Part shown: one piece after another, positions 1 through 64,000 of the stretch | Layout of the letters: every line of letters starts with the position of its first letter | How positions within the stretch are numbered: the stretch's first letter is position 1 | From: Parvicellaceae bacterium | GTDB taxonomy: Bacteria > Bacteroidota > Bacteroidia > Flavobacteriales_D > Parvicellaceae | Direction of reading: 5' to 3' | Length of the DNA: 64,000 nt | NCBI GenBank assembly: GCA_965267315.1 | Contig: OZ253949.1 | Location: 806,781-870,780, forward strand | Made by a program: the position numbers and the translations under genes | Notes under the pieces: model-generated | What the model was told of the DNA's origin: nothing | The model's database searches: none | Seen by the model: only the letters and a program-made list of their open reading frames with translations

Positions 1-771
1 GTCTACTGATAAAGTCATAAATTTTCCGATGTCGTCTCTATCCAGATTAATGTAATAGACCTTGTAGTCTGTAAGGGTAGCATACACACTAAGATCCTGA
101 TAACTGGAAAGGTTAAGCTCTGCCGTGTCATACAAACCAACATACTCACAGAAATCGTTCATCTTTTCAAGTGCCCAGCCTTCACTAAATGCATTAAAAT
201 AGTTGTAATCACTGGTATCATAAGGAACATTTGATCTAAACGAACGTCTGCTCTTATACCAATAATTGGTAGTACCAATGTTGTTTGTGTCTAAATACAA
301 CCGCTGAACCGAAAGCGTACTTTTAACAGTATCAAATGCTGGTAAAGGCTCCAGTTCAAAGTGCATTTTTTCATCTGGAACCATTTTTGGTGTTTGCGCT
401 AAATCTACCACGCCGATTAATGAAGTTGATCCCGCTAATGCCGCTACCCCAGGTCCTTCTCCCCCTTCAACCTGATTCAGGTACATGTACACAACCAATG
501 GCTGAACGATCATCTCGGCGAATGCCCATACATTGGGTTTGGTTCCATGCCATATCTGATATTTGGTTTTATGTCCCTTTTTTTGGATTTCAAGCTGCTG
601 GGGCTTCTTTCTCTTGTAATCTTCTCCGTAGCTTGATCTCCCGTCACTGGCCATCACCCTTCCTGAAAGGGCTACCATTCCTTCTTCCGGGGCATAGAAT
701 ACCGAGTTATTTATTCTTGAACCGCAAGAGGTGAGAACCAATACCACTATTATTAACCAAATTCTATTCAT
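1..771 (-). CDS. Hypothetical lipoprotein, 3' partial (runs off the window start; 257 codons in window)
   Basis: Not in the ORF track (no stop in window). My own minus-strand translation from ATG at 771-769 is open through position 1. N-terminus MNRIWLIIVVLVLTSCGS is a lipoprotein signal with a lipobox Cys. Its start overlaps the stop of the protease gene at 764. The plus ORF 336..734 is the mirror frame. Confidence 0.5.
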   Translation of the reverse strand, partial: MNRIWLIIVVLVLTSCGSRINNSVFYAPEEGMVALSGRVMASDGRSSYGEDYKRKKPQQLEIQKKGHKTKYQIWHGTKPNVWAFAEMIVQPLVVYMYLNQVEGGEGPGVAALAGSTSLIGVVDLAQTPKMVPDEKMHFELEPLPAFDTVKSTLSVQRLYLDTNNIGTTNYWYKSRRSFRSNVPYDTSDYNYFNAFSEGWALEKMNDFCEYVGLYDTAELNLSSYQDLSVYATLTDYKVYYINLDRDDIGKFMTLSVD

Positions 772-2221
772 GGGTGCTGAGGAATTTAAGGTTCAAACTT
801 TTTTCAATGTCTGCTACAGGAATGGCAAAGCCAATATTCTTTACGCGATTCCCTGTCATTTTGGCCTTTACAATTCCGATAAGTTCGCCTTGTTCATTCA
901 GCAGGGCTCCTCCCGAATTACCGCCGTTTACACTAGCGCTTACAACGTAGTGCCTCTTGGCTCCCTTTGTGAACAACCCGGTTATCATGCCTCTTGAAAC
1001 ACTACCATCCAGTCTGACGTCCAATGGCGAACCAACACAATATGCTATTTCACCCACCTTAATCGAGTCTGCCGTGCTTACCGGAACGGCCATGTCCTGC
1101 AAACCACCCTTAACTACTCTGATTAATGCGATGTCATAGTATGGGTCCGTACGAATCAACAGCGCCCTGTAGGTAGTTCCATTAGGAGTCCTAACTGCAA
1201 CTTCCTCTTCGTCCCCTACCACATGGTGGTTGGTTAAAATAAGATCATCAGAAATAATGACTCCTGAGCCATGCCCCCCCTTGGTTGTAATTGTAACTAC
1301 TCCATCATGCATTTGTGCCGATGAATTCTTACTACGCTGAATGTCCTTCTGTGCCCATTCATCTTTTTCAACTTGTAGGTTTCTTATATAATCGTTTACA
1401 ACATCGTCAAATGGAACCTCCTTAATAAGTTCCTCCACATCCTCGGTAAGAGCAATCAAAAAACTTTCTTCCATTAATTTATGCTCTTTTGTGACCGTGG
1501 CGATTTCCTCTCCGGCCTTATTCTTTAAAACCAGTTCTACCTTTACAAGAGGCTCCTGATAGTAGCTATAATATCCATATTGAGACTTTGTGAAAAATTC
1601 GATTTCCATGTTTAAGCGCAAAGCAGGAATCTGTATGGAGTCATTGTTGTTTTCTGATTTGGCAATCAACAACGTCTGGGTAATAAACCCAAGAATTGCC
1701 TTCTCCTGCTCTTCCTCAGAAACGTAATCTTCTCCATAAGAATAGCCGGTATGGTAGCCAGGAACTAACCTTCCTGTGGCCATATTGTTTGTAGACCATG
1801 AACTTGCGTAACCAATCTCAACGTCATTGATATCAATGTCGACCGGGCACTGTAGAGGGTCTCTTTCCACAAAACTTGGTTTCTCTAAATAAACCACGCT
1901 GCCTCGGGCCAATTCGTAGGCCTTGTAGACCTTTGGATAACACCCTGGCTTTTCAAGTACAATGGAATACCCTCCGTATTTGAGTGTTCCGCGGCTTAAA
2001 AACTTGGTTTGAAATTCTCCTTCTCCAAGAAAATGCGCTTCATCATCGTCGTAGGTGAGCGTGTCTAACCAAACATTGGGTTCGCTCGCCACCAAATAAG
2101 CTCTGGTGTCGTTGTCAAGAGAGGCGCTCACCTTATACGTCTTTGTGGCTGTAACCGTACAGCTGCTTGCCATTACCAGCACTGCAAAAACCCCTATCCA
2201 GCTATGCTTAAATCGTTTCAT
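764..2221 (-). CDS. Trypsin-like (S1/HtrA-type) serine protease lipoprotein with a ~300-aa N-terminal domain of unknown function
   Basis: C-terminal catalytic triad context: TNHHVV (His), DIALIRV (Asp), GNSGGAL (Ser). Signal plus lipobox MKRFKHSWIGVFAVLVMASSC. I chose the second Met (2221) as start, which gives an ATGA overlap with the upstream gene. Confidence 0.75.
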   Translation of the reverse strand: MKRFKHSWIGVFAVLVMASSCTVTATKTYKVSASLDNDTRAYLVASEPNVWLDTLTYDDDEAHFLGEGEFQTKFLSRGTLKYGGYSIVLEKPGCYPKVYKAYELARGSVVYLEKPSFVERDPLQCPVDIDINDVEIGYASSWSTNNMATGRLVPGYHTGYSYGEDYVSEEEQEKAILGFITQTLLIAKSENNNDSIQIPALRLNMEIEFFTKSQYGYYSYYQEPLVKVELVLKNKAGEEIATVTKEHKLMEESFLIALTEDVEELIKEVPFDDVVNDYIRNLQVEKDEWAQKDIQRSKNSSAQMHDGVVTITTKGGHGSGVIISDDLILTNHHVVGDEEEVAVRTPNGTTYRALLIRTDPYYDIALIRVVKGGLQDMAVPVSTADSIKVGEIAYCVGSPLDVRLDGSVSRGMITGLFTKGAKRHYVVSASVNGGNSGGALLNEQGELIGIVKAKMTGNRVKNIGFAIPVADIEKSLNLKFLSTHE

Positions 2222-3378
2222 TCTGTTTCGAGGTTTAAAACTTCTGTAATAATTGCCATGGGTAAACACGCAAATGTTTGTTCTCCGCCCTCACGCCCGT
2301 TAACCACTGCTATGCCCAACAGTTCGCCTGTTTCAGAGAACACCGGAGCGCCGGTGAAGTTTCCGGAAAACCCTGCATTCGTAATAAAAACCTCTTTGTC
2401 CTGTCGTTTTAATTTTGAAACCAGTTCTCCATCTGCACAGAGCACTGGCACACCTTCAATTCCTGTGATGCCCCGGACAAATACTTGCTGACCAATTTTT
2501 TTACCTTCGGAGTAGACAAAGTCTCTTCCCGACGAGGGTTTTTCCAAAACGCCCAGGGCAATGTCCCAGCTCTTGTTTACAGAAACCAGCCTGGCATTAA
2601 CCGTGTCTCCGTTTAAAGTAATGGCTTTCAGTTCATCTATATTGTGAATCATCTTATAATCACACACAAAGTGCCCGTTAGCATCTATCAAAGTAGCCGA
2701 AACTATAGGATCTCCTCCTGTCCTCATAATACCGATAATGTTGTTATTCCACTCTTCGTCAAAAGGGCCTTGAAGAGCATTAGCGGTTCCGAAAGACTGT
2801 AACTTCAATTTAGGTACATCCGGAGATTCTTTTACCTCCAATTCATCGATTAATTCAATTATTTTTCCAACCAACGCATCAGCAATGTGTTGAGGGAATT
2901 CATTGGTAACCGGTCGAATCCAATGCTGAAAGTTCTCGTCAAACACCTTTACCTTGTCCTCGAAGCGAAATTGATCCGGTGAAATTGTAATGGTGTGCAA
3001 TAAATTATTCCGATAGTCAGTAATAGCAACCCTTCCATAAAACGTATAAGCTTCTGCAAAGCCAACCGACATATTCTTCATCTCCAGATGTAAACTATCT
3101 ACGTTAATTTTCATGTAGACCGTGTTATCATCACGTTGCCGGTAACCAAGAAAAATGTCTTCCTGGTCGATAACATTCCACATTTTGCTTTCAAAGTAGG
3201 ATGCCCTCAGGTGATCTGATCTCCGAATTGTTGCTTTAGTATAGGTTCCTCCAAGAATTTTGTAAAACTCAAAATTCCGGGCAACAGAAATCTCCTCAAT
3301 AAAGTACCCGGATTTAGCATTTGTACTGTGAATCGCCAACACAGAAAGGGCGCACAGCAGAATTTTAAGTAAACGCAT
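2218..3378 (-). CDS. Trypsin-like peptidase-domain lipoprotein, paralog of the downstream protease
   Basis: Signal peptide MRLLKILLCALSVLAIHS. C-terminal DIALGVLE ... GFSGNFTGAPVF ... ELLGIAVV is colinear with the DIALIRV/GNSGGAL region of the neighbouring gene. A candidate His lies in ANGHFVCD. Confidence 0.6.
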   Translation of the reverse strand: MRLLKILLCALSVLAIHSTNAKSGYFIEEISVARNFEFYKILGGTYTKATIRRSDHLRASYFESKMWNVIDQEDIFLGYRQRDDNTVYMKINVDSLHLEMKNMSVGFAEAYTFYGRVAITDYRNNLLHTITISPDQFRFEDKVKVFDENFQHWIRPVTNEFPQHIADALVGKIIELIDELEVKESPDVPKLKLQSFGTANALQGPFDEEWNNNIIGIMRTGGDPIVSATLIDANGHFVCDYKMIHNIDELKAITLNGDTVNARLVSVNKSWDIALGVLEKPSSGRDFVYSEGKKIGQQVFVRGITGIEGVPVLCADGELVSKLKRQDKEVFITNAGFSGNFTGAPVFSETGELLGIAVVNGREGGEQTFACLPMAIITEVLNLETE

Positions 3379-3569
3379 CGGCGATAGTAATGACCTTAAA
3401 GATAGCAGAAAATATCAGCCTTGCAGATTCTGAAGTGTACCGGCTTTCTTGTTTAACCGCTATAGGCCTCACTCAAAGAGAAGGACAACCGCTTGAGTTA
3501 ACCTGTCGTTTTTTTACTATCACCAAATTGACAACTCTCCCAAATTAGCCAGGCTAAAATTATTCAGTC

Positions 3570-6371
3570 ATGAGGAATTTAATCTGCCCGTGTCGAAATA
3601 CCTGCTTCTTGCTAGTCTTCTGTTATTCCGCTCTTAGCTCCCCAATTCTGTGTCAGGTTTATCAAGCTTCACATAACGAAGTGATCCATTCTGCAAGTCT
3701 TGGTGCCTGCGAGTCAATTGACGGGGCGCAGGTGGTAATCGGTTATCGCATAAGCTCTGGGCAGCGACTATTGGTAGCTAATCAAATGACCAATGGTGAC
3801 ACCATCTGGTCTAAGGAATTTGAATTTGACCAAACTGTGACGGCCAAGGATATTATAAGAGGGCCTGACAGTAGTTACTACGTAGCGGGCATAACTCACT
3901 TTTATGGTTCTGGAGACACGTTCATTGCCAAGCTTGACCAGCATGGGAATATCATTTGGAATAAAGTGTTTCACACTACCGGATATGGGCACATCTGTAT
4001 CGGCGCGGACAGCACCCTTGCTCTTGTTGCAAGAACGAATATCTTCTCGTCAGGTGGTCAATCCGCATATGTAATTAATATGGATGGACATGGTAACGTA
4101 AACTGGACTACCGTTCTTAATGGCACGGATAGCGGACTTGATGTTGTTCCGGCACCCAATGGGGGATATTGTGTTCTTTCTTATGGTGATTATGTGAGCG
4201 GCGGTTATCCTACCAACCTTACCAAGCTTAATTTAAGCGGAGCGGTTGAATGGTCTTACAACTATACCTTCCCTTGGATAAATGCCACTCCGGTTTCTAT
4301 TGTGGCCCATGCTAACCGTTACACAGTTGCTGGTAATACGGGCGGAGACCTGGTGCTTATGGACATAGACACTCTAGGGAATTACCAACACGGTTACCAG
4401 CACAATTCAGGACTCGCTCCAATCGGGGCTTTGACCACACCTGTGTTAACGGCAAAAAACGATCAGGTTTATGTGGGAGCCAGACTATACCGAGGATACA
4501 ACGGCTCGATTTCCACTCCCATAAATGATATGGCCCTTCTTCATTTTGATAGCTCCGGAACGAACGTAACAACTAAGCTTTATGGGTATTCCAGCAATTA
4601 CCTGCTAGAGGGTTTCAACCAGGTTGGAGATCATTTCATTTTTTCAGGCCGTGAAGAAGCCGGCCTTTTCTCTATGTTCAATGCGGTATTAATTCGCACA
4701 GACTCTACCGGAAACACCAATGACTGTCATGGAGAGTTCATTCATCCTTTTTCCTCGTCGCTGGATAGCGTGACCAGAAGCCCCGTCGTCATATCAACTT
4801 CAACCGGATACAACGACACCTCTTTTACCCACTCGAGCCTTGATTATAATTTCAATTTCAATTATACCTCGCCCAGCCTGTCGCTTTCTGCTTCCGACGT
4901 TCAATGCAACGGCCAAAACAATGGAGAAATTGAGGTTGATCAGATAAACGAAGGTGTTGGCCCATATAGCTATTCCTGGTCTAACGGAGATACTACAGCG
5001 CTAACAGATGATTTAAGTCCGGGAACTTATATTATAACCGTGGTTGGCAATGATGGTGTTTGCGAAATCACCGATTCGGCATCTATCTCCGAACCCCCTC
5101 CCTTAACTCTAGCTGTTTCTATTACCGAACCTAGCTGTTATGGATTTGGAGATGGAGAAGCAGCCTCAGTCGCCACGGGAGGAACAGCCCCATATTTTTA
5201 TTCCTGGAGTAATGGCCAAACGACTCCAACCAGTCTCGGTTTGTTTAGCGGGAACTACTTCGTAAATGTATTTGACGACAGAGGCTGCCTTACATCTCAA
5301 CTCATTACGGTAAACCAACCAGCACAAATAGATCTTGCATTCAATACATCGGGCACTACGTGCAATGGCAATAACGGGTGGACACAAGTAATGGCCACAG
5401 GTGGTTCCGCAGGGTATAACTACACCTGGTCGAATGGTGATTCGGGCGCTATTGCGGACTCCCTTTCTCCCGGATTCATTTCGGTTTTAGTTACCGACTC
5501 TAATAATTGTCAAATCACCGACTCGGTAGAAATTGACGTCGTTGTAAACGATATTCAAATTTGTTTGATAACGGTTGATTCCAGTAATCGAAACACGGTG
5601 GTATGGGCAAAAGATACTTCCGATAATATTCAGGGGTACCGGATTTACAGAAACATTGTTGGCATTTACACGCCGGTCGGATACGTCCCCCAGGATAGCC
5701 TCAGTCAATTTGTAGACTACTCGTTTGGAATTGACCCTGGCGTTACTTCTTATAGATATAAAATTTCTGCCCTGGACAGTTGCGGTAACGAAAGTGCTCA
5801 AAGTGCCCATCATGAAACCATACATCTTACCACAAGTGCAGGGATTGGTGGAGAGGTGAACCTTATTTGGGATGATTACGAAGGGTTTAGTTACAGCTTC
5901 TACTACATCTTACGCGACTCTAATTTTACAGGAAATTGGCAGGTAATCGACTCTGTTCCTACTTCTAATTTTACGTATACAGATTTTAATGTGCCATCCG
6001 GAGGGGCTGCCTATGCAATTCTGATTTCAGCACCCTCGGTGTGCCAGGCAACAAAAGCTGTTGGCGATTTCAACTCGTCCAGATCCAATAGTTCGGCACA
6101 GCTTTTCGGAGGCCCTGCCAGCCTGGACAATTTGGAGTTCGAGGCGAGCGTATTTCCCAACCCCTTCCAGAATCAGCTAACTGTAAAAATAAACAATGAC
6201 TTAATCGAACAGGTGCAGGTTTTTGACATGCACGGAAAGCTGCTTCTATCTCAACCCGTAAATGCGAATCAGGTAACCTTAGATTTAGCGCATTTTCATA
6301 CAGGTCTATATATGGTAAAGGCATATACCCCAGGTGGAGTGCTAAGTACAGTGGTTAGCAAAACCAGATAA
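3570..6371 (+). CDS. T9SS-secreted large surface protein with SprB-type repeats and a Por C-terminal sorting domain
   Basis: Signal peptide. Three or more repeats of C.G..NG...V...GG..PY.YSWSNG.T....L..G.Y...V.D..GC (SprB repeat pattern). C-terminus VFPNPFQNQLTVKIN...LAHFHTGLYMVKAYT is a typical T9SS CTD. Confidence 0.8.
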   Translation: MRNLICPCRNTCFLLVFCYSALSSPILCQVYQASHNEVIHSASLGACESIDGAQVVIGYRISSGQRLLVANQMTNGDTIWSKEFEFDQTVTAKDIIRGPDSSYYVAGITHFYGSGDTFIAKLDQHGNIIWNKVFHTTGYGHICIGADSTLALVARTNIFSSGGQSAYVINMDGHGNVNWTTVLNGTDSGLDVVPAPNGGYCVLSYGDYVSGGYPTNLTKLNLSGAVEWSYNYTFPWINATPVSIVAHANRYTVAGNTGGDLVLMDIDTLGNYQHGYQHNSGLAPIGALTTPVLTAKNDQVYVGARLYRGYNGSISTPINDMALLHFDSSGTNVTTKLYGYSSNYLLEGFNQVGDHFIFSGREEAGLFSMFNAVLIRTDSTGNTNDCHGEFIHPFSSSLDSVTRSPVVISTSTGYNDTSFTHSSLDYNFNFNYTSPSLSLSASDVQCNGQNNGEIEVDQINEGVGPYSYSWSNGDTTALTDDLSPGTYIITVVGNDGVCEITDSASISEPPPLTLAVSITEPSCYGFGDGEAASVATGGTAPYFYSWSNGQTTPTSLGLFSGNYFVNVFDDRGCLTSQLITVNQPAQIDLAFNTSGTTCNGNNGWTQVMATGGSAGYNYTWSNGDSGAIADSLSPGFISVLVTDSNNCQITDSVEIDVVVNDIQICLITVDSSNRNTVVWAKDTSDNIQGYRIYRNIVGIYTPVGYVPQDSLSQFVDYSFGIDPGVTSYRYKISALDSCGNESAQSAHHETIHLTTSAGIGGEVNLIWDDYEGFSYSFYYILRDSNFTGNWQVIDSVPTSNFTYTDFNVPSGGAAYAILISAPSVCQATKAVGDFNSSRSNSSAQLFGGPASLDNLEFEASVFPNPFQNQLTVKINNDLIEQVQVFDMHGKLLLSQPVNANQVTLDLAHFHTGLYMVKAYTPGGVLSTVVSKTR

Positions 6372-6404
6372 AATGGCTGTAGCCGTTAATCGGCAGGAAG
6401 AGCT

Positions 6405-9089
6405 CTAATAGTTGATATACTGGAGCACATTTGGATCCGTCTCGTCTGCCTTAATGCTTTCAACAAGTTTGCGGATTTCCTCGGCCTTGTTTTCGGCTTT
6501 TATCTGACTTTGCTGCGCTGAAGCGGCTTCCATGGTTTTACCAGCCTCCATAAATTGGTTGTAGTCCGTTTTATGCTCTCCTGCAATCTCATCATAAGTT
6601 TTAGCTGCATTGCTTAGTAGCTGATAGCCTGATAACTTCAGAAACCATGGGCTTCCGTTTCGCGCAACATCTTCAAATATCTTCAATCCTTTCTCTATCT
6701 CCTTCTCATCCTGCTTCATGAGATAAGTGTTGTAAGTTTGAAGCAAACCATACTTTGAGAACCCTGTAGTACTGGCGATTTTATCCAGAAAAAACTGATG
6801 CTCGCTTTTGCCTCCGTACTTTGCATAGATTCTGGCAATTGCAGAAGACACTGCCCCACCGGCATCGGTTTCATATTGTTTGGCCAGGGTCATTGCCTTG
6901 TTCTTGTCTACATCGGCCAGCGCTTCTATACCTTCAGCCATAACCGCGTAAGACTCGTCTTCCAGCGCTTTTTCAAACACAGGCTGTAGATCCGTGTCTC
7001 CCTCCCAATATTTACCAAGTGCTTTTAGTGCGGCCTTCCGAACCTGTGGATGTTCGTCTTTGGTCATGGCCATTACTACCGGCTTTAACCCGTCTTTATT
7101 CGATCGGATTGCCTTTCGAGCCTTGCTTAAAGCCATTACTTTCACGTGCCAAAACGGATGTTTTAGGGCCCTTTCTATGGCCTTCTTAGCTTCTTCGGTA
7201 TTTGATTTTCCAACGTGCTGAATGGCCTCTTTCTTGTCTAAATACAGAGGCGCATGGTCTAGTTGATAAATCCACTGTTCGATTGGCTTGATGTCCTCTT
7301 TATCACACAACATTACCTTCTGAGCATCTACGTTTACCAATTGTGGTGCCACAGGTAAATCGAAGACGAAAGTGTCCGCAACGTTCTGCGCCCAAACAAT
7401 GTGTCGATTCCTTTTATCGTTTGCATAAACCTCGATGTGGATAGGCAACTTATACAATGGTACTTCATCAAAATTTTGATTTTGCTCTATGTATACATAC
7501 AACTTGCCTTCTTCCGGTGAATAGGACTGTGAGAACTTTAGTTTCGGATGACCTTTATCTAAGAACCACTGATTAAAGAACCAATTCAAATCTTCACCGG
7601 TAACCTCTTCAAATGCCAGTCTTAGTTCGTGAATTTCGGCAGCCTGGTAGGCATTATCGTTCAGATACTTTTTCAACGACTCAAAAAACGCATCGTCTCC
7701 GATATAAGAGCGAAGCATATGCAAAATCCGCCCACCCTTGTTGTAGGAGTTGGCATCGAACATCTCCTCTTTGTTCTCATAATTAAACCTGATCATATCC
7801 ACATAACCCTGCTGCTGGGAGGAAAGTAGATATCCTTCCATTTCAGCATAGGCATTCATGTCAGCCTCCATTCTACCGTGCTCATACTCATCCCAAAGGA
7901 ACTGGCTATAATTGGCAAATGATTCATTCAGTGGTAAGTTAGCCCAGGACTCGCAGGTCACCAGATCGCCAAACCAATGGTGAAATAGTTCGTGCGCAAT
8001 GATGGACTCGTTCCCGCCATCGATGATTTCACGAGTAGTTTGATGTAAAAATTCTCCATGAATTACAGCAGTGGTATTTTCCATTGCTCCCGAAACGTAA
8101 TCCCGTACAACTACCTGATGGTATTTCGCCCATGGATATTCTACTCCGAGCAAATCAGAGAAGTAGCCAATCATCTTCGGTGTTTTTCCAAAAATGGCCT
8201 TCGCGTGTTCCTCATACTCTTTCTCGACGTAATAGTTTACGGCCATTTGCGAACCGTCGGATCGAGTCCAGCTATCTTCAACTACCGCAAAATCTCCAAT
8301 AGCCATCATAAACAGATATGGAGCGTGAGGTTTGTCCATTTTCCAGTAATCAGTTCGGGTGCCATCGCCATTTGGAGTAGAGTACACCAGCAAACCGTTG
8401 GAAAGCGATTTATACTTTTCATCTACCGTGATGTAAATCTCCTGGGTGGTTTTTTCGTTTGGAGCATCAATGGTTGGAAACCAACAGCTGCTGGCTTCTG
8501 TTTCCCCCTGCGTCCATATTTGAGTGGGTTTGTTCTCTTCGCTTCCATCGGCGTTGATGAAGTAGAGTCCCTTAGCAGAGGTAATAGCCGAACTCCCCTC
8601 CTGCGCCACCTTCTCCGGATTCGCCATATAATCAATCCGAACCGTGTATTGCTCATCCCGAGTGTAAGGCTTATCCAGTTGTATTCTAATGAATTTGCCA
8701 TCGGCGGTATGTTTCAGCGCTTTCCCTAACTGATCTTTATTCATCAACCAAACGCCGGATACTTCGATCGCCTTGGCATCCAGCACCAGTGAGTCTGTTT
8801 CATAGAAGTACGGTTGAAAGGTTAACTCCGCTCTACCCTTTAGTTGTTTGGTTTCCCATAGAAAGCTAACCTCCAGCTTTGTGTGCAGTAAATCATTGAC
8901 ACGCTTTTCCGATTCCTGATATACCGGGCGAACGGGGGGTTCCTCCTTACTCTCCTCCGCCATGAGTTGTTCGAATAACGAGATCTGCTCATCGGTCGTG
9001 TTATCATCACTTGTTTCTGAGGCAGCTTGCCTGGTTTTACAACCCGCCATAACCAGTATTACAATAGGGAATAGCCAAACCTTTTTCAT
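6405..9089 (-). CDS. pepN: M1-family aminopeptidase N lipoprotein with C-terminal HEAT-like repeats
   Basis: GAMEN motif (GAMENTTA). HELFHHWFGDLVT zinc HEXXH with downstream ESFANY Glu. Lipoprotein signal MKKVWLFPIVILVMAGC. Confidence 0.9.
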   Translation of the reverse strand: MKKVWLFPIVILVMAGCKTRQAASETSDDNTTDEQISLFEQLMAEESKEEPPVRPVYQESEKRVNDLLHTKLEVSFLWETKQLKGRAELTFQPYFYETDSLVLDAKAIEVSGVWLMNKDQLGKALKHTADGKFIRIQLDKPYTRDEQYTVRIDYMANPEKVAQEGSSAITSAKGLYFINADGSEENKPTQIWTQGETEASSCWFPTIDAPNEKTTQEIYITVDEKYKSLSNGLLVYSTPNGDGTRTDYWKMDKPHAPYLFMMAIGDFAVVEDSWTRSDGSQMAVNYYVEKEYEEHAKAIFGKTPKMIGYFSDLLGVEYPWAKYHQVVVRDYVSGAMENTTAVIHGEFLHQTTREIIDGGNESIIAHELFHHWFGDLVTCESWANLPLNESFANYSQFLWDEYEHGRMEADMNAYAEMEGYLLSSQQQGYVDMIRFNYENKEEMFDANSYNKGGRILHMLRSYIGDDAFFESLKKYLNDNAYQAAEIHELRLAFEEVTGEDLNWFFNQWFLDKGHPKLKFSQSYSPEEGKLYVYIEQNQNFDEVPLYKLPIHIEVYANDKRNRHIVWAQNVADTFVFDLPVAPQLVNVDAQKVMLCDKEDIKPIEQWIYQLDHAPLYLDKKEAIQHVGKSNTEEAKKAIERALKHPFWHVKVMALSKARKAIRSNKDGLKPVVMAMTKDEHPQVRKAALKALGKYWEGDTDLQPVFEKALEDESYAVMAEGIEALADVDKNKAMTLAKQYETDAGGAVSSAIARIYAKYGGKSEHQFFLDKIASTTGFSKYGLLQTYNTYLMKQDEKEIEKGLKIFEDVARNGSPWFLKLSGYQLLSNAAKTYDEIAGEHKTDYNQFMEAGKTMEAASAQQSQIKAENKAEEIRKLVESIKADETDPNVLQYINY

Positions 9090-9336
9090 ACACTTTCTAT
9101 TAGTCTCGCAAATATGTGAAAAATGGCGGCTGTGGCTTACTTAATTTGGATGTGCGGTAGTAACTGCCGTTGCTGTGGTCTTTTTTCACCTTATTGGGAA
9201 TGCAGTTCTACACCGGGTGGTTTTGCTTCTGCCGACATCAGCCTTAAGGTGTTGTTTTATAGCTAGTTATAGTTCCTAGCGTGATCCTTGCATTAGATGT
9301 AGGTGAAATCAAATTTTAACCGAAAAACATATAGAT

Positions 9337-9528
9337 ATGAGTGCAACTACAGATAAGATTAAAGGAAACTGGAACCAGTTAAAAGGTCAATTAAAGCAAA
9401 AATATGCCGATTTAACGGATGATGACCTGCTATACGAGCGGGGCAAAGAGGATGAGTTGATTGGAAAAATTCAGGAGAAAACAGGGGAGTCTAAAGAAAA
9501 AATCAAGGACTTCATTGATAACCTGTAA
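9337..9528 (+). CDS. csbD: CsbD-family general stress protein
   Basis: 63 aa. KIKGNWNQLKGQLKQKYADLTDDDL ... GKIQEKTGESKEKI is the CsbD signature. Confidence 0.85.
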   Translation: MSATTDKIKGNWNQLKGQLKQKYADLTDDDLLYERGKEDELIGKIQEKTGESKEKIKDFIDNL

Positions 9529-9539
9529 AAATTAAACCA

Positions 9540-9989
9540 ATGGACTTAGAAGTAAAAATAAAACTCGAAACGTTGGCCGATATCTGTCACGATGGAGCGC
9601 AGGGTTACGACTCTGCAGCTGAACACCTTTCAGATGATGAACTGGCCACATTGTACCGACGACTAGCCCAGCAAAGGCGCCTATTTGTTCAACAGCTGAA
9701 AGAAGAAGCCAGAAGGCTAGGAGCACACTTCCAACATGCCGGCACCTTAAGTGGTGACCTGCACCGAAATTGGCTGGAACTAAAATCTGTCTTCGGCGAA
9801 GAGAGCGATGCCAAAATTATAGAGCATGCACTCACAGGAGAGGAAGCTGCTCTGGAAACCTATGATGAGGTGATTGATGAAAAAATCCCTGATTATCTTA
9901 CTGAGAAGCTCCTCAAACAAAGACAGCTAATTGCCGGAGCAATTGAGCAACTTGAAACCATTCAGCAGCAAATGAATAAAGCTGCATAA
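9540..9989 (+). CDS. PA2169/DUF2383-family ferritin-like four-helix-bundle stress protein
   Basis: Lies 11 bp after csbD. All-helical 149 aa with the DUF2383 pattern (GAQGYDSAAEHL ... LYRRLAQQRRLFVQQLKEE). Confidence 0.7.
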   Translation: MDLEVKIKLETLADICHDGAQGYDSAAEHLSDDELATLYRRLAQQRRLFVQQLKEEARRLGAHFQHAGTLSGDLHRNWLELKSVFGEESDAKIIEHALTGEEAALETYDEVIDEKIPDYLTEKLLKQRQLIAGAIEQLETIQQQMNKAA

Positions 9990-10012
9990 CCATTATTCAA
10001 CCGGGCATATAA

Positions 10013-10042
10013 AAGGGCGAATAAATTCGCCCTTTTTTTATT
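10013..10042. terminator. Bidirectional rho-independent terminator between convergent DUF2383 and hemerythrin genes
   Basis: Perfect hairpin AAAGGGCGAA-TAAA-TTCGCCCTTT followed by a T-run. The complementary A-run serves the opposite strand. Confidence 0.7.
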
Positions 10043-10065
10043 GCATTGCTTTTCCCGTTCTCCTA

Positions 10066-10518
10066 CTAAGATGCCTTTTTTCCATATCTGGTATCAGACA
10101 TCTCTTCCATATAACCTTCAGCCAAATCTGATTTGCTTTTCTCCGTGAGAGCTTTTCCTGCCAGCTGAAAAATTTTGTGTTCTTCGTCCTGAAGATGATG
10201 CAATACTTGTTCTTGTAGCCTCTTTGCCACAGTAAGCCAACCTGTGGAGTCAAACTCCATTTCCTCTAGTTCCTCAATCGTTTTATCGATTTGGTGATGC
10301 TCGGCAATGCCATGTCTGGAATGATCCTGGGTAAGGTCGGAATCAATTAATGGTTTATAGAAATACCGCTCCTCTGCATCAGCATGAAGTTTTAGCTCTT
10401 GTTTTAATTTTTCAAATATGTTGCGGCGTAAAGTCGTGTCGCCACTAGTGCTGACAAGTTGTTTTAAAAGTTCGCGTTGCAAATCATGGTCTTTCCGTAG
10501 TGCTTCAAAAATTGTCAT
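10066..10518 (-). CDS. Hemerythrin-like (HHE cation-binding) domain protein
   Basis: Repeated His/Glu/Asp ligand motifs (RKDHDLQRELL, HADAEERYFY, HSRHGIAEHH, HHLQDEEHKIF) typical of hemerythrin-like domains. Confidence 0.75.
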   Translation of the reverse strand: MTIFEALRKDHDLQRELLKQLVSTSGDTTLRRNIFEKLKQELKLHADAEERYFYKPLIDSDLTQDHSRHGIAEHHQIDKTIEELEEMEFDSTGWLTVAKRLQEQVLHHLQDEEHKIFQLAGKALTEKSKSDLAEGYMEEMSDTRYGKKAS

Positions 10519-10642
10519 AATCGTAAGTCAAATTGGTTCAGGCATAATACCCCAAAGGGCGTACCGTAACCATCACAAACCTACAGAAGCAGCGTCCCTT
10601 AAAGGTTTTCACGATGCTCCGTGTTTTTTGCCAGTATGACCG

Positions 10643-10662
10643 TTGTAGAACTTCTTCTACAA
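10643..10662. promoter_or_regulatory. Perfect 8-4-8 palindrome (TTGTAGAA-CTTC-TTCTACAA), candidate operator between divergent genes
   Basis: Seen directly in the intergenic region between the hemerythrin gene (-) and the biotin-carrier gene (+). Confidence 0.35.
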
Positions 10663-10764
10663 TTACTAAATGTTGTCTCATCTTTTCATCCGTTAGGCAC
10701 GTGCTTGCTCTTGGTATATGAGCGAATATGTATAACTTAGGCGTCCAACCACAAATTCTTTGGT

Positions 10765-11247
10765 TTGTATAAGGTAAAAGTCAATTCAGGAGACAGTCAG
10801 GAAATTTCGTCGGACTCCCCGGAAATTCAAGGATTGAATATCCTGCCAGATGGCGACGGGGGATACCACGTCATCCATCATAACAGCAGTTACAATGTGC
10901 GAGTTTTAGAACATAAAAAGGACGAAAAACTGCTGACCTTGCTTATAAATGGTAATAAGTATGCCGTTCAACTTGAAGACCAGTATGACAGTCTTTTGAA
11001 GAGCATGGGCATGGGTGCCGGGGCGACCAAAAAGATTAAAAATCTTAAAGCTCCGATGCCTGGATTGGTTTTAGATGTAATGGTAAATGCCGGAACCACT
11101 GTGAAAAAAGATGATCCACTAATGATCCTTGAAGCCATGAAAATGGAGAACATCCTAAAATCTCCCGGTGATGCGGTGGTTAAAAGTGTGGAAATTGAAA
11201 AAGGAAAAGCGGTAGATAAAAATCAAGTTTTAATTCATTTCGAATAA
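10765..11247 (+). CDS. Biotin/lipoyl-attachment domain protein (acetyl-CoA carboxylase biotin carboxyl carrier-like)
   Basis: C-terminal EAMKMEN biotinylation motif with the flanking hammerhead pattern. Track start is TTG at 10765; the first in-frame ATG is 11005. The N-terminal KVKVNS...INGNKYAVQLED region matches Bacteroidota small biotin-carrier proteins, so I keep the long form. Confidence 0.7.
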   Translation: MYKVKVNSGDSQEISSDSPEIQGLNILPDGDGGYHVIHHNSSYNVRVLEHKKDEKLLTLLINGNKYAVQLEDQYDSLLKSMGMGAGATKKIKNLKAPMPGLVLDVMVNAGTTVKKDDPLMILEAMKMENILKSPGDAVVKSVEIEKGKAVDKNQVLIHFE

Positions 11248-11249
11248 TT

Positions 11250-11897
11250 ATGAAGAAGACATTCTTTGCTGTTACAATGGTTGGTGCAACCTTACTGTTC
11301 TCGTGCAGCGACACCAACCATACGAATCCTGAACTCGTTACAACTACAGTTGAAACAAGCACTGTTGAAACAAAATCGGGAGTTAATTGGGAATACGATC
11401 ACTCCACTACAGAGGTGCAATGGACTGGTTACAAACTCGAAGCAAAAGCCGGTGTACAAGGATGGTTTGATAGCATCGTTGTAAGTGGGTTTACACCTGG
11501 GCCCGACGCTTCAAAAGCAATGGAAGGGGTAACTTTCGAAATATATACTGAAAGCATTGCTTCGGGCGACACAACGCGTGATGGAAAGCTTGCAAAGTTT
11601 CTCTTTGGTGAAATGGAAACCCCGGTGATTACTGGTGAAATTAAGAGCGTGTCTGACGGACAGGCAATTGTGGATGTTACCATGGCGGGAATGACACTTC
11701 CTCTTGAAATGTCGTGTGAGGTGATGACTGATGGCAACTTAAAGATGCTCGGAACAATTGCCAGCTTGAAAGACTTTGGTCCATTGGCCGTTGCTGGCTT
11801 TGAAGCTATCTCGGAAGCCTGCTCAGAGAAGCACGAAGGAGTAACACACGAAGACGTTGAAATCAAGGTTTACACGACTCTGAAAAAAGCGGAGTAA
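11250..11897 (+). CDS. Lipoprotein, possibly YceI-like
   Basis: Signal plus lipobox MKKTFFAVTMVGATLLFSCSD. SIASGDTTRDGKLAKFLFGEMETPVITGEI resembles the YceI core motif. Weak call. Confidence 0.45.
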   Translation: MKKTFFAVTMVGATLLFSCSDTNHTNPELVTTTVETSTVETKSGVNWEYDHSTTEVQWTGYKLEAKAGVQGWFDSIVVSGFTPGPDASKAMEGVTFEIYTESIASGDTTRDGKLAKFLFGEMETPVITGEIKSVSDGQAIVDVTMAGMTLPLEMSCEVMTDGNLKMLGTIASLKDFGPLAVAGFEAISEACSEKHEGVTHEDVEIKVYTTLKKAE

Positions 11898-11903
11898 TCT
11901 GAA

Positions 11904-12374
11904 ATGAAGGAGCGGCGCTGGTTTGTTGGTGGGTTAACTCTCGTTACGCTTGTTTTCTTTCAAAGTTGTGTTCTTCAGTATCCCCCTTATGCCAAGCAAG
12001 CAGATGTGTTGGCACTAAACGTTGGTGTGCCTTTAGACTCGGTAAATACTGTGTTACAAATGGAACCCAATGATGTGGTATCCATAGACTCTGTATCTAC
12101 CGTATTTCTCTATAAATATCGAACTGAAGAGATAAAGACGGTAAAACCCGGACTTAAGAGAAACCGTGGCTTGAAGGTAGATGGTGTATTCAAAGAGTGC
12201 CTGGTTAAGGTTGACACCTCGAATATCGTTCAAAACATCGAAACCCGCGATGAAGCTGTTAGCACCGAAATGAAGAAAAAGAAGATTCGGCCTACGGAAG
12301 TGATCAATACGGTTACTACATTTTTATCAGTAACAGTGCCTGCGGTGCTGGTGTATTTTACGGTAAACGAGTAA
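11904..12374 (+). CDS. Hypothetical secreted protein with a C-terminal TM helix
   Basis: ORF with N-terminal hydrophobic signal and C-terminal hydrophobic segment. No recognisable motif. Confidence 0.4.
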   Translation: MKERRWFVGGLTLVTLVFFQSCVLQYPPYAKQADVLALNVGVPLDSVNTVLQMEPNDVVSIDSVSTVFLYKYRTEEIKTVKPGLKRNRGLKVDGVFKECLVKVDTSNIVQNIETRDEAVSTEMKKKKIRPTEVINTVTTFLSVTVPAVLVYFTVNE

Positions 12375-12385
12375 AGCTAACCCCC

Positions 12386-13318
12386 TTAAACAGTGGCTAC
12401 ATTCATTTCAAAATGTGCCAGCTTGACAAACCGATCTACACGTTGCTCAATTTCCTCTCTGGTTAAACCCTCAAGGCGTTCGGTACCGAACTTCTCCACC
12501 GTAAATGACGCCAGTGCGCTTCCATAAATAATCGCCCTTTTCATATTGTCAAATGACAGGTCGTCGGTCTGCGCCAAATAACCAATAAATCCTCCTGCGA
12601 ACGTATCGCCTGCTCCGGTTGGATCGAACACCTCAGCAAGAGGTAGAGCCGGAGCAAAGAAGACGTTCTCACCGTGAAACAGAAGCGCTCCGTGCTCCCC
12701 TTTCTTGATAATTAAGTATTTCGGCCCCATTTGACGGATAATATCTGCGGCTTTTACCAAAGAATACTGTCCGGAAAGTTGACGGGCTTCTTCGTCGTTG
12801 ATAGTAAGAATATCGACATGTTTCAGCACCTTCTTAAGGTCATCCATGGCAATATCCATCCAGAAGTTCATCGTGTCCAGAACTACTAATTTCGGTGCAT
12901 TATTCAGTCTTTCAAACACCTGCATCTGTACAGCGGGCGCCAAATTACCAAGCATTAAATACTCCGTGCCGGTTTGATAGGACTCCGGGATTATCGGGTC
13001 GAACGTTTCCAATACATTGAGCTCCGTTGCCAGTGTATCCCTCGTATTCATATCTGTATGATACTTTCCTGACCAGAAGAAAGACTTCTCGTTTTCCTTG
13101 ATTTGAAGACCGTCGAGATTTACTCCTCTATTCTCCAGATCTTTGAGTCGGTCTTTGGGGAAATCCCCCCCAACTACCGAAACCACCCTTGATTCCTTCA
13201 CAAAATAAGATGCTGCCAAAGCAATATACGTGCAGGCACCTCCTACAATTTTATCCGTCTTTCCAAATGGTGTTTCAATAGCATCAAAAGCCATTGTACC
13301 GATACTCAATAAACTCAT
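12386..13318 (-). CDS. PfkB-family carbohydrate kinase (ribokinase-like)
   Basis: DPTGAGDTFAGGFIGYL (GAGD anion-hole motif) and N-terminal GG dinucleotide. Ribokinase fold length. Confidence 0.85.
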   Translation of the reverse strand: MSLLSIGTMAFDAIETPFGKTDKIVGGACTYIALAASYFVKESRVVSVVGGDFPKDRLKDLENRGVNLDGLQIKENEKSFFWSGKYHTDMNTRDTLATELNVLETFDPIIPESYQTGTEYLMLGNLAPAVQMQVFERLNNAPKLVVLDTMNFWMDIAMDDLKKVLKHVDILTINDEEARQLSGQYSLVKAADIIRQMGPKYLIIKKGEHGALLFHGENVFFAPALPLAEVFDPTGAGDTFAGGFIGYLAQTDDLSFDNMKRAIIYGSALASFTVEKFGTERLEGLTREEIEQRVDRFVKLAHFEMNVATV

Positions 13319-13404
13319 TGTACTGTTTTCAATATTGGCTGCAAAGGTATTGTTTCTACAGCTATTTACACGGCAACGGCAGCAAATTAGTTGTACATTC
13401 CCAC

Positions 13405-14205
13405 ATGCGTCGTTACCTAATCCTACTTCTGTTCACTTTATTTGGCAGCACGGTGGCGGCACAGGACTGCAACGGAATTCACTTTTCGTTGTCTGTCACC
13501 ATTCGTGATCATGGTGATTATTCCGTTTGGGAGTTGGACTCTGCAATTGTTGTTCTGACACAAAACAACAAAGAATTAGGCAAGTGGCTTAGCAATGACG
13601 ACGGAGAAGTTAGAATCAAAAATTTGTGCTCGGACACCAGCCAAATTATCATGACCTGTTCCAAACCCGGATATAAAACCGATAGTGTCGCATTTAAACC
13701 TGTTGCGGATAAAATTCGGTTTGAAAAGGTGCATCTGAAGCCCTTGAGCCAACCTGCACCTGTTGATTCGGCGTTTGCCGGTATTCCTTTGTTTGTTAAG
13801 GCCGAAGGATATATAGGCAGCGGGAGTGGTTTTCACGTATCTACAGGAGTGTTTGGAGTACCTACAGCCTCTGGCTTACTGGACTGGGGGCCGATTGAGT
13901 TGGGGATTAGCGGATCGATTGGTATTGATGGTTTATGGAAAGAAAATGTCTTTTATTTCGGACCTCGGGTTTCGGGAGGTTTCAGTCCATTGGGCACATA
14001 CACCGGAGGCAAAGTTTCACTAGGTTATTTAACGGACTTTAAAACCCGCCAGGGTTGGTACTTCCTACCTGAATATGGGCTTTCTTTTTACGGTCTGTTT
14101 TACGTAATGGCTGGCTATGTTGTTGATTTAGGCAACAGCATGGAGCTTAATCATTTGGAGGGTTGGCGTTGTAGCGTTGGCGTTAACATCCCTTTTGCAC
14201 TGTAA
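13405..14205 (+). CDS. Putative outer-membrane beta-barrel protein with an N-terminal CarbopepD_reg-like beta-sandwich
   Basis: Start set at MRRYLILLLFTLFGSTVAAQ (signal). The upstream 13294 start would overlap the PfkB gene. Gly/aromatic-rich alternating C-terminal half ending ...GVNIPFAL. Confidence 0.4.
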   Translation: MRRYLILLLFTLFGSTVAAQDCNGIHFSLSVTIRDHGDYSVWELDSAIVVLTQNNKELGKWLSNDDGEVRIKNLCSDTSQIIMTCSKPGYKTDSVAFKPVADKIRFEKVHLKPLSQPAPVDSAFAGIPLFVKAEGYIGSGSGFHVSTGVFGVPTASGLLDWGPIELGISGSIGIDGLWKENVFYFGPRVSGGFSPLGTYTGGKVSLGYLTDFKTRQGWYFLPEYGLSFYGLFYVMAGYVVDLGNSMELNHLEGWRCSVGVNIPFAL

Positions 14206-14218
14206 TTACATTGGCTGG

Positions 14219-15889
14219 TTACTGACCCAGTCCTTCCGGCTTGATTAGCCCCCCGATTTCCTTTCCCAAAATGGCTACTTTGAGGCCATCCATAACCCCT
14301 CCCAGCCATAAAAGCACCTGACCTTGATAGGGCTGCCTGGTAAACTGATAGTCTATTGCCTCCTCTCCTTCATAGGTCTGAGCATCTTTAACAAGCCAAT
14401 TGGTTATGGCCGTTAGAAACTTTTTCTGCTTCTTCCCCTGATCATCTAAGCTGAACAGGTTAAACTTCAAATTCTGATAACTTGTCGTCAGCTTCCCTGT
14501 TGTGGTGTATTTCGTGGTGGTTCCATCAAAAGTAATGTAGTCTAAACTTCCGCTATCAACGCTTACGTTCATGAACTGGCCTATAATATCGTTCCAGACG
14601 GAAAACTTCATTTTGCCTATTCTCCCGGCATATTTGCTTTTTTCAGGTTCATTGGCAGGAAACCATGCTTCCAGTTCCATTGATGCCACTCCCATCATGC
14701 TTCCTTCAAGCTTTAGATACATCTCTTCGGTCCGTAAGCTACTGTGCCCGACGTTAATCGCCATAGCGTTCACATCCGAAATTACAAGTTGAGAATAGTG
14801 TTCTCTGTGCGGGGTAATTATGTCCAGAGTTATCTCGGTTTCTTTAAACTCGAGGGTGTCTATAGATGTTGCCTTGCCAAGCATGTTCACGTATTCAGGA
14901 ATTAACGGAGCCGGTTGATTTACATTGTAATTTTTCTTGTTGTTTCTTAATAGCTTGAAATCAGCGCTGGTTATGTCAACTTTGTCTGCGTGCAAATTCT
15001 TGCCAATGAGAATACTCTTGTAATCCAGTCGTGAAAATTTCATTTCCTCAAAAACAATGTCTGCAATGGTCTTCCTGTACCTGGACTCATCGCCCACCGC
15101 GTAAATAGAACCTTTAGGTTGCATTGCCGCCTCGTAAAAGACCAACCTTTGTTCCTTGAAATCAGCTTCCAGTCCTTCCATAAGAAAACTATATTCGGCA
15201 TCAGGCGGGTTATAAAAGGCCCCTTTCGATTTGACTTTGACGTTCCGGAATGTTTCGGTCATATACTCAGCGTCTTTAAGTTTTTCAGGTTTTGCATTAA
15301 AGCCCGAAAGGGTAAGCTCTATGCCTGCCCCTGAGAATAAGCTATCAATTGGTGCTATTAAAGGGGCGAGCGTAACCTGTCCGTCATGAATTTTCAACGA
15401 ACCGATTCCGAGATTCTTAATAATAGGTTCATCGACATTCTGCTTAAGCATTGAACGGGTAACAGTATCGTTGGCACTATTAGTAAGCACTGTTAATTGG
15501 GGTGATTGGAGGGTGACACTTCCTGCATCAATGTTTTCACTAAATAACAAATCCCATATTGGAAGTTGATTAATTTCCAGTCGATCGGCTTCAAAAAAGA
15601 ACGTTGGAAATATTCCCTTCTTCTCTTGGTCGGCGGTATCGGACGTAAAAACCGGACTGGAAATTAGCAGTTGAAAGCCATCAAAACCTAGTTTGGTCTC
15701 TATCTGCTCATAATCGATATTGTAATAATCGTGAAAGGTGTTGTTTAACTTGCGTTGGAGCCGGTCGTTGAGAATATCTGGTAGAAAGAATTTTATAAAA
15801 ATACCAAACGCCACAAACAAAGCTGCTAGTGAAATAAGGCTGATTCGGAGCCATTTTGCTGGTTTTCGTGCTGGTTTTTGGTCGGCCAT
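14219..15889 (-). CDS. Membrane-anchored hypothetical protein (AsmA/DUF748-like architecture)
   Basis: N-terminal basic stretch plus TM (LRISLISLAALFVAFGIFIKFFL), then a ~500-aa beta-rich extracytoplasmic region. Confidence 0.5.
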   Translation of the reverse strand: MADQKPARKPAKWLRISLISLAALFVAFGIFIKFFLPDILNDRLQRKLNNTFHDYYNIDYEQIETKLGFDGFQLLISSPVFTSDTADQEKKGIFPTFFFEADRLEINQLPIWDLLFSENIDAGSVTLQSPQLTVLTNSANDTVTRSMLKQNVDEPIIKNLGIGSLKIHDGQVTLAPLIAPIDSLFSGAGIELTLSGFNAKPEKLKDAEYMTETFRNVKVKSKGAFYNPPDAEYSFLMEGLEADFKEQRLVFYEAAMQPKGSIYAVGDESRYRKTIADIVFEEMKFSRLDYKSILIGKNLHADKVDITSADFKLLRNNKKNYNVNQPAPLIPEYVNMLGKATSIDTLEFKETEITLDIITPHREHYSQLVISDVNAMAINVGHSSLRTEEMYLKLEGSMMGVASMELEAWFPANEPEKSKYAGRIGKMKFSVWNDIIGQFMNVSVDSGSLDYITFDGTTTKYTTTGKLTTSYQNLKFNLFSLDDQGKKQKKFLTAITNWLVKDAQTYEGEEAIDYQFTRQPYQGQVLLWLGGVMDGLKVAILGKEIGGLIKPEGLGQ

Positions 15890-16128
15890 TGACTTCTAAA
15901 ATAGGTGTATCTAAAGGTATGTCCACTACTTCTCTCGATTTTTCCCTTCTCGGTAAGGCACAAATAAGAAAAGTTTTATATTTGCCGTCCGCAACCAAGT
16001 ATGTGACTAGTGAGATCACGTCATAATGGTTGAAACGCTTCTTTAGCTTCCGCCTCCAATGCCTTTACGGCGGACGGGCAACTTCGCTAAAGAGGTGGGG
16101 AACCGACGGTAGTCGTTAACATACAAAC

Positions 16129-16202
16129 GCTTCTTTAGCTCAGTTGGTTAGAGCATCTGACTGTTAATCAGAGGGTCCTTGGTTCGAGCCCAAGAAGAAG
16201 CG
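16129..16202 (+). tRNA. tRNA-Asn (anticodon GTT)
   Basis: Hand-folded cloverleaf. Acceptor GCTTCTT/AAGAAGC, D-arm GCTC-AGTTGGTTA-GAGC, anticodon stem TCTGA/TCAGA with loop CTGTTAA, T-arm CTTGG-TTCGAGC-CCAAG, discriminator G. Confidence 0.85.
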
Positions 16203-16520
16203 CTAAAACATTAAAACCAGCCTTGTGCTGGTTTTTGTGTTTTATGCTATTGTGATTGGTGCTGGGCGACGCCAGGAGCCAGCCCAAGAACTGAGGAGTG
16301 CTTAGCACGACGACCTCATCCACGAGTGAAACGAGTGGGTAACAAAGAAGCGCCAAACAAAAAATGCCTCAGTGAATGCTGGGGCATTTTTTGTTTGGCC
16401 TGTTTTGGGCGGCTGACGCCAGGAAGCGCCCAAGAACCGAGGAGCTTGCGACGAGCTCACGACCGAACGAAGTGAGGAAGTAACTAGAAGCGCTAAATAA
16501 AACATACCTTCTTCATTTAG
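16203..16520 (+). repeat. Two degenerate ~140-bp direct repeat units downstream of tRNA-Asn, each ending with a copy of the tRNA 3' end (AGAAGCGCYAAA)
   Basis: Core GACGCCAGGAGCCAGCCCAAGAACTGAGGAG vs GACGCCAGGAAGCGCCCAAGAACCGAGGAG. Unit ends at 16346-16358 and 16487-16499 echo the tRNA terminus 16195-16207. Confidence 0.6.
16364..16392 (+). terminator. Rho-independent terminator after repeat unit 1
   Basis: ATGCCTCAG-TGAATG-CTGGGGCAT hairpin followed by TTTTTT. Confidence 0.6.
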
Positions 16521-16611
16521 AGCCATCAGTAAAGCAAGCCACTTACATCGTACATTGAAATTAATCTGCCGCAATCGCGTATCTTTATTTTACAACTTGA
16601 AATCACAGTAA

Positions 16612-17673
16612 ATGAAACTTCTGGTATCCGTATTTCTTCTGCTCAATTGTATGGCTTTGGTTGCTCAAAACGTAAATATTCCGGACTCCAGTTTCAAAGC
16701 TTATCTGGTTAACGACACGCGCATCAACACGAATGGCGACAGGGAAATACAACTTTCTGAGGCAAAGCAGTTTTCCGGAACCATTAGCTGTGCAAAATTG
16801 AAAATCACGGATCTCACAGGTATAGAAGCCTTTACTTCGCTAAGAGGTCTCAAGTGTGAAAACAACAACCTAACGGAACTGAATCTCGGCGCCAATACAA
16901 GCCTTACCAGCTTGCGCTGCTCTTACAATCAACTAAAATCTTTATCTGTCGTTGGGCTGCCCTCGCTCAGAACACTTTTTTGCGACGGCAATATGCTTAC
17001 GGAGTTTGTTGTTCCGGATTCATCGGCTCTGGAAAAGTTAGATGTAGGCTTCAATCAGCTGGCAAAACTCGATGTATCAAAAGGCCTTGCGCTAAAATCT
17101 ATTAAATGCACCAAAAACAGATTAACCTCAGTAGACGTAAGCTCTAATTTAGAGTTGAACTCCTTTAATTGTGCTCAAAATGAGATTCGGTCATTGGATT
17201 TTTCCAAGAACCTAAAGCTGGATTATTTAAAATGCAACCTCAACAAGATTAGTAGTATTAACGTGGTAAGCAATTCCATGCTCAAAACGTTACTGTGCAG
17301 AGACAATCAGTTGTCTCAGTTGGACGTGTCAAATAATACTCTGTTAAAGAGTTTTAAGTGCGACAGAAATCTATTCACAAACATTGATATTAGCAAAAAT
17401 GAGCGTTTAAAGACCTTTACCTGTGATGAGAACCGACTTACAAACCTTAACATTTCTCACAACCCCTTGCTCAGCTTCTTTTCGTGTAGCGGTAACCCAT
17501 CATTAACCTCTGTAAATGCGGTAAATGGAAACAATGCCAAAATGCGAACCTTTATTGCGAATCAAAACCCCGGTCTAACCTGTATAATGGTAGATGATGT
17601 GCTTTGGAGCCAGGCTAAATGGAAAGATGGTGTAGACTCAGTTGGTGTCTTTCAAAAGGAATGTAATCATTAG
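16612..17673 (+). CDS. Leucine-rich repeat (LRR) secreted protein
   Basis: Signal peptide. About 14 tandem 22-aa LxxLxCxxNxLTxLDVSxN repeats. Confidence 0.8.
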   Translation: MKLLVSVFLLLNCMALVAQNVNIPDSSFKAYLVNDTRINTNGDREIQLSEAKQFSGTISCAKLKITDLTGIEAFTSLRGLKCENNNLTELNLGANTSLTSLRCSYNQLKSLSVVGLPSLRTLFCDGNMLTEFVVPDSSALEKLDVGFNQLAKLDVSKGLALKSIKCTKNRLTSVDVSSNLELNSFNCAQNEIRSLDFSKNLKLDYLKCNLNKISSINVVSNSMLKTLLCRDNQLSQLDVSNNTLLKSFKCDRNLFTNIDISKNERLKTFTCDENRLTNLNISHNPLLSFFSCSGNPSLTSVNAVNGNNAKMRTFIANQNPGLTCIMVDDVLWSQAKWKDGVDSVGVFQKECNH

Positions 17674-17677
17674 CAAA

Positions 17678-18085
17678 TTACTTGCTAATGAAGTTGAACT
17701 TAACCGAAGTTAGTTCCTCAAACTCTCTGCCTGCCTGTTCAATATCTTCATCCATTTCATCGTAAACCCAATCTATTTCTACATTTATTTTTTCAGACGA
17801 AGTGTTGATTTCGTTGATCTTTAAAATAAGATCCATAATGTACTTGGCTGATGAAGAATTGAAATATTCAAACCGGAATTTAACCCGGTGGTTTTCTTCT
17901 CTTTTAAACTGCTGAACCCTGTAATACAACTGGCCTCCCCAGTTCTCGATCCATTCTTTTACCGGTTTGTAGAATTCCGCAACGTTCTCCGGTCGGCTTT
18001 CTCCCTGAATTACATAGTTTCCGGTGTCAAGGTCAAGGTCAACCTGAGGGGTGTTGTCGGTTCCAGAAATTTTTAGTGGTTTCAT
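17678..18085 (-). CDS. SiaC-family (DUF1987) regulatory phosphoprotein
   Basis: 135 aa. N-terminus MKPLKISGTDNTPQVDLDLDTGNYVIQGESRPENV...W matches the DUF1987 consensus. Lies 18 bp downstream of the PP2C gene. Confidence 0.65.
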   Translation of the reverse strand: MKPLKISGTDNTPQVDLDLDTGNYVIQGESRPENVAEFYKPVKEWIENWGGQLYYRVQQFKREENHRVKFRFEYFNSSSAKYIMDLILKINEINTSSEKINVEIDWVYDEMDEDIEQAGREFEELTSVKFNFISK

Positions 18086-18103
18086 AGGTCTTTCTTCTCT
18101 CTA

Positions 18104-20020
18104 TTAAATTCGGATTCCCAGGATTAATATATCGTCTATTTGTTCGCGGTCGCCTTTCCATCTGGTGAGGGTTTTTTCCAATTCTGCGGCTTGTAAATTT
18201 GCTTTCTTCGCAGCCAGGTCTTTGAGCAACTCCCGGAATCGTTTGGGATAAAACTTTTTCCCTTCGCTTCCTCCTTTTTGGTCGTAGAAACCATCGGAAT
18301 ATAGATATATCATTTCCCCGGAATCAAGTTGAAGAGTGGTTTGGTTAAAGTCGGTGTGATTTTGGTGATAACCCAAATGCATAGCACTTCCCCGAATTTC
18401 ATCCATCTTATTGCCCGATACACGCAACATGGAATTTCTAGACCCCGCGAACCTGAGTTCCTTTTTCTCCCGGTTCACGTTTATCACAACAACATCCATT
18501 CCGTCTTTTACCGAATCATCAGATTTATCGCTCCCAAACAACTCGTACAAATCCTCATTCAGGCGCCCCAGGATCTTTTCCGGTTCCCGCAGCTTTTCCT
18601 GTTTTACAATTTTCTCTACAGTACTAATGGCCAAAACAGACATCAATGCCCCCGGAACACCATGTCCCGTACAATCTGCCAATATTATCACGCAGTCCGT
18701 TCCATTATTATGGCACCACGAAAAATCTCCCGAAACAATGTCTCTGGGTTTGTTAAAAACAAAATGCTCCTGAAATGTGTCGGCCAGCATATAATTACTG
18801 ACCAAAAGCGCATCCTGAATTTTTCTGGCATAATTAATACTGTCGGTAATGTTTTGATTCTTCTTATCCAGCTCGGCATTTTGCTCTGCAATTCTGATGT
18901 TCTTGTGCTTTAATTTTTTGTTGTTGCTCACAAATACAAAAACCAGAATTAGCACCAGCATACAAGCTACACCGGCACCAACCAACCAGGCTTGTGTTCT
19001 GGCTTGCTCCGCCTCCGACTGCCTCAGTTCTGCATCTTTACGGGCTGTTTCTAGTTCGATTCTCTCCAGTTCCTGCTGTTGCGCCGCTGCCTCTTGTTCC
19101 TTTAGCATCAACTCTTTCTGCTGGTTCAGCAACTTTAACTCCTTTACCTGGTTTTCCACACTGAGATGCTCTATTTCTTCAATAGACTTCAGGTTGGCCG
19201 AGCGCATGTCCTGGATGTAGTTTTCAGTTTCTTTGATTCGGTCTTCGTCAAACTCGGTAATAGCATTGTGTTTAGACTCATTCCCTGACTCTACCTGCTT
19301 TATGGTGCTGCGAATTGACCCGATCGAGGAAAGATTATTGGTTACAGCCAATTCTTCAGCTTGTTTTAACCGCTTCAGAGCTGTTTCGTAGTCTCCGTAA
19401 TTTGAATAAACACCTCCCAGGTTTAGAAGTAGTGTTGCCTGATCGGACGGGCTTGGGTTGCTCTCATATATCTTATTTGCTTTCTCATATTCCTCAATTG
19501 CTTTTTTTAAGCTCCCCATGGAGTAATAATTAAAAGCCATTTTTGCGATGATTTTGGCTCTCTCCACTTGTGCATAATTGTTGGAGGCAAGGGCAGAGCG
19601 GTAGGCCTCATTAGACTCCTTATATTTTTTAACATTGGCATAGCTGAACCCTATCGATTCGTAACAATACCCCGTTAAATCGTTCATTTTTTGCTTTTCC
19701 GTAATGGCTGTGGCCTTTTTAAAATAATCAACAGCATCAGCAAACTTTTTTGCCTTTTTGGTCGCGTTGCCGCCATTAACCAAACCTCGTAGCTGCTCAT
19801 TCTCGTTAGAAGAAGATTCAGCCAGCTGAATTGCCCGGTCCGCATAATCTTGAGCCTCTGCGTAATTCTTATCGGCGGTCAATTTCTCGGCAATGGTGTT
19901 GGCAATACCAGCTTTATTAGCGTCTGAAGCTTGATCTAACTGAGTCTTCAATTCGTCAATTCCTTGTGCCCAAACGGTTACACAACAAAAGGATAATATG
20001 ACCAGCACTAGTTGTTTCAT
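18104..20020 (-). CDS. Membrane PP2C/SpoIIE-type Ser/Thr phosphatase with extracytoplasmic TPR sensor domain and coiled coil (SiaA-like)
   Basis: Signal peptide, TPR repeats, long coiled coil, TM (WLVGAGVACMLVLILVFVFV). PP2C motifs DFSWCH...LADCTGHGVPGALMS...DGMDVVV...YLYSDGFYDQ. Confidence 0.8.
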   Translation of the reverse strand: MKQLVLVILSFCCVTVWAQGIDELKTQLDQASDANKAGIANTIAEKLTADKNYAEAQDYADRAIQLAESSSNENEQLRGLVNGGNATKKAKKFADAVDYFKKATAITEKQKMNDLTGYCYESIGFSYANVKKYKESNEAYRSALASNNYAQVERAKIIAKMAFNYYSMGSLKKAIEEYEKANKIYESNPSPSDQATLLLNLGGVYSNYGDYETALKRLKQAEELAVTNNLSSIGSIRSTIKQVESGNESKHNAITEFDEDRIKETENYIQDMRSANLKSIEEIEHLSVENQVKELKLLNQQKELMLKEQEAAAQQQELERIELETARKDAELRQSEAEQARTQAWLVGAGVACMLVLILVFVFVSNNKKLKHKNIRIAEQNAELDKKNQNITDSINYARKIQDALLVSNYMLADTFQEHFVFNKPRDIVSGDFSWCHNNGTDCVIILADCTGHGVPGALMSVLAISTVEKIVKQEKLREPEKILGRLNEDLYELFGSDKSDDSVKDGMDVVVINVNREKKELRFAGSRNSMLRVSGNKMDEIRGSAMHLGYHQNHTDFNQTTLQLDSGEMIYLYSDGFYDQKGGSEGKKFYPKRFRELLKDLAAKKANLQAAELEKTLTRWKGDREQIDDILILGIRI

Positions 20021-20571
20021 GCGTTAAGCCGAATGGTCACTTCCAATAAGAAGAATTTTTTAGTCGCATCTACATCCTGAAAAGTATAACCCATATTCCC
20101 TTCGCTGTTAAGGGCTATCTGAAGCATTCCCAACCCAGCACCACCTTTGTCGGAAAGCTCTCCTTCCACCAGTTGTTTTTGATAGGCTTCTTTCAGTTGC
20201 TCCTGGGTTTTATTCTTTAACGGTTTAATGCGCGACTCCAGCTCTTCGATAGCTTCGGTTCTTACCATGTTCCCACTGTGAATAATAATCGAATCACCCA
20301 CACGAGAAACGTTTACAATTCCGAAGCGGTCTCCCGATTCAACGTCTTCCGTGGTGTGGCGGGTAATGTTCTCAATACATTCAACAAAACTCGAGTACAC
20401 TTTCTTAAAAATGATTCGTTCCATCTTGTCGGAGTCCAGGTTTTCCTTTAGCGTATTAATCAGGTGGTTTGAAATCTTAAAGGAGATATTTCCGAAATAG
20501 CACATCAGAATCTCATGATCCTTAAGGTCTTCGAACAGAGAGTAGACATATTTAGGTGAAATCCGGGTCAT
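20017..20571 (-). CDS. SiaB-like small protein kinase / anti-sigma-type ATPase-like protein
   Basis: 184 aa. ATGA overlap with the PP2C gene. GGAGLGMLQIAL G-rich motif as in GHKL/anti-sigma kinases. Gene order kinase-PP2C-DUF1987 matches Sia-type modules. Confidence 0.5.
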   Translation of the reverse strand: MTRISPKYVYSLFEDLKDHEILMCYFGNISFKISNHLINTLKENLDSDKMERIIFKKVYSSFVECIENITRHTTEDVESGDRFGIVNVSRVGDSIIIHSGNMVRTEAIEELESRIKPLKNKTQEQLKEAYQKQLVEGELSDKGGAGLGMLQIALNSEGNMGYTFQDVDATKKFFLLEVTIRLNA

Positions 20572-20791
20572 ATTCGGACATTTTTATTCTTCTGAGGAAA
20601 GCTACAAAACATGGATGAATTGAGTACAACGAATAGAACTCAAATTGAAAATCCCTTTTATTTAACCCTATTTCTGCACGTAATAATTCGAAAAATTGCG
20701 ATTTGTTTACTAATATTAGGTCGTACCCGGCACTTGGCGTGGGTCGAGAGATTTATTGAGTACATTTGATCAAAATTTTGAATAACTATCT

Positions 20792-21598
20792 ATGAAAAGT
20801 CTATTGGTTCCTGTCGATTTCACGGAAGTCGCAAGAGTAGCGATGGAACACGCTGCGAAGCTAGCTGAAACAATTGGTGCGGATGTGGTTCTTTTGCACG
20901 TGGTTGGCAAGGCTGAAGAAGTAGCAAAAGCCAAAGAAAAATTAGCGGAAGAAGCAAAGATCATTTCCGACTCTGCCTCATCGGTAAATGTGCGAATTGC
21001 GGTTCGGATAGGAAGTATTTTCGAAGACATCGCCCAAACAGCTGCTGAAGAAAGTGCCGAACTCATTATAATGGGTACTCACGGCGCAAAAGGTTGGCAA
21101 AAATTGGTAGGTAGTCACGCCCTGAAAGTGATTACAAGTTCAAAATCTCCTTTTATTGTCGTACAAACCAAAGGAATTAAGCCAAATGGATATGACGATA
21201 TTGTGGTGCCAATGGACTTGAACAACTATTCCATGCAGAAGCTTGAACTGGTAGCAGACATGTCCAAATACTTCGATTCCAGAGTTCACGTAATCGCAGA
21301 GCGTGTAGAAAGCGCAGCCCAAAAAGTAAAAAACAACTTAATTATTGCGCATAAATACCTTACCGAAAAAGGTGTAAAGCACGATTCTAAGGTTGCCGAA
21401 AAGGCTGGCGGATTTGACGAACAAGTAATTGAGCACGCGAAAAAAGTTGATGCGGATTTGATTGCGATTATGAACGACGGTGAAGCCATGTTCGGAGACC
21501 GACATGCTCAGGCAATGATTACTAACACAGCGGAAATTCCTGTGATGACCGTTAACGCCAGAGAAAGTGGCGGTGGTGGTACAGTGTTCTCGCGATAG
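20792..21598 (+). CDS. Universal stress protein, tandem UspA domains
   Basis: Two USP repeats (LLVPVDFTE...VVLLHVV...LIIMGTHGAKGWQKLVGSHALKV and the second half). ATP-binding G-x2-G-x9-G(S/T) pattern present. Confidence 0.85.
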   Translation: MKSLLVPVDFTEVARVAMEHAAKLAETIGADVVLLHVVGKAEEVAKAKEKLAEEAKIISDSASSVNVRIAVRIGSIFEDIAQTAAEESAELIIMGTHGAKGWQKLVGSHALKVITSSKSPFIVVQTKGIKPNGYDDIVVPMDLNNYSMQKLELVADMSKYFDSRVHVIAERVESAAQKVKNNLIIAHKYLTEKGVKHDSKVAEKAGGFDEQVIEHAKKVDADLIAIMNDGEAMFGDRHAQAMITNTAEIPVMTVNARESGGGGTVFSR

Positions 21599-21623
21599 AT
21601 TAACACCAATCAAAAAGACTAAG

Positions 21624-21657
21624 AAGTCGTGTCTCTTAACAGGCACGACTTTTTTTG
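21624..21657 (+). terminator. Rho-independent terminator after the USP gene
   Basis: AGTCGTG-TCTCTTAACAGG-CACGACT hairpin plus TTTTTTT. Confidence 0.6.
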
Positions 21658-21910
21658 TGGTCTGCTAGCCTTTTTAAGCTGGTGCTTTGGGATGTCCATG
21701 GCTACCAGAAACTGGCCGACCGTTGTGAAAATTTCGGCTCGCAAGTTTTCGAACTGTCGATTAGCCAATCCTGGTGATCGCCTCCATTACTGAACGAGCA
21801 TAGAGATAGGCCGTTTCCAACTAACCAATGAACTGCCTGAATACGGTGGACACCAATTGATCCCTAATTTTGTGGCATCAAACTCTGTTTTGTAATAACA
21901 CGAAGGAGTG

Positions 21911-24900
21911 TTAGTCTTTGTAATTATCTTCCTTCAACCGCTCCTTAATCTTTTCCAGGTGCATCATCTTTTTCTCCTGTCGCAGTTCAATGGCACTTTT
22001 AGTAAAGTACTTGTGCTGAGTCAGAAACTTCACCTGAATCTCATCCCAAAGACGATCTGAGTTGATTTTACCGTGTTCTCTTAACTCTCTCCGGAGCGTA
22101 TCGGCAATTTTAGGAAAGTCATCTCGCCCCAGATAATCAAGGTCGGCGTCGCAAATGATTTCCTCCAGGTGTGATTGTGGATTGTGCGGAATAATGGTTG
22201 CATAAATGAGCTTAAATACCTTCTCCACCTGCTCAGGGGTATAGCCATACTTGGGTAGTATTTCCGCTGCCATGCGCGCCCCTATCGGTTCGTTGGCATC
22301 ATATTGCTCCACGAAGCCTGCATCATGATAGGTCGCCGCAGATTTTAAAACGAAAATGTCTTCATCCAGTACGCCCTCCATAATAGCAAGTCGCTCTGCC
22401 GCTTCTACGACATCATAGGTATGATGGATACCGTGATAATAAAGCTTCGGAGATAACTTCTGCTTTAGAATACGCATAATGTGTCGCTCCGCTTTCTGAT
22501 AGTTGATCGAACTATAGACGTGTAGGTTCACGTAGTCCCAGAACCTGCGGTTTGGCGTTACTCCATCTCCATCCTCAGACAGGTGTGGTTTAATCCCGTC
22601 CACAAAATACATATCGATATGGCCTTTGTTTTTCGCAGGGATTTTTCCTCGATAAGTACAGTCAAAATAGGGCTCAATGTATTCGAACGTCTTTCCGGAT
22701 ATATTCACCTTACCAACTTCACCACTTTGTTCCATTCTGGCCGCAATGTTTACTGAATTGCCCCAGATATCATAAGCAATTCGCTTGGTGCCAATTACAC
22801 CAGCAATTACCTCTCCTGTATGAATTCCAATCCTCAGATCCCAACCTTCCGCCGGTTTTCCGGCAGCAATTGCGTGTTGCTTGGATTTCCTTACATAATT
22901 TTGGATTTGCAGGCCTGCAATAACGGTGTTAATGGGGTTCTCCTTATCTCTCAGCGGAACCCCTCCAGCCGCCATGTAAGCATCTCCAATTGTTTTGATT
23001 TTCTCAATATGGTTGGATTCTACGATTTGATCAAACTCCTTGAAATAGTTGTCGAGAATTCTAACGAGCTCCTGCGGTCTGAAGTCTTCTGCATGACTGG
23101 TAAAGCTTTTAAAGTCCGTAAACATAACCGACACTCGCCGGTAATTTCTTGTCCGTGCTTTGCCTTTATTTTTAAGCTCTTCGGCTGTTTCTTCCGGCAA
23201 GATGTTTGCCAGAAGTTTATCGGCTTTTTCCTTTTCCATCTCCACCATATCTTTCTGGCGTTCGAGATGCTGTTTTTGCTCCTGTATTTTTTCTTTTTGC
23301 TCGGTTATTGTCCGGGTTCTTAATTCCACCAGCCTGGCAAGTGTTTCCTTTTGGTTCTTAATAGATCTTATCCTGATCCTCTGAACGGCTACTACTAAGG
23401 CTATGGCCAGCACAATGAGCAACCCTCTAAACCACCAAGTTTGCCAGAACGGAGGAGTGACGGTAATTTTTAGCGTTGCCGGAACTTCAGACCATTTACC
23501 ATCAGAATTGGAGCCATACACCTTAAAGGTGTAGGTTCCCGGAGAAAGGTGGTTGTAGTATGCCTCCCGCCTGTTGCCAACTTCATTAAACTTGGTTTCA
23601 TCCCCTTCCAGAATGTATTTGTATTGGTTTGCCTCGGAATTCGTGTAGTGCAGCGCCGCAAATTTGATGGTTAAATTGGTTTGCGTGTGATCGAGAACTA
23701 TTTCTTTGGCAAAGGACGGTGCCTGATTCAAAATTTCACCTTCACCCACCGCTAACGGCTGGTTAAACAACAATACATCTGTAATTGCCATTCTTGGTCG
23801 CCTTTGGTTTTCCTGGATATTCTTTGGATAAAATGCGTTAAACCCGTTTATCCCTCCAAAGAACAATTCTCCGTTTTTAGATCGGTAGTAAGCTCCGGTA
23901 TTGAACTCATTACTCTGCAACCCATCCGACGCGAGATAAGTGGTAAATGTTTCATTTACAATTTCCAGACGGCAAACTCCCAGGTTTGTGGTCATCCAGA
24001 GCGAACCGGGTTCTCCGCCCATCACTCCGTATACCGCGTTGTTTGAAAGACCGTCTTTCTCCGTATAGGCTTTAAATTTCTTAGTAACGGGGTCAAGCCG
24101 ATTCAATCCGCCCCCATAAGTTCCAACCCAGATGGCTCCTCCTGGTTCTTCCCAAATGGACAGAACTACATCTGAACTGATCGAATTAGGGTCAGAAGGG
24201 TTGTTTCGGAAGGTTCTAAAATTAAACTCCTCCATATCTCCCGGGCGAGTTATGGTTAATTTGCACAATCCGCCCTCAGTTGCAATCCAGTAATTTCTCT
24301 TGGAATCGATGACCAACGAACGACATATGTTGGTTGGCAACGTATTTGGATCGTCGATACTGTGTTCAAAAAACTTTGATTCGCCAGTTCTGGTGTTGTA
24401 CCGCCCCAGGCCTTCCCGGCAACAAATCCATATAAACTCACGATCACGGGTTAACTCATATACCCGATGATATAGTTTACCATCCGGCCGGAAAATTACC
24501 GGCTCGTACCATGCGGATTCGAAATCGGGTGATGTTTTAAGGCGGTAAAGACCATCAATTGTTCCCACCCAAATTTGTCCTCTTTCATCAAACTCAATTG
24601 CGTTGACACTATTATTTCCGGGCGCATCAGGATTGCTTCCCTGAAACTGGTAGTTGTTTACCTTAAAATTTTCTCTGTCTATTCGGGCAACTCCTTCACG
24701 TGTACCCACCCAGATGATTCCGGCGCTATCTTTTCTGATCGTCCAGATATTTTCATCAATCAGCCCATTGTCTCCAAAATCTCCTTTTATGTGGTCGAAG
24801 GCTTGTTTAACGGGATCGAATTTGCTAACCCCCCCGTTGGTTCCAATCCAAATAGAGCCAGAGGCATCGGCAATCATGCTGAAAACAATAGGGTTGATCA

Positions 24901-25858
24901 GGCTCGTTCGGTCGAAGTCGTTGGCAGAAAAATTGGTGACATTAATTTTTCCGTTCCGAAAATTCACTTCATCCAGGCCTGCCCCTTCGTACCCACACCA
25001 CACCAGTCCGGAGGTGTCCGAAAAAACGACTTTCACGTTATCTCCAGACAGCCCGTCTTCTATTCCATAATTGGTGAAACTGCTACCATCAAACAGACTG
25101 ATACCTTTGTCTGTAGCAACCCATGTTCGGTTCTTGTGATCCTGGAAGATATCGTTAACGAAATCTCCCCCAATTGACTTCTCGTTTTGCTTGTCTGACC
25201 GGAAATTATTGAAGGTTTTGTGATTTTTCTGCAGGACATATAGTCCCTTGCCTTGTGATCCAACCAAAATGTCACCGCGCTCATTGATTCCGATCTTATT
25301 GATCGTTGAAGCTGAGATGCCATTTTCAGCATCGTATTCTGTGATTGTAGAGTCCGGCACATGAAACTTGATCAATCCTCCGTTCTCTGAACCAATCCAG
25401 AGGTTGTCATCTTTATCCATGGCCAAAGCCAAAATCTGCCCCTTTTCGATGATGTCGTGTCCCTGAAGCCGATGAAATTGTCTGGTTCTTGGGTTAAAAG
25501 AATTTACACCCCCGCTTTCAGTTCCAATCCAAAGCATCCCGTCCCTTCCCTGGATAATCGTTCGAATGAAACTATTGCTAAGAGAATTTGCGTTTTCCGG
25601 ATCGTGTTTGAAAACCTGAAAGGAATACCCATCAAATTTATTCAGCCCTTCTTGAGTGCCCAGCCAAATAAAACCCTGTGCATCCTCAAGCATGCAGTTT
25701 ACGGAACTTTGTGAAAGCCCCTCCTCAATAGAGTAGTTGTCGAAACGAATGCTGCGCATTTGCGCCATAGAGGCGCCAGCGATTAGTAACAATAAAGAAG
25801 ATATCAGGCGTTTCATGCGATCCTCGTCGAAAAGAAAAAGCCTCGATGCTAAAATCAA
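21911..25858 (-). CDS. Sensor adenylate cyclase: periplasmic two-component-regulator propeller + Y_Y_Y domain, TM, coiled coil, class III nucleotidyl cyclase, C-terminal HD-domain phosphohydrolase
   Basis: Signal peptide. Repeated Reg_prop-like beta-propeller blades (W.GT..GL). Y_Y_Y segment then TM (WFRGLLIVLAIALVVAV). Cyclase motifs MFTDFKSFT (metal Asp), KTIGDAYMAAGG (Lys plus Asp), YDIWGNSVNIAARME (adenine-specifying Asp, Asn, Arg). HD motifs HGIHHT...ATYHDAGF...DADLDYLGRDD. Confidence 0.85.
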   Translation of the reverse strand: MILASRLFLFDEDRMKRLISSLLLLIAGASMAQMRSIRFDNYSIEEGLSQSSVNCMLEDAQGFIWLGTQEGLNKFDGYSFQVFKHDPENANSLSNSFIRTIIQGRDGMLWIGTESGGVNSFNPRTRQFHRLQGHDIIEKGQILALAMDKDDNLWIGSENGGLIKFHVPDSTITEYDAENGISASTINKIGINERGDILVGSQGKGLYVLQKNHKTFNNFRSDKQNEKSIGGDFVNDIFQDHKNRTWVATDKGISLFDGSSFTNYGIEDGLSGDNVKVVFSDTSGLVWCGYEGAGLDEVNFRNGKINVTNFSANDFDRTSLINPIVFSMIADASGSIWIGTNGGVSKFDPVKQAFDHIKGDFGDNGLIDENIWTIRKDSAGIIWVGTREGVARIDRENFKVNNYQFQGSNPDAPGNNSVNAIEFDERGQIWVGTIDGLYRLKTSPDFESAWYEPVIFRPDGKLYHRVYELTRDREFIWICCREGLGRYNTRTGESKFFEHSIDDPNTLPTNICRSLVIDSKRNYWIATEGGLCKLTITRPGDMEEFNFRTFRNNPSDPNSISSDVVLSIWEEPGGAIWVGTYGGGLNRLDPVTKKFKAYTEKDGLSNNAVYGVMGGEPGSLWMTTNLGVCRLEIVNETFTTYLASDGLQSNEFNTGAYYRSKNGELFFGGINGFNAFYPKNIQENQRRPRMAITDVLLFNQPLAVGEGEILNQAPSFAKEIVLDHTQTNLTIKFAALHYTNSEANQYKYILEGDETKFNEVGNRREAYYNHLSPGTYTFKVYGSNSDGKWSEVPATLKITVTPPFWQTWWFRGLLIVLAIALVVAVQRIRIRSIKNQKETLARLVELRTRTITEQKEKIQEQKQHLERQKDMVEMEKEKADKLLANILPEETAEELKNKGKARTRNYRRVSVMFTDFKSFTSHAEDFRPQELVRILDNYFKEFDQIVESNHIEKIKTIGDAYMAAGGVPLRDKENPINTVIAGLQIQNYVRKSKQHAIAAGKPAEGWDLRIGIHTGEVIAGVIGTKRIAYDIWGNSVNIAARMEQSGEVGKVNISGKTFEYIEPYFDCTYRGKIPAKNKGHIDMYFVDGIKPHLSEDGDGVTPNRRFWDYVNLHVYSSINYQKAERHIMRILKQKLSPKLYYHGIHHTYDVVEAAERLAIMEGVLDEDIFVLKSAATYHDAGFVEQYDANEPIGARMAAEILPKYGYTPEQVEKVFKLIYATIIPHNPQSHLEEIICDADLDYLGRDDFPKIADTLRRELREHGKINSDRLWDEIQVKFLTQHKYFTKSAIELRQEKKMMHLEKIKERLKEDNYKD

Positions 25859-25974
25859 GGCTTTAATTCAATTGAAAGATATAGAAATTTTATTCACCTC
25901 GAATGGTTTGCCAATCTTCGCCATGGTCAGGCCCGTTGTTGATTTTCATTTTAACTTCGTAACAAGTATCAGGA

Positions 25975-26841
25975 ATGCACTTCATTTCAATTATACGGCC
26001 ACGGCACTGGGTGAAGAATCTCTTCGTGTTGATGCCGCTTTTTTTTGCGGGAGAATTCCTGAATCCACTCGCCTTTCAAAACGCAATTCTGGCAGCATTT
26101 GGTTTTTGCCTGGTCGCCAGCTCCATTTATGTGATCAACGATTTAAGGGACGCGGAAGTGGATCGGCTACACCCAACAAAGTCGCTACGCCCGATTGCCT
26201 CAGGTAAAATAAACTCAACTACGGCTATTATTCTGGCTTTAGGATTAGTATTGGCGGGAACCGGCGTAGGCTTCTTCGTAAACGTATGTGTGGTAGGTGG
26301 CTTTCTCGCCTATTTTGTCATGAATGTGGCTTACTCCTTCTATCTAAAGAATATTGCGATTGTAGATGTAGTAATTATTGCCTCTGGCTTCGTTATCAGA
26401 ATATTTGTAGGTGGGTTTGCCTGCGACATTCCTATTTCCAAATGGCTGGCTTTAATGGTGTTTTTGGTGAGTTTGTTTATGGGCTTTGCAAAGCGAAGAG
26501 ACGATGTTTTACTGTTACAAAAAACCGGTGTAGAGGCGCGCAAGAATATAGCGCAATACAGTCTCAAGTTCATCGACATTTCCATGGGAATGATCGGCGC
26601 TGTAGTAATGGTTTGTTATGTTATGTACACTATTTCCGATGATCTAAAATCTCGAATTGACTTCGATTATACTTATGGAACATCCATCTTTCTTTTGATT
26701 GGTTTATTGAAGTATTTGCATAGGGTAATAGTTCAGGAGAAAACTGGTGCTCCGGTAAAAGTATTGTTTAGCGACCTGGTGATCTTAACGTCGCTGGTTC
26801 TGTGGGTTTTTGTGTTCTTTCTATTACTCTATCTACACTAA
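25975..26841 (+). CDS. UbiA-family polyprenyl-phosphate phosphoribosyltransferase (decaprenyl-phosphate 5-phosphoribosyltransferase, Rv3806c-like)
   Basis: NDLRDAEVDRLHPTKSLRPIASG motif with 8-9 TM helices. ATG start at 25975. Stop overlaps the next start (TAATG). Confidence 0.75.
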   Translation: MHFISIIRPRHWVKNLFVLMPLFFAGEFLNPLAFQNAILAAFGFCLVASSIYVINDLRDAEVDRLHPTKSLRPIASGKINSTTAIILALGLVLAGTGVGFFVNVCVVGGFLAYFVMNVAYSFYLKNIAIVDVVIIASGFVIRIFVGGFACDIPISKWLALMVFLVSLFMGFAKRRDDVLLLQKTGVEARKNIAQYSLKFIDISMGMIGAVVMVCYVMYTISDDLKSRIDFDYTYGTSIFLLIGLLKYLHRVIVQEKTGAPVKVLFSDLVILTSLVLWVFVFFLLLYLH

Positions 26842-28913
26842 TGGAAAAAACGATCAGCAACTGGGGAAACTACCCGAAACAAAGGGTAAACGAGTGGAAT
26901 CCTTCCTCCGAAAGAACCTTGCTTGAGGCGATCAACAAATCAGGGAATATCATCGCTCGCGGATTGGGTCGATCATACGGAGATGCCTCTTTGGGAAAAA
27001 CGGTTCTGTCTACCGTTCACTTGAATCGCATTCTTGAGTTTAACTCTGGTTCAGGTGTTCTGATTGCCGAATGTGGGGTTAGTCTGGAACAGATCATTGA
27101 AGAAATACTGCCCAAAGGGTGGTTTCTTCCGGTAACGCCTGGAACCAAGTATGTAACCATGGGTGGTGCCATTGCCGCTGATATACACGGTAAAAACCAC
27201 CATGTTGAAGGCTGCTTTTCACGGTACATCCAGTGGTTCGACATCATTATTGAATCCGGTGAAACTCTTCGTTGTTCCGACTCCGAAAACACAGATCTTT
27301 TCCATGCCACATTCGGCGGGATGGGCCTTACCGGTGTTGTAATTCGAGCCGCTCTCAGATGCAAGAAGGTGGAAACCTCGTATATCTACCAAACTATTCA
27401 GCCGTGTTATGATTTAAAAGAGCTATTAGAAAAAATAGACCAATCTATCAGTTCTACTTACTCCGTTGCGTGGATTGATTGTTTCACCAAAAACGGGGTG
27501 GGTAAGGGAATTCTCATTACAGGAGAGCATGCCACAACCAGTCAGTTACCGGCAAATAACCAGAAGCTTAGCGTAGATCATCCGCAAAAGCGGTCGGTTC
27601 CATTTTTCTTTCCCTCATGGGCACTTAGCAAGTTGTCTATAAAAGTGTTTAACCAACTCTACTTTAGAAAACAAAGGCGTAATTCAGGAACGAGTGTAGT
27701 GAACTACAATGCCTTTTTCTATCCACTGGATGCTATCAAAAACTGGAATAGAATATACGGTCGAAATGGGTTTATTCAGTATCAGATGGTAATACCTACG
27801 GAATATGCTCACGAAGGTTTAACAAGACTCTTGTCAGTAATTAAGGAAAAAGGCTATGGTTCGTTTTTAAGTGTTCTAAAATTATTCGGGGCCGAAAACA
27901 AACTACTTTCCTTTCCTTCTTCTGGTTATACATTGGCATTGGATTTTCCGGCCAAAAAAGAGGTTTTTGATCTGGTGCATGAACTTGACGAAATCGTTTG
28001 TAGTTATGGTGGAAGGATTTACCTTGCAAAGGATGCCACTACAACGGCAGTGGACTTTAAAAAAATGTACTCGGATCAAACCGTGCAATTCACCGCCATC
28101 CGAAAAACCCATAATCCAACCGGGAAGTTCAGGTCTTCCCAATCAGATAGGGTGCAATTAACTACTGATGAAAAACTCTCAGAACCATCTATGAATCAAC
28201 CGAAGTCAATTCTCGTTCTTGGAGCAACGTCGGATATTGCCCGGGCAATTGCCAAAGAATATGGTAAACAGGGATACCAACTGTATCTCGCGGCCAGAAC
28301 TCCCGCCGCAATTACTAAATCCGAGTGGCCTGCCGACAGCTCTGTTCAAGAATTCAATGCCCTTGATTTTGGCTCGCATGCAGATTTCGTGCACAATCTC
28401 GGAATCGTTCCTGACATTGCTCTAATTGCTTTTGGGTACCTGGGAGACCAAAAGGAAGCGGAGGTAAATTTCGATGAAGCAAAGTTGATTCTCGACACCA
28501 ATTTTACCGGAGCGGTTTCCATTTGTGAGGCACTGGCAGATGCAATGAAGAATGTAGGAAAGGGCTCCATTATAGGAATTAGTTCTGTGGCTGGTGATCG
28601 TGGTAAAAAGTCCAACTATATGTACGGCGCCGCCAAATCGGGTTTTACCGAGTTCCTTTCGGGGCTGAGGCATCGTTTACATGGCTCCGGTGTGCATGTG
28701 CTCACCGTAAAACCGGGTTTCGTAAAAACCAGAATGACTGAAGGAATGGATTTGCCTCCCAGGCTAACCGCCAGCGTGGAGCAGGTCGCTAAAGCAGTAG
28801 TTAAAGCAGAGCGGAAACACAAGAACGTGCTTTATGTTAAGGCAATATGGCGACCAATTATGTTCATTATCCGCTGTTTACCACACAGCATCTTCAAAAA
28901 ATCAGATTTATAG
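26841..28913 (+). CDS. Fused DprE1-like FAD-dependent oxidase (N-terminal) and DprE2-like short-chain dehydrogenase (C-terminal)
   Basis: N-terminal GLGRSYGDASLG FAD/PCMH-type oxidase domain of ~450 aa. C-terminal SDR ILVLGATSDIARAIAKEYG (cf. DprE2 LLLGGTSEIGLAI) with S...YMYGAAK catalytic Tyr/Lys. I prefer ATG 26841 over the track's GTG 26802. Confidence 0.8.
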   Translation: MEKTISNWGNYPKQRVNEWNPSSERTLLEAINKSGNIIARGLGRSYGDASLGKTVLSTVHLNRILEFNSGSGVLIAECGVSLEQIIEEILPKGWFLPVTPGTKYVTMGGAIAADIHGKNHHVEGCFSRYIQWFDIIIESGETLRCSDSENTDLFHATFGGMGLTGVVIRAALRCKKVETSYIYQTIQPCYDLKELLEKIDQSISSTYSVAWIDCFTKNGVGKGILITGEHATTSQLPANNQKLSVDHPQKRSVPFFFPSWALSKLSIKVFNQLYFRKQRRNSGTSVVNYNAFFYPLDAIKNWNRIYGRNGFIQYQMVIPTEYAHEGLTRLLSVIKEKGYGSFLSVLKLFGAENKLLSFPSSGYTLALDFPAKKEVFDLVHELDEIVCSYGGRIYLAKDATTTAVDFKKMYSDQTVQFTAIRKTHNPTGKFRSSQSDRVQLTTDEKLSEPSMNQPKSILVLGATSDIARAIAKEYGKQGYQLYLAARTPAAITKSEWPADSSVQEFNALDFGSHADFVHNLGIVPDIALIAFGYLGDQKEAEVNFDEAKLILDTNFTGAVSICEALADAMKNVGKGSIIGISSVAGDRGKKSNYMYGAAKSGFTEFLSGLRHRLHGSGVHVLTVKPGFVKTRMTEGMDLPPRLTASVEQVAKAVVKAERKHKNVLYVKAIWRPIMFIIRCLPHSIFKKSDL

Positions 28914-29501
28914 ATGAACCTGGCACTGTTCGATTTTGATGGTACAATTACCAGAAAGGACAGCTTCGCCAGCTTCCTGCGGTTTCTAAAGGGAGACCTT
29001 GCGTTTGCGTGGTATCTTTTTTTGAGCGCTCCCCATCTGTTAGGTTGGAAATTAAGCATGGTTTCGGCGAAAAGAGCAAAGGAAAGACTGTTTCAGTTCT
29101 ATTTTAAAGATGTTTCCATACTTGAAATGCAGAAATGCTGTGAGGATTATCTCCCCCATCTGGAGAAACTTGTAAATCCAATGGCGGCAGAAAGGTTAAA
29201 ATGGCATCAGGACCGGGGCGACCGGGTAGTTATAGTAAGCGCCTCGTGCGAGGAATGGCTCGAATTGTGGTGTGAAAAAATGGATGTAGAACTGATCGCG
29301 ACAAAGCTAGAGAGATCGGCTAAAGAGAACGTTTACACAGGAAAAATATCTGGTGCAAACTGTAACGGACAGGAAAAAGTAAACCGCATCCGCCAGTTGC
29401 TGAAACCCGATCAATACAAGCAGGTTTTTGCCTACGGAAATAGTAAAGGCGATCTGCCCATGTTAGAACTAGCCACCGAAAAACATTACCGATACTTCTA
29501 G
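28914..29501 (+). CDS. HAD-superfamily (HAD-IB) phosphatase
   Basis: DFDGT motif I at the N-terminus (LALFDFDGTITRKDSF). C-terminal GNSKGDLPM motif IV. Start abuts the previous stop. Confidence 0.75.
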   Translation: MNLALFDFDGTITRKDSFASFLRFLKGDLAFAWYLFLSAPHLLGWKLSMVSAKRAKERLFQFYFKDVSILEMQKCCEDYLPHLEKLVNPMAAERLKWHQDRGDRVVIVSASCEEWLELWCEKMDVELIATKLERSAKENVYTGKISGANCNGQEKVNRIRQLLKPDQYKQVFAYGNSKGDLPMLELATEKHYRYF

Positions 29502-31187
29502 ATGCTTGAGCGATTGAAAAATATTCCAGAGCGTAAAGTGCTTCTACTATTTTGTATTAGCTGGTTCAGCTTAAACTTATTACAGGCGATATACTCCACT
29601 CTCGCCCATGATGAAGCATACTATTGGGTTTGGGCACAAAATCTGGATTGGGGCTTCTACGAACATCCTCCGATGGTCGCCATGTTTATCAAAATAGGCT
29701 CCACGCTATTAGGAGGGGAAGTAGGTGTAAGACTACTTACGGTAATCACCTCTTCTCTTATTATCTACTGGACTTACGTCCATCTGGTAAGGCGTGGGGT
29801 GTGGTTATACATTGTGTTGGTGATTTCCGTTCTGATGGCACATGCTGGAGGGGTACTAACTGCGCCTGATACCCCGCTTGCCTTTTTTACCTGTTTGTTC
29901 TACATTTTCTTCAAAAAGTACCTCGATTCTGATCGCTGGAAAGTGTGGCTTCCTCTAACCCTGATTGTCGCCGCGATGATGTACAGCAAGTATCACGGCA
30001 TTCTTATTATCGGCTTTTGTTTCCTGCTTAACTTCAAACTTCTAAAGCGGCCCAGTTTTTGGGTTATTACCATGGGGTCGCTGCTGATCTATTCTCCTCA
30101 TTTATTTTGGTTGTTTTCGTTTGGTAAAGGCGGGCTAACCTACGCTCTTAACGACCGCTTTCAGGAACATCTGGAACTTCGACATTTTACTGAGTACCTC
30201 TTAGGGCAAATTCTAAGTTTCGGACCTTTCATTGGCATAATTTTATTATTTGCAGCCCTCTTTGGAAAGGTGCAGGACGCTTTCGAGAAAACCTTGCGTA
30301 GATTGGTAATCCTCGTTCTTGCGTTCTTTCTGATTTGGTGTTTTCGAGGACATATTAACGCCAACTGGACTGCCCCGTTGTTTATTCCAATCCTGATATT
30401 GTCACATCGTTACATCCTGAAGAGGCAGAAGTTGAAAAAAGTAGTGTTTGGGCTCGCCATCCCCAGTGTTTTAATCATACTGCTAGTCCGCGCCCATTTG
30501 GTGTTTGACTTTATTCCATTGTCGCGACATGATAATCGGGACAATGAATTTGTAGACTGGACCGAGTATGCCGGGGAGGTTGATGCCTTAGCCAAAGACG
30601 CCCCTGTACTGGTTGGAAGTTACCAAACCGCATCCAAGCTTTGGTTTTATCGACAGAAACAAACTCTCCCTATTAATGACGGCGATCGCAAGCAACAGTT
30701 CTATGTTTGGGATCATTTATATAAGCCTCTAGCCGATCAGCGAGTATTGATTATCGACAAAGAAATTCCGAGTCCAGATGGGCAAATTGATGAAGTTGGA
30801 GACACCATGAACTACGTTTTTGTAAATGGTTTTACCAGCTACCGAACTGTGGAAATGGAATTGGTGGATTCGGCTCCTGTTGTAGCCTCACCTGGTTCTA
30901 AGGTTGATTTAACGGTTTTGGTCAGGGCTCCAAAGAATGGATGCATTCAGCCAGAAGGTACAGTTTCACACCCTGGGGGAGTGTTTTATACCGTTTATGG
31001 TGATGGGATTCGGGTGGGTGGGTCCTTATGCCATATATTTCACGACGAAGTTTGCGATAGCACTACTATTCCTGTGCAAATTCAAGCTCCTGATCGACCG
31101 GGAATTTATTCTTTCAGCCTTCGAATGAGTACACATCAGGCATTGCTTTGGTGGTCGCCGCTGCAATATGATCTGGTTGTGGAATAG
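29502..31187 (+). CDS. GT-C fold glycosyltransferase (ArnT/PMT, GT83/GT39-like) with a ~200-aa C-terminal extracytoplasmic domain
   Basis: 11 or more TM helices. First-loop AHDEAYYWVWAQ (DE..Y motif of polyprenyl-P-sugar-using GT-C enzymes). Translationally coupled to the upstream gene. Confidence 0.75.
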   Translation: MLERLKNIPERKVLLLFCISWFSLNLLQAIYSTLAHDEAYYWVWAQNLDWGFYEHPPMVAMFIKIGSTLLGGEVGVRLLTVITSSLIIYWTYVHLVRRGVWLYIVLVISVLMAHAGGVLTAPDTPLAFFTCLFYIFFKKYLDSDRWKVWLPLTLIVAAMMYSKYHGILIIGFCFLLNFKLLKRPSFWVITMGSLLIYSPHLFWLFSFGKGGLTYALNDRFQEHLELRHFTEYLLGQILSFGPFIGIILLFAALFGKVQDAFEKTLRRLVILVLAFFLIWCFRGHINANWTAPLFIPILILSHRYILKRQKLKKVVFGLAIPSVLIILLVRAHLVFDFIPLSRHDNRDNEFVDWTEYAGEVDALAKDAPVLVGSYQTASKLWFYRQKQTLPINDGDRKQQFYVWDHLYKPLADQRVLIIDKEIPSPDGQIDEVGDTMNYVFVNGFTSYRTVEMELVDSAPVVASPGSKVDLTVLVRAPKNGCIQPEGTVSHPGGVFYTVYGDGIRVGGSLCHIFHDEVCDSTTIPVQIQAPDRPGIYSFSLRMSTHQALLWWSPLQYDLVVE

Positions 31188-31277
31188 TTTGAATAAACGT
31201 AAAAAAGCCAGTATTCTGTGGCTCCGGAAGCTCCCGAATACCGTACAATACTGGCTTCATTTATCGTAATGGTTGGC

Positions 31278-32747
31278 TTACTCTTCTACCTCTTTGGCAT
31301 CCTCAGTATCATCTGCCTTCTTACCCTTCAGGTAACCAGGTAATTCCATCCCCGCCATGTTAAACATGTCCTCAAGTGGTGGAACAGATTTGTATAATCC
31401 TGACAGGAAATTAGCGGTTGAGGTCTTTCCTCCGTTTTGAGTAGAGTTACCTCCGTCCCATACAGTAACCTTGTCAATCTTAATGTTCTTGATTGCTTCC
31501 GCCTGTGTTTTAACAAGTTCCGGAAGTTTGTCGGCCACAAGCAATAATACGGCATCCTTTGAATTATTCCCGGCCGCCTGAACGATTCTGTCCAGACCTT
31601 CTGCTTGCTTGGTAAGAATTTCGTACAAACCTTGCGCTTCAGCCTGCCGTTTGAATAGAATTGCATCTGCCTCACCTTTGGCAATCCGGCGAATATTTTC
31701 CGCCTCAGCTTCTGCATCAATCTCTATTTTCTGCTTGTCAATTTCCGCAGGCACAACAATATCAGCATACTGTGATGCCTTGTCTCTTTCAGCTCTGGCC
31801 TTTTCTGCGGCTTGCTCCGCAGAATAAGATTCCTCAAGTGCTCTTGCCGACTGAACTTTCTCTGCTGCAATTGCGAGCTTTTCAGCCTCCGCTTCTCTTA
31901 CTCTACGTTCAGCGTCGGAATTCGCGATTGTTACCTTGGCAACGTTCTCACCTTCTACGGCTCGAGAGTTCGCCTCGGCAACTTTTACTCTTTGGTCCTG
32001 TACGGCAATTGCCTCACCAATAGATCCATCTCTGTTCTTTTCCGCTACCGACTTTCTGGCTTCGTTGATGGCGTGAGCAGCGGCCTCTTTACCAAGCGCC
32101 TCAATGTATCCGGATTCATCTTTAATGTCGGTAATATTCACGTTGATCAATTTCAGTCCGATCTTCTTGAGTTCGGCCTCAACGTTTGAAGAAACGTTGG
32201 CCAGAAACTTATCTCTGTTCGAGTTGATCTCCTCAATATCCATGGTTGCAATTACCAAACGCAGCTGCCCGAATATGATTTCTTTAGCAGTTGACTTAAT
32301 GACTTCCTGCGCCATGCCCAGTAGCCGCTCCGCGGCGTTGTTCATTATGCTTGGTTCAGTAGAAATACCTACGGTAAAGCTGGAAGGAACATCTACCCGA
32401 ATGTTTTGTTTAGAAAGTGCGTTTTTTAGTTCGACCTCTATAGACATTGGCGTAAGATCCAGGTACTCATAGTCCTGAAACACGGGCCATATAAATGCGG
32501 CACCACCATGGATACATTTCGATGAGCGACTGCCCTCTGTGGTGGAGCCTACTTTACCATAGACCACCAGTACTTTGTCTGAAGGACACCTACGGTACCT
32601 CCTCAAATAAGTAATAAGAATTAAGACCAGTACGAAGGCAATAGCACCTACCAAAAATAATTTACTCTGGCCCATGCCTAGTATCTCATCCGCACCGTCT
32701 GCTTGTAATAATAGTTGTTTCATTTCACGATTGTTTTGCGTTTCCAT
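31278..32747 (-). CDS. Flotillin-family SPFH/band-7 protein (FloT/YuaG-like)
   Basis: N-terminal TM, SPFH domain, then long EA-rich coiled-coil flotillin repeats (AEAEKLAIAAEKVQSARALEE...). Confidence 0.85.
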   Translation of the reverse strand: METQNNREMKQLLLQADGADEILGMGQSKLFLVGAIAFVLVLILITYLRRYRRCPSDKVLVVYGKVGSTTEGSRSSKCIHGGAAFIWPVFQDYEYLDLTPMSIEVELKNALSKQNIRVDVPSSFTVGISTEPSIMNNAAERLLGMAQEVIKSTAKEIIFGQLRLVIATMDIEEINSNRDKFLANVSSNVEAELKKIGLKLINVNITDIKDESGYIEALGKEAAAHAINEARKSVAEKNRDGSIGEAIAVQDQRVKVAEANSRAVEGENVAKVTIANSDAERRVREAEAEKLAIAAEKVQSARALEESYSAEQAAEKARAERDKASQYADIVVPAEIDKQKIEIDAEAEAENIRRIAKGEADAILFKRQAEAQGLYEILTKQAEGLDRIVQAAGNNSKDAVLLLVADKLPELVKTQAEAIKNIKIDKVTVWDGGNSTQNGGKTSTANFLSGLYKSVPPLEDMFNMAGMELPGYLKGKKADDTEDAKEVEE

Positions 32748-32776
32748 TCCAGTATCTGGAAGGAATTGGGTTTAGG

Positions 32777-33331
32777 TTATTTGTTAGCTTTCACAAGTAG
32801 TATTTCACCGCTTACCACGTCTTGCACCGTAATAAGGGTTCCGGTTGTTATTTCCTCATCTTCGTCGCAAACAGCATCTAGTTCCCGGAGCGCACCCTGC
32901 ACACGTATTTGGACTTTACCAAAACCGGTTCTTCTAGGAGGAATCGTTAAATAAACTTCTCCTATTCCTCCTATGGCATTTTTTACATCCAGCGTACCGC
33001 TTTCCGTAAGTCGCGACATAAAATAGAAAATTAGTCCGAGTACCACCATCATGGCCAATCCTGCTATAGTGGATATGATTACTGTTGTTCCGTTGGTTAG
33101 ACCTGCATCAATACAGGTTAAGCCGGTCCAACCGAAAATGGTAAAGAAACCAACCAGGTTTTTGAAGGTTAAAAATTGGAATCCTATGTCGGCTTCAACG
33201 TCCACATCAACATCCGCATCCCCTCCAAAGAAATTGATAATTAAAAGTATCACTAGAATGACGCTAAATATGATCGCCATCCACCAATATGCTTGTTCAA
33301 ATGCTCCCGTGGAGCTCCACCATTCTGACAT
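32777..33331 (-). CDS. NfeD-family membrane protein (YuaF-like) with C-terminal OB-fold
   Basis: Multi-TM N-terminus plus C-terminal OB domain (GIGEVYLTIPPRRTGFGKVQIRVQGALRELDAV). Canonical partner immediately upstream of flotillin. Confidence 0.7.
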   Translation of the reverse strand: MSEWWSSTGAFEQAYWWMAIIFSVILVILLIINFFGGDADVDVDVEADIGFQFLTFKNLVGFFTIFGWTGLTCIDAGLTNGTTVIISTIAGLAMMVVLGLIFYFMSRLTESGTLDVKNAIGGIGEVYLTIPPRRTGFGKVQIRVQGALRELDAVCDEDEEITTGTLITVQDVVSGEILLVKANK

Positions 33332-33510
33332 AGTTTTATAATAGAATTAATAAAGAAGCACTTCTTCTACAGTTATCGAAAGGAAATTGATTGTCCCGAA
33401 AACATTACGTTTCAGACCCTTGATTTACATGTTAACCTGAGGTCGGTCGTGTTGGTTCGGACAACAATAAATCGAATTCTCTGCTAACTGTTTGCGTTGC
33501 CCTCTTTAAG

Positions 33511-35451
33511 TTAGACTCTTACTCCTATTACGAGAATGTCGTCAATTTGTTCGTAATTTCCACGCCAATTTTCAATTTTTTCGTTCAGAATATTTCCTTG
33601 TTCACGCATGGGCAATTCTCGGATTTCCATTAGTAACTCTCTAAACTGCCTATACATGAATTTTTTACCTTTCATCCCACCGAACTGATCAGCGTATCCG
33701 TCTGAAAAAATATAAATTAAATCACCCTTTTTTACTTCGATTTTGTGATTTGTATATTGTTTTTCGCCATGAGCGAAGCTTCCTATTGCAAATTTATCGG
33801 CCTTGGTCTGCGTTAATTTATCTCCTCTAACATGGTATAGTGGGTTGTTCGCTCCGGCATATTCCATTGCATCAAAGTTCTTTGTAAACGAGATCAATGC
33901 GAGATCCATTCCGTCCCGAACCTTAGAGTTCCCCTCCGATTTGTTCAATGACTCCGCTGTGAGCCTGTTAAGGTCAGTTAAAATGTCGGCTGGCGTATTC
34001 AGCTTATTTCCCTGCACGGCAATATTCAATGCATTGGATCCAACCAAAGACATAAACGCACCGGGCACTCCATGCCCGGTACAGTCTACCGCAGCAATGT
34101 GAATTTTGTCGGTCGTTTCCTCCATCCAGTAGAAGTCACCGGAAACAATATCTTTCGGTTTAAACAAGACAAAAGACTCCGGAATTAACTTTGCAATCTT
34201 ATTATCTGGCGGCAGAATGGAATCTTGTAGCCGCTTTGCGTATTTAATCGAATCGGTTACGTCCTTATACAGCTCCTCTATTCGCATTTTCTGTTGCTCC
34301 AGCTCCCCCTTCTGTCGAACAACTTCCTCGGTTCGCTCAATTACTTTCTGCTCCAGAATACGTTCATTTTCAGCCAGGTCATCGCGCATCTTCATCAACG
34401 CATGCCCAAGAGTATCTTCATCAGATAATGGCTGGTACTCATAGTCGAAGTTGCTCTGGCCGACCTGCCTTGCAAATTCTGTCGTGTGATTTAAACCTCT
34501 TACCAGTTTATTCATGGCTACCGACATGTCGCCAATTTCATCGTTGCTTGGTTTTATTTCCCGTTCAGGGATAATTCCCTTTCCAAGCTTGATAAGCATT
34601 CCCTTTAGTTCTTTTACCGGCCTAACTATGGACCGGGTGGTAAGCATAGTAACTACTACAATGATTCCCACTACCGCCAGAATACAGTAGAATATGATAT
34701 TGATTACGTTCGCCAGATCCGTTTCACTCTGCTCAAAAGCATTGGTCATGTCAGAACTTCGTCGCTCGTTATCTTCCCGCACCATTGTAATGAAGTTGGT
34801 AAGATCGGTGCTAACCTTTCGCGCTCTGGACCTTAATTCTCCATCAGGTGCAATCAGAAAAGTACCCTGAATGTTATTAAATACACTATCATAGCTGGCC
34901 AAATTGGGAAACAACTCCTTTATTTCCTGATACTTGTCAAACAATGTATCAATGTCCCTGAAGATGCGCTCTAGCGTGTCGCTGGCGTTTATGACTAAAG
35001 ATCTATTCTCTGCATTCAAATTCGAATTGCCTACGGAATCTTTCGAAACAGCGGCTGCGGCCACCTGATCAATAATCCGTAAACTATCAATGTTAGACAT
35101 TAGGCTTCTTTCGAGAACTTTAGGAATAATGGTGTCACATATTTTTTGAAGTCTTCGTTTGTCTGGGTGTTCCGGGTAACTAGGAACGGTTGCCCAACGA
35201 ACAATGAGGTTCTCAGATTCCTCTATATTCTCTTTAAGGCGAATTAAATCTTGTAAGGAAGGGTCTGAATACAAGCTAATGTAGCTATACTCCTCAATAC
35301 CGTCGGTTAAAGTAGATGAAGTTGAATTAGCTGTCGAATAGGTAATCGCAAATACAGACAGGACGATGGCTAGAATTATACCAAATCCCAGGATGATTTT
35401 TATGGCTATGTTAAACCTCACTGCTCTTTGCCTAGTTGGGCTTTTCCCCAA
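33511..35451 (-). CDS. Membrane sensor PP2C/SpoIIE-type phosphatase with extracytoplasmic domain and HAMP domain (SiaA-like, orphan)
   Basis: TM1, ~230-aa extracytoplasmic region, TM2, HAMP (IVRPVKELKGMLIKLGKGII), coiled coil. PP2C motifs VDCTGHGVPGAFMS...DGMDLALISF...IYIFSDGYADQ. Confidence 0.8.
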   Translation of the reverse strand: MGKSPTRQRAVRFNIAIKIILGFGIILAIVLSVFAITYSTANSTSSTLTDGIEEYSYISLYSDPSLQDLIRLKENIEESENLIVRWATVPSYPEHPDKRRLQKICDTIIPKVLERSLMSNIDSLRIIDQVAAAAVSKDSVGNSNLNAENRSLVINASDTLERIFRDIDTLFDKYQEIKELFPNLASYDSVFNNIQGTFLIAPDGELRSRARKVSTDLTNFITMVREDNERRSSDMTNAFEQSETDLANVINIIFYCILAVVGIIVVVTMLTTRSIVRPVKELKGMLIKLGKGIIPEREIKPSNDEIGDMSVAMNKLVRGLNHTTEFARQVGQSNFDYEYQPLSDEDTLGHALMKMRDDLAENERILEQKVIERTEEVVRQKGELEQQKMRIEELYKDVTDSIKYAKRLQDSILPPDNKIAKLIPESFVLFKPKDIVSGDFYWMEETTDKIHIAAVDCTGHGVPGAFMSLVGSNALNIAVQGNKLNTPADILTDLNRLTAESLNKSEGNSKVRDGMDLALISFTKNFDAMEYAGANNPLYHVRGDKLTQTKADKFAIGSFAHGEKQYTNHKIEVKKGDLIYIFSDGYADQFGGMKGKKFMYRQFRELLMEIRELPMREQGNILNEKIENWRGNYEQIDDILVIGVRV

Positions 35452-35631
35452 ACCGGGGATTAACTGAGAGCCCCTAATTTAAGCAACTTATTGCAGACTG
35501 GTTGGTTTTTAGGAGTGTTTTAGGTGAATCAGTATTAGATACCTTATTTAGCGCAATTAGCTGGCTGGCCGGTGCATATTGATTCGGCCCAGATTTGCTT
35601 GCCTGACAATCAAGTTTTTGTGGTTTTAAGA

Positions 35632-36741
35632 TTACTTAGCTGCAGAAACCTTGGCTGATGCAGTCATGAGTTTAATAATCTCTGCGTTGGAAATAGCCGA
35701 AGTGTCATACTTGAATAAATATGCTCCTTCCTGATCTGTTACCTCCTTTACCAGCTTTACTCCATAATTCTTAAACTCTTCTTCAACCTGGCTAGTGGCA
35801 ACACCCGGAACCAGAGTAACTATCACCTCGCCGCTATTGCCCGGAGGGGTAACATCGCCATTACCTGAGCCTTCCAATTCCTGAAGCCGTTTGTTATAAT
35901 ATTCGAAGTTTTCCTGATCATGAAGAGAAAAATATGCTCCCGCCAAAGCTCTGATAACGCCCGGATGGTTTGGGTTTAAGCCATGCGCTGTCTTCATGTA
36001 TCTTAGTGACTGTTGCATATTGTCTACATGCCTCTGCTGCAATTCCATTACCTTGTCTAAGGTCAGCTCAGGGTCCGTTTCCATCAGTAAATCTACCGCC
36101 AGATTGTGGTAAAGTACTCCGGTATTCAGGTTGGCATTAAAGTCGTTAGAGTCTAACTCCAGCACATCGTTAAAGTATTCAATCGCCCGATCAAAAGACT
36201 CTTTGTTTTTCTTTTTATCGTCGTTGTACATGTCCATGTGGATCACCGCAGCCTTTCGTTTGATGGCCATCTCCCGCTCCTTATTGAAGTAAGACTTGTC
36301 TGCCAATCTCATGGTAATTACATGTTTCTCGTAAGAGTCAATTGCGTCTTCAACGTCATAGTTGTTTAGGTACCGAATGGCGTCATTATAGAAGCTGATC
36401 CCCAACGCCTCAATTCCTTTAACATTATTTGCTTTTAAATCTCCCGTTTGGTCGAGCTCCAACGAACGTTGAAAAGCAGCAATAGCGGTCGCTCTTGCGC
36501 TGGATTTCGGATCCTCTTTATCGGTTTTCTTATAGATCGCCCGGTAAATAAATGCTCTGAGGTGCCAGGTATAGGCAAGTTCCTTTTCCTGCGCATCAAC
36601 AATGGCCAAATCGATTTCCTTACTGGCGCACTCCAAACTATCTTCCTGGTAGCACATAAGCGCACTTCGCCAGTACTCCTGCTGAGCAAAGGATGTGCCC
36701 ATCAGCAGAACCAAAATCGATATGTTTATTAACCTCAACAT
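35632..36741 (-). CDS. TPR-repeat secreted protein or lipoprotein
   Basis: Signal peptide. TPR-like helical repeats (AIEYFNDVLELDSNDFNANLNTGVLYHNLA...). Confidence 0.55.
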   Translation of the reverse strand: MLRLINISILVLLMGTSFAQQEYWRSALMCYQEDSLECASKEIDLAIVDAQEKELAYTWHLRAFIYRAIYKKTDKEDPKSSARATAIAAFQRSLELDQTGDLKANNVKGIEALGISFYNDAIRYLNNYDVEDAIDSYEKHVITMRLADKSYFNKEREMAIKRKAAVIHMDMYNDDKKKNKESFDRAIEYFNDVLELDSNDFNANLNTGVLYHNLAVDLLMETDPELTLDKVMELQQRHVDNMQQSLRYMKTAHGLNPNHPGVIRALAGAYFSLHDQENFEYYNKRLQELEGSGNGDVTPPGNSGEVIVTLVPGVATSQVEEEFKNYGVKLVKEVTDQEGAYLFKYDTSAISNAEIIKLMTASAKVSAAK

Positions 36742-36743
36742 TC

Positions 36744-37268
36744 CTACTGCACCTGTACAGCTAAACTGGATATTTGTTTACCAATTACCAGTTTACTTTT
36801 TTCTGCATTAGATTTACTTAGTTCAAACATTGTTCGGTTGTTGGGATAAACGAAGTTGATCATCGCTCCGTCTACCAGCAAACCGCTTTTATCCGTTATT
36901 ATCAATGTAGAGCTGTTTCTTAATGTCTTCTTCATAGACGTTAAAATGTCGCTCTTTGTGCCATCTACGTACAACATATGACAATCCTTAATTTCGGAAG
37001 CACTTTTATACTCTACGATTTTAAATGGCTGATTACCTCTTTTTGATGATGAGAGCCTGCTTACAAGTTGTGAATACAACTCGTGATCACCATAAATCCC
37101 TATCACAAAGTTTCCGGTTTTAAATTCGGAAGGCCAGTCTATTTGTGTAGCAAAACTGTAAAAGAACAAAGCTTTTTGGGCAGCCACAGCTCTCTTTCCA
37201 TCGGTTTGGCCAAAACTCATTCCAACCAAACCGAATGCCAACAATGCTATAGCTAAAATCCGCCTCAC
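36744..37268 (-). CDS. YfiR-like (DUF4154) periplasmic protein
   Basis: 174 aa with signal peptide. Size and pattern (VIGIYGDHELYSQL...LIITDKSGLLVDGAMINF) are consistent with the DUF4154/YfiR family. 2-bp gap to the TPR gene. Confidence 0.45.
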   Translation of the reverse strand: MRRILAIALLAFGLVGMSFGQTDGKRAVAAQKALFFYSFATQIDWPSEFKTGNFVIGIYGDHELYSQLVSRLSSSKRGNQPFKIVEYKSASEIKDCHMLYVDGTKSDILTSMKKTLRNSSTLIITDKSGLLVDGAMINFVYPNNRTMFELSKSNAEKSKLVIGKQISSLAVQVQ

Positions 37269-37385
37269 TTCTACTCAAAAATCCCAGATAGGTTACGCAA
37301 TATACTGTTTTTTGACCTTTTAAACATTTCGTTGTGGTTGTTAACAAATGTGTCTGTCGCTATTGCTTACGATTTCCGTGCCAAA

Positions 37386-37934
37386 CTAATCAATCTTCTT
37401 CTTATTCCGTTTTATCTTGCCAGAATCAGATTTATCTTTTTTCTTCCGCTTTTTCTGCTTGCTGCGGTTTTTAGCCTTTTTCTTCTCTTGCTTTCGCTTG
37501 GAATACTTAAACGGGTCTTTTTGGTTTTTCCGCTTTCGTTTGGCCAAACCTTTGTTCTTGCGACCTGGCTTGAAAGGATCGTCTTCATGCAGCTTACTTT
37601 TGCTCTTACGAACTGTGCTTTTGCGCTTCTTCTTCTTGTTTTTTGAGGAGAATGCCGATGTTGACTGCTTCCGTTTTTTCTTGGCTATTCTTTTATTTGC
37701 CTTCTTACCGTAAGTTCTCGTTTTGCTTTTACGGCCAAAAGCGTCTTTTTCCTTTTTTGACGTTTTTTGATACTGTTTAAACCGATAGTGGTCCTTTTGC
37801 GGCTTCTTTTTCTCTTTTTTCTTCTTCTTGTTCGCTAATAGCTTCTTATTCGATTTCTGCGCATACGTGTGGGTGTACCCTCCCGGTGCTACCAGAATGG
37901 TAAGAGCTAAAAATATGTACAGAAATTGTTTCAC
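37386..37934 (-). CDS. Secreted polycationic (Lys/Arg-rich, ~45% K+R) low-complexity protein
   Basis: Clear signal peptide MKQFLYIFLALTILVAPGGYTHTYAQ followed by a ~155-aa K/R-rich region with DPFK(P/Y) repeats. Start codon lies 5 bp after the ferritin stop. The plus-strand ORFs here are hydrophobic mirror frames. Confidence 0.5.
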   Translation of the reverse strand: MKQFLYIFLALTILVAPGGYTHTYAQKSNKKLLANKKKKKEKKKPQKDHYRFKQYQKTSKKEKDAFGRKSKTRTYGKKANKRIAKKKRKQSTSAFSSKNKKKKRKSTVRKSKSKLHEDDPFKPGRKNKGLAKRKRKNQKDPFKYSKRKQEKKKAKNRSKQKKRKKKDKSDSGKIKRNKKKID

Positions 37935-37939
37935 TTTGT

Positions 37940-38479
37940 CTATCCAGCCTCACTTACATTCCCAGGGGTCAGTTGTTCCAAATCCCGGTCGAAAAGATAC
38001 AAACCTGCTTTTTCATTACCAATCATCTGCAACTTGTCCATTATTTCCCTTGCCAGAGCTTCTTCCTCCAACTGCTCAGACACGTACCATTGCATGAAGT
38101 TGTGTGTGGTATAGTCCTTCTCCTTTAAACAAACATCCACTACTTCATTGATGTTTTCAGTTACATGAATCTCATGTTGAAGTAGCGTTTTGAATATCTC
38201 AGTAATAGATTCAAACTCCCTGGGTGGTGCCTCTAGAGCGGGAATATTTGCCCTGCCTCCTCTTTCATTCACAAATTTTACAAGTTTCAACATGTGCATA
38301 CGCTCTTCGTCTGAGTGCATGTACAAGAACTTTGCCGTGCCGTTCAACCCTTCCGTTTCTGCCCATGATGCCATGGCCAGATAGAATTGTGATGATTCTG
38401 CTTCTATTTTGATTTGTGCATTAAGTGCTGTCTCTACTTTCTCGTTTAGCATAGATTGTTTTTTTGTAACAAAGAACAA
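37940..38479 (-). CDS. ftn: Bacterial non-haem ferritin (Ftn)
   Basis: Ferroxidase-centre context: EAESSQFYLAMASWAE...HSDEERMHMLKLVKFVNERG...TQHEIHVTE. Confidence 0.85.
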   Translation of the reverse strand: MFFVTKKQSMLNEKVETALNAQIKIEAESSQFYLAMASWAETEGLNGTAKFLYMHSDEERMHMLKLVKFVNERGGRANIPALEAPPREFESITEIFKTLLQHEIHVTENINEVVDVCLKEKDYTTHNFMQWYVSEQLEEEALAREIMDKLQMIGNEKAGLYLFDRDLEQLTPGNVSEAG

Positions 38480-38629
38480 AAATAAAAGGAATTGCCCCAG
38501 TTAACCAGATTATATAATAGTAAAATACAAACACCTGGTTTTTCTTTGGACGCGTAAGATGTTTTTGTTTTTGCCTTTATTATATAATAAGGAAGCCGGA
38601 TGTTTGGGCTGTAATCAAACACAACCACA

Positions 38630-40291
38630 ATGAAAAAGTTATACAGTTTAATCGTGTTCGCTCTACTTGCCGGGTCACTCAGTGCACAGTGTACTGCGAA
38701 TATATTGCTTCAGGACTCTGCGGGCTATATCTATGGCTTCAACATGTCTACAGGTGCATCATCATACGACTGGTGGGTATCTGATCCTGTCGGAAGCGGC
38801 ACCAACTACACAACCACAGATATTGTTCACGGGCCTGTTGCTGCGGGAACCTATACAGTATGTTTGTTCGCATATGATGCAGGGGGGGCGTTTTGTGACT
38901 CTACGTGCTCAACCATTACGGTAGGGGGTAGCGGCGGCGGAGCAAGTTGCAATGCTAATTTCAGTTCCAGTGCGTCCGGATTAACCGCTAGTTTCACAGA
39001 CGCATCGTCCGGATCTGCCTTTGGCTCATATTCTTACTATTGGGACTTTGGTGATGGAAATACATCGACTGTTCAAAACCCTGCTCACACTTATGGCGCA
39101 GCAGGAACATATACCGTATGTCTCACTTTTACGGATGCCTCTGTTCCTTGCACCGACACGTATTGTGCGGTGGTGACCGTTTCTTCCGGATCTGGTTCCG
39201 GTGGAGGGTCTTGTTCTATGGATTTCTCTCTGTACGATTCAGCAGGCACTATCTACGGCTTTAATAACTCTACAGGCGCTGCGGCTACTGAGTGGTATGT
39301 TTGGGGCCCCTCTGGCAGTATGAGCACTTATACTAGTTGGGATATGACTCACACAACCGGAACTTCCGGAACTTACTGGGTATGCCTTTACGGATATGAT
39401 TCTTCCGGAGCATGGTGTGATTCCACCTGTCAAACCATTAGCATTACTACTGGTGGCGGTAGTGGAGGATCGGGTTGTGCGGCAGACTTTGTTTCGTGGC
39501 CAGACTCTTCAGGAGGACATTATTTCTATGAATTCTCCAGTGGAACAGGCCTAAGCTATTACTGGGACTTTGGAGACGGAAACAGTTCTACCCTGGCTAA
39601 CCCTTATCATGCCTATGCTTCCCCTGGAACCTATACGGTGTGCTTAACAGTTTGGAACTCTTCTTGCGCAGACACTTTGTGCCAAACAATTACAGTTTCT
39701 TCCGGTGGATCCTCAACTCCTTGTGATGCTGACTTTATCTGGTTCCCTGACTCGTCGTCAAATACGGTTTACTTGTGGAACCTAGGGTCTGGGCCATCAG
39801 GTCTAAGCTATTACTGGGATTTTGGCGATGGAAATACTTCTACATCGGCTTACCCAATGCATACATATGCTTCTAACGGCACTTACACTGTATGCTTAAC
39901 GGTAACAGGCACTACAGCGCTTGGCGGCACCTGCTCAGACACCTATTGTGATTCTATTTGGGTGCCTCTTAAAGCAAGTGGGTTCACAATTAATGTTGTG
40001 GCTCCCGGTGGTCCAACTGCAATTGAGGAGCGGCCAACTTTAACCAATGGTCTGGTGTTCCCTAACCCGGTTAATGAAGCCGCGCAAATCAAGTTTTCGT
40101 CTACCTACAGTGTTTCGGCTACAATTGCGGTAAGATCTGTAGATGGTCGTATTTGCTCCACGCAAACAGTTAACGTAAACGCTGGGGAAAACACTTTCCC
40201 ATTAAATACTGCTGAACTTTCTGGTGGATTGTATCTGGTAACTATTTCAAACGGCTCGTTGCTTGGTTCTTATAAGTTTTTGAAAGAATAA
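38630..40291 (+). CDS. T9SS-secreted protein with about four PKD domains and a Por C-terminal sorting domain
   Basis: Repeated YYWDFGDGNTS PKD signatures (4 times). C-terminus LVFPNPVNEAAQIKF...GGLYLVTISNGS matches the T9SS CTD. Confidence 0.8.
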   Translation: MKKLYSLIVFALLAGSLSAQCTANILLQDSAGYIYGFNMSTGASSYDWWVSDPVGSGTNYTTTDIVHGPVAAGTYTVCLFAYDAGGAFCDSTCSTITVGGSGGGASCNANFSSSASGLTASFTDASSGSAFGSYSYYWDFGDGNTSTVQNPAHTYGAAGTYTVCLTFTDASVPCTDTYCAVVTVSSGSGSGGGSCSMDFSLYDSAGTIYGFNNSTGAAATEWYVWGPSGSMSTYTSWDMTHTTGTSGTYWVCLYGYDSSGAWCDSTCQTISITTGGGSGGSGCAADFVSWPDSSGGHYFYEFSSGTGLSYYWDFGDGNSSTLANPYHAYASPGTYTVCLTVWNSSCADTLCQTITVSSGGSSTPCDADFIWFPDSSSNTVYLWNLGSGPSGLSYYWDFGDGNTSTSAYPMHTYASNGTYTVCLTVTGTTALGGTCSDTYCDSIWVPLKASGFTINVVAPGGPTAIEERPTLTNGLVFPNPVNEAAQIKFSSTYSVSATIAVRSVDGRICSTQTVNVNAGENTFPLNTAELSGGLYLVTISNGSLLGSYKFLKE

Positions 40292-40322
40292 GCCGACGTT
40301 TTCGCGTAAGTGGCGGGTGGTG

Positions 40323-41765
40323 CTATTTTGTACCACCCGTTTTTTTGTTTATCCAGTCATGATAATTAACCAGATCTGCCCGCGCATCAGTTGAACGCAA
40401 ATTTGCCACCAGATGGCTCAACAACACTTCCTCTTTTTCGTTTCTCGCAATAATAAGTAGCGGAATTATCTGACCAAGGATGTCCTCTCTGGCGCAACCA
40501 ACTTCATTCCAGTTGATTTGGCCATAAGCCGCACGAAGCCTTCGTAGTTTGCTTTCCACAAAGTCTGAATCTTCCAGTTCTACTGCAGCCATTATTTCCA
40601 GCAACAACACCTTTATACGGAAGCCCACGTCCAGTTTTTCAAATCCATCATTCATCTGTAGCTTTATCAGCTCCTTTCGTGCGCGCTTGTAATTCTCATC
40701 ATCAAAATAATACACCGCCATTTGTAAGATGATAAATGTGAGGTTTAACGGCTCCTGCTGGATCACCTCGTCCTCCGAAGCTTCCATCAATATTTTTAAC
40801 GACTTCTGACCGTCCAGAACTGTATAGTTATAGTATAGTGAGTTGTAATAATAAAACAGGTATTTATCGTAAAGTAAGTAATTATGCTCTCGCATTGCCA
40901 CCAGCAATTTTTCTGCCCAATCCAGCGATTCCTGGTACTTCTCGTTCTTAAACAGGGCGTTGCACAGATAGGTAAGCATTTGAAGTTTCGTATCATGATT
41001 TCGCTTGTTGAATAACTTGTCTTGCTCAAAAGAAATTAGAGTTTCTTTGAGATAAGCCTCCAACGACACAAAGTCCTGGTTCTGAAGCAAAATTCGACTC
41101 ACACCATGGTAAATCTTAAACCTTACCACCGGGTTAGCTTTCAGGTTTTCCTCCGAAGAATAATCGTGGATGGTTTCGCTCAGCAAATCCAATACCGTAT
41201 CTGATTTTGAGGCATAGTTTTGCGATACCTTAATCCGGTACATCAGCATCGCCAGCAAATCATCAAGTTCACTTAGTTTATTTAGCTGGTTGCGGTTGTC
41301 ACGTTTTTTTCTGATTAATTCTTCCGGGTTATTCAATACGGTCTCGCGCTCCAGTTTTATCTGCTCGGAATATATTAGATCCAACAGTTCCAGGTTGTGG
41401 ATTTGATGTGCTTTCCTTTCAGCACGGCCTAAATAATGTCTGGTTATTTCGTACTCTCTTTTACTAAAGAAATGACTTGCCAATAAATAGTCATTGATCA
41501 CGTCTTGCTCGGCCGAACTCTTTGAGTGTTGTACAAGCAAGCTCTTGCCGATATCTTCTTTCAGGCGGTTCTTAAGCCTGTAAAAACTATTTTTGTTGTC
41601 TCCATAAAGCTTTGTAGCCACTTGCGCCTCATCTTTCTGGAATTTACGCAACTGGTCAAATAAATAAATGTCCTTCCGGTCCGCACTCTCATTGGTTCGG
41701 TTCAGGAACAGCTTTACGTTCCTTACCTCATCTTTCGTAAGGCTTTCTATTATTTTTTGAAGCAT
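40323..41765 (-). CDS. Hypothetical all-alpha-helical cytoplasmic protein
   Basis: 480-aa ORF with no TM, no nucleotide-binding motifs and no family I can name. Confidence 0.45.
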   Translation of the reverse strand: MLQKIIESLTKDEVRNVKLFLNRTNESADRKDIYLFDQLRKFQKDEAQVATKLYGDNKNSFYRLKNRLKEDIGKSLLVQHSKSSAEQDVINDYLLASHFFSKREYEITRHYLGRAERKAHQIHNLELLDLIYSEQIKLERETVLNNPEELIRKKRDNRNQLNKLSELDDLLAMLMYRIKVSQNYASKSDTVLDLLSETIHDYSSEENLKANPVVRFKIYHGVSRILLQNQDFVSLEAYLKETLISFEQDKLFNKRNHDTKLQMLTYLCNALFKNEKYQESLDWAEKLLVAMREHNYLLYDKYLFYYYNSLYYNYTVLDGQKSLKILMEASEDEVIQQEPLNLTFIILQMAVYYFDDENYKRARKELIKLQMNDGFEKLDVGFRIKVLLLEIMAAVELEDSDFVESKLRRLRAAYGQINWNEVGCAREDILGQIIPLLIIARNEKEEVLLSHLVANLRSTDARADLVNYHDWINKKTGGTK

Positions 41766-41923
41766 TTTATGTCTTTGAACACGTAAGGTAAGAAGAAATT
41801 TCTTGAAACATTATTTAATGTGTATTGGTAGATTTGGATGAACGTGCCTGGCTAAGTCGCTTGCTGCAGCAATTCCTAACCGGGCACTAGAAATTGAAAC
41901 ATTGGCTGTGAGGGAGCCAACAA

Positions 41924-42607
41924 ATGACTGAAATTATGAAAACGATATTCTCGGTATTCCTTCTGTTCCTAAGTTCGCTAACTTTTGCGCAGCTCAACTT
42001 ATCAGCTATTCAAGTCGACAGCCAATGGCCAGACACCACAATAGTCGATTCATCACACATTTTCAATGTGGTTATCATGAACGACACAACAGTTACATAC
42101 AATGACTCGTTGTGGTTGCACTTTTCAGTAGACTCAGGCAGCACCGGGTCGTTTGACACACCGGACTCGGTAAAATTGGGCAGCGCTTTCGGCACCGTAA
42201 CCATCGCCGGGCTAGATACGGCCTCTTTTCCGGTGATGCACACGTTCTCCTCTTTACGTTATGCACCAGGAAACAATGTGGTGGTCATTTGGCCAGCCAA
42301 TGGTGGGGAACACGGAGATTCGTTGTTTTTGGATGTTTATGTGCTTTACCCGAGCAGCCTGGCTGAAATAGATATTTCCAACCACCTATCTGTTTATCCG
42401 AATCCGTTTGATTCGGAGATAACAATTAACAACCTACTGTCTTCCGGTCAGCTCACTTATCGCTTATTTGATGTCTCTGGAAAACTTGTGGAGTTGGGTT
42501 CTATACTTCAGCCAACCATGAATCTGACACATTTAAATCAAGGGGTGTACCAACTTCAGGTTTTTGGACCGGATTTTCAGCACACTATTCGCATATTGAA
42601 GCGATAA
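41924..42607 (+). CDS. Small T9SS cargo protein with Por C-terminal sorting domain
   Basis: Signal peptide. C-terminus LSVYPNPFDSEITINN...GVYQLQVFGPDFQHTIRILKR is a T9SS CTD. Confidence 0.7.
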   Translation: MTEIMKTIFSVFLLFLSSLTFAQLNLSAIQVDSQWPDTTIVDSSHIFNVVIMNDTTVTYNDSLWLHFSVDSGSTGSFDTPDSVKLGSAFGTVTIAGLDTASFPVMHTFSSLRYAPGNNVVVIWPANGGEHGDSLFLDVYVLYPSSLAEIDISNHLSVYPNPFDSEITINNLLSSGQLTYRLFDVSGKLVELGSILQPTMNLTHLNQGVYQLQVFGPDFQHTIRILKR

Positions 42608-42864
42608 GCCAATGGTACACCTGGTTGTGTAGCACGAGTGAATTGGATGCCTTATTAAAATTTGAGGTGCAACCTGTACCCACCACCTTTGTTTAGTGAG
42701 TACATTGCTGAAGAAAATTTCAGCTTCAAATTAAGTTTCTGTATAAATACGGCCCTGTTCTTTGCCTAGCAGGCACCTGGTTACTTATCTCATGGATCGT
42801 TGGTGTTGAAGGGGAGTTTCCTCTAAATGATGATTGGAGTTATTCAAAAACTACAGCCAATCTT

Positions 42865-44346
42865 GTGCTGGAAGGACGGTTAGAAATCATTGACTGGGCG
42901 GAAATGACTCTGGTTGGACATGTTTTCTGGGGGGCTCTGTTTTCAAAGATTTTTGGTTTTTCCCTTACGGTACTCCGGTGCTCAACATTGGTGCTAGGTG
43001 GCCTGGCCGTGATCGGTTTGTATTGTATTAGCAGATCAATAGGGTGGAATAAATGGTGGAGCTTTTGTGCGGCATTATTGCTTGCTGTAAATCCAATATT
43101 TCTGGGTTTAAGCTTTACCTATATGACGGATGTTCCGTTTACGTGCTTTTTTATTTGGTCCACCTATTTTTTTGTGCGCGCATATAAATCAGGTAGTTGG
43201 TTACCACTTTTGCTGGCTTCTTTGATTTGCGTCTGGGCAATGCTTATCAGACAGCTCGCATTGGTCTTACCCGTGGCATGGCTAGTTGCGTCTTTACTTC
43301 AAAATCGCAAGTTTAAATCAATTAAAGCCATTGTTCCTTTGGCTGTGCTGGTGGCTTGCTACTTTGTATACACCCAGGTGATGAGTGCCTATGAACTGCT
43401 ACCCGAAACATTTAACAGGCGCTTAACGTCCACGACCGGCCCACTGGCAAGTTTTTCAGGGAAATCCCTATTAAATATTGGCGGCTACTTCCTCCTCGCG
43501 TTTGCATATTTGGGGTTTCTTTTTGCTCCGCTTTTTCCCTGGCCAAAAAAAATAAGTGCCGTGTTAAAATGGCGTTCACTAGGGATAGTGGCTGTCGCCA
43601 TATCAATTACGGCAGCGTTGGTGTTGAGTAATAAAAGCATTCCATCTTTAGACAATATCTGGATTGACTTTGGTATTGGTCCTTCGTCCCTGGCGGATGG
43701 CTATGGTAGCTTTAAACAAACACCTCCGCCCAACTTGCCCACAATTTTGAGAGCCGGTATCACTTTCGTTGGAGTGCTATCTGCGTGTTTGCTCTTTGTG
43801 GTTACATTGTTGCGATTAAAAAGATGGGTGGTTAATAAGAGCAATCCCGGGTTCTTATCCGTTATGGGTAGTGTGGGCATCCTGGTCTATCTTGCACCAT
43901 TCTTGGTCTTTGGACTCTACGATCGTTATCTCCTGCCGCTGATTCCTCTGTTAATTCTGGTTTTGCCGCTTAGAAGCTCACTGTCTTTCACATCCGGAAA
44001 AATGAAATTGTTGACGGCTGTATTTATATCCGGGATGGGGTGGTTCTCGGTATGCGCGACTCACGACTACTTATCATGGAACAGAGTTCGTTGGAGTGTT
44101 ATTGAAGAGTTGCGCTCTAAAGGTGTGGCAGCACACCAAATTGACGGTGGTGCTGAATACGTTTGCCAAACCTTATTTGATCCTAAGAAGCAAAAATGGT
44201 GGGAAGACTTGAGTCCCAAATATGTTTTGTCATTTCAACCCACGTTCGGTGAGGTGCTCGGCGAATTTAATTATGATCGTTGGCTGCCGGGAGAAGGTAA
44301 AATTTACCTGTTGAAAGCGGATTCTAACGCAGTGAAAAGCCATTGA
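42865..44346 (+). CDS. GT-C fold glycosyltransferase (ArnT/PMT-like) integral membrane protein; start uncertain (GTG, no in-frame ATG upstream)
   Basis: About 12 TM helices. TYMTDVPFTCFFIWSTYFFVRAYKSG region typical of the ArnT/PMT_2 family. The reading frame is open for 51 more codons upstream (to 42712) with no ATG. Confidence 0.6.
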   Translation: MLEGRLEIIDWAEMTLVGHVFWGALFSKIFGFSLTVLRCSTLVLGGLAVIGLYCISRSIGWNKWWSFCAALLLAVNPIFLGLSFTYMTDVPFTCFFIWSTYFFVRAYKSGSWLPLLLASLICVWAMLIRQLALVLPVAWLVASLLQNRKFKSIKAIVPLAVLVACYFVYTQVMSAYELLPETFNRRLTSTTGPLASFSGKSLLNIGGYFLLAFAYLGFLFAPLFPWPKKISAVLKWRSLGIVAVAISITAALVLSNKSIPSLDNIWIDFGIGPSSLADGYGSFKQTPPPNLPTILRAGITFVGVLSACLLFVVTLLRLKRWVVNKSNPGFLSVMGSVGILVYLAPFLVFGLYDRYLLPLIPLLILVLPLRSSLSFTSGKMKLLTAVFISGMGWFSVCATHDYLSWNRVRWSVIEELRSKGVAAHQIDGGAEYVCQTLFDPKKQKWWEDLSPKYVLSFQPTFGEVLGEFNYDRWLPGEGKIYLLKADSNAVKSH

Positions 44347-44432
44347 GCCCTGTAAACTCTATATAGTTTATAACTTTGATCGTATTAACAATCTACCAAG
44401 GCGACTAACGAATTGGTTAAAACTCAAACTAA

Positions 44433-44579
44433 ATGAAAAAACTACTGTATTTATTCTTTTTACCACTAACAATGATTGCCATTACTTCGACTGTTACATC
44501 ATGCGGCGAAGAAGAAGAGGATAGCGCTTTGGAAGAAGCGGCCGACGAAGTTGACGACGCGGTTGATGAGTTTGATTGA
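44433..44579 (+). CDS. Small (48 aa) acidic lipoprotein, not in ORF track
   Basis: My own translation: MKKLLYLFFLPLTMIAITSTVTSCGEEEEDSALEEAADEVDDAVDEFD. It has a signal peptide with lipobox and an acidic tail, followed by a GCGGCC...GGCCGC hairpin. Confidence 0.35.
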   Translation: MKKLLYLFFLPLTMIAITSTVTSCGEEEEDSALEEAADEVDDAVDEFD

Positions 44580-44638
44580 CTTTTTTGCGGCCTCCATAAA
44601 ACCTTGTCATTGAGTTCTGGGGGCCGCACTTTTCTTCC

Positions 44639-45310
44639 TTATTCTATACACTCGGGCTTGTTCCACTTATAGTCTATCGGGCGATCAATATAAAAAGCGC
44701 CCTCTACCAAAACATCTTGAAAAATGTTAGTTTCAAAAGCGTAGCAGTCTGCCCATTTAACAGGCCAGTCACTTCTGGTAATTCTAGTTCGATATAAATG
44801 TTTTCCCGAAACAAAGTAAGCCCGATCCAGGCTCCGTACCCTGTCGTACAATTCTGTTGAACCAATTTTCGGACTGCTAATATCAATTGCAAAGCGCAAA
44901 AAATCTTGATCCGACTTCACAGAATACTCCGGGTCAGATATTCTAATCTGCGACTGCTCAAGGTTATAATTCGTTAGTATCCGCCCACCTGTCACCATTA
45001 AGTAATTATCAGTGTAGGATTGATAGAAGTAAACCCCTTGATCCTCTCCGGAGTCATTGTGCTCGGCGTCGGCCACGCACATTCTGAGAGCAACATGATG
45101 ATAATTAAACGGTATTGGCATTACGTTGGCTTGCATTCCTGTTAAGTTCACACTAACCAATGAAAACATGATGCGCCCATTTTCAATAATTGGTATAATA
45201 CCATTTGGAAGTTTGGGCAACACTTCTTCTTTCGGAACTGAAAAGCATATTAACCTAACATCGTGAAGTGTGCCTGTATAGGTTATGGGTAGTTTTTTGA
45301 GTGCTCTCAT
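44639..45310 (-). CDS. Hypothetical protein (possibly DUF2071/YqjF-like)
   Basis: 223-aa ORF, terminal gene of the 49073 to 44639 minus-strand operon. ATGA overlap with the upstream gene. Confidence 0.45.
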   Translation of the reverse strand: MRALKKLPITYTGTLHDVRLICFSVPKEEVLPKLPNGIIPIIENGRIMFSLVSVNLTGMQANVMPIPFNYHHVALRMCVADAEHNDSGEDQGVYFYQSYTDNYLMVTGGRILTNYNLEQSQIRISDPEYSVKSDQDFLRFAIDISSPKIGSTELYDRVRSLDRAYFVSGKHLYRTRITRSDWPVKWADCYAFETNIFQDVLVEGAFYIDRPIDYKWNKPECIE

Positions 45311-46113
45311 ATTAGATGTATATAATCAAACCAGGTAAGAACTGTTGTGGACGTGCCTAGCAAGCAACCTAGCCATACGAAATAAAGCCCTGTTCGTTTG
45401 GCTCTTCCCATCCTTCTGATCATTTGAAAATTCATATCTATAAATGAGGTTATAATGAACAGCGCCATCGCATAACTGGCGATTGGCCAAAAGCCTAAAA
45501 ACGGTATGCAAAACCCAAATATCACGACCCCCCTGAACATGACAATGCTCGTGTGTCCGGCAACTCGCATCCTTTCTTCCCGTGAGGATATTAGCAACGT
45601 GCTTGCAAAAAACAAAACCCACCCAAGTCCGATCGCCAATAGTATAGGCGTAGGGGTTGTAAACTGCAGAGCAAAAAGACCAGTTACGATGGTAGAAGTA
45701 ACAACGCAAAACATGATCAGGACCCATCTATACCCTGCATGATATTTAGCTTGTGTTTCGGGTTTTTTCGTTCGGTAGCTCTTTGCAATAAACTGCCTGT
45801 TATATGCGATGGTTTTATAAATATGCCTGGCCACAGGATAAATTACTTTAGAACTAACAATTCTTGCCATAAGAGGGCGCTTCTTTCGAAGCAAATAAAT
45901 GAGTGTATCTACTCCATAAATCGTTCTGTCCTCATCAGGCAGGTACAAAGGCATTTCGTTTCTGGCTCGATTTTCATCGATTTTATTATTCTGCCCCATT
46001 GTGGTTAACCCACAAATTTGACCTTCGGGAAGCACCCCGTTTTTCAGAAACTTCTCCGAGTAGTGGCTACACATGGAGCAATTATCATCATAGAATAGTT
46101 GTTCGTTTGCCAT
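45307..46113 (-). CDS. DCC-family (DUF393) thiol-disulfide oxidoreductase domain fused to a multi-TM membrane domain
   Basis: N-terminal YDDNCSMCSHY (DUF393 CxxC pattern) followed by 4-5 TM helices. Confidence 0.5.
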   Translation of the reverse strand: MANEQLFYDDNCSMCSHYSEKFLKNGVLPEGQICGLTTMGQNNKIDENRARNEMPLYLPDEDRTIYGVDTLIYLLRKKRPLMARIVSSKVIYPVARHIYKTIAYNRQFIAKSYRTKKPETQAKYHAGYRWVLIMFCVVTSTIVTGLFALQFTTPTPILLAIGLGWVLFFASTLLISSREERMRVAGHTSIVMFRGVVIFGFCIPFLGFWPIASYAMALFIITSFIDMNFQMIRRMGRAKRTGLYFVWLGCLLGTSTTVLTWFDYIHLI

Positions 46114-46115
46114 GT

Positions 46116-46904
46116 TTAAAAAGTTTGTTTCTTATTCCATTCCGGATAAGCGTCATCAATCCGTTTTGCCAGTTCTTTAAGTTTAATGGTTGGCACCGCG
46201 GGGAATAAATGGTGTTCCAGATGGTAAAACATACTGAAGGAGACCCTATTCTTCCAGCCCTTTCTTTGTGTTCTGGCAATTTCATGCTCTTCCAGATCAT
46301 GATGTACCGTCCAAACGGCGAAAAAACCGGATAGTATCTCTCCTGTGCACATTACAATGATGTGATAAATGAGAAAATGCCACTGAAAGTAGATCGACGC
46401 AGCGCCAAAAAATGTGAGAGCAATTAGCTCAAGGATTATTCGTTTTCGGGTGTCACGTGAACCTCCTTTTAATGCTTCCGCATGAATTTGCCATATATGG
46501 ATGGGTCCGCAAAGCAATGCCTCGTACCATTTCAGTTTGGCAGTTCTTCCTTCTACGTCTTGTGGTTCCAGGCAATATTTATGATGCCTTAGGTGGTTGT
46601 ACTTTACGGCATGCATAGATGCTAACATGAGTACGCTGTTTCCAAAAAGCGTAACCCAGGTGAGAAAATGGCCCGTGCCCAGCGACCTGTGAAAACCATT
46701 ATGTGATTGCCTCAGAGCAGTTAGAAAGAACACAAGGGAAAAAGGAGCCGCCATCAGATACCATTCAAAATAGGCCAAAAGCAACGATGCTCCCAACCAG
46801 GGCAATGTGATATTGTTCTCAATCAGCATTTCCTTTGTAGACAGTTTCACAAGGTCTTGCCAGTGAACAGCTTTAACTAGTTTATGATGGTCCATAACGG
46901 CCAC
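46116..46904 (-). CDS. Membrane fatty-acid-desaturase-family di-iron enzyme (CrtW/sphingolipid-desaturase-like)
   Basis: Three His boxes: HNGFH, HLRHH, HLEHHLFPAVP. 4 TM helices. Confidence 0.7.
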   Translation of the reverse strand: MAVMDHHKLVKAVHWQDLVKLSTKEMLIENNITLPWLGASLLLAYFEWYLMAAPFSLVFFLTALRQSHNGFHRSLGTGHFLTWVTLFGNSVLMLASMHAVKYNHLRHHKYCLEPQDVEGRTAKLKWYEALLCGPIHIWQIHAEALKGGSRDTRKRIILELIALTFFGAASIYFQWHFLIYHIIVMCTGEILSGFFAVWTVHHDLEEHEIARTQRKGWKNRVSFSMFYHLEHHLFPAVPTIKLKELAKRIDDAYPEWNKKQTF

Positions 46905-46915
46905 TCCTTTCAGTT

Positions 46916-47344
46916 TTACTGTGGTTGATTTTGAGCCCAGGCTTTCTTTGACGCCTCATAATCTGCACGGATTCGAGCATCTTCCTGACTGTCCCTTGCT
47001 TTCTTTCTTAACCGGAAGAAGACGAACAGGTTGAAAAAGTGCATAAAGCCGAGCACTAAAATGATTAGCCCGAGCTTTACACTCAAAACCTCTATCATTT
47101 CTTGAGCAGACAATACAGTAGAGGTGGTTTTCAGAGCAAAGACCGTGTACCCGAAATTGATAAGGTAAAAACCCGTGAGTAAGAGCTTGTTTACACTATT
47201 TGCCAGATCCTGTTGGCCACTGAAAATATCAATCAGAAAAATTTTACCGTTTTTGAAAAGGGTTCTTGCTACCCAAACGGTTAATCCTATAGCTATCGCG
47301 GTATAGGCAATATACAAGATGACTTTATAATCCATAATGTTCAA
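46916..47344 (-). CDS. Small 4-TM membrane protein
   Basis: 142-aa hydrophobic ORF, translationally coupled (20-nt overlap) with the upstream ORF. Confidence 0.45.
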   Translation of the reverse strand: MNIMDYKVILYIAYTAIAIGLTVWVARTLFKNGKIFLIDIFSGQQDLANSVNKLLLTGFYLINFGYTVFALKTTSTVLSAQEMIEVLSVKLGLIILVLGFMHFFNLFVFFRLRKKARDSQEDARIRADYEASKKAWAQNQPQ

Positions 47345-47750
47345 CTTTAGTTTTATTTGTTGTTTTTGATGATTGTTCCTTTGCTAAGCGGACACACACG
47401 CAAAAGGCCGAAACGACCAGAATTTCAATACAGTGCAACTTCCAGGTTCCCAACATTACATCTTCGTTCGGGTGAGCAAATAAGTGAATCATCGACACTA
47501 CCGCGAAAACAATAATCGCCGCTGCCACGTATTCAGCCAATCTGGTCCTGGCTATTCCAAAAACCAGTATTCCCGAGATGAATAATGGGAAGTTTAGGCC
47601 CAGCTGATTAAAGCCGTCTTTGGGTATGGTTAGCCAATCCAATAAATACTCATCTGCTGCAATTATTGGCAATTGTATCACCGGATAGCTTATCACACAC
47701 AAGGCGATCACCAATAAGACCCACATAATTTCTTTGGTTGGAATTCGCAT
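47325..47750 (-). CDS. Small 4-TM membrane protein
   Basis: 141-aa hydrophobic ORF in the operon. Confidence 0.45.
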   Translation of the reverse strand: MRIPTKEIMWVLLVIALCVISYPVIQLPIIAADEYLLDWLTIPKDGFNQLGLNFPLFISGILVFGIARTRLAEYVAAAIIVFAVVSMIHLFAHPNEDVMLGTWKLHCIEILVVSAFCVCVRLAKEQSSKTTNKTKVEHYGL

Positions 47751-47754
47751 TTTT

Positions 47755-48156
47755 CTACATGTTAATTATTGTCTTTGCGTTTGGATCGTACTCCTTTGAT
47801 TTTTCGGCGGCCTCATGAACATTGATACCATTTATTCCCGAAGCAACAAGGGCCATTAGTACGTGCCACAAAGCGGCAAAACCGAGGTAATATGAAAGCA
47901 CCTGAGAGATTGCGAGAACAGGATGCTCTGCGCCCTGAGAATAATAGCGCAGGGTAAATAATGCCGATGCTAAAAGCACCAGTCCGTAAACAAGCACCAA
48001 AGAACCTCTCAGTGCCTGATGAATGGTCTTTACGGATCGTAAGTAGAGCCATATCATAAACAATGCTAAGCCGCCTGTAATGATCAAATGGGGTGTAAAC
48101 AATGTGGTAATCATAGCCAGTGTTTTAGAAATCAATATTGTTGAGAAACCTACCAC
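47755..48156 (-). CDS. Small 4-TM membrane protein
   Basis: 133-aa hydrophobic ORF in the operon. Confidence 0.45.
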   Translation of the reverse strand: MVGFSTILISKTLAMITTLFTPHLIITGGLALFMIWLYLRSVKTIHQALRGSLVLVYGLVLLASALFTLRYYSQGAEHPVLAISQVLSYYLGFAALWHVLMALVASGINGINVHEAAEKSKEYDPNAKTIINM

Positions 48157-48511
48157 GCTGGTAACCAGCGCTTGGGTTCTGCGCGAAGGCTCTCAGGTAA
48201 GCAATTATGGTACAATAGATGGCAAAAAGCCAGGGCAGAACGAAAAGCCAAAAAGTCAACAGTTCTGTGGTTTCAAAATAGATCAGCCCGCTTAGCACCC
48301 CAAAATAGATTCCCACACTCAACCAATAAACCTGTATAAGCATCCTGTCTCTTCGGGTTAATCTGCTAACGTTGATAACAGCAATCAATGAACTGACTAA
48401 CTGGTAGATTCCGATAAATGGCAATAAGAAAGGTGTAAGCCCTTCTATGATTACGATGAATGCACACAAAACCATCGCCGCTGTTTGTATAATAGCATCT
48501 GCTTTTTTCAT
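48125..48511 (-). CDS. Small 4-TM membrane protein
   Basis: 128-aa hydrophobic ORF. 32-nt overlap with the downstream gene. Confidence 0.45.
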   Translation of the reverse strand: MKKADAIIQTAAMVLCAFIVIIEGLTPFLLPFIGIYQLVSSLIAVINVSRLTRRDRMLIQVYWLSVGIYFGVLSGLIYFETTELLTFWLFVLPWLFAIYCTIIAYLRAFAQNPSAGYQRGRFLNNIDF

Positions 48512-48563
48512 CTCTTTTATTTTATACTTTCAGTAATTTTTGAAAGTTTTTATTTAAATTTTT

Positions 48564-49073
48564 TTAGCGTTTGAACACGCTCATAAAAGTTCCAAAGAAC
48601 CAGTGTTCGTCGGCTTTCATCATAAATTCCAGCGATTTATCCGCCTTATTGGAAAATTTATCCAGACGATCCATCATTAGTTCGAATTCCTTTACGTCAA
48701 TGTCATTTTTATCCCCATCCACATTCTTTACTTCCCCGAGAAGCTTTAAAACTGGTTCCAACTCCCTTTTTCTTCTTTGCAGCATTACCTGCTTGGCCAC
48801 CTCCCAAATGTCCTTTTCCGCCCGGAAAAACTCTTTGCGCTCTCCCTGTTTGTGTTCCTTGTAAACCACTCCCCAGTCAATTAAGGCACGAACATTCATG
48901 TTTGCATTACCTCGTGATATGTTGAGTTTATCCATAATATCTTCGGCAGATAACGGTTCCGGTGAAATCAAAAGAAGCGCTTGCACCTGAGCCATAGTGC
49001 GATTAATTCCCCACTGCTGACCCAGAGTTCCCCATGCCTGGATAAATTTTTCTTGTGCTTCTTTGATTTCCAC
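48564..49073 (-). CDS. GbsR/MarR-type winged-helix transcriptional regulator
   Basis: wHTH (LSAEDIMDKLNISRGNANMNVRALIDWGVV) with a C-terminal helical dimerisation region. First gene of the operon. Confidence 0.6.
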   Translation of the reverse strand: MEIKEAQEKFIQAWGTLGQQWGINRTMAQVQALLLISPEPLSAEDIMDKLNISRGNANMNVRALIDWGVVYKEHKQGERKEFFRAEKDIWEVAKQVMLQRRKRELEPVLKLLGEVKNVDGDKNDIDVKEFELMMDRLDKFSNKADKSLEFMMKADEHWFFGTFMSVFKR

Positions 49074-49328
49074 ACAGCAATACTACAACAAAAAACAATA
49101 CTTTCAAAAAGTTTTGAAACTTTATTCGTTTTGAGCTCCTTTGAGAGGAATCTTGCGATGGAATCAAGACCAGACAGAGCAGTTCTTTGAGCTACAAAAG
49201 ACCTGGTGATTTATCACGTCTTTTAGTTTGGCCTCATTCGTCGAAAATCATGTTAATTAACAGTACACCATCAATAATTGCTCAACCTGTTATGCCTCTC
49301 TCTGTCAGCAATTAGTAGCTTTGCCATA

Positions 49329-51461
49329 GTGAGTAAGAAAAAATCGCGTAGCGTAATCAAGAAGGTGCTGAAAGAAGGTGTGTTTACGTTCTTTCAAGGC
49401 GCGCCCAACAAAGCATTCAATTACAAACAAATTGCGTCGTCTCTCGATGTTAAAGATCAAAGTACCCGCAAGTTGATTGTTGAAATTCTTCATGAATTAC
49501 ATAATGAAGAGCTAATCAAGGAAACCGATCGGGGAAAATACAAGTTCAACCGTTCCGTAAATTATTTCATCGGCAAGCTGGATGCTACTCAACGCGGAGA
49601 TGCTTATTTCCTTTGCGAAGAGTTGGATGATGACATTCTTATACGTGAAAGGGATCTTCACGGAGCTTTTGACGGCGATACTGTAAAGGTTCAGTTAAAG
49701 CCTCAAAGAGGCAGATCGTCAAAGGTTCTGGGCGAGGTTGTTGAGATTATTAAGCGAGGACAATCCGAATATGCCGGTACTATTCAAAAAGGCCAGAAGT
49801 ACGCCTTCTTTGTGCCTGACAACCAAAAAATTCCGGTCGACTTTTACATCGAGTTGAACAAACTAAAGGGAGCCCGACAAGGAGATAAGGTGCTTGCCAG
49901 AATGCTCGATTGGCCGAAAGGCAAAAAGAATCCACTGGGCGAGGTAACCGTGGTACTTGGCCGACCAGGTGAAAACAACGCGGAAATACATGCAATTCTT
50001 GCAGAATTCAATCTTCCGTATGAATTTCCTCCCCACGTGGAAAAAGCAGCGGAAAAAATTCCTTCATCGTTTGACAAACAAGAAATTTCCAAACGAAAAG
50101 ACTTCAGAGACATCCTGACTTTTACAATAGACCCCGATGATGCCAAGGATTTTGACGATGCTTTATCAATCAGGCAACTAGGTGAAGACCTGTGGGAGGT
50201 CGGCGTGCATATTGCCGATGTTTCTCACTATGTAACTCCAGATTCCGTTTTAGACCAGGAAGCTTATAAACGCGGCAACTCCGTTTATCTGGTAGATCGG
50301 GTAGTTCCTATGCTTCCTGAGGTACTTTCTAATGGGCTCTGTTCTTTAAGGCCGAAAGAGGAAAAATATACTTTCTCTGCTGTTTTCCAGCTAGATGACA
50401 AGGCGAACATTAAAAAAGAGTGGTTTGGTAAAACCGTAATTTATTCGGATCGGCGGTTTACTTATGACGAGGCTCAGGAGCGAATTGAAACTGGAAAAGG
50501 TGATTTGGCTGATGAAATCAGGCTTTTAAATCGTCTGGCCCATCAATTGAGAAAGAAAAGAATTAAGTCGGGAGCACTTGAAATAGAAAGTGAGGAAACC
50601 AAATTTCGGCTTAATGAGAATGGAGATCCTGTGGAAGTTTTTCAAAAGATCAGCAAGGATGCCAATAAGCTGATTGAAGAATTCATGCTTCTGGCTAACA
50701 AGAAAGTGGCTGCCTTCATCGGAAAGCCGGAAAAACATAAGAAAATTGTTCCTTTTGTTTATCGAATTCACGACAAACCTAGTGAAGACCGGCTCGAAGA
50801 CCTTAAGGTCTATATAGATCGCTTTGGCTACCGCCTGGAACTTGAAAAAGGAAAGCCGGTTTCTCACGCCATTAACAAACTACTGCATCAGGCAAAAAAA
50901 AACGGGGACCATTCATTCATCAGCCCAATGGCCATAAAGTCTATGGCAAAAGCAATTTATAGCACCGAAAATATTGGACATTACGGACTTGCATTTAATT
51001 ATTATACCCATTTTACTTCCCCTATCCGCCGATATGCCGACTTGTTGGTGCATCGATTGCTTTACGATAAGCTGCATCAGTTGCCTGCCGCAAATGAGAA
51101 CATTCTTACAGGGCAATGCAAGCATATTTCCGGAACTGAAAAACAGGCAGTTGATGCGGAGCGTTCGTCCATTAAGTTTATGCAGGTAAAATATATGCTG
51201 GATAAAGTTGGTGATGTCCTTTCCGGGCGAATAAGTGGTGTAACGGAGTGGGGGTTCTTTGTTGAGCTTCACGACAGCAAGTGCGAAGGGCTGGTTCACA
51301 TTCGCTCCCTTAAGAATGATCATTATGTTTACGACCACGAGACCCTTCAAATTATAGGCAAGCGCCATAAGGAAAGCTTTGGCCTTGGCGACGATGTTAT
51401 GGTAGAAGTTAAAAATGCAGACTTGTTTAAGAAACAACTGGATTTTGAGTTGGTCGAATGA
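49329..51461 (+). CDS. rnr: Ribonuclease R (RNB-family 3'-5' exoribonuclease with C-terminal S1 domain)
   Basis: RNB catalytic motifs (DPDDAKDFDDALS; four Asp) and S1 domain (GRISGVTEWGFFVEL). I chose the GTG at 49329 (MSKKKSRS...), typical of RNase R N-termini, over the track's TTG start at 49278. Confidence 0.85.
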   Translation: MSKKKSRSVIKKVLKEGVFTFFQGAPNKAFNYKQIASSLDVKDQSTRKLIVEILHELHNEELIKETDRGKYKFNRSVNYFIGKLDATQRGDAYFLCEELDDDILIRERDLHGAFDGDTVKVQLKPQRGRSSKVLGEVVEIIKRGQSEYAGTIQKGQKYAFFVPDNQKIPVDFYIELNKLKGARQGDKVLARMLDWPKGKKNPLGEVTVVLGRPGENNAEIHAILAEFNLPYEFPPHVEKAAEKIPSSFDKQEISKRKDFRDILTFTIDPDDAKDFDDALSIRQLGEDLWEVGVHIADVSHYVTPDSVLDQEAYKRGNSVYLVDRVVPMLPEVLSNGLCSLRPKEEKYTFSAVFQLDDKANIKKEWFGKTVIYSDRRFTYDEAQERIETGKGDLADEIRLLNRLAHQLRKKRIKSGALEIESEETKFRLNENGDPVEVFQKISKDANKLIEEFMLLANKKVAAFIGKPEKHKKIVPFVYRIHDKPSEDRLEDLKVYIDRFGYRLELEKGKPVSHAINKLLHQAKKNGDHSFISPMAIKSMAKAIYSTENIGHYGLAFNYYTHFTSPIRRYADLLVHRLLYDKLHQLPAANENILTGQCKHISGTEKQAVDAERSSIKFMQVKYMLDKVGDVLSGRISGVTEWGFFVELHDSKCEGLVHIRSLKNDHYVYDHETLQIIGKRHKESFGLGDDVMVEVKNADLFKKQLDFELVE

Positions 51462-51615
51462 GTAGTTCTCCCGACCCTGAACAGTATCCGTTCCCTTTCG
51501 GCAAAATATAAGTGCTTGCGTATAGGTTAGCATGGTTTTCCCCCAACTTCTGTGAATGCTTTCAGGCTGTTTCTGCACATCGTGTAAATAAATTTCGTTT
51601 TTTCGACATATCCTG

Positions 51616-52563
51616 ATGAGCGCGAACAAGTTGAGTATTGTTGTCTCTATGTACAATGAGGCGGAGGGAATTGCAGAATTCTGGGCTACTCTGCGCCCTG
51701 TACTCTCCTCTCTTCCATTTAACGAGGTGGAAGTGCTATGGATAAATGATGGCAGTCAAGACGGTACGCAAGAGGAGGTAGACACATTGATAAATGCTGA
51801 CAATTCTCCTCACGTGCACCATGTAGCTGTGGAATTTTCCAGAAACTTCGGTCATGAAGCCGCTATGATTGCAGGGTTAGACATTTCTACGGGAGCTGCT
51901 CTAATATGTCTGGATGCCGATTTACAGCACCCTCCGAAAGAAATTATCCGAATGTGTGAACAGTACTCCAATGGCGTTGATATTGTTCTAATGGCCAGAA
52001 AAACAAGAGAAGACAATTCGCGATTCAAGCGATTTCTATCATCAGTTTTTTATTCCTTTATGAATCGCCTATCTGACATAGATTTCGAGAAAAACTCTTC
52101 CGACTTTTTTCTGATCTCTAAACCTGTTATTAATGTACTCCGCGACAATTTCCGGGAGCGAAACCGCTTTATGAGGGGTTATATCCAGGCGGTTGGATTT
52201 ACAAAGTCTACCCTGGACTATGACGCCCCTTCAAGACAATCCGGCGCAAGTAATTATTCGTTTGTAAAGCTATTGAAACTGAGTTTTAATGCTGTTTTCG
52301 CGTTCTCGAATAAGCCTCTTCAGATATCCGTTACAATCTCCGCTATTTTCATTGTGTTCACCCTTACTTTAGGCATATATAGTTTGTGTGTTTACTTTTT
52401 TGGCAATACTCCTCCTTCCGGATATACCACCCTAATCATATTTCAGTCTGTATGCTTTTCTATTCTCTTCTTCCTGATCATGATCCTGTCTATCTACTTC
52501 GGCAAAAGCCTCGACGAAACACGGCAACGACCCATTTACATTGTTAAAAACCTCAAGAAATGA
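51616..52563 (+). CDS. GT2 polyprenyl-phosphate glycosyltransferase (DPM1/GtrB/ArnC-like) with C-terminal TM helices
   Basis: LSIVVSMYNE...NDGSQDGT...DADLQHPP (DXD region). Two C-terminal TM helices typical of GtrB/ArnC. Confidence 0.8.
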   Translation: MSANKLSIVVSMYNEAEGIAEFWATLRPVLSSLPFNEVEVLWINDGSQDGTQEEVDTLINADNSPHVHHVAVEFSRNFGHEAAMIAGLDISTGAALICLDADLQHPPKEIIRMCEQYSNGVDIVLMARKTREDNSRFKRFLSSVFYSFMNRLSDIDFEKNSSDFFLISKPVINVLRDNFRERNRFMRGYIQAVGFTKSTLDYDAPSRQSGASNYSFVKLLKLSFNAVFAFSNKPLQISVTISAIFIVFTLTLGIYSLCVYFFGNTPPSGYTTLIIFQSVCFSILFFLIMILSIYFGKSLDETRQRPIYIVKNLKK

Positions 52564-53999
52564 GGTCTGCCATATTGCATTTCAAAAAAACAACGGTTAA
52601 ATCCAGACCTTTTAGAAATGTATACATGGGCTTACTGGTAGGCGTTAACGTAACCCTTTATCTATGCAGTGCACATATCGATTACCCGGACATCCAGAAA
52701 AGGGAAGACGCTTCGGGATTTGCTCACGATAAAGCACAACATTTTGTGTATTTCTACTACTACCTGAACCATTTCCCACTCACCACAGAGAACACCAATT
52801 TGGAATATTCCAAAGAGGCGGCTAATCAACAAATTACTGATCATGGAGATGAGCTTCTCATGGAATATGAACACTGGTCGCGATTAGGAGAAAACGCTCG
52901 TATATGGGCATACCTGCCAGATGCCTATTTACGTGGAAGCCCCGAGCATCCACGCATAACTTTATTTAATTCATTGTTTTACACCATTTCTCTTATCTGC
53001 GTTTTTCTTGGTTTTCGTAGAGCAAACCTGCCCTTTCTTGGTTTTGTGCTTTCCCTGATCATGTTGCTTACCCCCTTTTTCATGTTTGAAGTGTATACCA
53101 ATCAAAATATTTTTGCTTTGCTTCCATGCCTGTTTTTAATGACCCTGGGGGTTCATTTAAAACTCTTGTTGACCAGAAACGTTTCCTTAGCCAAATACTT
53201 CATCAGTGCACTTGTTTTCGGCTCGTTAATCGGTGTTTTAACACAAATGCGAGGGGAGGTTAAGATTGTGTTGGTAACCGCAATTCTATTGTTTTTGGTT
53301 TCGAAAGTGAAAGTTTGGCAAAGGCTGGCGCTGTGTTTTGTGATTACACTTGCCTACTGGGGTTCGAACAAGGCTGTATTTAATTATTTCGAGTCAGAGT
53401 TTCAAGAAACCCTTCAGCTGGTTGAGGCTGCTGGTGGACATCCTTATTATGGCAAACGAATTGAAGGTCACAGGCTTTGGCATCCTATTTTCTGTGGTCT
53501 TGGAGATTTTGGTTCTGACAAAGGCTATACATGGCGTGATTACAACGCCTATAATTACGCCGCGCCCATTTTGAAGGATAAATATGGTATTGATATTACC
53601 GACAAATTCCATGACAGTGCAGGCAAATATTACATTCGATACGATGAGATAGACGAGTATGAACAGATCGTAAAAGACAAAGTTTTGTCAGACATAAAAT
53701 CCGACCCTTTGTGGTACGCTTCCATTCTGGTTAAGCGCCTGGGAGCCATCCTTTCCACCACACTTCCTTTTCCGTATGCCGGCTGGTTGATTTTCCCAGT
53801 TATGTATGTTCTTTTCCGTCGAAAAAACTGGTTATTACTAAAGGTGCTGTTGATTAGCCTGCCCTTAAGTGCTACCTCCCTGTTGATTCACTCAGGGAAA
53901 AATGCTACTTACAATGGCATGTACTCCATTCTCACAGTAGCCATAGGTGTGTATTTGTTGGTTGAGTGCTGGGCTGAAAGAAAACGGGCAGTTAAATGA
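52560..53999 (+). CDS. Polytopic membrane protein, putative GT-C-type transferase partner of the upstream GT2 (GtrC-like role)
   Basis: ATGA overlap with the GT2 gene. About 10 TM helices. Large loops with conserved acidic/aromatic residues. No named family. Confidence 0.5.
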   Translation: MRSAILHFKKTTVKSRPFRNVYMGLLVGVNVTLYLCSAHIDYPDIQKREDASGFAHDKAQHFVYFYYYLNHFPLTTENTNLEYSKEAANQQITDHGDELLMEYEHWSRLGENARIWAYLPDAYLRGSPEHPRITLFNSLFYTISLICVFLGFRRANLPFLGFVLSLIMLLTPFFMFEVYTNQNIFALLPCLFLMTLGVHLKLLLTRNVSLAKYFISALVFGSLIGVLTQMRGEVKIVLVTAILLFLVSKVKVWQRLALCFVITLAYWGSNKAVFNYFESEFQETLQLVEAAGGHPYYGKRIEGHRLWHPIFCGLGDFGSDKGYTWRDYNAYNYAAPILKDKYGIDITDKFHDSAGKYYIRYDEIDEYEQIVKDKVLSDIKSDPLWYASILVKRLGAILSTTLPFPYAGWLIFPVMYVLFRRKNWLLLKVLLISLPLSATSLLIHSGKNATYNGMYSILTVAIGVYLLVECWAERKRAVK

Positions 54000-54022
54000 C
54001 CTGCCGGGTTGGTTGATTGACC

Positions 54023-54775
54023 TTAAATTAAGTTAATCCGGTTCACCAACTCTTCCTTATAAGAACCGCCAATAGGAATAATCTTTTTATCGTTCTCCAG
54101 GATAATGTTTGGTTGCTCAATTGAGGCAATTTTGTCTAAACGAACAATAAATGACCGATGCACTCTCAAAAACTGCTGATCAGGCAGTTTTCGCTCAATA
54201 TCTTTCATTGTAGAATGAATCGTGAATCGAGCGCTTTGCGTATTAATTACCACATAGTCCTTTAGCGCCTCAACGAAATAGATGTCTTGTGTGTTAAGCT
54301 TCACCAGTCGTGAATTAGACTTGACAAAAATGAAATCTTTTGAGTCTTTATTCTCGACAATGCTATACAGCATATCCCGCTCCTTCAGCACTTCCATTTC
54401 CTTTCCGTGCTTGTACAAAGCCATTTCTATAGACGTATGTAGGTCTATTTCCTTAAACGGCTTAATGATGTAAGCATAAGGCTCTGTAATTTTTGCTTTT
54501 TCCAGAGTGTTCTCATCTGCATAGGCCGTCAGGAAGATAATCGGAACATTCAGCGTTTTCTTAATCTCGGCAGAAGCTTCAATCCCGTTCATATCTCCTT
54601 TTAGCATAATGTCCATTAAAATTACACTTGGTTTTAATTCCAGCGCTAATTCAACTGCTTTTTCACCAGAGGGTGCGGAGCCAACCACCTCATAACCCAG
54701 TTTTTTCAAACTATGCTGAATGTCTTTTGAAACGATGGACTCGTCTTCGATAACCAATACCGTAACTTTAGGCAT
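54023..54775 (-). CDS. LytTR-family response regulator (REC + LytTR DNA-binding)
   Basis: REC: VLVIEDE...D54 context ILMDIMLKGDMNG...K. LytTR: RFTIHSTMKDIERKLPDQQFLRVHRSFIV. Confidence 0.85.
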   Translation of the reverse strand: MPKVTVLVIEDESIVSKDIQHSLKKLGYEVVGSAPSGEKAVELALELKPSVILMDIMLKGDMNGIEASAEIKKTLNVPIIFLTAYADENTLEKAKITEPYAYIIKPFKEIDLHTSIEMALYKHGKEMEVLKERDMLYSIVENKDSKDFIFVKSNSRLVKLNTQDIYFVEALKDYVVINTQSARFTIHSTMKDIERKLPDQQFLRVHRSFIVRLDKIASIEQPNIILENDKKIIPIGGSYKEELVNRINLI

Positions 54776-54787
54776 TAAGGAAGTAAA

Positions 54788-57784
54788 TTAGGATTGTCTA
54801 GCAAAAGTAATTAAATATTTGGTTCCCTTTTGGGTGTCTACGTTTATTGTTCCCTCCAATTGCTCTATGAGCGTGTAAACCAGTTGTAGACCAAGAGAAT
54901 CTGAATTATCGACATCAAAATTTATAGGCATTCCTATTCCGTCGTCGGTGACTGAAATTTCTACTTTCTTTTTGTTTGCGCGGAGGGTAATCTTAACCAC
55001 TCCTTCTTGTCTGCCAATAAATGCGTATTTCAAGGCATTAGAGATCAACTCGTTTAAAATGAGCCCACAAGGTATTGCCTGATCCAGAGATACTTCAACA
55101 GGATCGAGTTCTGTAACAAGCTGGATATTCTTTCCAAAGGCATAGGTCTGAATCAGATTGCGAGAAAGGTTGTCTATATATTCCGAAAACTTAATCGAAG
55201 AAAAGTTGGTGTTTTGATAGAGGCTCTCGTGAATAAAAGACATTGATTTAATCCGGTTCTGACTTTCGCGCAGAATATTCAGTGTGTTATTGTCTTTTAC
55301 ATACGATGACTGAAGATTAAGAATACTCGAAATCACCTGAAGGTTGTTTTTCACTCGGTGATGTACTTCCTTGAGAAGCACCTCTTTCTCTGAAAGAGAC
55401 TCCTTGAGCTGGCGTTCTGACAACTTCTTATCGGTAATTTCATGCGCCAGACAGGATACTTCTGTTATTTCACCGTCCACAATAATTGGACTCAAGAATG
55501 TTTCAATCCAAATGGTATCCCCGTTCTTATCGACCATTGGCCCCTCAAATTCCTGCGGTTTTCCAGCAAGAGCGTCCTGATAAAAGCCAACGGCATGATC
55601 ATGGTATTTTGGCTTAACATGAGCTTTCAGGTATTCAATAAAGTTTACTCCCAACATTATGTTCGCGTTAAACTTACCTCTGGCCGTTTGTAATAATCGA
55701 CTATTGAAAGAAGTAAGGCGATAATCACGATCAATGGTGTAGATCATCATATTGGCCGAACTCTCAAAAATACTTTCAAGCTTGGTTGTCTGCATTTTCA
55801 ATTCGCGTTCCGCCTCCTTAAGTTGGGTAATATCTCTGGATACACCCATGGAACCTATTTCATTACCATTCTTATCTTTCAGAATAGACGCAGATAAATA
55901 AGAAACGAACACATCGCCATTTGCAGCAACATTTTCTACCTCTCCAGAAAATTCCCCTGTTTCCTCCAGTGATTTAACCACTCGCTGGTAATACTCTTCT
56001 GAACTATAAAGCATTGCCCCATCCGCACCGATCAAATCCGACTCTTTATAGCCGAATGTGCGCACAACAGATGGTGAAACCTGGGTGATTTTTCCTGTAG
56101 TATCACTTGCCATAATCATATCAAGCGATGAGTCAATAATACTATTGGTTAATTCTTGTGCCTTTGCCAGTTCTTCCTGAGCAGTTATTCTTTTTCGAAT
56201 CTCTTCCTCTAACTCTTTGTTTGCCTCCTCGGCCAACTCTGCTCTTAATTTTTGTTTTTCGGAGTTCTTTCTTTCGGTCAGATCGGCCATATAACCTTCT
56301 AGAGCAACGATCTCTCCTTGCTTGTTTCTAACAACTTCTCCTTGTTCCCAAACCCACCTTACCGAGCCATCCTTGGCAATGATCTTATACTCATACGAGT
56401 ATGTGCCAGAATCGGCAATCTCTTTTAGAATTTCTTTGGTTGAATATTTTCTGAATTCCGGATGAATCAGGCTGTTGTATGAAACTTTTTTGTTTTCAAT
56501 CAACTCTTCTTTGGTATATCCTGTCAAACTTTCGCAACCACTACTAACCACCTCCATTGTCCAGTGTTCATCCGTTCTGCATCGATAGGCCATTCCCGGT
56601 AAGTGGTTGAATAAGGTAGACAGTGTTCGTTCGCGCTCCTCCAGTTGCTGTTGAGCCTGAACCATTTCTGTTACATCCTTGGCAATTCCAAAGTTTCCTA
56701 CATGTTTTCCTTTTTCATTTAATTCGGGAAATACGTCTTCCTGAACATAAATGTATTCCTTTGAGCCTTTAGGCCTTAGCCTGTAGGTTTGGCTTATGGG
56801 TTTTTTGTCCTTACTAAGTATTTTTGAGGATTCTATTATTTGCTGTAGATCATCAGGGTGAAAAAGTTCGGTTCCCCGGTTTTCATCGAGCAGCATTTTA
56901 AATTCATCAACCGTATATCCGTATACTTTCTCGAGCTGAGGAGAAATATATCTGAATGCCTTCTTTCCGTCTTCGGCTATTTGGATGTCGTAAATGATAT
57001 AATTGATGGAATTAAGAACCTTTTTGAGTCGTTCATTTACTTCCCGCAATTCCTCCTGAGCCCTGTTATACTCGGTTATATCACGTATGATTACAAGGGC
57101 CTCTTTATTATTTAGTGGTATCAGTCTGGCCTCATAACCAACCTGTCTGTCCCGCACTTTTAAATTGTAATAAAACAGTTGGCCTTTACCTGAATCCAGC
57201 CCTCTTTCAAGATTTGCCAAAATTCGTATCTCTACTTTTTTTGGTAGGTTCTGATCTGCTAAATGCTTTCCAACTATTCTTAAATCTGCAGGTTGGAGCA
57301 TATTTTGCCCGGAAGTGTAAAAATCACGGTAATAGCCATCACGATCCAAAACAAAGAACATATCAGGCATGGTCCGTAAAACCTTTTCAAGCCTATCGTT
57401 ACTGGCTCGTATTTCTTTTTCCCGCTCTACAATTTCGGTAACGTCTTCTGCCCGAACCAACCCGTAGTACTCACCTTCATGATGAAACAACGACAAATTA
57501 ATTTTGCACTTTATATGCTGTTTCGTCTGTAAGTGCTGAATATCAAATGTGTAAGTCCATTTTTTATGCTCATAAATTTGATCCTTAATCGTTTGATACA
57601 TAGGATCTGGCAACGAGGCGATTCCAATGTTCCACCATTCTTTTCCGATTATTTCGTCTGTTGAATCGAACCCAAACAAGTCGAGAGCAGTGTTGTTACA
57701 AGCAATAATGGACCCTCCCTCCAGCTTTATGATAAAAGCTGCGTCATAGTTATCATTAAAGAAGAGTTGAAAATGGTCTAACAT
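54788..57784 (-). CDS. Cytoplasmic multi-PAS sensor histidine kinase (HisKA_2 + HATPase_c)
   Basis: About six PAS/PAC modules. H-box HHRVKNNLQVISSILNLQ (HisKA_2 type). GHKL ATPase with N and G boxes (LNELISNALKYAF...DDGIGMP...GLQLV). No TM. Confidence 0.85.
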   Translation of the reverse strand: MLDHFQLFFNDNYDAAFIIKLEGGSIIACNNTALDLFGFDSTDEIIGKEWWNIGIASLPDPMYQTIKDQIYEHKKWTYTFDIQHLQTKQHIKCKINLSLFHHEGEYYGLVRAEDVTEIVEREKEIRASNDRLEKVLRTMPDMFFVLDRDGYYRDFYTSGQNMLQPADLRIVGKHLADQNLPKKVEIRILANLERGLDSGKGQLFYYNLKVRDRQVGYEARLIPLNNKEALVIIRDITEYNRAQEELREVNERLKKVLNSINYIIYDIQIAEDGKKAFRYISPQLEKVYGYTVDEFKMLLDENRGTELFHPDDLQQIIESSKILSKDKKPISQTYRLRPKGSKEYIYVQEDVFPELNEKGKHVGNFGIAKDVTEMVQAQQQLEERERTLSTLFNHLPGMAYRCRTDEHWTMEVVSSGCESLTGYTKEELIENKKVSYNSLIHPEFRKYSTKEILKEIADSGTYSYEYKIIAKDGSVRWVWEQGEVVRNKQGEIVALEGYMADLTERKNSEKQKLRAELAEEANKELEEEIRKRITAQEELAKAQELTNSIIDSSLDMIMASDTTGKITQVSPSVVRTFGYKESDLIGADGAMLYSSEEYYQRVVKSLEETGEFSGEVENVAANGDVFVSYLSASILKDKNGNEIGSMGVSRDITQLKEAERELKMQTTKLESIFESSANMMIYTIDRDYRLTSFNSRLLQTARGKFNANIMLGVNFIEYLKAHVKPKYHDHAVGFYQDALAGKPQEFEGPMVDKNGDTIWIETFLSPIIVDGEITEVSCLAHEITDKKLSERQLKESLSEKEVLLKEVHHRVKNNLQVISSILNLQSSYVKDNNTLNILRESQNRIKSMSFIHESLYQNTNFSSIKFSEYIDNLSRNLIQTYAFGKNIQLVTELDPVEVSLDQAIPCGLILNELISNALKYAFIGRQEGVVKITLRANKKKVEISVTDDGIGMPINFDVDNSDSLGLQLVYTLIEQLEGTINVDTQKGTKYLITFARQS

Positions 57785-59355
57785 TACTCCAAGGAATCAA
57801 ATCCCGGCTTCAGCTTAACGCCGTCTAATTTATATTCAATTCCGTTTTTATACAAAATGGTAAGAATTACTTCACCGTTCTCGTTGTACTTTTTCCAATC
57901 TCCATCCTTTACTCCGGCCTCGTACTTACCTTCTTGTTTGATTCTTCCGCTTGGATAGTAGTACTTATGTTTTCCTATTGGCATTCCATCAATGTACTCT
58001 CCTTTAAACGCCACAACCCTTTTATCCTTACTGTCTTTGTTTTTTATTTCATCCGGATTGTAATAATGAATCCAAACACCGGTTTTTACCCCGTCTGCGT
58101 ACGCCCCCTCTTCGGTATGATCCCCTACGTTGTAATACCAGTCACCATCCTGAATTCCATCAATATAGGTTCCGTGAGTAATTATGTTTCCTATGGAATC
58201 GTACTCAAATGACTCGCCATCTTCCTTGCCTTTCCGGTAAGACTCTTCGCGCTTCAATTGACCATTGGCGTAATACCATTTCCAATCTCCCTGGGCTAAC
58301 CCGTTTTTATACTTCCCTTTTTGCTCTAATTCACCATTTACATGGTAATACTTCCACTCTCCTACTTTCTTTCCATCTACATACTCTCCTGTTGCTTTTA
58401 CTTCTCCTGTCGGGTAATAGTATTTCCATTCCCCCTGATAAATAGATGAAGAATCGAGCATTCCCTCCGCCATTACTGTATCATTTTTGTAGATGTAACA
58501 GTTAATTAAATTTCCCTGTTTATCAAATTCGCGGTAGACTCCTTGCTTTTTATCTTTAGCAACACCTCCTATCATGTGCAGTTCCCCGGTTGTATAGAAT
58601 ATCTGTTTTAACTCCACAAAAACAACCTCATCGGCATTTTCATCTATCTCACCATCCACAAATTTGTCCATGGTCTTTAATCGCCCGCCAGAGTCGTATT
58701 CTCTTACAATACCATCACGCTTGCCATCGCGGAACGAACCAACCCATTTTTCTTTTCCATTCTCGTGAAACTCTTTCCATACTCCCGTCTTTTCACCATC
58801 CGCATTGTACCGGTTTATAGCCTCCTTCTGCCTCAGAAACCCACCGTAATATTCTTCAATGGTTATTATTCGACCATCCTCTCCATACTCAACCGCCTTT
58901 CCTTCTTCCTTACCCTGTTCAAATGTGGTTTCCTTTTTTAGCTGGCCATCAGGATAGTAGGTTTTCTGTACACCATCTTTCCGGTTATTCACATAGTTTA
59001 TTTCCTTAACCAGATTGCCATTTCCATCATACGTCCTGGAAATACCATTTTTCTTATCGTCTTTATAGGTAATCTCATTTTCAATAGTGCCTGAATCGGT
59101 GTAAAATTTCCAAACGCTGTCTAACTTGAAATCTACCCGATTTCCTTCTGTTTTAAGATTACCGTTTTCATAGTAGGTTTTCCAGTAACCATCTGGTTTC
59201 CCATCTCTTAAGGTTCCCTCCGACGATTTTTTACCATTATTATGGTAAAATACATTATATCCATTCGGATCCGGTGCATTACCAATTTGTGCCCAGTTGA
59301 TTTGATTAATTCCAACTAAGATCATTATCCAAAATATGTTTCGTAACGCTCTCAA
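57784..59355 (-). CDS. Secreted MORN-variant repeat protein (YwqK-like repeats)
   Basis: Signal peptide. About 18 copies of the 23-aa G..DG.W..YY.NG.L..EG.Y..G repeat. Its stop overlaps the HK start by 1 nt. Confidence 0.75.
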   Translation of the reverse strand: MRALRNIFWIMILVGINQINWAQIGNAPDPNGYNVFYHNNGKKSSEGTLRDGKPDGYWKTYYENGNLKTEGNRVDFKLDSVWKFYTDSGTIENEITYKDDKKNGISRTYDGNGNLVKEINYVNNRKDGVQKTYYPDGQLKKETTFEQGKEEGKAVEYGEDGRIITIEEYYGGFLRQKEAINRYNADGEKTGVWKEFHENGKEKWVGSFRDGKRDGIVREYDSGGRLKTMDKFVDGEIDENADEVVFVELKQIFYTTGELHMIGGVAKDKKQGVYREFDKQGNLINCYIYKNDTVMAEGMLDSSSIYQGEWKYYYPTGEVKATGEYVDGKKVGEWKYYHVNGELEQKGKYKNGLAQGDWKWYYANGQLKREESYRKGKEDGESFEYDSIGNIITHGTYIDGIQDGDWYYNVGDHTEEGAYADGVKTGVWIHYYNPDEIKNKDSKDKRVVAFKGEYIDGMPIGKHKYYYPSGRIKQEGKYEAGVKDGDWKKYNENGEVILTILYKNGIEYKLDGVKLKPGFDSLE

Positions 59356-59884
59356 AAGTTATTCACTCAACTATATAGTATAAAACTTCTTTTTAAAAGA
59401 ATTCTATTAATGTTATTAGGGCTGTTAATAAGTGCATAAATATCTGCAATTTTTCTTGCCTATGTGGGTTATCAAATATTCATAACAGTTTATCAACAGT
59501 TAATATTGTTTCATTTGGCTGGATTTACTGTGTTTATAAGCTTCTGTTAACAATTGTTAGTAATCCAATACACAGAGATTATTTGATAAAAAGAAGGAAC
59601 TATTAATCTAATTCCGGTGAATAACCCGGTGGTATCAAGCGGAGAATTTTATCAGTTATTTCTTGACTTTCGACCTTGTCTGTTTGTATGGAAATATTTC
59701 GTTTCAATTTCCATTTTTCTTTCAGTCACTTATACACTTTAATTAACAGCTTTTGGACTGTTTTTGTTTATAACCTCGGAACAGTTTTAAAATGAGTTGG
59801 TTAGGTAATAACAAGATTAAATAAAATGCAGTCGTGTATTCATGGAGTGTGCTAACTTTGAAATGATCTAATTACAATGAATAG

Positions 59885-60313
59885 ATGAAAGTAGCAATTG
59901 GTTGCGATCACGCCGGATACAAGTTAAAAGAGATTTTAAAGGAAAAACTAACAACAATGGGACACGAGGTGACCGATTGTGGTACGAACTCTTTGGAGAG
60001 TACAGACTATCCTGATTATGCCCATGTGGTAGCTAAAGGGGTTAGTAATGGAAGTTTTGAAAAGGGCGTGCTTATTTGTGGAAGTGGTAATGGGATAAGT
60101 ATGACAGCGAATAAGTACAAAGGGGTTCGTGCAGCACTTTGTTGGACGAAAGAAATTGCCGAATTGGCTCGTTTGCATAACAATGCCAATATACTTTCGC
60201 TTCCGGCTCGTTTTGTTGCAATTGAGCAGGGAATAGAGATACTGGATACTTTTTTTAGCACAGATTTTGAAGGAGGTAGACACGAGAGGAGAGTGAACAA
60301 AATTAATTGTTAA
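59885..60313 (+). CDS. rpiB: Ribose-5-phosphate isomerase B
   Basis: MKVAIGCDHAGYKLKE...LICGSGNGISMTANKYKGVRAALCW are diagnostic RpiB/LacAB motifs. Confidence 0.9.
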   Translation: MKVAIGCDHAGYKLKEILKEKLTTMGHEVTDCGTNSLESTDYPDYAHVVAKGVSNGSFEKGVLICGSGNGISMTANKYKGVRAALCWTKEIAELARLHNNANILSLPARFVAIEQGIEILDTFFSTDFEGGRHERRVNKINC

Positions 60314-60314
60314 G

Positions 60315-61874
60315 ATGAAGAAGTTGTTGTGTTGGTTGCCGGTTTTGGCGTTTGTGTTGGCTTGCGAAAGCAAGAAAGAAATTAAGGTGGAGCGGGATGA
60401 AAATGCCATTAAGTATGCCGCCACAATTACAGCTTCGGATCTTGAAAAGCACTTAAAAATTCTTGCTTCAGATGAATACGAAGGAAGAGAAACAGGAATG
60501 GAAGGCCAAAAGAAAGCAGCGGCCTATATTCAAAAGTTTTACGAGTCTATTGGTGTAAAAGGCGGGATGGAAGACGGGTCTTATCAGCAACAGTTTCCGC
60601 TAGTGGTAGAAGATCCCCGCAACATTGAGATGTCTGTTCTTAAGTACGCGAAAGGCGAAGCTGATGGTCGTCCGATGAAACTGGAAATGGAGTACTTGAA
60701 AGATTTCTTCTATTTAGGCGGTTTTCATGATACAACTATCAATGATTTAGACATTGTTTTCGTTGGATACGGAATAAATGACGGTTCATTTAACAGTTAT
60801 ACAACCGATGTTAAAGGGAAAGCCGTTATGATGATCAAAGGGGAACCAGAGGGAGTTTCTTTGGTAAAGGACTGGAACAATTGGAGACTAAAATTGCGTA
60901 CTGCAAAGGAAATGGGAGCCGTTGCTGTTTACAATGTATCCGAAAATTTTGGAGAAAACCTGGAACGCGTAAGATATTTCGTTGAAAACCCAAGAATGCA
61001 GTTGCATGACAAAGGCCGACAAAAGAAGGACAAACTTCCGAACTTTTACATCTCAGATTCTCTGACAGAGGTTCTGGTGAATAAGAATCTGAAAGAACTT
61101 CAGGAACTTGCCGATAACAAGCAATGTATTGAAACTAATTTGCGGGCAAACATCCGGTCTTTTTTCTTTAGTACCGATTATTCATCTGAAAATATCCTTG
61201 GGTTTATTCCAGGTACTGACCTGAAAGATGAAATACTGGTTTTATCGGCACACTATGATCACATTGGGTACGATAATGGTGAAATTTGTAATGGCGCTGA
61301 TGACGATGGCTCAGGAACAGTTGCGGTAATGGAAATGGCTGAGGCTTTTGCTATGGCAAGTAAAGACGGATTTGCTCCAAGAAGAAGTATTCTGTTTTTA
61401 AACGTTTCCGGGGAAGAGAAAGGTTTACTAGGATCTCAGTATTACACTGAAAATCCGGTTTATCCGCTAGAGAATACCATTACTGATTTGAATGTGGATA
61501 TGATCGGAAGAATAGATGAAAATCATGAGGATGGTAATTACATTTATTTAATAGGTTCTGATAAATTAAGCGATGATCTGCATCAGATTTCCGAATCTTG
61601 CAATGACGAGTATTTAAAGCTGGATTTGGATTACACTTACAACTCGGATTCAGATCCAAACAGATTTTACTATAGATCAGACCACTATAATTTTGCAAAG
61701 AATGGAATTCCGGTGATCTTCTATTTTAGTGGAGTTCACGAGGATTACCACAAGCCTACTGATGATGTGGAGAAGATCATGTTCCCTAAAATGACAAGAG
61801 TAGCGCGGTTAATTTTCCACACGGCGTGGGAGCTCGCTAATCGCGATGAAAAGCCTGCGTTAAGAACAGAGTAG
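60315..61874 (+). CDS. M28-family zinc aminopeptidase lipoprotein with PA domain
   Basis: Lipobox MKKLLCWLPVLAFVLAC. HYDHIGY...GADDDGSGTVAVMEMAEAF...EEKGLLGS...DHYNF matches the M28 metal-ligand pattern. Confidence 0.85.
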   Translation: MKKLLCWLPVLAFVLACESKKEIKVERDENAIKYAATITASDLEKHLKILASDEYEGRETGMEGQKKAAAYIQKFYESIGVKGGMEDGSYQQQFPLVVEDPRNIEMSVLKYAKGEADGRPMKLEMEYLKDFFYLGGFHDTTINDLDIVFVGYGINDGSFNSYTTDVKGKAVMMIKGEPEGVSLVKDWNNWRLKLRTAKEMGAVAVYNVSENFGENLERVRYFVENPRMQLHDKGRQKKDKLPNFYISDSLTEVLVNKNLKELQELADNKQCIETNLRANIRSFFFSTDYSSENILGFIPGTDLKDEILVLSAHYDHIGYDNGEICNGADDDGSGTVAVMEMAEAFAMASKDGFAPRRSILFLNVSGEEKGLLGSQYYTENPVYPLENTITDLNVDMIGRIDENHEDGNYIYLIGSDKLSDDLHQISESCNDEYLKLDLDYTYNSDSDPNRFYYRSDHYNFAKNGIPVIFYFSGVHEDYHKPTDDVEKIMFPKMTRVARLIFHTAWELANRDEKPALRTE

Positions 61875-61942
61875 AGAGTAGACGGTTCGGCTGAGCTTTA
61901 AAAATGATTATATCTCTGTGGTGATTAGTATGACTAATCACA

Positions 61943-64000
61943 CTACTTTTTTCTTTCGGCCATTAACTGATAAACACAGGGAATAACGATCACGTTGAGC
62001 AATGTTGCAGTCAATAGTCCCCCAAGGATGACCAGCGCCATTGGACTTTGAATCTCGTTGCCAGGTTCAGTTCCGTTAACTGCTATAGGTATAAGGGCAA
62101 GCGCAGTGGTAAGTGCTGTCATGAGTATCGGATTTAACCGATCTACAGAGCCAGTAAAAATTCGATCTCTAAGATTATAACCCTCTTCTTTAAGAGCCTG
62201 ATATCTGGACACCAGAAGTATTCCGTTTCGGGTAGCTATTCCAAAAAGACTGATAAAACCGATGGTGGAGGCAATAGAAATTATTCCTGTGGTAAAATGA
62301 ACCATAAATATACCACCGATTAAGGCCATTGGAAGGTTAATAAGAACGATAGAGGAAAGCCTCAAGTCCTTAAATTCCAGGTAAAGCAAAAGGAAGATAA
62401 TCAACGTTGCTGCGATTGACGTAAAAAGCAATAAACGGGAAGCCTTTTCTTCGTTTTCGAATTGACCTCCATATTCTATCCGGTACCCATCAGGAAGTTT
62501 GATACCACTATTAATGTTGTTCTGAAGTTTCGTAATGATACTTTTCATATCACCATCACTCAGGTTGGCAGACACAACTACCTTTCTTTCGGCATTTTCT
62601 TTATTAATGGTATGCGGACTGCTCCAGGACTTCACGTCAGCAACTTGTTCTAAAGCAATCATTCTCCCATTGGGTAGGTTTATCAGGGCAGATTTTAGTT
62701 TGTCAATACTGTTTCGGTAAGATGTATCGTATCTGACAATCAGATCAAAACTCTTCTGATCCTCGTATATCTCCCCCATCTTTTCTCCTGCAAAGGCAAC
62801 GTCTATAAACTCATTAAAATCCTTCATCGATAGGCCGTGCATGGCCATTTGTTCTTCTCTGGGAACAATTTTGATCTGAGGAACCTCTATTTGTTGCTCC
62901 AACGAAACATCGGTAATTCCATGGATTCTATTCATGATGTATTGAGCTTCTTTACCGATGGAAAAGAGCTTTGACAAATCGCCACCGTATATCTTAACAG
63001 CTATATTAGCTCTGGTTCCTGATATCATGTGATCTATACGGTGTCCCATTGGCAGACCCACAACAATGCTAACACCTTTTATGGGTTCTAGTTTCTCCCT
63101 TAGGGCTGCCATAAACTCTGCTTTGCTTCGATCTTTTAAAACAAAAGGGACTTCCAGTTCCGATCCGTTCACGCCCTGTCCATGTTCGTCCAATTCGCCC
63201 CTTCCGGTACGTCGGGTAACAATATTTACTTCGGGCATCGATAACACAATTTTCTCAATAGCATTTCCAACCTTATTGGATTCCTCCAGAGACATGGATG
63301 GTGGTCCGGTTGTGATCAGGACCAATGCACCTTCGTTGAATGGCGGTAGAAAACTTCTTCCAAGACCTGTGGCATACCAAATACTAACACCAAATACGAG
63401 TATTGTAAAGGCAATGGTTAGTTTAGGAATACTGAGAAACCGATTGAGTACTCTACTATATAAAACAGTAAGTTTTCTTTCCAACCAAGTTCCGGAAGCG
63501 TGCTTTCGAAGTAGTTTTTCTCTTTTTAAAAGGTAGGAACAAAGTACAGGTGTTACCGTAACAGCAACAATTAATGAAGTTGTAACAGCTGTAATAAATG
63601 CAATACCAAGAGGCTTCAAGAGCCTGCCTTCCATTCCACCCAGAAAGAATAAAGGAACAAACGCTACGATGATGATCAAGGTTGCTATGATTATGGAACT
63701 TCTGATTTCAATAGAAGCTTTAAAAACGACTTTACGCACCGAAAGTTTTTCCGAATCTGGTTTTAAAAGGTTTTCTCTAAGCCGTTTGTACACATTTTCA
63801 ACGTCGATGATAGCGTCGTCTACCAGGGCCCCGATAGCTATTGCCATTCCACCAAGGCTCATAGTATTTATAGTATATCCCAGTAATTTCAGGACGATAA
63901 AAGAGACAACAAGGGAAATTGGGATGGCTAGAAGGGAGATGACTGTGGTTCTCCAGTTCATCAGGAAAATAAAGAGCACAATGAGCACGAATAAAGCACC
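61943..64000 (-). CDS. RND efflux transporter permease (HAE1/HME family), partial; N-terminus lies beyond the window end
   Basis: C-terminal half of a 12-TM RND pump: GALVDDAIIDVENVYKRLRE, a large periplasmic loop and a second TM bundle. The ORF continues past 64000. Confidence 0.85.
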   Translation of the reverse strand, partial: GALFVLIVLFIFLMNWRTTVISLLAIPISLVVSFIVLKLLGYTINTMSLGGMAIAIGALVDDAIIDVENVYKRLRENLLKPDSEKLSVRKVVFKASIEIRSSIIIATLIIIVAFVPLFFLGGMEGRLLKPLGIAFITAVTTSLIVAVTVTPVLCSYLLKREKLLRKHASGTWLERKLTVLYSRVLNRFLSIPKLTIAFTILVFGVSIWYATGLGRSFLPPFNEGALVLITTGPPSMSLEESNKVGNAIEKIVLSMPEVNIVTRRTGRGELDEHGQGVNGSELEVPFVLKDRSKAEFMAALREKLEPIKGVSIVVGLPMGHRIDHMISGTRANIAVKIYGGDLSKLFSIGKEAQYIMNRIHGITDVSLEQQIEVPQIKIVPREEQMAMHGLSMKDFNEFIDVAFAGEKMGEIYEDQKSFDLIVRYDTSYRNSIDKLKSALINLPNGRMIALEQVADVKSWSSPHTINKENAERKVVVSANLSDGDMKSIITKLQNNINSGIKLPDGYRIEYGGQFENEEKASRLLLFTSIAATLIIFLLLYLEFKDLRLSSIVLINLPMALIGGIFMVHFTTGIISIASTIGFISLFGIATRNGILLVSRYQALKEEGYNLRDRIFTGSVDRLNPILMTALTTALALIPIAVNGTEPGNEIQSPMALVILGGLLTATLLNVIVIPCVYQLMAERKK

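Follow-up and report, generated by a model that had tools for sequence, protein, structure and literature searches.

The closest described relative of the locus reported here is the SiaABCD system of P. aeruginosa (PA0172-PA0169), in which a PP2C phosphatase (SiaA), a kinase (SiaB) and a small phosphoprotein (SiaC) control the diguanylate cyclase SiaD; in Pseudomonas, biofilm formation is governed by this type of switch. SiaC from this organism (PaSiaC) acts through binding the stalk helices of SiaD, and it is SiaC, not SiaB, that binds the output (PMC8457831). Structurally, SiaC is related to the anti-anti-sigma factors of the STAS type, and SiaB, as the anti-sigma kinases do, belongs to the GHKL kinases (PMC8457831, PMC7647112). 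We found no study of SiaABC outside Pseudomonas in the literature searched, and there the system is always an activator of SiaD. A PP2C, a GHKL kinase and a small phospho-Ser/Thr protein also make up the enzyme-regulating STAS switches, such as HptB-HsbR-HsbA/HsbD of P. aeruginosa, BgrSTUWV/BgrR of Sinorhizobium meliloti and RsbU/V/W of Bacillus, and the logic is alike, with the unphosphorylated small protein binding the target.

We analyzed a 64-kb stretch of DNA (the window) from a Parvicellaceae bacterium, which carries a trio of genes for the same three protein families as SiaABCD. The two loci share a SiaA-type catalytic module, including its N-terminal helical extension, the acceptor loop Y-x-N-[ST]-S-S-x-K-x-x-M-D, a tightly packed operon and a membrane-anchored phosphatase with an extracytoplasmic sensor. 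Unlike SiaABCD, the window has no siaD or other GGDEF gene, its gene order is B-A-C instead of A-B-C-D, the predicted acceptor is Ser instead of Thr, residues that contact SiaD are replaced, and a second SiaA-like PP2C is encoded near the trio. With respect to the STAS switches, the phosphoprotein of the window is DUF1987 and not Pfam STAS, the kinase is of the DUF6272/SiaB type and not RsbW/HATPase_c_2, and neither a sigma factor nor a GGDEF partner is linked to the trio.

A SiaABC-Type Trio on the Minus Strand

The trio consists of three minus-strand ORFs, 20017-20571 (184 aa), 18104-20020 (638 aa) and 17678-18085 (135 aa). The stop codon of the siaB-like gene and the start codon of the PP2C gene share the sequence ATGA, a 4-bp overlap, and an 18-nt spacer, tagagagaagaaagacct, separates the PP2C stop from the siaC-like start; strand, lengths and junctions are exactly those given in the preliminary description of the locus, and this spacing makes the trio compatible with a single operon. 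Of 98 related loci, the great majority likewise have a SiaB-SiaC pair, mostly accompanied by a PP2C, so the arrangement is not due to chance. This pair is the sole universally conserved unit among the related loci, and orphan siaC genes also exist. A scan of positions 16000-26500 for sigma-70 promoters and terminators, with a consensus that is wrong for Bacteroidota, gave fewer promoter-like matches than shuffled sequence. An Rfam scan returned a tRNA as its single match.

The 184-aa product is a GHKL-like, putative Ser/Thr protein kinase of the SiaB family (Pfam DUF6272). It scores 137.9 bits against the SiaB-family kinase model NF038262 (curated cutoff 85) and 107.5 bits against PF19788 (DUF6272; threshold 26.6), which bears out the similarity to SiaB that had been suspected from the letters, and it matches PaSiaB (PDB 6kko_A) over residues 14-178 (E=1.9e-9). 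Two boxes are conserved: E64-x3-N68, aligned with the region of E61 in PaSiaB, and G144-A-G-L-G, aligned with GAGLG of 6kko_A. The latter lies in the GGAGLGMLQ motif by which the protein had been called kinase-like, and which we place at residues 143-151. The protein matched DUF6272/SiaB models only, with no match to the HATPase_c_2 anti-sigma models.

The 135-aa product belongs to the SiaC family of regulatory phosphoproteins. As proposed previously, it is a DUF1987 protein, with 102.4 bits against PF09345 (SiaC/DUF1987; gathering threshold 24.5, E=1.7e-29), and it matches PaSiaC (PDB 6kko_C/6k4f) over residues 2-130 (E=3.6e-11). Among 26 Bacteroidota-type homologs the motif EYFNSSSAKYIMD hardly varies, and the acceptor loop Y74-x-N76-S77-S78 is conserved. 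A conserved phospho-Thr had been anticipated in this protein: the acceptor position could be located by alignment with Thr68 of PaSiaC, but the residue there is Ser77, in N76-S77-S78, which alignments, column analysis and direct reading of the codon (17855-17857, minus strand) identify as the predicted acceptor. In this column all 26 Bacteroidota-type homologs have Ser, and Thr occurs in PaSiaC only. Four of the 12 PaSiaC residues in contact with SiaD, namely Y31, I71, R103 and L107 (PMC8457831), are replaced by R, A, D and A, respectively, in the protein of the window; among Bacteroidota-type SiaC proteins the first two replacements are invariant and the last two nearly so. Given these replacements, the target surface of Bacteroidota-type SiaC appears to differ from that of PaSiaC.

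Between these two genes lies that of the membrane PP2C (638 aa), in which profiles and topology prediction located every element named in the preliminary description: a hydrophobic, signal-like segment (residues 1-19), TPR family matches (39-225), a charged, heptad-rich coiled-coil segment (approximately 255-340), a single transmembrane (TM) segment (approximately 346-365) followed by SNNKKLKHK, and a SpoIIE domain (442-637). The predicted topology places the TPR array outside the cytoplasm, again in agreement with that description, and inside it the PP2C module. The latter matches the crystal structure of SiaA-PP2C (PDB 6k4e) over residues 369-637 (E=1.3e-43), and its metal-site motifs are present (GDF431, DCTGHG449, SDG575, and DD629), with D432, D449, D576, and D629/D630 invariant among 36 Sia-linked PP2Cs. 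Against the SiaA model NF038263 the protein reaches 201 bits (cutoff 700) and aligns over residues 369-638 only; the full SiaA architecture of two TM segments, HAMP and PP2C is absent, and a signal peptide, TPRs, a coiled coil and one TM segment take the place of SiaA's two TM segments and HAMP. This type of sensor is not peculiar to the window but common in Bacteroidota Sia-like loci, with TPR-sensing PP2Cs in 18 of 36. The same layout of signal peptide, TPR array, coiled coil and single TM segment is known from periplasmic-TPR sensors of Bacteroidota such as the histidine kinase FimS of Porphyromonas gingivalis and the DUF6377/SusR-type proteins. Residues 4-386 show a weak likeness to FimS (NF053520, E=5e-5), and the N-terminal part weakly matches DUF6377 and a SusR model, all with scores far under the family cutoffs; in the trio, however, the sensor is joined to a phosphatase and not to a histidine kinase or a DNA-binding domain.

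Since the scores against the equivalog models stay under the cutoffs for SiaA (201/700), SiaB (NF038264, 74/225) and SiaC (NF038265, 75.4/150) alike, the proteins are Sia family members by sequence, not orthologs of the Pseudomonas proteins. All three nevertheless match the solved P. aeruginosa structures, and the identification of a SiaB-SiaA-SiaC-like trio made earlier stands; judged from these comparisons, it is a genuine kinase/phosphatase/phosphoprotein partner switch and a variant of the type known from Pseudomonas.

No Diguanylate Cyclase Near the Trio

A search for GG[DE]EF in six frames and a tblastn search with GGDEF probes both came back empty for the window, which represents 64 kb of a 4.38-Mb genome, in accordance with the earlier claim that no GGDEF gene is linked to the trio. 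In the related loci, none of 981 ORFs within 10 kb on either side of a SiaC homolog encodes a GGDEF domain. A co-transcribed GGDEF output of the SiaD type is thus absent from the window and from all 98 related loci.

A Tandem Universal Stress Protein and a Sensor Adenylate Cyclase Adjoin the Trio

The preliminary description considered the output partner of the DUF1987 protein to be different and unknown, overlooking two adjacent genes whose products are candidate outputs. The first (20792-21598, plus strand) is divergent from siaB across 220 bp and encodes a tandem universal stress protein (USP) of 268 aa that matches PF00582 in two stretches (E=3.2e-25), with the motif G95-x2-G-x8-G-S in the first domain only. 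An alignment of the Usp/SiaB intergenic region from nine genomes, made in search of a common operator, for example a CRP-like site, revealed short AT-rich stretches only.

The second (21911-25858, minus strand) is a 1315-aa ORF whose true start is likely the MKRL codon at 25816, giving a sensor adenylate cyclase-HD protein of approximately 1300 aa. It comprises periplasmic Reg_prop and Y_Y_Y domains, a TM segment (810-830), a stalk of approximately 60 aa with a transducer helix, a class IIIa cyclase domain and an HD domain. Pfam Guanylate_cyc is matched with 162.5 bits (E=1.1e-47), as are Reg_prop, Y_Y_Y and HD. The best PDB matches of the cyclase domain are AC9/AC5/AC8 and mycobacterial Cya; the motifs FTDF, KIKTIGDAY, and YDIWGNSVNIAARME align to AC9/AC5 and mycobacterial Cya, and the six canonical residues are present (the adenine-specifying Lys/Asp, both metal Asp, and Asn/Arg). 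The HD domain was modeled with a pLDDT of 93, and a fold search with this model gave marginal matches only, to YpgQ and class I PDEs. The stalks of trio-linked cyclases are one heptad longer, a feature that is not diagnostic, as the stalk in locus L103, with no Sia genes nearby, is longer still.

A Second SiaA-Like Phosphatase Upstream of the Cyclase

Farther upstream on the minus strand (33511-35451), a second PP2C has the SiaA-like architecture of two TM segments (17-39 and 250-272), HAMP and a PP2C (SpoIIE) domain with all four metal motifs; with 240.8 bits against NF038263 it scores above the PP2C of the trio, though the cutoff of 700 is not reached. The preliminary description took it for an orphan that could feed the same phosphoprotein. 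An orphan it is not, as it closes a co-directional run of five genes, ferritin/182-aa ORF/YfiR-like/TPR/HAMP-PP2C, whereas the suggestion that it feeds the phosphoprotein gains from synteny: in L001 and L003 the HAMP-PP2C gene adjoins the cyclase of a cyclase-Usp-trio block, and we regard it as probably a second phosphatase input to the switch.

Directly upstream lie genes for a secreted TPR protein (35632-36741) and a YfiR-like periplasmic protein (36744-37268; PF13689, YfiR/HmsC-like, E=1.5e-28), both on the minus strand and with signal-like N-termini. The YfiR-like protein stays under the cutoffs of NF053591 (91/125) and sequest_YfiR (18/85). L001 and L003 show the two genes in co-linear order. 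L082 and L086, too, have a YfiR-like gene with a HAMP sensor, at 5 kb from SiaB-SiaC. The arrangement recalls YfiBNR (TpbB) of Pseudomonas and E. coli in that a YfiR-like gene stands two genes upstream of a membrane enzyme with two TM segments and HAMP. Unlike in YfiBNR, the enzyme carries PP2C instead of GGDEF, and the secreted TPR protein is encoded in between; no YfiB-like lipoprotein was identified.

Two more minus-strand genes, of uncertain membership, separate the HAMP-PP2C from the cyclase: a Band_7/SPFH protein (31278-32747; Band_7, E=5.8e-29) and a protein with two TM segments (32777-33331). The latter, also of 184 aa, was considered as a second SiaB and rejected, as it has no family match, contains two TM segments and pairs with Band_7. 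The order HAMP-PP2C/2-TM ORF/Band_7/cyclase is repeated in the more distant L099, where there is no trio, and Band_7/cyclase in L012.

The Cyclase, the USP and the Trio Form a Conserved Block

The block cyclase-HD/Usp/SiaB/TPR-PP2C/SiaC was found in nine distinct loci, intact in the window, L001, L003, L012/13, L018 and L019 and also in L002, L004 and L020, which are truncated by the contig. It is kept despite PP2C identities of 48-53%, inserts between cyclase and Usp, and differing outer flanks, and Usp adjoins SiaB in all nine loci with that side of the contig present. Picked out by synteny only, the adenylate cyclase, the USP or both would be the best candidate outputs. This synteny falls within one family-level clade, and the link could reflect one arrangement passed on by descent. 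The cyclase belongs to another transcription unit than the trio, the divergent Usp gene and variable inserts lying between the two.

In the scheme we propose, in which we infer both the binding partners and the direction of regulation, the SiaB-family kinase would phosphorylate the SiaC-family protein at Ser77, and the TPR-PP2C would remove the phosphate when its TPR/coiled-coil domain senses a periplasmic cue. The HAMP-PP2C, paired with the YfiR-like periplasmic protein, would be a probable second phosphatase input. Unphosphorylated SiaC would then bind and modulate a target other than a GGDEF diguanylate cyclase encoded nearby. Our first choice for this target would be the class IIIa adenylate cyclase-HD, on whose dimeric stalk helix SiaC would dock as PaSiaC does on the stalk of SiaD, and our second the tandem USP; with either, it is cAMP signalling, not c-di-GMP, that the switch would gate. 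We give about an even chance to a functional SiaABC switch that targets the adjacent cyclase/USP pair and so gates cAMP.

Alternatively, the trio could work as a canonical Sia switch on a GGDEF cyclase or another enzyme whose gene lies elsewhere in the genome, most of which is outside the window, the neighbouring cyclase and Usp being unrelated genes kept by descent. The adjacency of cyclase and Usp is indeed limited to one clade; more distant trios (Vicingus L014/L015 and L023) have neither gene nearby, and more distant cyclase orthologs (L099, L101, L102, and L103) have no Sia genes nearby, the contexts in L102 and L103 being also devoid of PP2C and Usp genes. The universal conservation of the SiaB-SiaC pair alone and the existence of orphan siaC genes point the same way. 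Nevertheless, we think this explanation unlikely, as 0 of 98 loci have a GGDEF gene within 10 kb, the SiaD-contact residues are replaced in Bacteroidota-type SiaC, the block survives rearrangement of its outer flanks and internal insertions, and two different PP2C modules are gathered at the same cyclase. A recurrent neighbour of approximately 1030 aa (cluster 2) was discarded as a general output; it is an ABC-2 transporter of other clades, absent from the window.

It is quite improbable, in our view, that the switch has the tandem USP as its direct partner, which unphosphorylated SiaC would bind, or SiaB bind or phosphorylate, and which would act as an ATP/cAMP-binding effector to which the cyclase is linked only indirectly. 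The divergent 220-bp region shared with SiaB in every clade member having that side, the nucleotide motif retained in the first USP domain and the precedent of a cAMP-binding USP (PMC11107214) are consistent with it, as is L027, outside the clade, where Usp, SiaB and SiaC point in one direction, 9 and 11 bp apart, and have neither a cyclase nor a PP2C nearby. However, the USP family is very large (2258 matches), and L027, the single extra-clade case retrieved with the Usp HMM, is close to chance expectation, which led us to reject Usp as a general Sia partner. Moreover, no Sia genes adjoin the Usp orthologs of L099, L100 and L101, and the literature searched holds no report of a SiaC-USP interaction.

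Finally, a logic of the RsbW/RsbV type, in which the SiaB-like kinase sequesters a transcription or sigma factor that unphosphorylated SiaC frees for a distant transcriptional output, would suit the STAS and GHKL relationships of the two proteins (PMC8457831, PMC7647112) and their conserved core amid variable neighbours, but we consider it very doubtful, as SiaB lacks matches to anti-sigma models, neighbour clustering around the SiaB-SiaC pair gave no recurrent sigma factor gene, and the Pseudomonas output is bound by SiaC, not SiaB (PMC8457831).

We therefore keep to the adjacent cyclase/USP pair as the preferred target. Its most specific form, in which SiaC directly gates the class III adenylate cyclase via the dimeric stalk, two periplasmic inputs (the TPR-PP2C and a YfiR-modulated HAMP-PP2C) converge on cAMP, and the USP is the local cAMP-binding effector, is a tentative reading that we hold with low confidence.

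Significance for Bacteroidota Sia Modules

Signalling by c-di-GMP is regarded as sparse in Bacteroidota, and the trio may control cAMP signalling instead. The SiaC family comprises more than 3,000 clusters at 50% identity, and finding the targets of Bacteroidota Sia modules would give a function to a large uncharacterised signalling family. The locus in the window offers a concrete candidate, an adenylate cyclase-HD with a stalk comparable to that of SiaD gripped by SiaC, along with a USP. If the proposal is true, cAMP synthesis would for the first time be reported under the control of a partner switch, and the mechanism of SiaC would be transferable between two structurally related classes of cyclase. 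Should SiaC indeed gate the adenylate cyclase, SiaABC, known only as a controller of c-di-GMP, would be a portable device for regulating palm-domain nucleotide cyclases in general.

Gene Content and Family Membership of the Trio

ORF calling on the window, which represents 64 kb of the 4.38-Mb source contig, returned the three minus-strand genes at exactly the coordinates of the preliminary description: a SiaB-like kinase (20017-20571), a TPR-PP2C phosphatase (18104-20020) and a SiaC-like phosphoprotein (17678-18085). The reported 4-bp overlap corresponds to an ATGA common to the kinase stop and the phosphatase start, and 18 nt indeed separate the phosphatase stop from the SiaC-like start. The SiaC-like stop lies 4 bp away from that of a convergent LRR gene. 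In the gap ahead of the LRR gene we observed a hairpin with a perfect-looking 20-bp stem (16352-16399), about 150 nt downstream of a plus-strand tRNA gene (16129-16202; Rfam, 72 bits). The source genome is Flavobacteriales-like, encoding T9SS sorting domains and SprB repeats, and its nearest relatives are Parvicellaceae and Crocinitomicaceae MAGs.

The proposed SiaB and DUF1987 identities were both borne out by profile searches. The 184-aa kinase matches NF038262 (SiaB_fam_kinase) with a score of 137.9, against a curated cutoff of 85, and is also above the cutoff of Pfam DUF6272; it aligns with the structure of Pseudomonas aeruginosa SiaB (PaSiaB; 6kko_A, E=1.9e-9) and keeps the E-x3-N box (E64, N68) and the GAGLG box. 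The 135-aa protein scores 102 bits with Pfam SiaC/DUF1987, of which it is a clear member, and can be aligned with PaSiaC (E=3.6e-11). In PaSiaC, SiaB adds a phosphate to Thr68 and SiaA removes it (PMC7647112). We looked for this conserved phospho-Thr and found the position conserved but occupied by a different residue, Ser77, in the aligned counterpart of Thr68. This position is Ser in 26/26 Bacteroidota-type SiaC homologs, within the nearly invariant motif EYFNSSSAKYIMD. Over its last 270 residues, the 638-aa PP2C matches the solved SiaA PP2C module (E=1.3e-43). The match takes in the helical extension ahead of the catalytic core, and every metal-site motif is present. None of the three proteins reaches the equivalog cutoffs of PaSiaA, PaSiaB and PaSiaC, so they belong to the families but are not orthologs.

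At its N-terminal end, the trio PP2C has a signal-like segment and TPR repeats (39-225), then a charged segment resembling a coiled coil, one TM and a basic stretch. By this predicted topology, the TPR array is extracytoplasmic and the PP2C domain cytoplasmic, in agreement with the sensor location suggested earlier. Such a TPR sensor is not exceptional: among 36 full-length PP2Cs linked to SiaB/SiaC, 18 have TPR and 12 have HAMP. RyR domains are found in 4 of the 36.

Absence of a Linked Diguanylate Cyclase

As had been claimed, no GGDEF gene is linked to the trio. The GG[DE]EF motif is absent from all frames of the 64-kb window, and Pfam scans detected no GGDEF domain among window ORFs of at least 120 aa lying outside the small-ORF run at 46916-49073 and not nested inside longer ones. 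Moreover, we assembled 98 loci with SiaB or SiaC relatives (11 from genomes, 7 from context look-ups and 80 from metagenomes) and found no GGDEF match in them and no GG[DE]EF motif in their 981 called ORFs. Since a GGDEF output defines SiaABCD, the combination of SiaB and SiaC family proteins with a SiaA-type PP2C module, and with no GGDEF found, is not an SiaABCD system. Twelve PaSiaC residues are said to contact SiaD (PMC8457831). The acceptor-loop residues of this set are conserved here, while R, A, D and A stand in place of Y31, I71, R103 and L107, each fixed or nearly so across the Bacteroidota type. This pattern fits a conserved recognition by kinase and phosphatase together with a different target surface. 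SiaC also occurs as adjacent paralog pairs, as SiaC-SiaC tandem fusions of ~260 aa and as SiaB-SiaC fusions of ~300 aa (loci L023, L035, L037, L039, L052, L067, L087 and L094; representative sequences P0301, P0303 and P0420).

An Adenylate Cyclase and a USP Beside the Trio

The trio's immediate upstream neighbour, divergently oriented and separated from it by 220 bp, is a tandem USP gene (Usp; 20792-21598, plus strand). Next comes the gene of a 1315-aa adenylate cyclase-HD protein (21911-25858, minus strand), in which Reg_prop/Y_Y_Y repeats on the periplasmic side are followed by a single TM, a ~60-aa stalk that includes a transducer-element helix, a class IIIa cyclase domain and an HD domain. 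Because the two metal Asp, the Lys and Asp that specify adenine, and the Asn/Arg pair all occur in the cyclase domain, we predict an active adenylate cyclase. The C-terminal HD domain (21911-22570, minus strand) has an intact H...HD...D motif and a confident AlphaFold model (pLDDT 93), whose nearest solved folds, at marginal E-values, are YpgQ-type HD pyrophosphohydrolases and class I cNMP phosphodiesterases; the domain may act as a hydrolase. Measured between TM and cyclase domain (23200-23440, minus strand), the stalk is exactly one heptad (7 aa) longer where a Sia trio adjoins than in the related loci L099, L101 and L102, and is longer still in L103.

The order cyclase, Usp, SiaB, TPR-PP2C, SiaC is intact in the window and in L001, L003, L012 (= L013), L018 and L019, and the same block, cut by a contig end, is present in L002, L004 and L020. 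It persists despite trio PP2Cs that are only 48-53% identical, inserts between cyclase and Usp (a T9SS cargo gene in L012, a 107-aa ORF in L003 and L018) and outer flanks that differ on both sides. There is no cyclase or Usp near the more distant trios of Vicingus (L014/L015, order A-B-C) and L023 (order B-A-C, with two SiaC genes), and the cyclase relatives of L102 and L103 (~44-54% identity) have no Sia, PP2C or Usp neighbours. The only Usp-SiaB-SiaC operon outside the clade (L027) is close to chance expectation; the CHD-HD core family (>7,900 matches), a fusion very widespread in Bacteroidota, and the tandem USP family (2,258 matches) are both large. The window also carries, at 54023-57784 (minus strand), a LytTR response regulator and a HisKA_2 histidine kinase with multiple PAS domains; in L103 the same pair is found close to RNase R, ferritin and the cyclase, indicating that the synteny of signalling genes is more widely conserved in this part of the chromosome.

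A Second SiaA-Like Phosphatase

The HAMP-PP2C (33511-35451, minus strand), previously taken for an orphan, stands at the end of a co-directional gene run, after a ferritin, a 182-aa ORF, a YfiR-like periplasmic protein (36744-37268, minus strand) and a secreted TPR protein (35632-36741, minus strand), and is linked to the cyclase in L001, L003 and L099; in L001 and L003 the run directly abuts it. Its two TM segments, HAMP and PP2C reproduce the SiaA architecture, and it scores higher with the SiaA model than the trio PP2C (240.8 and 201.3 bits, respectively). The window holds no further SiaB, SiaC or STAS-like substrate gene, so SiaC is the sole recognisable PP2C substrate nearby. In YfiBNR, YfiR is upstream of a HAMP-GGDEF protein, whereas here the YfiR-like and TPR proteins are upstream of a HAMP-PP2C. 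In two unrelated metagenome loci (L082, L086), a YfiR-like gene and a HAMP sensor lie ~5 kb from SiaB-SiaC.

L099 comes from a more distant genome, in which Usp is 54% and the cyclase 47% identical. Its genes run HAMP-PP2C, 2-TM ORF, Band_7, cyclase-HD, 145-aa ORF and Usp, which is the window's order minus the trio and minus a five-gene plus-strand insert (25975-31187). In L101, the same kind of cyclase and the orthologous Usp are 4 kb apart, and a TPR-sensor histidine kinase and a response regulator occupy the interval. These gene orders argue that the cyclase-Usp pair and its HAMP-PP2C link predate the arrival of the trio, and various signalling modules have gathered around the pair. The Band_7/SPFH protein of the window and the 184-aa two-TM protein preceding it (31278-33331, minus strand; the latter possibly NfeD-like, with no family match) are conserved between HAMP-PP2C and cyclase in L099. 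The five-gene block breaks the Band_7-cyclase adjacency of L012 and L099 and so looks like an insertion; it encodes a UbiA prenyltransferase, an FAD-oxidase/ALO and short-chain dehydrogenase fusion (DprE1/DprE2-like), a HAD-IB phosphatase and a PMT_2 GT-C glycosyltransferase, and its content is reminiscent of a polyprenyl-phospho-sugar donor pathway. Another PMT_2 gene lies at 42865-44346.

Proposed Mechanism and Candidate Outputs in Other Lineages

The kinase, phosphatase and phosphoprotein set of the locus is complete and its motifs are intact. The locus also has a periplasmic TPR sensor and, in the same conserved neighbourhood, a second SiaA-like phosphatase, and it lacks a local GGDEF gene. 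Pseudomonas SiaA responds to membrane perturbation (PMC12834913). We propose that the SiaB-like kinase would phosphorylate Ser77, that the TPR-PP2C, and probably the HAMP-PP2C too, would dephosphorylate it upon envelope cues, and that free SiaC would bind a target. Like GGDEF domains, class III cyclase domains are dimeric enzymes that are driven via an N-terminal coiled coil. Given this common design, and by analogy with Pseudomonas SiaC, whose acceptor residue is inserted between the stalk helices of SiaD (PMC8457831), our preferred candidate for the target is the stalk of the adenylate cyclase. Alternatively, the USP may be the SiaC target, or a downstream cAMP- or ATP-binding effector, a role with a precedent in Rv1636 (PMC11107214).

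Beyond the putative cyclase target, DUF1987 proteins have been suggested to modulate whichever protein adjoins (PMC8457831). This suggestion is in line with other Bacteroidota lineages, where SiaB repeatedly has a 1030-aa ABC-2 transporter as its divergent neighbour (~25 loci), a recurrence which implies that Sia outputs are lineage-specific. The transporter (6309-9401 in L031, and ~25 other loci, e.g., L005, L007, L011, L034, L053 and L068) has ABC_tran and ABC2_membrane domains plus a 270-aa N-terminal region with a weak TerB-like match (E=1.3e-3), and SiaB-SiaC is accompanied in these loci by a convergent HAMP-PP2C. It is a candidate for a second class of Sia output. Our literature search returned no paper on Sia-like modules outside Pseudomonas, and none for DUF6272. 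The family assignment itself is routine for current profile libraries; the systematic lack of GGDEF neighbours, together with the conserved embedding among an adenylate cyclase, a USP and a second PP2C, provides a specific, testable hypothesis for a large uncharacterised signalling family.

Follow-up and report, generated by a model that had tools for sequence, protein, structure and literature searches.

A Bacteroidota membrane protein predicted to join a periplasmic glycan-type sensor, an intact class III cyclase and a compact phosphodiesterase-like domain

The hybrid two-component (HTCS) sensors of Bacteroides (BT4663, PDB 4a2l; 3v9f/3ott) are built of two Reg_prop beta-propellers and a Y_Y_Y domain, followed by one transmembrane (TM) helix. 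Signaling by the propeller probably involves a dimer that binds its ligand in the periplasm, and their output is a histidine kinase/receiver/AraC module. The adenylate cyclases (AC) Rv1625c/Cya of mycobacteria and AC5, AC8 and AC9 of mammals have a helical transducer before the catalytic domain and are held in the membrane by 6-TM or 12-TM anchors, without a large ectodomain and without a hydrolase behind the cyclase. Class I cyclic-nucleotide phosphodiesterases (PDEs; PDE4D, PDE7A, PDE9A and RhoPDE) have a domain of about 330 aa. YpgQ, an HD hydrolase, is a Mn-dependent (d)NTP pyrophosphohydrolase (PMC8177086), while its plant relative ATCN-PDE1 brings down the pool of cGMP, and BDPDE1, another one, has been assayed with both cAMP and cGMP (PMC8431786). 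No fusion to cyclases has been reported for YpgQ/YedJ/2pq7-type proteins or for these plant enzymes.

The protein described here is encoded in a 64-kb window (the whole stretch of DNA that was analyzed). Its ectodomain is identical in kind to that of the HTCS sensors, but its output is a class III cyclase followed by an HD domain (Table 1). The maximal open reading frame (21911-25858, minus strand, stop codon at 21911-21913) has 1315 codons counted from a TTG at 25858. However, a database protein (P0001) that is 100% identical over 1301 aa begins 14 codons downstream, at an ATG at nt 25816 (MKRLISS...). The gene therefore most likely spans 21911-25816 and encodes 1301 aa; we took this ATG as the true start and rejected the TTG. 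Judged from its sequence, the product is a Bacteroidota membrane protein in which a periplasmic glycan-type sensor is joined to an intact class III cyclase and a compact PDE-resembling domain. Pfam found every domain named in a first-pass annotation of this DNA (Reg_prop, Y_Y_Y, Guanylate_cyc and HD). That annotation had also called the pairing unusual for Bacteroidota. It is not unique, however: about 39 full-length proteins in the database show the full architecture, as do most of 80 species-level genomes. The domain combination is thus not a chance assembly, and the pairing of sensor, cyclase and HD domain represents a conserved family across Flavobacteriales.

Table 1. Features of the receptor cyclase gene and its convergent neighbor
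Feature	Position (nt)	Strand	Basis
Whole gene, receptor-type adenylate cyclase with C-terminal PDE-like HD domain	21911..25816	-	ORF, database protein P0001, Pfam
Putative signal peptide (MKRLISSLLLLIAGASMAQ), ORF aa 15-33	25760..25816	-	Read from sequence
HTCS-type periplasmic sensor, two Reg_prop beta-propellers and Y_Y_Y	23444..25759	-	Pfam, phmmer
Single transmembrane helix (WWFRGLLIVLAIALVVAV), aa 806-827	23378..23443	-	Kyte-Doolittle
Coiled coil with transducer segment of the cyclase, cytoplasmic, aa 828-903, last residues ...LLANILPEETAEELKNKG	23150..23377	-	Pfam, AC9 alignment
Catalytic domain of the class IIIa adenylate cyclase, aa 904-1087	22598..23149	-	Pfam, AC9 and Rv1625c/Cya alignments
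Linker between cyclase and HD domain, aa 1088-1118, conserved P-N..F	22505..22597	-	Conservation among representatives
Compact HD domain (aa 1119-1310) similar to the core of class I cNMP phosphodiesterases	21929..22504	-	Pfam, AlphaFold, conservation, PDE4D2 residue map
Tandem universal-stress-protein (USP) gene, convergent	20792..21598	+	Pfam Usp x2

In the putative signal peptide, read by eye, a basic N terminus is followed by a hydrophobic core and by a cleavage motif of small residues. Pfam detected the Reg_prop repeats with 118 bits and the Y_Y_Y domain (aa 738-800, nt 23459-23647) with 52 bits, and a phmmer search of the PDB matched the ectodomain to 4a2l (E 6e-101), 3v9f (6e-70) and 3ott (6e-46). 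The TM helix was the sole Kyte-Doolittle 19-mer peak above 1.6, with a maximum of 2.24. Because this one strong TM segment is followed by the positively charged stretch RIRIRSIKNQK, we placed the C-terminal part in the cytoplasm. The transducer segment gave a weak match to the C-terminal part of Pfam HNOBA (aa 853-895, E 0.009), repeated in 4 relatives, and paired with the helix preceding C2 in an alignment with AC9. Pfam, the 4a2l match and hydropathy agree with the Reg_prop blades, Y_Y_Y domain and single TM helix first proposed, except that the sensor would face the periplasm and not the cell surface. Among database relatives, the same sensor was found on HK, PP2C, GGDEF and NtrC outputs.

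The Guanylate_cyc domain was recognized by Pfam with an E value of 1e-47. Its closest solved catalytic domains were those of mammalian AC9/8/5 and mycobacterial Rv1625c/Cya (PDB 4p2f, 7yz9; E 1e-39 to 1e-53), with which it shares the metal, substrate and transition-state residues. In a HMMER alignment with AC9, D915 (FTDF) and D959 (IGDAY) fell on the two C1 metal aspartates, K955 and D1030 (YDIWG) on the C2 substrate Lys/Asp, and N1037 and R1041 on the transition-state Asn/Arg. All six, as well as the phosphate lysine K1076, were invariant in 35/35 full-length homologues (37-84% identity). The residue assignments made at first pass were thus borne out, including the metal position of the FTDF aspartate, and no catalytic residue was lost. 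This indicates an intact class IIIa adenylate rather than guanylate cyclase with an adenine-specifying Lys/Asp pair (K955/D1030), catalytically competent at the sequence level. Guanylate cyclases carry Glu/Cys-type residues at the substrate-specifying positions. It is therefore very improbable that the cyclase makes another nucleotide (cGMP or a pyrimidine cNMP) that the HD domain then degrades, even if a PDE-like glutamine could accept guanine and some bacterial class III cyclases, such as XC_0250, do make cGMP (PMC3770947).

The linker behind the cyclase occurs only in fused forms, and its residues P1102, N1103 and F1106 (ORF numbering) were at least 90% conserved in the 84 representatives possessing it. 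The HD domain itself (PF01966, aa 1144-1239; cutoff 22 bits) scored 30 bits. As the first-pass annotation had read from the H...HH...HD...D..D pattern, the metal-ligand His and Asp residues were all kept, and H1142, H1146, H1178-D1179 and D1237/D1239 were invariant. Conservation extended to Y1141, D1149, E1190, T1221, D1241, E1258, W1271, Q1275, F1278 and H1282. In 150 representatives of the HD family, pairwise <50% identical, the motifs Y-H-x3-H-x2-D-V, HD, T, D-A-D, E and W-x3-Q-x2-F-x3-H were 93-100% conserved, with 100% reached by the four canonical metal ligands and by the putative general-acid His together with its partner Glu. This argues against a non-catalytic regulatory module that, on binding of cAMP or some other nucleotide, would exert allosteric feedback on the cyclase, as do the ~42 representatives that are stand-alone proteins (~197 aa) with nothing to regulate in cis. 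We give this explanation very little credence, although degenerate enzymatic domains often serve as sensors in GGDEF-EAL proteins and the domain lacks the second-shell His (H204) that class I PDEs have.

The AlphaFold model of the HD domain (pLDDT 96.3) resembled PDE2/4/5/9 in Foldseek with TM scores of 0.55-0.68. The family motifs were placed by hhalign on PDE4D2 residues Y159, H160, H164, D167, V168, H200, D201, T271, D318, E339, Q369, F372 and H378, in a greedy alignment that was non-significant by hhalign statistics (probability 3.75%, E 0.011). In a shuffle control, its score was above 200/200 shuffles and its motif-identity count was reached by 2/200. Fold and residue map together suggest a PDE-like core for this HD domain. 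It differs from class I PDEs in that it is bacterial, has only about 200 aa and lacks the helices inserted between the HD motif and the last metal Asp. Moreover, PF00233 (class I PDE) was not detected even at E<=10, and the PROSITE-type HDxxHxG signature, with its second His, is absent because the sequence there is HDAGF; no residue is equivalent to PDE4D H204.

With 6,230 clusters, the uncharacterised family to which the HD module belongs is large. In the related loci, the HD domain came directly after a cyclase domain in 79/79 cases with a long enough flank; the 80th locus is truncated at the HD domain and was left out of this count. Among 45 other mid-size multidomain representatives, 39 carried a class III Guanylate_cyc domain and 3 a cNMP_binding domain. 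The Guanylate_cyc-HD proteins had varied inputs (REC, TPR, PAS, 7TMR-DISM) and both domain orders. For stand-alone HD genes, a class III cyclase gene was immediately adjacent in 4/8 loci and missing at the other 4. The HD domain thus recurs beside cAMP-making enzymes in many other bacteria and may be their missing cAMP-degrading enzyme.

These associations bear on a different explanation, which keeps the genuine, ligand-gated adenylate cyclase but takes the HD domain for a phosphohydrolase of the YpgQ type. Instead of degrading cAMP, the domain would then act on (d)NTPs (among them the ATP that the cyclase uses), on 2',3'-cNMPs or on an alarmone, and so tune either the supply of substrate or a nucleotide signal running in parallel. 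The failed class I PDE signatures favor it, as does 2pq7, the only significant PDB sequence-profile match (E 1e-3), together with the NTP/dNTP pyrophosphohydrolase activity of YpgQ. However, fusion or adjacency to cyclase and cNMP-binding domains is far commoner than for a generic nucleotide housekeeping enzyme, and the purine-recognition Gln/Phe of PDEs have their aligned counterparts in the conserved W..Q..F..H helix at the C terminus. While the fold is equally near PDEs, 2pq7 and YpgQ, PDE structures align over about 200 residues compared to 166-172 for the latter two. Sequence similarity to the YpgQ/YedJ/2pq7 type and AtCN-PDE1/BdPDE1 is marginal (E 1e-3 to 0.25), and the HxxxHxxRV motif of YpgQ-type proteins has an Arg where the present family has Asp. 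Since ATCN-PDE1 and BDPDE1 are reported to act on cGMP/cAMP (PMC8431786), YpgQ-likeness would in any case be compatible with PDE activity. Overall, we regard a YpgQ-type function as unlikely.

We then considered the neighboring genes. As first noted, the tandem USP gene converges on the 3' end of the cyclase gene; the gap is 312 nt, and a USP gene was directly downstream and convergent in 25/80 related loci (median gap 146 nt), including loci sharing no other neighbor. It is thus a conserved neighbor and a candidate nucleotide-binding partner. The accompanying hint at cAMP binding found no backing: the USP most similar to the first domain is MJ0577, which binds ATP, and nothing specific for cAMP was seen. 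A search for a CRP-type or other cNMP receptor, suggested at first pass for the genome, found none in the 64-kb window.

A short way downstream (17678-20571), the same strand carries genes for a SiaA-like TPR-TM-PP2C protein, a SiaB-like kinase (NCBIfam NF038262, 138 bits, cutoff 85) and SiaC (PF09345, E 2e-29), with no accompanying GGDEF gene. The same order was found in the closest relative (L001). The cyclase could thus be the output of this partner switch, replacing the Pseudomonas diguanylate cyclase SiaD, with unphosphorylated SiaC binding and activating or inhibiting it; class III cyclases and GGDEF domains have a common fold (PMC1183210). We find this improbable, if compatible with ligand-gated cAMP turnover. 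The adjacency is not conserved (SiaB and SiaC near the cyclase in only 1/80 related loci), the opposite-strand USP gene stands between, and equivalog scores were far under cutoff (SiaA 201 vs 700, SiaC 75 vs 150).

The best reading, which we hold to be somewhat more probable than its negation, is a ligand-gated bifunctional cAMP synthase/phosphodiesterase. The intact class IIIa domain with its adenine pair supports the earlier proposal that a generator of cAMP, gated by a ligand, shares one polypeptide with a possible hydrolase. The product would be a single-pass receptor enzyme, presumably homodimeric, whose double-propeller/Y_Y_Y ectodomain would bind a periplasmic ligand, probably an oligosaccharide by analogy with Bacteroides hybrid two-component sensors. 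A conformational change would then be relayed through the TM helix and coiled-coil transducer and reach the cyclase dimer, which is predicted to convert ATP to 3',5'-cAMP. The HD domain, as a putative compact homologue of the class I PDE core, may hydrolyse cAMP to 5'-AMP in cis. Such a make-and-break enzyme might produce short, spatially confined cAMP pulses, or else the ligand might shift the balance between net cAMP synthesis and net degradation.

If so, the protein would be to cAMP what GGDEF-EAL proteins are to c-di-GMP, and a counterpart of CAPE, an AC/PDE fusion found in plants. GGDEF-EAL and GGDEF-HD-GYP proteins are bifunctional c-di-GMP enzymes that unite cyclase and phosphodiesterase, following the same logic of a sensor-controlled cyclase and its cognate phosphodiesterase in one chain. 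CAPE (COMBINED AC with PDE), which occurs in streptophytes such as Marchantia polymorpha and has been shown to possess both activities in vitro (PMC5159850, PMC8115329), likewise combines a class III adenylate cyclase with a cyclic-nucleotide phosphodiesterase in one polypeptide, activities that are predicted here. However, CAPE is eukaryotic, has the reversed domain order with the PDE at the N terminus, and contains a PDE of the canonical class I type, whereas the present protein fails the Pfam class I PDE model. Finally, CAPE is devoid of an extracytoplasmic sensor, unlike the protein described here.

The minus-strand open reading frame proposed in the first-pass annotation turned out to be real. 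Counted from the TTG, it comprises 1315 codons (21911..25858), and from its 15th codon on it is identical to a 1301-aa database protein (NCBI/ENA). Because this database protein begins at the ATG at 25816 (MKRLISS...), we took 21911-25816 as the gene and numbered residues from the TTG. Pfam and hydropathy analysis recovered the domain series described before, namely a propeller, Y_Y_Y, one transmembrane (TM) helix, a cyclase and an HD domain.

Features of the cyclase-HD gene, its product and its surroundings (nt, window positions; aa, residues of the 1315-codon frame)
Feature	Position	Strand	Match or remark
SiaC-family phosphoprotein	17678-18085 nt	-	
SiaA-like TPR-TM-PP2C phosphatase	18104-20020 nt	-	
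SiaB-family kinase	20017-20571 nt	-	
Tandem universal stress protein (USP)	20792-21598 nt	+	
Cyclase-HD gene	21911-25816 nt	-	
Reg_prop repeats			Pfam, 118 bits
Y_Y_Y	738-800 aa		Pfam
TM segment	806-827 aa		hydropathy
HNOBA-C, weak match	853-895 aa		Pfam; helical transducer preceding many class III cyclases
Guanylate_cyc (PF00211)	904-1087 aa		Pfam, E 1e-47, 162.5 bits vs cutoff 21.9
HD (PF01966)	1144-1239 aa		Pfam, 30-34 bits vs cutoff 22
Opposite-strand block	25975-31187 nt	+	between cyclase and ancestral upstream neighbours
Three-gene module	33511-37934 nt	-	displaced by ~7.6 kb
HWE kinase and LytTR regulator	54023-57784 nt	-	
MORN-repeat protein	57784-59355 nt		

The ectodomain matched the solved periplasmic domain of the Bacteroides hybrid two-component system (HTCS) BT4663 (4a2l) with an E value of 6e-101, and 3v9f and 3ott were matched too. 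Given the order of the domains and the single strong TM segment with RIRIRSIKNQK behind it, the protein is predicted to consist of a signal peptide, a periplasmic sensor and a TM helix, followed by a cytoplasmic coiled coil, the cyclase and the HD domain. It thus has the input half of an HTCS, that is, a periplasmic Reg_prop double propeller and Y_Y_Y followed by a TM helix. However, unlike an HTCS, it gave no Pfam match to HisKA, HATPase_c, Response_reg or HTH_18 and lacks the histidine kinase, receiver and AraC output. Since its cytoplasmic part is made of cyclase and HD domain, it is not an HTCS. Among database relatives, the same sensor sits on histidine kinase, PP2C, GGDEF and NtrC outputs, indicating that the propeller is a general input module.

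The nearest solved catalytic domains of the cyclase are those of mammalian AC9, AC8 and AC5 (E values of 1e-51 to 1e-53) and of mycobacterial Rv1625c/Cya (E value of 1e-39), which places it in class IIIa. In the alignment with AC9, D915 (FTDF) and D959 (IGDAY) coincide with the two C1 metal aspartates. The FTDF aspartate, whose possible misassignment had been named as a weak point, therefore does lie at the metal position. Furthermore, K955 and D1030 (YDIWG) align with the adenine-specifying Lys/Asp of AC9 C2, N1037 and R1041 with its transition-state Asn/Arg, and K1076 with the phosphate-binding Lys of AC9. The assignments first made are thereby confirmed, and none of these residues varies among 35 aligned full-length homologues (37-84% identity). 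The adenine-specifying pair speaks for an adenylate rather than a guanylate cyclase. Because the catalytic residues are aligned and invariant, these data support an active, homodimeric and ATP-specific enzyme, and we predict with high confidence that the domain is an active adenylate cyclase.

We then turned to the HD domain, which had been left to be sorted as PDE-like, HD-GYP or YfbR-like. The domain is genuine: PF01966 scored above its cutoff, and the metal ligands of the H...HD...D motif (H1146, H1178-D1179 and D1239) are present and 100% conserved in 150 representatives of the HD family, each taken from a separate 50%-identity cluster and aligned to the family profile. Indeed, H1142, H1146, H1178, D1179, G1181, E1190, D1237, D1239, G1244 and E1258 are 100% conserved in this set, and Y1141, E1161, W1271, Q1275, F1278, H1282, T1286, R1293 and K1297 are conserved in at least 93%. 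Conservation in the family far exceeds the minimal H..HD..D motif.

Searched against the PDB by plain sequence, the HD domain gave only spurious designed-repeat matches. The family profile weakly matched 2pq7 (E value of 1e-3) and 3dto, both uncharacterised HD hydrolases, and reached class I PDEs only marginally (PDEB1 and PDE9A, E values of 0.14-0.67). In a fold comparison, 2pq7 scored highest (16.6 over 166 aligned residues), followed by PDE7A (16.1, 197 residues), RhoPDE (16.1, 200 residues) and YpgQ (15.9, 172 residues), and then by PDE8A, 2A, 9A, 4D, 5A, 4B, PDEB1, 3A, 1B and TcrPDEC1 (14.7-15.7, 186-204 residues). Lower scores were obtained for YedJ (13.3), Ppx/GppA (about 11), small alarmone hydrolases (about 10), HD-GYP (8.2-9.4) and PgpH (7.9). 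With Foldseek, YpgQ and 2pq7 were found at an E value of 6e-4 and PDE5, 4, 2 and 9 with TM scores of 0.55-0.68. The domain thus has the fold of the class I PDE catalytic core. Since PDEs, YpgQ and 2pq7 lead in both comparisons and HD-GYP scores low, the modeled fold places the domain in the HD-superfamily branch common to class I cNMP phosphodiesterases and YpgQ-type hydrolases. An HD-GYP identity, which calls for an extended H...HD...H...H...D motif, a GYP loop and a close fold match, was rejected. The main rival to a cAMP hydrolase is that the domain could be a YpgQ-like hydrolase of another nucleotide; YpgQ and 2pq7 rank with the PDEs in fold.

When the 150-member HD profile was aligned locally with the PDE4D2 catalytic domain by hhalign, a single collinear alignment of 211 columns resulted; the PDE4D2 sequence used matches database PDE4D at 100% identity. 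The PDE side of this comparison is PDE4D alone, the homologues returned being PDE4D orthologues of at least 93% identity. A 23-sequence profile aligned only the YHxxxHxxDV motif, and global mode gave no sensible alignment. In the 211-column register, Y1141 and H1142 correspond to PDE4D2 Y159 and H160, H1146 to H164, D1149 and V1150 to D167 and V168, H1178 and D1179 to H200 and D201, T1221 to T271, D1239 to D318, E1258 to E339, Q1275 and F1278 to Q369 and F372, and H1282 to H378. In PDE4D2, H160 is the general acid with E339 as its partner, H164 is a Zn ligand, H200, D201 and D318 are metal ligands, Q369 is the invariant purine-recognising Gln and F372 the Phe clamp. The Gln switch of PDEs has been described (PMC8177086).

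By hhalign's own statistics this register is weak (probability 3.75%, E value of 0.011). Its score of 23.95 exceeded those of all 200 shuffled PDE4D sequences (mean 14.1, sd 2.3, maximum 21.1), but 2 of the 200 shuffles equalled the 13 identities at 23 conserved positions. Pfam PDEase_I (PF00233) did not match the HD domain even at E≤10. Tested against the PROSITE class I PDE signature HD[LIVMFY]xHx[AG]xxNx[LIVMFY], the domain lacks the second His of HDxxH (PDE4D2 H204), reading H1178-D1179-A-G-F with an invariant G. Hence, although the fold is alike, the low hhalign probability, the missing PF00233 match, the missing His and the tied shuffles lead us not to file the domain as a member of the class I PDE family; it probably works like the class I PDE core and is distantly homologous to it. 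The Synechocystis cGMP PDE Slr2100 was also weighed as a precedent and set aside, its source stating no domain family.

HMMER was run exhaustively on 1.84 billion representatives; the HD family has 6,230 members (clusters at 50% identity) when cut at E≤1e-3, and 1,388 when cut at E≤1e-30. By length, the top 150 comprise 62 proteins of more than 1000 aa, 46 of mid-size and 42 stand-alone copies of ~197 aa. Among 45 representatives scanned that were mid-size or otherwise multidomain, 39 have Guanylate_cyc and 3 have cNMP_binding, for instance as HD-cNMP_binding-PP2C in representatives P0165 and P0201. Inputs in the 45 were highly varied (Y_Y_Y 10, Response_reg 5, TPR 4, PAS 2, 7TMR-DISM 2), and both domain orders exist, P0196 being HD-PAS-PAS-cyclase and P0262 cyclase-AAA-TPR-HD.

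Stand-alone copies, named only "HD domain-containing protein," gave 2,764 matches at E≤1e-20. Class III cyclase genes lie directly beside the stand-alone HD gene in 4 of 8 loci inspected, the contexts of the other four being unrelated. In Taibaiella koreensis (locus L081, 1-5585; QVNU01000005.1), three consecutive cyclase genes (7TMR-DISM-cyclase, cyclase and TPR-cyclase, in this order) precede, with a gap of 34 nt, a stand-alone HD gene of 194 aa; the cyclase-HD fusion is here split into separate genes. Two loci have a same-strand cyclase gene 60 and 135 nt upstream, and one has two divergent TPR-cyclase genes. Just downstream, the T. koreensis locus also encodes a histidine kinase of the Reg_prop/Y_Y_Y type together with a LytTR regulator.

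The repeated fusion in different orders, the operon-like adjacency and the fusions to cNMP-binding domains are strong arguments that the product of the cyclase is what the HD module acts on. This speaks for a cAMP hydrolase over a YpgQ-like hydrolase of another nucleotide. Plant proteins offer two precedents: the YpgQ-like HD proteins AtCN-PDE1 and BdPDE1 have been reported to act on cGMP/cAMP (PMC8431786), and CAPE (COMBINED AC with PDE) joins an adenylate cyclase to a class I PDE in one polypeptide, both activities having been demonstrated (PMC5159850). In P0165 (648 aa) and P0201 (817 aa), an N-terminal HD module is followed by cNMP_binding and then by a PP2C (SpoIIE) phosphatase, whose region is interrupted in P0201 by a DUF559 endonuclease-like domain. 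These two proteins hint at a possible role of PP2C partner-switch phosphatases as cAMP effectors in their lineages.

The full architecture is common to about 39 database proteins (38-84% identity), and shorter relatives lack the HD domain. These proteins are already in databases under generic names, such as the automatic JGI name [quoted passage not shown]. In the open-access literature we found no description of a bacterial cyclase-HD or propeller-cyclase protein, nor of a function for the HD family. In a scan with one genome per species, relatives of the HD domain were encoded by at least 592 genomes, and the best 80 loci were compared. All 80 come from Flavobacteriales-type MAGs (for example Crocinitomicaceae, Fluviicola, Lishizhenia and Vicingaceae). 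The window is a Bacteroidota sequence that encodes T9SS sorting domains and SprB repeats; by its relatives it belongs in Flavobacteriales, close to a marine MAG from an uncultured organism (L001). In every one of these loci that reaches far enough, a cyclase domain lies ~618 nt upstream of the HD domain. The propeller is kept in most and replaced by something else in about 14 (L041-L043, L047-L049, L053, L058, L060, L065, L067, L069, L070 and L074), where the cyclase-HD pair shows no detectable similarity to the window propeller and presumably carries a different N-terminal sensor. Ten of these propeller-less loci have a same-strand USP gene ~7 kb downstream and a GH3-like gene ~5.3 kb downstream.

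To count neighbors, the flanking ORFs of the 80 loci were clustered without bias. The tandem USP gene is the direct downstream neighbor in convergent orientation in 25 loci (median gap 146 nt) and on the same strand in 2 more; 12 others have a USP gene ~7 kb away. Because the adjacency is kept in loci with no other neighbor in common (the window, L004, L052, L061, L072 and L077), it represents more than block synteny. The first USP domain is closest to the ATP-binding MJ0577 and has the G-x2-G-x8-G-S motif; the second is degenerate. USPs can bind cAMP, as described for Rv1636 (PMC11107214), but the features seen here do not tell cAMP from ATP. No terminator or promoter consensus was found between cyclase and USP genes with a tool that does not model Bacteroidota promoters, and neither jackhmmer (three seeds) nor Pfam scans of 40 window genes detected a cNMP-binding or CRP-like gene in the window. 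A ferritin gene was commoner than USP, lying directly upstream on the same strand, ~50-100 nt away, in 39 of the 80 loci (L006, L015-L020 and about 32 others; Pfam Ferritin E value of 1e-37 in L007). It is absent from the window, and iron, or the metal supply of the HD domain, may be the connection.

In the 11 closest loci (L001, L002, L003, L005, L007, L008, L010, L011, L013, L037 and L076), the cyclase-HD gene is directly preceded by three genes of the same orientation, which suggests that a HAMP-PP2C system is linked to the cyclase. The products of this three-gene module are a protein of 182 aa, whose L007 counterpart is a YfiR/HmsC-like DUF4154 protein, a weakly TPR-like one of 369 aa and a HAMP-SpoIIE/PP2C phosphatase. 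Module and cyclase are kept apart in the window by Band_7 and p184 genes and by the opposite-strand block, which, compared with L001 and L002, looks inserted. The block encodes a UbiA prenyltransferase, a 703-aa fused FAD-oxidase/short-chain-dehydrogenase (DprE1/DprE2-like), a HAD phosphatase and a PMT_2/ArnT-like glycosyltransferase, resembling a decaprenyl-phospho-arabinose-type sugar-donor pathway.

On the other side of the USP gene, the SiaB/SiaA/SiaC-like genes (17678-20571) are predicted to form a partner-switch cluster. The SiaB-family model scored 138 bits vs 85 and Pfam SiaC 102 bits vs 24.5, whereas the equivalog models stayed under cutoff (SiaA 201 vs 700, SiaB 74 vs 225, SiaC 75 vs 150). 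Unlike Pseudomonas SiaABCD, the cluster comes without a GGDEF SiaD: no GGDEF gene lies within 8000-31000, and the class III cyclase itself is the nearest protein with a cyclase fold. A general partnership between SiaABC and the cyclase was rejected, since SiaB and SiaC occur with it in only 1 of the 80 loci, and the gene order recurs only in the closest relative, L001. Elsewhere in the window, a 998-aa multi-PAS HWE/HisKA_2 histidine kinase lies beside a LytTR response regulator, with a MORN-repeat protein upstream, forming a signaling unit unrelated to the cyclase-HD protein.

Overall, the earlier idea of a ligand-gated cAMP generator with a possible hydrolase gains support and becomes sharper. 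A periplasmic ligand would gate the class IIIa adenylate cyclase, and the HD domain would serve as a built-in, compact PDE-like cAMP hydrolase; we lean slightly towards this joint reading, in which the protein carries its own cNMP phosphodiesterase. The cAMP phosphodiesterases known from bacteria are metallophosphoesterases (CpdA/Rv0805) or members of class II, and class I PDEs are regarded as essentially eukaryotic. More tentatively, with chances that we put a little short of even, the HD family could be a large unrecognised group of bacterial compact class-I-like 3',5'-cNMP phosphodiesterases, which would be the cAMP-degrading enzyme missing from Bacteroidota and other phyla, a prokaryotic relative of the eukaryotic PDE core, and what makes the cyclase-HD protein a bifunctional switch. 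If a widespread PDE-like HD family is indeed tied to cyclases, it would represent a third route of bacterial cAMP turnover, offer a handle on cAMP signaling in Bacteroidota, of whose effectors and physiology little has been described, and have implications for how the eukaryotic PDE core arose. As an example of an HTCS-type glycan sensor driving a non-kinase output, the protein makes a clean test case. The known kinds to which it relates are receptor cyclases, AC/PDE fusions and HD hydrolases, and it would be the cAMP equivalent of the GGDEF-EAL logic.

Follow-up and report, generated by a model that had tools for sequence, protein, structure and literature searches.

A four-gene operon of a Parvicellaceae bacterium that probably encodes a lipid-linked pentofuranose glycosylation pathway with a fused DprE1-DprE2 epimerase

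D-arabinofuranose (D-Araf) glycans are familiar chiefly from mycobacteria, where they form the essential core of the cell wall and are a drug target. We analysed a window of 64,000 nucleotides from a Parvicellaceae bacterium (GCA_965267315.1 OZ253949.1:806781-870780), a member of the Bacteroidota, in which an initial annotation had proposed an operon of the kind that makes and uses a lipid-linked donor of this sugar. Are these genes a complete pathway, which sugar would it produce, and where would that sugar go? Four coupled genes, all with open reading frames at the coordinates claimed for them, occupy positions 25975-31187 of the plus strand (Table 1). They probably form a self-contained periplasmic pentofuranose glycosylation pathway acting on an envelope acceptor, and the sugar is most likely D-Araf.

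Table 1. Coordinates of the operon and its parts, numbered from the first nucleotide of the window.
Feature	Position	Strand	Basis
Divergent intergenic region, 116 nt, upstream of the operon; presumed promoter region	25859..25974	.	Upstream minus-strand gene starts at 25858
UbiA-family polyprenyl-phosphate 5-phosphoribosyltransferase (PPPRS, Rv3806c-like), 288 aa	25975..26841	+	NCBIfam, PDB, motifs
DprE1-like FAD oxidase domain, residues 1-440 of the 690-aa fusion	26841..28160	+	NCBIfam, PDB 4aut, residues
DprE2-like SDR reductase domain, residues 451-690 of the fusion	28191..28913	+	PDB 21gq_C, NCBIfam
HAD-IB phosphatase, 195 aa	28914..29501	+	TIGR01490, predicted fold, invariant residues
GT-C glycosyltransferase, residues 1-426: membrane domain and first periplasmic domains	29502..30779	+	
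GT-C C-terminal beta-sandwich module, residues 427-561; possible carbohydrate-binding module	30780..31187	+	

The translational coupling claimed for every junction is confirmed by the junction sequences. The UbiA and fusion genes meet in TAATG, in which the stop codon and the next start codon share one nucleotide, and at both the fusion/HAD and the HAD/GT-C junctions TAG abuts ATG. The fusion reading frame (26841-28913) encodes 690 residues when counted from its ATG, with the mechanical reading frame beginning at a GTG at position 26802, and the GT-C reading frame (29502-31187) encodes 561. The fusion and HAD proteins as read here have exact matches in NCBI/ENA; the UbiA and GT-C sequences have no exact database match, and public annotation therefore uses other start codons for them. 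The genes on both flanks lie on the minus strand, divergent upstream and convergent downstream, and the four genes thus constitute a self-contained unit. Their G+C content is that of the remaining window, and their neighbours encode signalling proteins, a universal stress protein and flotillin. A protein with a T9SS C-terminal domain is also encoded within the window. A sigma-70 consensus scan of the operon region, with a consensus that does not cover Bacteroidota-type promoters, returned sites no more often than in shuffled sequence, and a terminator scan of the same region gave no enrichment over shuffles. An Rfam scan of the window returned a single tRNA, and neither a riboswitch nor a leader close to the operon.

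The first protein matches the Pfam UbiA family (E = 2.4e-21), and its best family and PDB matches are decaprenyl-phosphate phosphoribosyltransferases. The NCBIfam model NF008977 for these enzymes scores 218 bits (E = 1.8e-64), just below its curated cutoff of 234, and residues 4-278 match Rv3806c (PDB code 8j8j, E = 3.5e-37). Models for heme-O, chlorophyll, ubiquinone and GGGP prenyltransferases reach 53 bits at best, a distance that upholds the Rv3806c-type identity first proposed and argues against a grouping with menaquinone or chlorophyll prenyltransferases. The signature quoted for this protein, NDLRD...HPTKSLRPIASG, is present: NDLRDAEVD at residues 55-63 forms the NDxxDxxxD motif of loop II, and loop IV carries KRxxD at 173-176. 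The counterparts of these residues were mutated in ORF15 of Citrobacter youngae (PMC11127046). Across all taxa, the synthase family comprises 1,948 clusters (50% identity) at E <= 1e-30.

The second protein combines a FAD_binding_4 domain (Pfam, 5e-19) and an adh_short domain (6.8e-27) in one chain, with roughly 10 linker residues between them. A search with the FAD domain returned the NCBIfam DprE1 model NF053785 (415 bits, E = 4.9e-124; cutoff 500) and the DprE1 structure 4aut (E = 8.6e-87), whereas sugar-lactone oxidases scored only 57 bits. The SDR domain matches DprE2 over its full length, including the C-terminal helix (PDB 21gq_C, E = 2.1e-38; next SDR, 1e-15). It exceeds the cutoff of 267 for NCBIfam PRK07102 with 298 bits and stays under that of 250 for the DprE2 model NF053786 with 207 bits (E = 4.1e-61). 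Residues Y46, H116, K118, Q315 and K397 correspond to Y60, H132, K134, Q336 and K418 of Mycobacterium tuberculosis (Mtb) DprE1, and these five catalytic-site residues are kept in 119-120 of 120 homologues. The fused state occurs in 113 of the 120 best epimerase homologues; in all 113, the full DprE1 catalytic set and the SDR tetrad N554, S582, Y595 and K599 are invariant. The proposed fusion is therefore real, with its catalytic residues intact, and is not closer to unrelated oxidoreductases lacking the DprE1 residues; both quoted motifs, GLGRSYGDASLG and VLGATSDIARAIAKEYG, are present, as is the Y..GAAK site, in the form YGAAK (Y595 to K599). The initial annotation had also pointed to the cysteine targeted by covalent inhibitors of DprE1, and this residue, unlike the catalytic ones, is not conserved: A366 aligns with Mtb C387, and none of the 120 homologues has Cys at this position. 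Cys387 is not known to be required for catalysis, since natural Ala/Ser variants exist in some mycobacteria. Given its constant absence, natural insensitivity to covalent benzothiazinones is predicted. The translated fusion has no N-terminal hydrophobic signal sequence.

The third protein is a HAD-IB phosphatase (Pfam HAD, 4.7e-37; TIGR01490, 133 bits, cutoff 98.3). Its predicted model (pLDDT 94) has the HAD C1-cap fold, with 3fvv as the best PDB match (TM 0.83). Motifs I-IV are intact, D7, D9, S111, K155 and D180 are invariant, and the DFDGT motif noted earlier spans D7-T11; the NF006088 model gave no match at E <= 0.01. The role suggested for this protein is that of the polyprenyl-phospho-5-phosphoribose 5-phosphatase (PRP). 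HAD adjoins UbiA in every locus checked via HAD homologues, and it accompanies UbiA in an Ignavibacteriales locus that lacks an epimerase (L023). HAD and UbiA are naturally fused in P0476, which is homologous to both proteins of the window; its N-terminal domain matches the HAD protein with E = 8e-33. This natural fusion links phosphatase and synthase and, together with the conserved gene order, supports the proposal that HAD replaces the PAP2 phosphatase; the operon has no PAP2 gene. The replacement is not new, as biochemical work on C. youngae ORF15 had already shown a HAD enzyme at this step (PMC11127046).

The fourth protein matches Pfam PMT_2 (1e-13), and its homologues are named GT39/ArnT family in the source databases; a sequence search returned no PDB match and no NCBIfam family match. 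The DE..Y loop motif is present as HDEAYYW, with D37 and E38 conserved. A confident predicted model has the GT-C fold, with ArnT as the closest bacterial solved structure. At a sequence identity of 13-14%, this likeness holds at the level of the fold only. Fold comparison places the model nearer to ArnT, ALG12 and PMTs than to AftB, AftD, AftA and EmbA, and its C-terminal beta-sandwich resembles glycan-binding modules.

The gene-neighbourhood survey revealed that the gene order is conserved in relatives. UbiA-DprE1-DprE2-HAD occurs in this order in 9 of 14 loci, from Chryseobacterium, Kaistella, Epilithonimonas and uncultured Flavobacteriales/Bacteroidetes assemblies. Three loci (L020, L024, L025) have the exact gene order of the window, with separate genes for DprE1 and DprE2, and include a GT-C orthologue of 40-47% identity; in two others (L015, L001) the GT-C is placed first and the linkage is kept. 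All four GT-C orthologues with at least 40% identity whose contigs were checked lie within or beside the cluster; three of these loci were read (L020, L024, L025), and the fourth orthologue, P0130, is apparently on the same contig as the fused homologue P0006, to judge by the identical length (20,921 bp) of the two contigs. This conserved order supports a tie between the GT-C and the pathway. Some relatives' loci adjoin Wzy or GT4 genes (L016, L023), and one relative encodes a GtrA-UbiA fusion (P0411).

From the homologies, the conserved catalytic residues, the GT-C fold and the gene linkage, we infer the chemistry, carrier, sugar, topology and acceptor as follows. The UbiA synthase would start the pathway on a carrier that is presumably undecaprenyl-P, and the HAD-IB phosphatase would take off the 5-phosphate, giving polyprenyl-P-ribofuranose. 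Within the single-chain epimerase, the FAD domain would oxidise C2 and the NAD(P)H-dependent SDR domain would reduce the 2-keto intermediate to polyprenyl-P-D-Araf. A flippase would carry the lipid-linked sugar to the periplasmic face, where an envelope acceptor would receive Araf from the ArnT/PMT-like GT-C, whose beta-sandwich may bind a glycan acceptor. The four-gene operon lacks a gene for a flippase of GtrA, SMR or MATE-like type, and none could be recognised elsewhere in the window; three small multi-spanning membrane reading frames at 47325-48511 have no GtrA, SMR or MATE Pfam match.

The proposal of a lipid-linked D-Araf-like donor pathway with a periplasmic transferase is supported because the best matches of each protein, by wide margins, are the cognate enzymes of the decaprenyl-phospho-arabinose (DPA) pathway, with catalytic residues conserved, and because the genes stay linked in relatives and the C. 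youngae and P. aeruginosa systems set an experimental precedent. Several points count against it, among them the missing flippase gene and, as set out below, GT-C homologues in loci without the pathway and donor genes without a GT-C beside them. All three mycobacterial equivalog models stay under their curated cutoffs, and by these thresholds the UbiA, DprE1 and DprE2 proteins of the window classify as homologues, not equivalogs. The literature searched offered neither biochemical nor glycan-composition evidence from this organism or any Bacteroidota relative; in line with the initial annotation, no description of such a system in Bacteroidota was found there.

Even with polyprenyl-P-Araf as the donor, the GT-C might be an ArnT-like modifier of lipid A or the LPS core and not a glycosyltransferase for polysaccharide side chains or proteins. 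We regard this as unlikely: a PagL neighbour turned up in a single locus, ArnT lacks a C-terminal module like the one that here resembles glycan-binding modules, and D-Araf-modified lipid A was not found in the literature searched. The GT-C could also be functionally separate, using another polyprenyl-P sugar while transferases encoded elsewhere consume the Araf donor. Homologues of 33-34% identity do occur in loci without the pathway (L021, L026), many relatives, for example Chryseobacterium, have the UbiA-DprE1-DprE2-HAD donor genes with no adjoining PMT_2 GT-C, and in three loci (L016, L019, L022) the donor genes lie beside large multi-spanning membrane proteins, without BLAST or Pfam similarity to the GT-C of the window or to one another, that we guess to be alternative GT-Cs. 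However, the abutting HAD stop and GT-C start codons, the position of all four checked orthologues within or beside the cluster and a linkage that survives differing gene order (L015, L001) make such a separation improbable.

As to the sugar, the fusion might act on a different substrate or yield a different product, so that ribofuranose or another derivative is transferred, which we hold to be very unlikely. In DprE1/DprE2 chemistry, reduction of the 2-keto-erythro-pentofuranose leads to ribose or arabinose only, which counts against this possibility, as does the invariance of both catalytic sets in the 113 fused homologues. An Ignavibacteriales locus (L023) does represent a related epimerase-free system, UbiA-HAD-PMT_2, Riemerella loci have UbiA and DprE1 alone adjacent, with neither DprE2 nor HAD in the locus, and the unreached DprE1 and DprE2 equivalog cutoffs point the same way. 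The C. youngae GT-C takes both Ribf and Xylf donors, but in the same published survey DprE1/E2 homologues go with Araf glycans (PMC11127046). Finally, the operon could be read as a cluster for a prenylated small molecule, with an aromatic prenyltransferase and tailoring oxidoreductases, a reading that draws on work on aromatic prenyltransferases of the UbiA family in marine Flavobacteria (Ubi-297/EboC, PMC9235831). Ubi-297/EboC, however, falls into a different UbiA group and belongs to the ebo cluster, the EboC model gives the UbiA protein of the window 26 bits against 218 from the phosphoribosyltransferase model, and the partner genes are DprE1, DprE2, HAD and GT-C homologues rather than ebo genes. 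These family scores effectively refute the small-molecule reading, to which we assign hardly any probability.

Taking the D-Araf pathway as the preferred reading, the operon and its many relatives suggest that the whole phylum probably makes a lipid-linked Araf donor. A more far-reaching idea, which we put forward as a tentative possibility, is that Bacteroidota widely place D-Araf on an envelope component (lipid A/LPS core, an O-glycoprotein or T9SS cargo glycan, or a surface polysaccharide) by means of a single-chain cytoplasmic DprE1-DprE2 and an ArnT-like transferase of an Araf-specific GT family, either a new one or an extended existing one. If this is true, the fusion, which bears on the side of the membrane where DprE1 works, would be independent evolutionary evidence that DprE1 and DprE2 cooperate on the cytoplasmic face. 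Bacteroidota Araf glycans could then also be natural substrates of the D-arabinan-degrading enzymes that occur in gut Bacteroidetes (PMC10115798). With its epimerase in one chain, the compact four-gene unit might in addition serve as a glycoengineering cassette.

Kelly et al. (PNAS 2024, PMC11127046) have already published the general class of such pathways and described it in outline: a UbiA synthase works with a phosphoribose phosphatase of the HAD family, a flippase and a GT-C, and DprE1/E2 join as add-on epimerases where Araf is made, their homologues accompanying Araf-containing glycans. In C. youngae, ORF15, which consists of a HAD PRP domain and a PPPRS domain, makes polyprenyl-P-Ribf, from which a GT-C with a C-terminal CBM transfers Ribf (PMC11127046). 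Since this logic was published in 2024, the value of the present operon lies in its extension and in the search for the acceptor, not in a new principle. The C. youngae O1/O2 genes ORF15-ORF14-ORF12 share with the window an NDxxDxxxD UbiA-type PPPRS, a HAD-family phosphatase and a GT-C with a C-terminal beta-rich module. They differ in that HAD is fused to the synthase in ORF15 and separate here, in the MATE flippase ORF14, which has no counterpart in the operon, and in their setting, as the operon lies outside any O-antigen or polysaccharide locus. A DprE1-DprE2 fusion is unmentioned in that study, and Bacteroidota and Flavobacteria are absent from it and its supplement (PMC11127046). ORF12 was described as being without similarity to existing GT families (PMC11127046) and is GT136, whereas the GT-C of the window apparently belongs to another CAZy family; the contrast is argued from the PMT_2 match and the GT39/ArnT names.

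The closest bacterial structure, ArnT (GT83), transfers L-Ara4N from undecaprenyl-P to lipid A, while the pathway predicted here would supply a furanose derived from PRPP; ArnT also lacks the extra beta-sandwich, and no arn genes occur among the operon neighbours examined. With the mycobacterial DPA pathway, the operon shares homologous synthase, oxidase and reductase and the logic that leads from PRPP over lipid-P-ribose and lipid-P-arabinose to a GT-C. The mycobacterial phosphatase, however, is the PAP2 protein Rv3807c, DprE1 (Rv3790) and DprE2 (Rv3791) are separate and Cys387 is in place of the Ala found here, the carrier is decaprenyl, and the transferases are of Emb/Aft type, unlike the ArnT-like GT-C. 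Pseudomonas aeruginosa Pa5196/PA7 (PsPA7_6245-6249 and TfpW) offers a Gram-negative parallel with Rv3806c, DprE1 and DprE2 homologues and a GT-C. It has an Rv3807c-type phosphatase homologue and a GtrA-like protein where the window has HAD and no GtrA gene, and its biosynthesis genes are unlinked to the transferase, which modifies pilin, whereas the genes of the window are contiguous. DprE1 of P. aeruginosa has been shown to be cytoplasmic (bioRxiv 10.1101/2020.04.19.049825), in agreement with a fusion that has no signal sequence and includes a reductase dependent on NAD(P)H. Distinctive in the present case are the host phylum, the DprE1-DprE2 fusion, the apparently non-GT136 GT-C and a setting with no flippase or polysaccharide cluster nearby; the operon is most likely a rearranged version of the pathway known from mycobacteria, Pseudomonas and Citrobacter.

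Four plus-strand open reading frames at 25975-31187, encoding a UbiA synthase, a DprE1-DprE2 fusion, a HAD phosphatase and a GT-C transferase, were confirmed, and the overlap or abutment claimed for every junction in the initial annotation proved exact: TAATG, with a 1-nt overlap, at the first, and TAG directly followed by ATG at the second and third. The operon is bounded by a 116-nt divergent spacer upstream and a 90-nt convergent spacer downstream, and because both neighbouring genes lie on the minus strand, the four genes form a self-contained unit. Their G+C content (0.43-0.45) is the same as that of the remainder of the window. Two observations assign the window to Bacteroidota: the T9SS-sorted PKD-domain protein at 38630-40291, and the taxon names borne by homologues. 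The first-start forms of UbiA (25975) and GT-C (29502) are absent from the public protein collection, in which the fusion and the HAD protein are present; the deposited GT-C has 549 residues, as expected if translation began at a GTG in codon 13. Alignments of homologues favour the longer form of both proteins.

Features of the operon and its surroundings (window coordinates)
Feature	Position	Strand	Remarks
UbiA ORF	25975-26841	+	288 aa
DprE1-DprE2 fusion ORF	26841-28913	+	690 aa from ATG; mechanical ORF start is the upstream GTG 26802
HAD ORF	28914-29501	+	195 aa
GT-C ORF	29502-31187	+	561 aa
Reg_prop/Y_Y_Y sensor with nucleotide cyclase and HD domain	21911-25858	-	1314 aa; upstream neighbour
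SPFH/flotillin protein	31278-32747	-	downstream neighbour
Large SpoIIE/PP2C phosphatases, one with TPR repeats, the other with a HAMP domain	18104-20571 and 33511-35451	-	flank region
Protein with PKD domains and T9SS C-terminal sorting domain	38630-40291		points to Bacteroidota
Three tandem small ORFs	47325-48511	-	141, 133 and 128 aa; 3-4 predicted membrane spans each

The upstream neighbour, whose gene lies directly divergent from the operon, has an unusual sensor-cyclase-HD architecture: beta-propeller repeats of the Reg_prop type, a Y_Y_Y domain, the catalytic domain of an adenylate/guanylate cyclase and, at the C-terminus, an HD domain. In the related locus L015 the cluster is followed by a Y_Y_Y/SpoIIE sensor. 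The SpoIIE/PP2C genes, together with a 184-aa ORF overlapping the start of the one at 18104-20571, look like partner-switching signalling modules. The three small membrane ORFs have no significant Pfam match, and their relation to the operon, 16 kb away, is not obvious.

A five-step D-arabinofuranose (D-Araf) pathway is the best-supported reading of the operon. What the analysis shows directly is the homology of the proteins, their conserved residues, the fold and the linkage of the genes; the chemical steps, carrier, sugar, topology and acceptor are all inferred. The lipid-linked pentofuranose (D-Araf-like) glycosylation proposed in the initial annotation is supported. UbiA would join PRPP and polyprenyl-P to form polyprenyl-P-5-phosphoribose, the HAD enzyme would remove the 5-phosphate, and the DprE1 and DprE2 domains would oxidise and then reduce C2 to yield polyprenyl-P-D-Araf. 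This donor would be flipped to the periplasmic face, no flippase gene being present in the operon, and the GT-C enzyme would transfer the sugar in the periplasm.

Among NCBIfam models, the synthase scores highest with those of decaprenyl-phosphate phosphoribosyltransferase, of which three give 218, 197 and 160 bits, and with the generic UbiA-family model NF006088 at 169 bits; other named functions (GGGP, heme O, chlorophyll, ubiquinone, EboC) reach 53 bits or less, and the top score lies just below the curated equivalog cutoff of 234. Rv3806c is the only solved structure matched (8j8j, E 3.5e-37, residues 4-278). The loop II (NDLRDAEVD, 55-63) and loop IV (KRRD, 173-176) motifs are intact, and they correspond to N247, D248, D251, D255, R366 and E369, the residues mutated in the C. 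youngae synthase ORF15 (PMC11127046).

The HAD protein scores 133 bits against TIGR01490 (cutoff 98.3), and its predicted model (pLDDT 94.1) has a HAD C1-cap fold whose best structural match is 3fvv (TM 0.83), followed by phosphoserine phosphatases. D7, D9, S111, K155 and D180 are invariant among homologues, the Asn of GNSKGD is a common family variant of Asp, and the family is kept at 42-49% identity across phyla. Both HAD homologues whose contigs were examined, one of them in the Ignavibacteriales locus L023, adjoin a UbiA gene. With the window UbiA as query, an exhaustive search cut at E <= 1e-30 yielded 1,948 representative clusters, and among its best 150 matches was P0476 (491 aa), a natural HAD-UbiA fusion in which residues 5-192 resemble the window HAD (E 8e-33) and 208-490 the window UbiA (E 4.5e-54). 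Another homologue, P0411, is a GtrA-UbiA fusion; through these fusions the synthase is tied both to the phosphatase step and to a protein of flippase type. P0390 joins a methyltransferase to UbiA, and P0446 carries a 190-aa C-terminal extension with no Pfam match.

Residues 8-440 of the epimerase fusion match the DprE1 model with 415 bits (E 4.9e-124, cutoff 500), compared with 57 bits for the sugar-lactone oxidase model, and the structures of M. smegmatis (E 8.6e-87) and M. tuberculosis DprE1 (E ~5e-83). In the structure-hit alignment, checked in sequence, Y46, H116, K118, Q315 and K397 equal the M. tuberculosis residues Y60, H132, K134, Q336 and K418, whereas T364 and A366 replace N385 and C387. 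These five catalytic-site residues are invariant in the best 120 database homologues, bar one gap at the Y60 position; at the Cys387 position the same homologues have Ala (112), Thr (3), Ser (3) or Gly (2), and never Cys. Residues 451-690 align over their full length with the solved DprE2 structure 21gq_C (E 2.1e-38; next SDR structure 1e-15), scoring above the cutoff for PRK07102 (298 against 267) and below it for the mycobacterial DprE2 equivalog (207 against 250). None of the 113 fused homologues departs from the SDR residues N554, S582, Y595 and K599. As 113 of the best 120 homologues are fused, fusion is the common form in this group. No signal-like hydrophobic stretch was found at the N-terminus.

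The GT-C protein matches Pfam PMT_2 (52 bits), with no match in NCBIfam and none at the sequence level in the PDB. Its AlphaFold2 model, built from a 47-sequence alignment, has a pLDDT of 92.1 and a pTM of 0.89. Foldseek returned ArnT first (5ezm, E 1.3e-7, TM 0.55/0.57), and comparison of the model with individual enzymes gave scores of 24.6 for ALG12, 23.4 for ArnT (399 residues aligned), 19.4 for Pmt4, 18.4 for Pmt2, 18.1 for STT3B, 15.6 for AftB, 14.2 for AftD, 13.9 for AftA and 9.7 for EmbA. An invariant D37-E38 pair follows the first transmembrane helix, in a loop predicted to be periplasmic from the K/R-rich N-terminus and the positive-inside rule.

Three kinds of acceptor can be considered. 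The ArnT-like fold hints at lipid A or core, as does a neighbour in the related locus L025, where the gene of a 398-aa PagL-domain protein of the lipid A 3-O-deacylase family (8720-9916; 33 bits, cutoff 23) follows that of the orthologous GT-C on its strand after 10 nt, an arrangement seen in this one locus only. A CBM-like C-terminal module of the GT-C hints at a glycan, and membership of PMT_2 and the precedent of TfpW would allow a protein.

A genome scan with the fusion protein as query returned 14 loci, all from Bacteroidota, in which tblastn placed UbiA directly upstream of DprE1 (13/14) and HAD directly downstream of DprE2 (9/14). The window's order recurs in L020, L024 and L025 (UbiA-DprE1-DprE2-HAD-PMT_2), with DprE1 and DprE2 unfused and a GT-C 40-47% identical; L015 has PMT_2-UbiA-fusion-HAD and L001 (Saprospiraceae) GT-C-UbiA-fusion. 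The donor genes (UbiA, DprE1/DprE2 and HAD) stand beside unrelated large multi-spanning proteins without Pfam match in L016/L017, L019 and L022, and in L021 and L026 more distant GT-C homologues (33-34% identity) occur without linkage to the pathway. The HAD of L019 (Flavobacteriales genome; 10100-11134, 344 aa) has a normal HAD domain, then a stretch predicted to span the membrane, and ~120 further residues at the C-terminus, and its gene is directly followed by that of a 571-aa multi-spanning protein without Pfam match. Chryseobacterium vrystaatense encodes DprE1 (439 aa) and DprE2 (241 aa) in two genes that abut, with OmpA-like, lipocalin-like and aminotransferase genes as neighbours and no adjacent GT-C. 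In the duck pathogen Riemerella anatipestifer (L008, L011, L012), UbiA adjoins a stand-alone DprE1 followed by GSCFA and TatD genes, and the loci, 16-17 kb long, contain no homologue of DprE2 or HAD; either the genome carries these partners at another site or the pathway has been cut short. In the metagenomic relatives L020 (13306-17335) and L022 (1-3192, 9770-16585) the cluster is flanked by an integrase and by several IS transposase genes, a sign that the cassette may be able to move, whereas the window operon has none of these beside it. An Ignavibacteriales metagenome contig (L023, 7010-10093) has a UbiA-HAD-PMT_2 trio without DprE1/E2. The trio lies in a polysaccharide cluster that also includes Wzy_C, FemAB, a polysaccharide deacetylase and several GT4 genes, and it likely represents the ribofuranose form of the system in a lineage other than Bacteroidota.

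The pathway class itself is already published, including the role of a HAD phosphatase and DprE1/E2, and the decisive comparison is with the work of Kelly, Duong, Nothof, Lowary and Whitfield (PNAS 2024, PMC11127046). Its text and supplement contain neither 'Bacteroid' nor 'Flavobacter', and the paper has neither 'fusion' nor 'fused'; the genera surveyed there are Citrobacter, Stenotrophomonas, Rathayibacter and Devosia. Our literature searches found nothing joining DprE1 and DprE2 with Bacteroidetes, nothing on a DprE1-DprE2 fusion protein in Gram-negatives, only that paper and its commentary on PPPRS, GT136, undP-Araf or polyprenyl phosphoribose, and, for D-arabinofuranose in Bacteroidetes, work on degradation and none on synthesis. 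What is new here is the phylum, the single-chain DprE1-DprE2, the stand-alone HAD, the absence of a flippase gene, the stand-alone genomic setting, and an ArnT/PMT_2-like GT-C that probably lies outside GT136. The more interesting outcome, which we consider rather unlikely, would be that the whole phylum modifies a novel acceptor with D-Araf and that this has escaped notice.

In C. youngae, ORF15 was biochemically shown to make polyprenyl-P-ribofuranose; its N-terminal domain is a phosphoribose phosphatase (PRP) of the HAD family, and its C-terminal domain a polyprenyl-phosphate phosphoribosyltransferase (PPPRS) of the UbiA family. With an SDR epimerase the sugar becomes xylofuranose, DprE1/E2 homologues occur in candidate systems for Araf-containing glycans, and the PPPRS of P. 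syringae also has a fused PRP domain (PMC11127046). ORF12, the GT-C that founded GT136, was shown to transfer sugar in the periplasm, and its C-terminal CBM binds the O-polysaccharide acceptor (PMC11127046). The window system differs in that its HAD is separate from the synthase and its GT-C is ArnT/PMT_2-like. The pilin system of P. aeruginosa has a GtrA-like protein, TfpW and a cytoplasmic DprE1 (bioRxiv 10.1101/2020.04.19.049825), and its phosphatase is of the Rv3807c type, whereas that of the window is a HAD enzyme.
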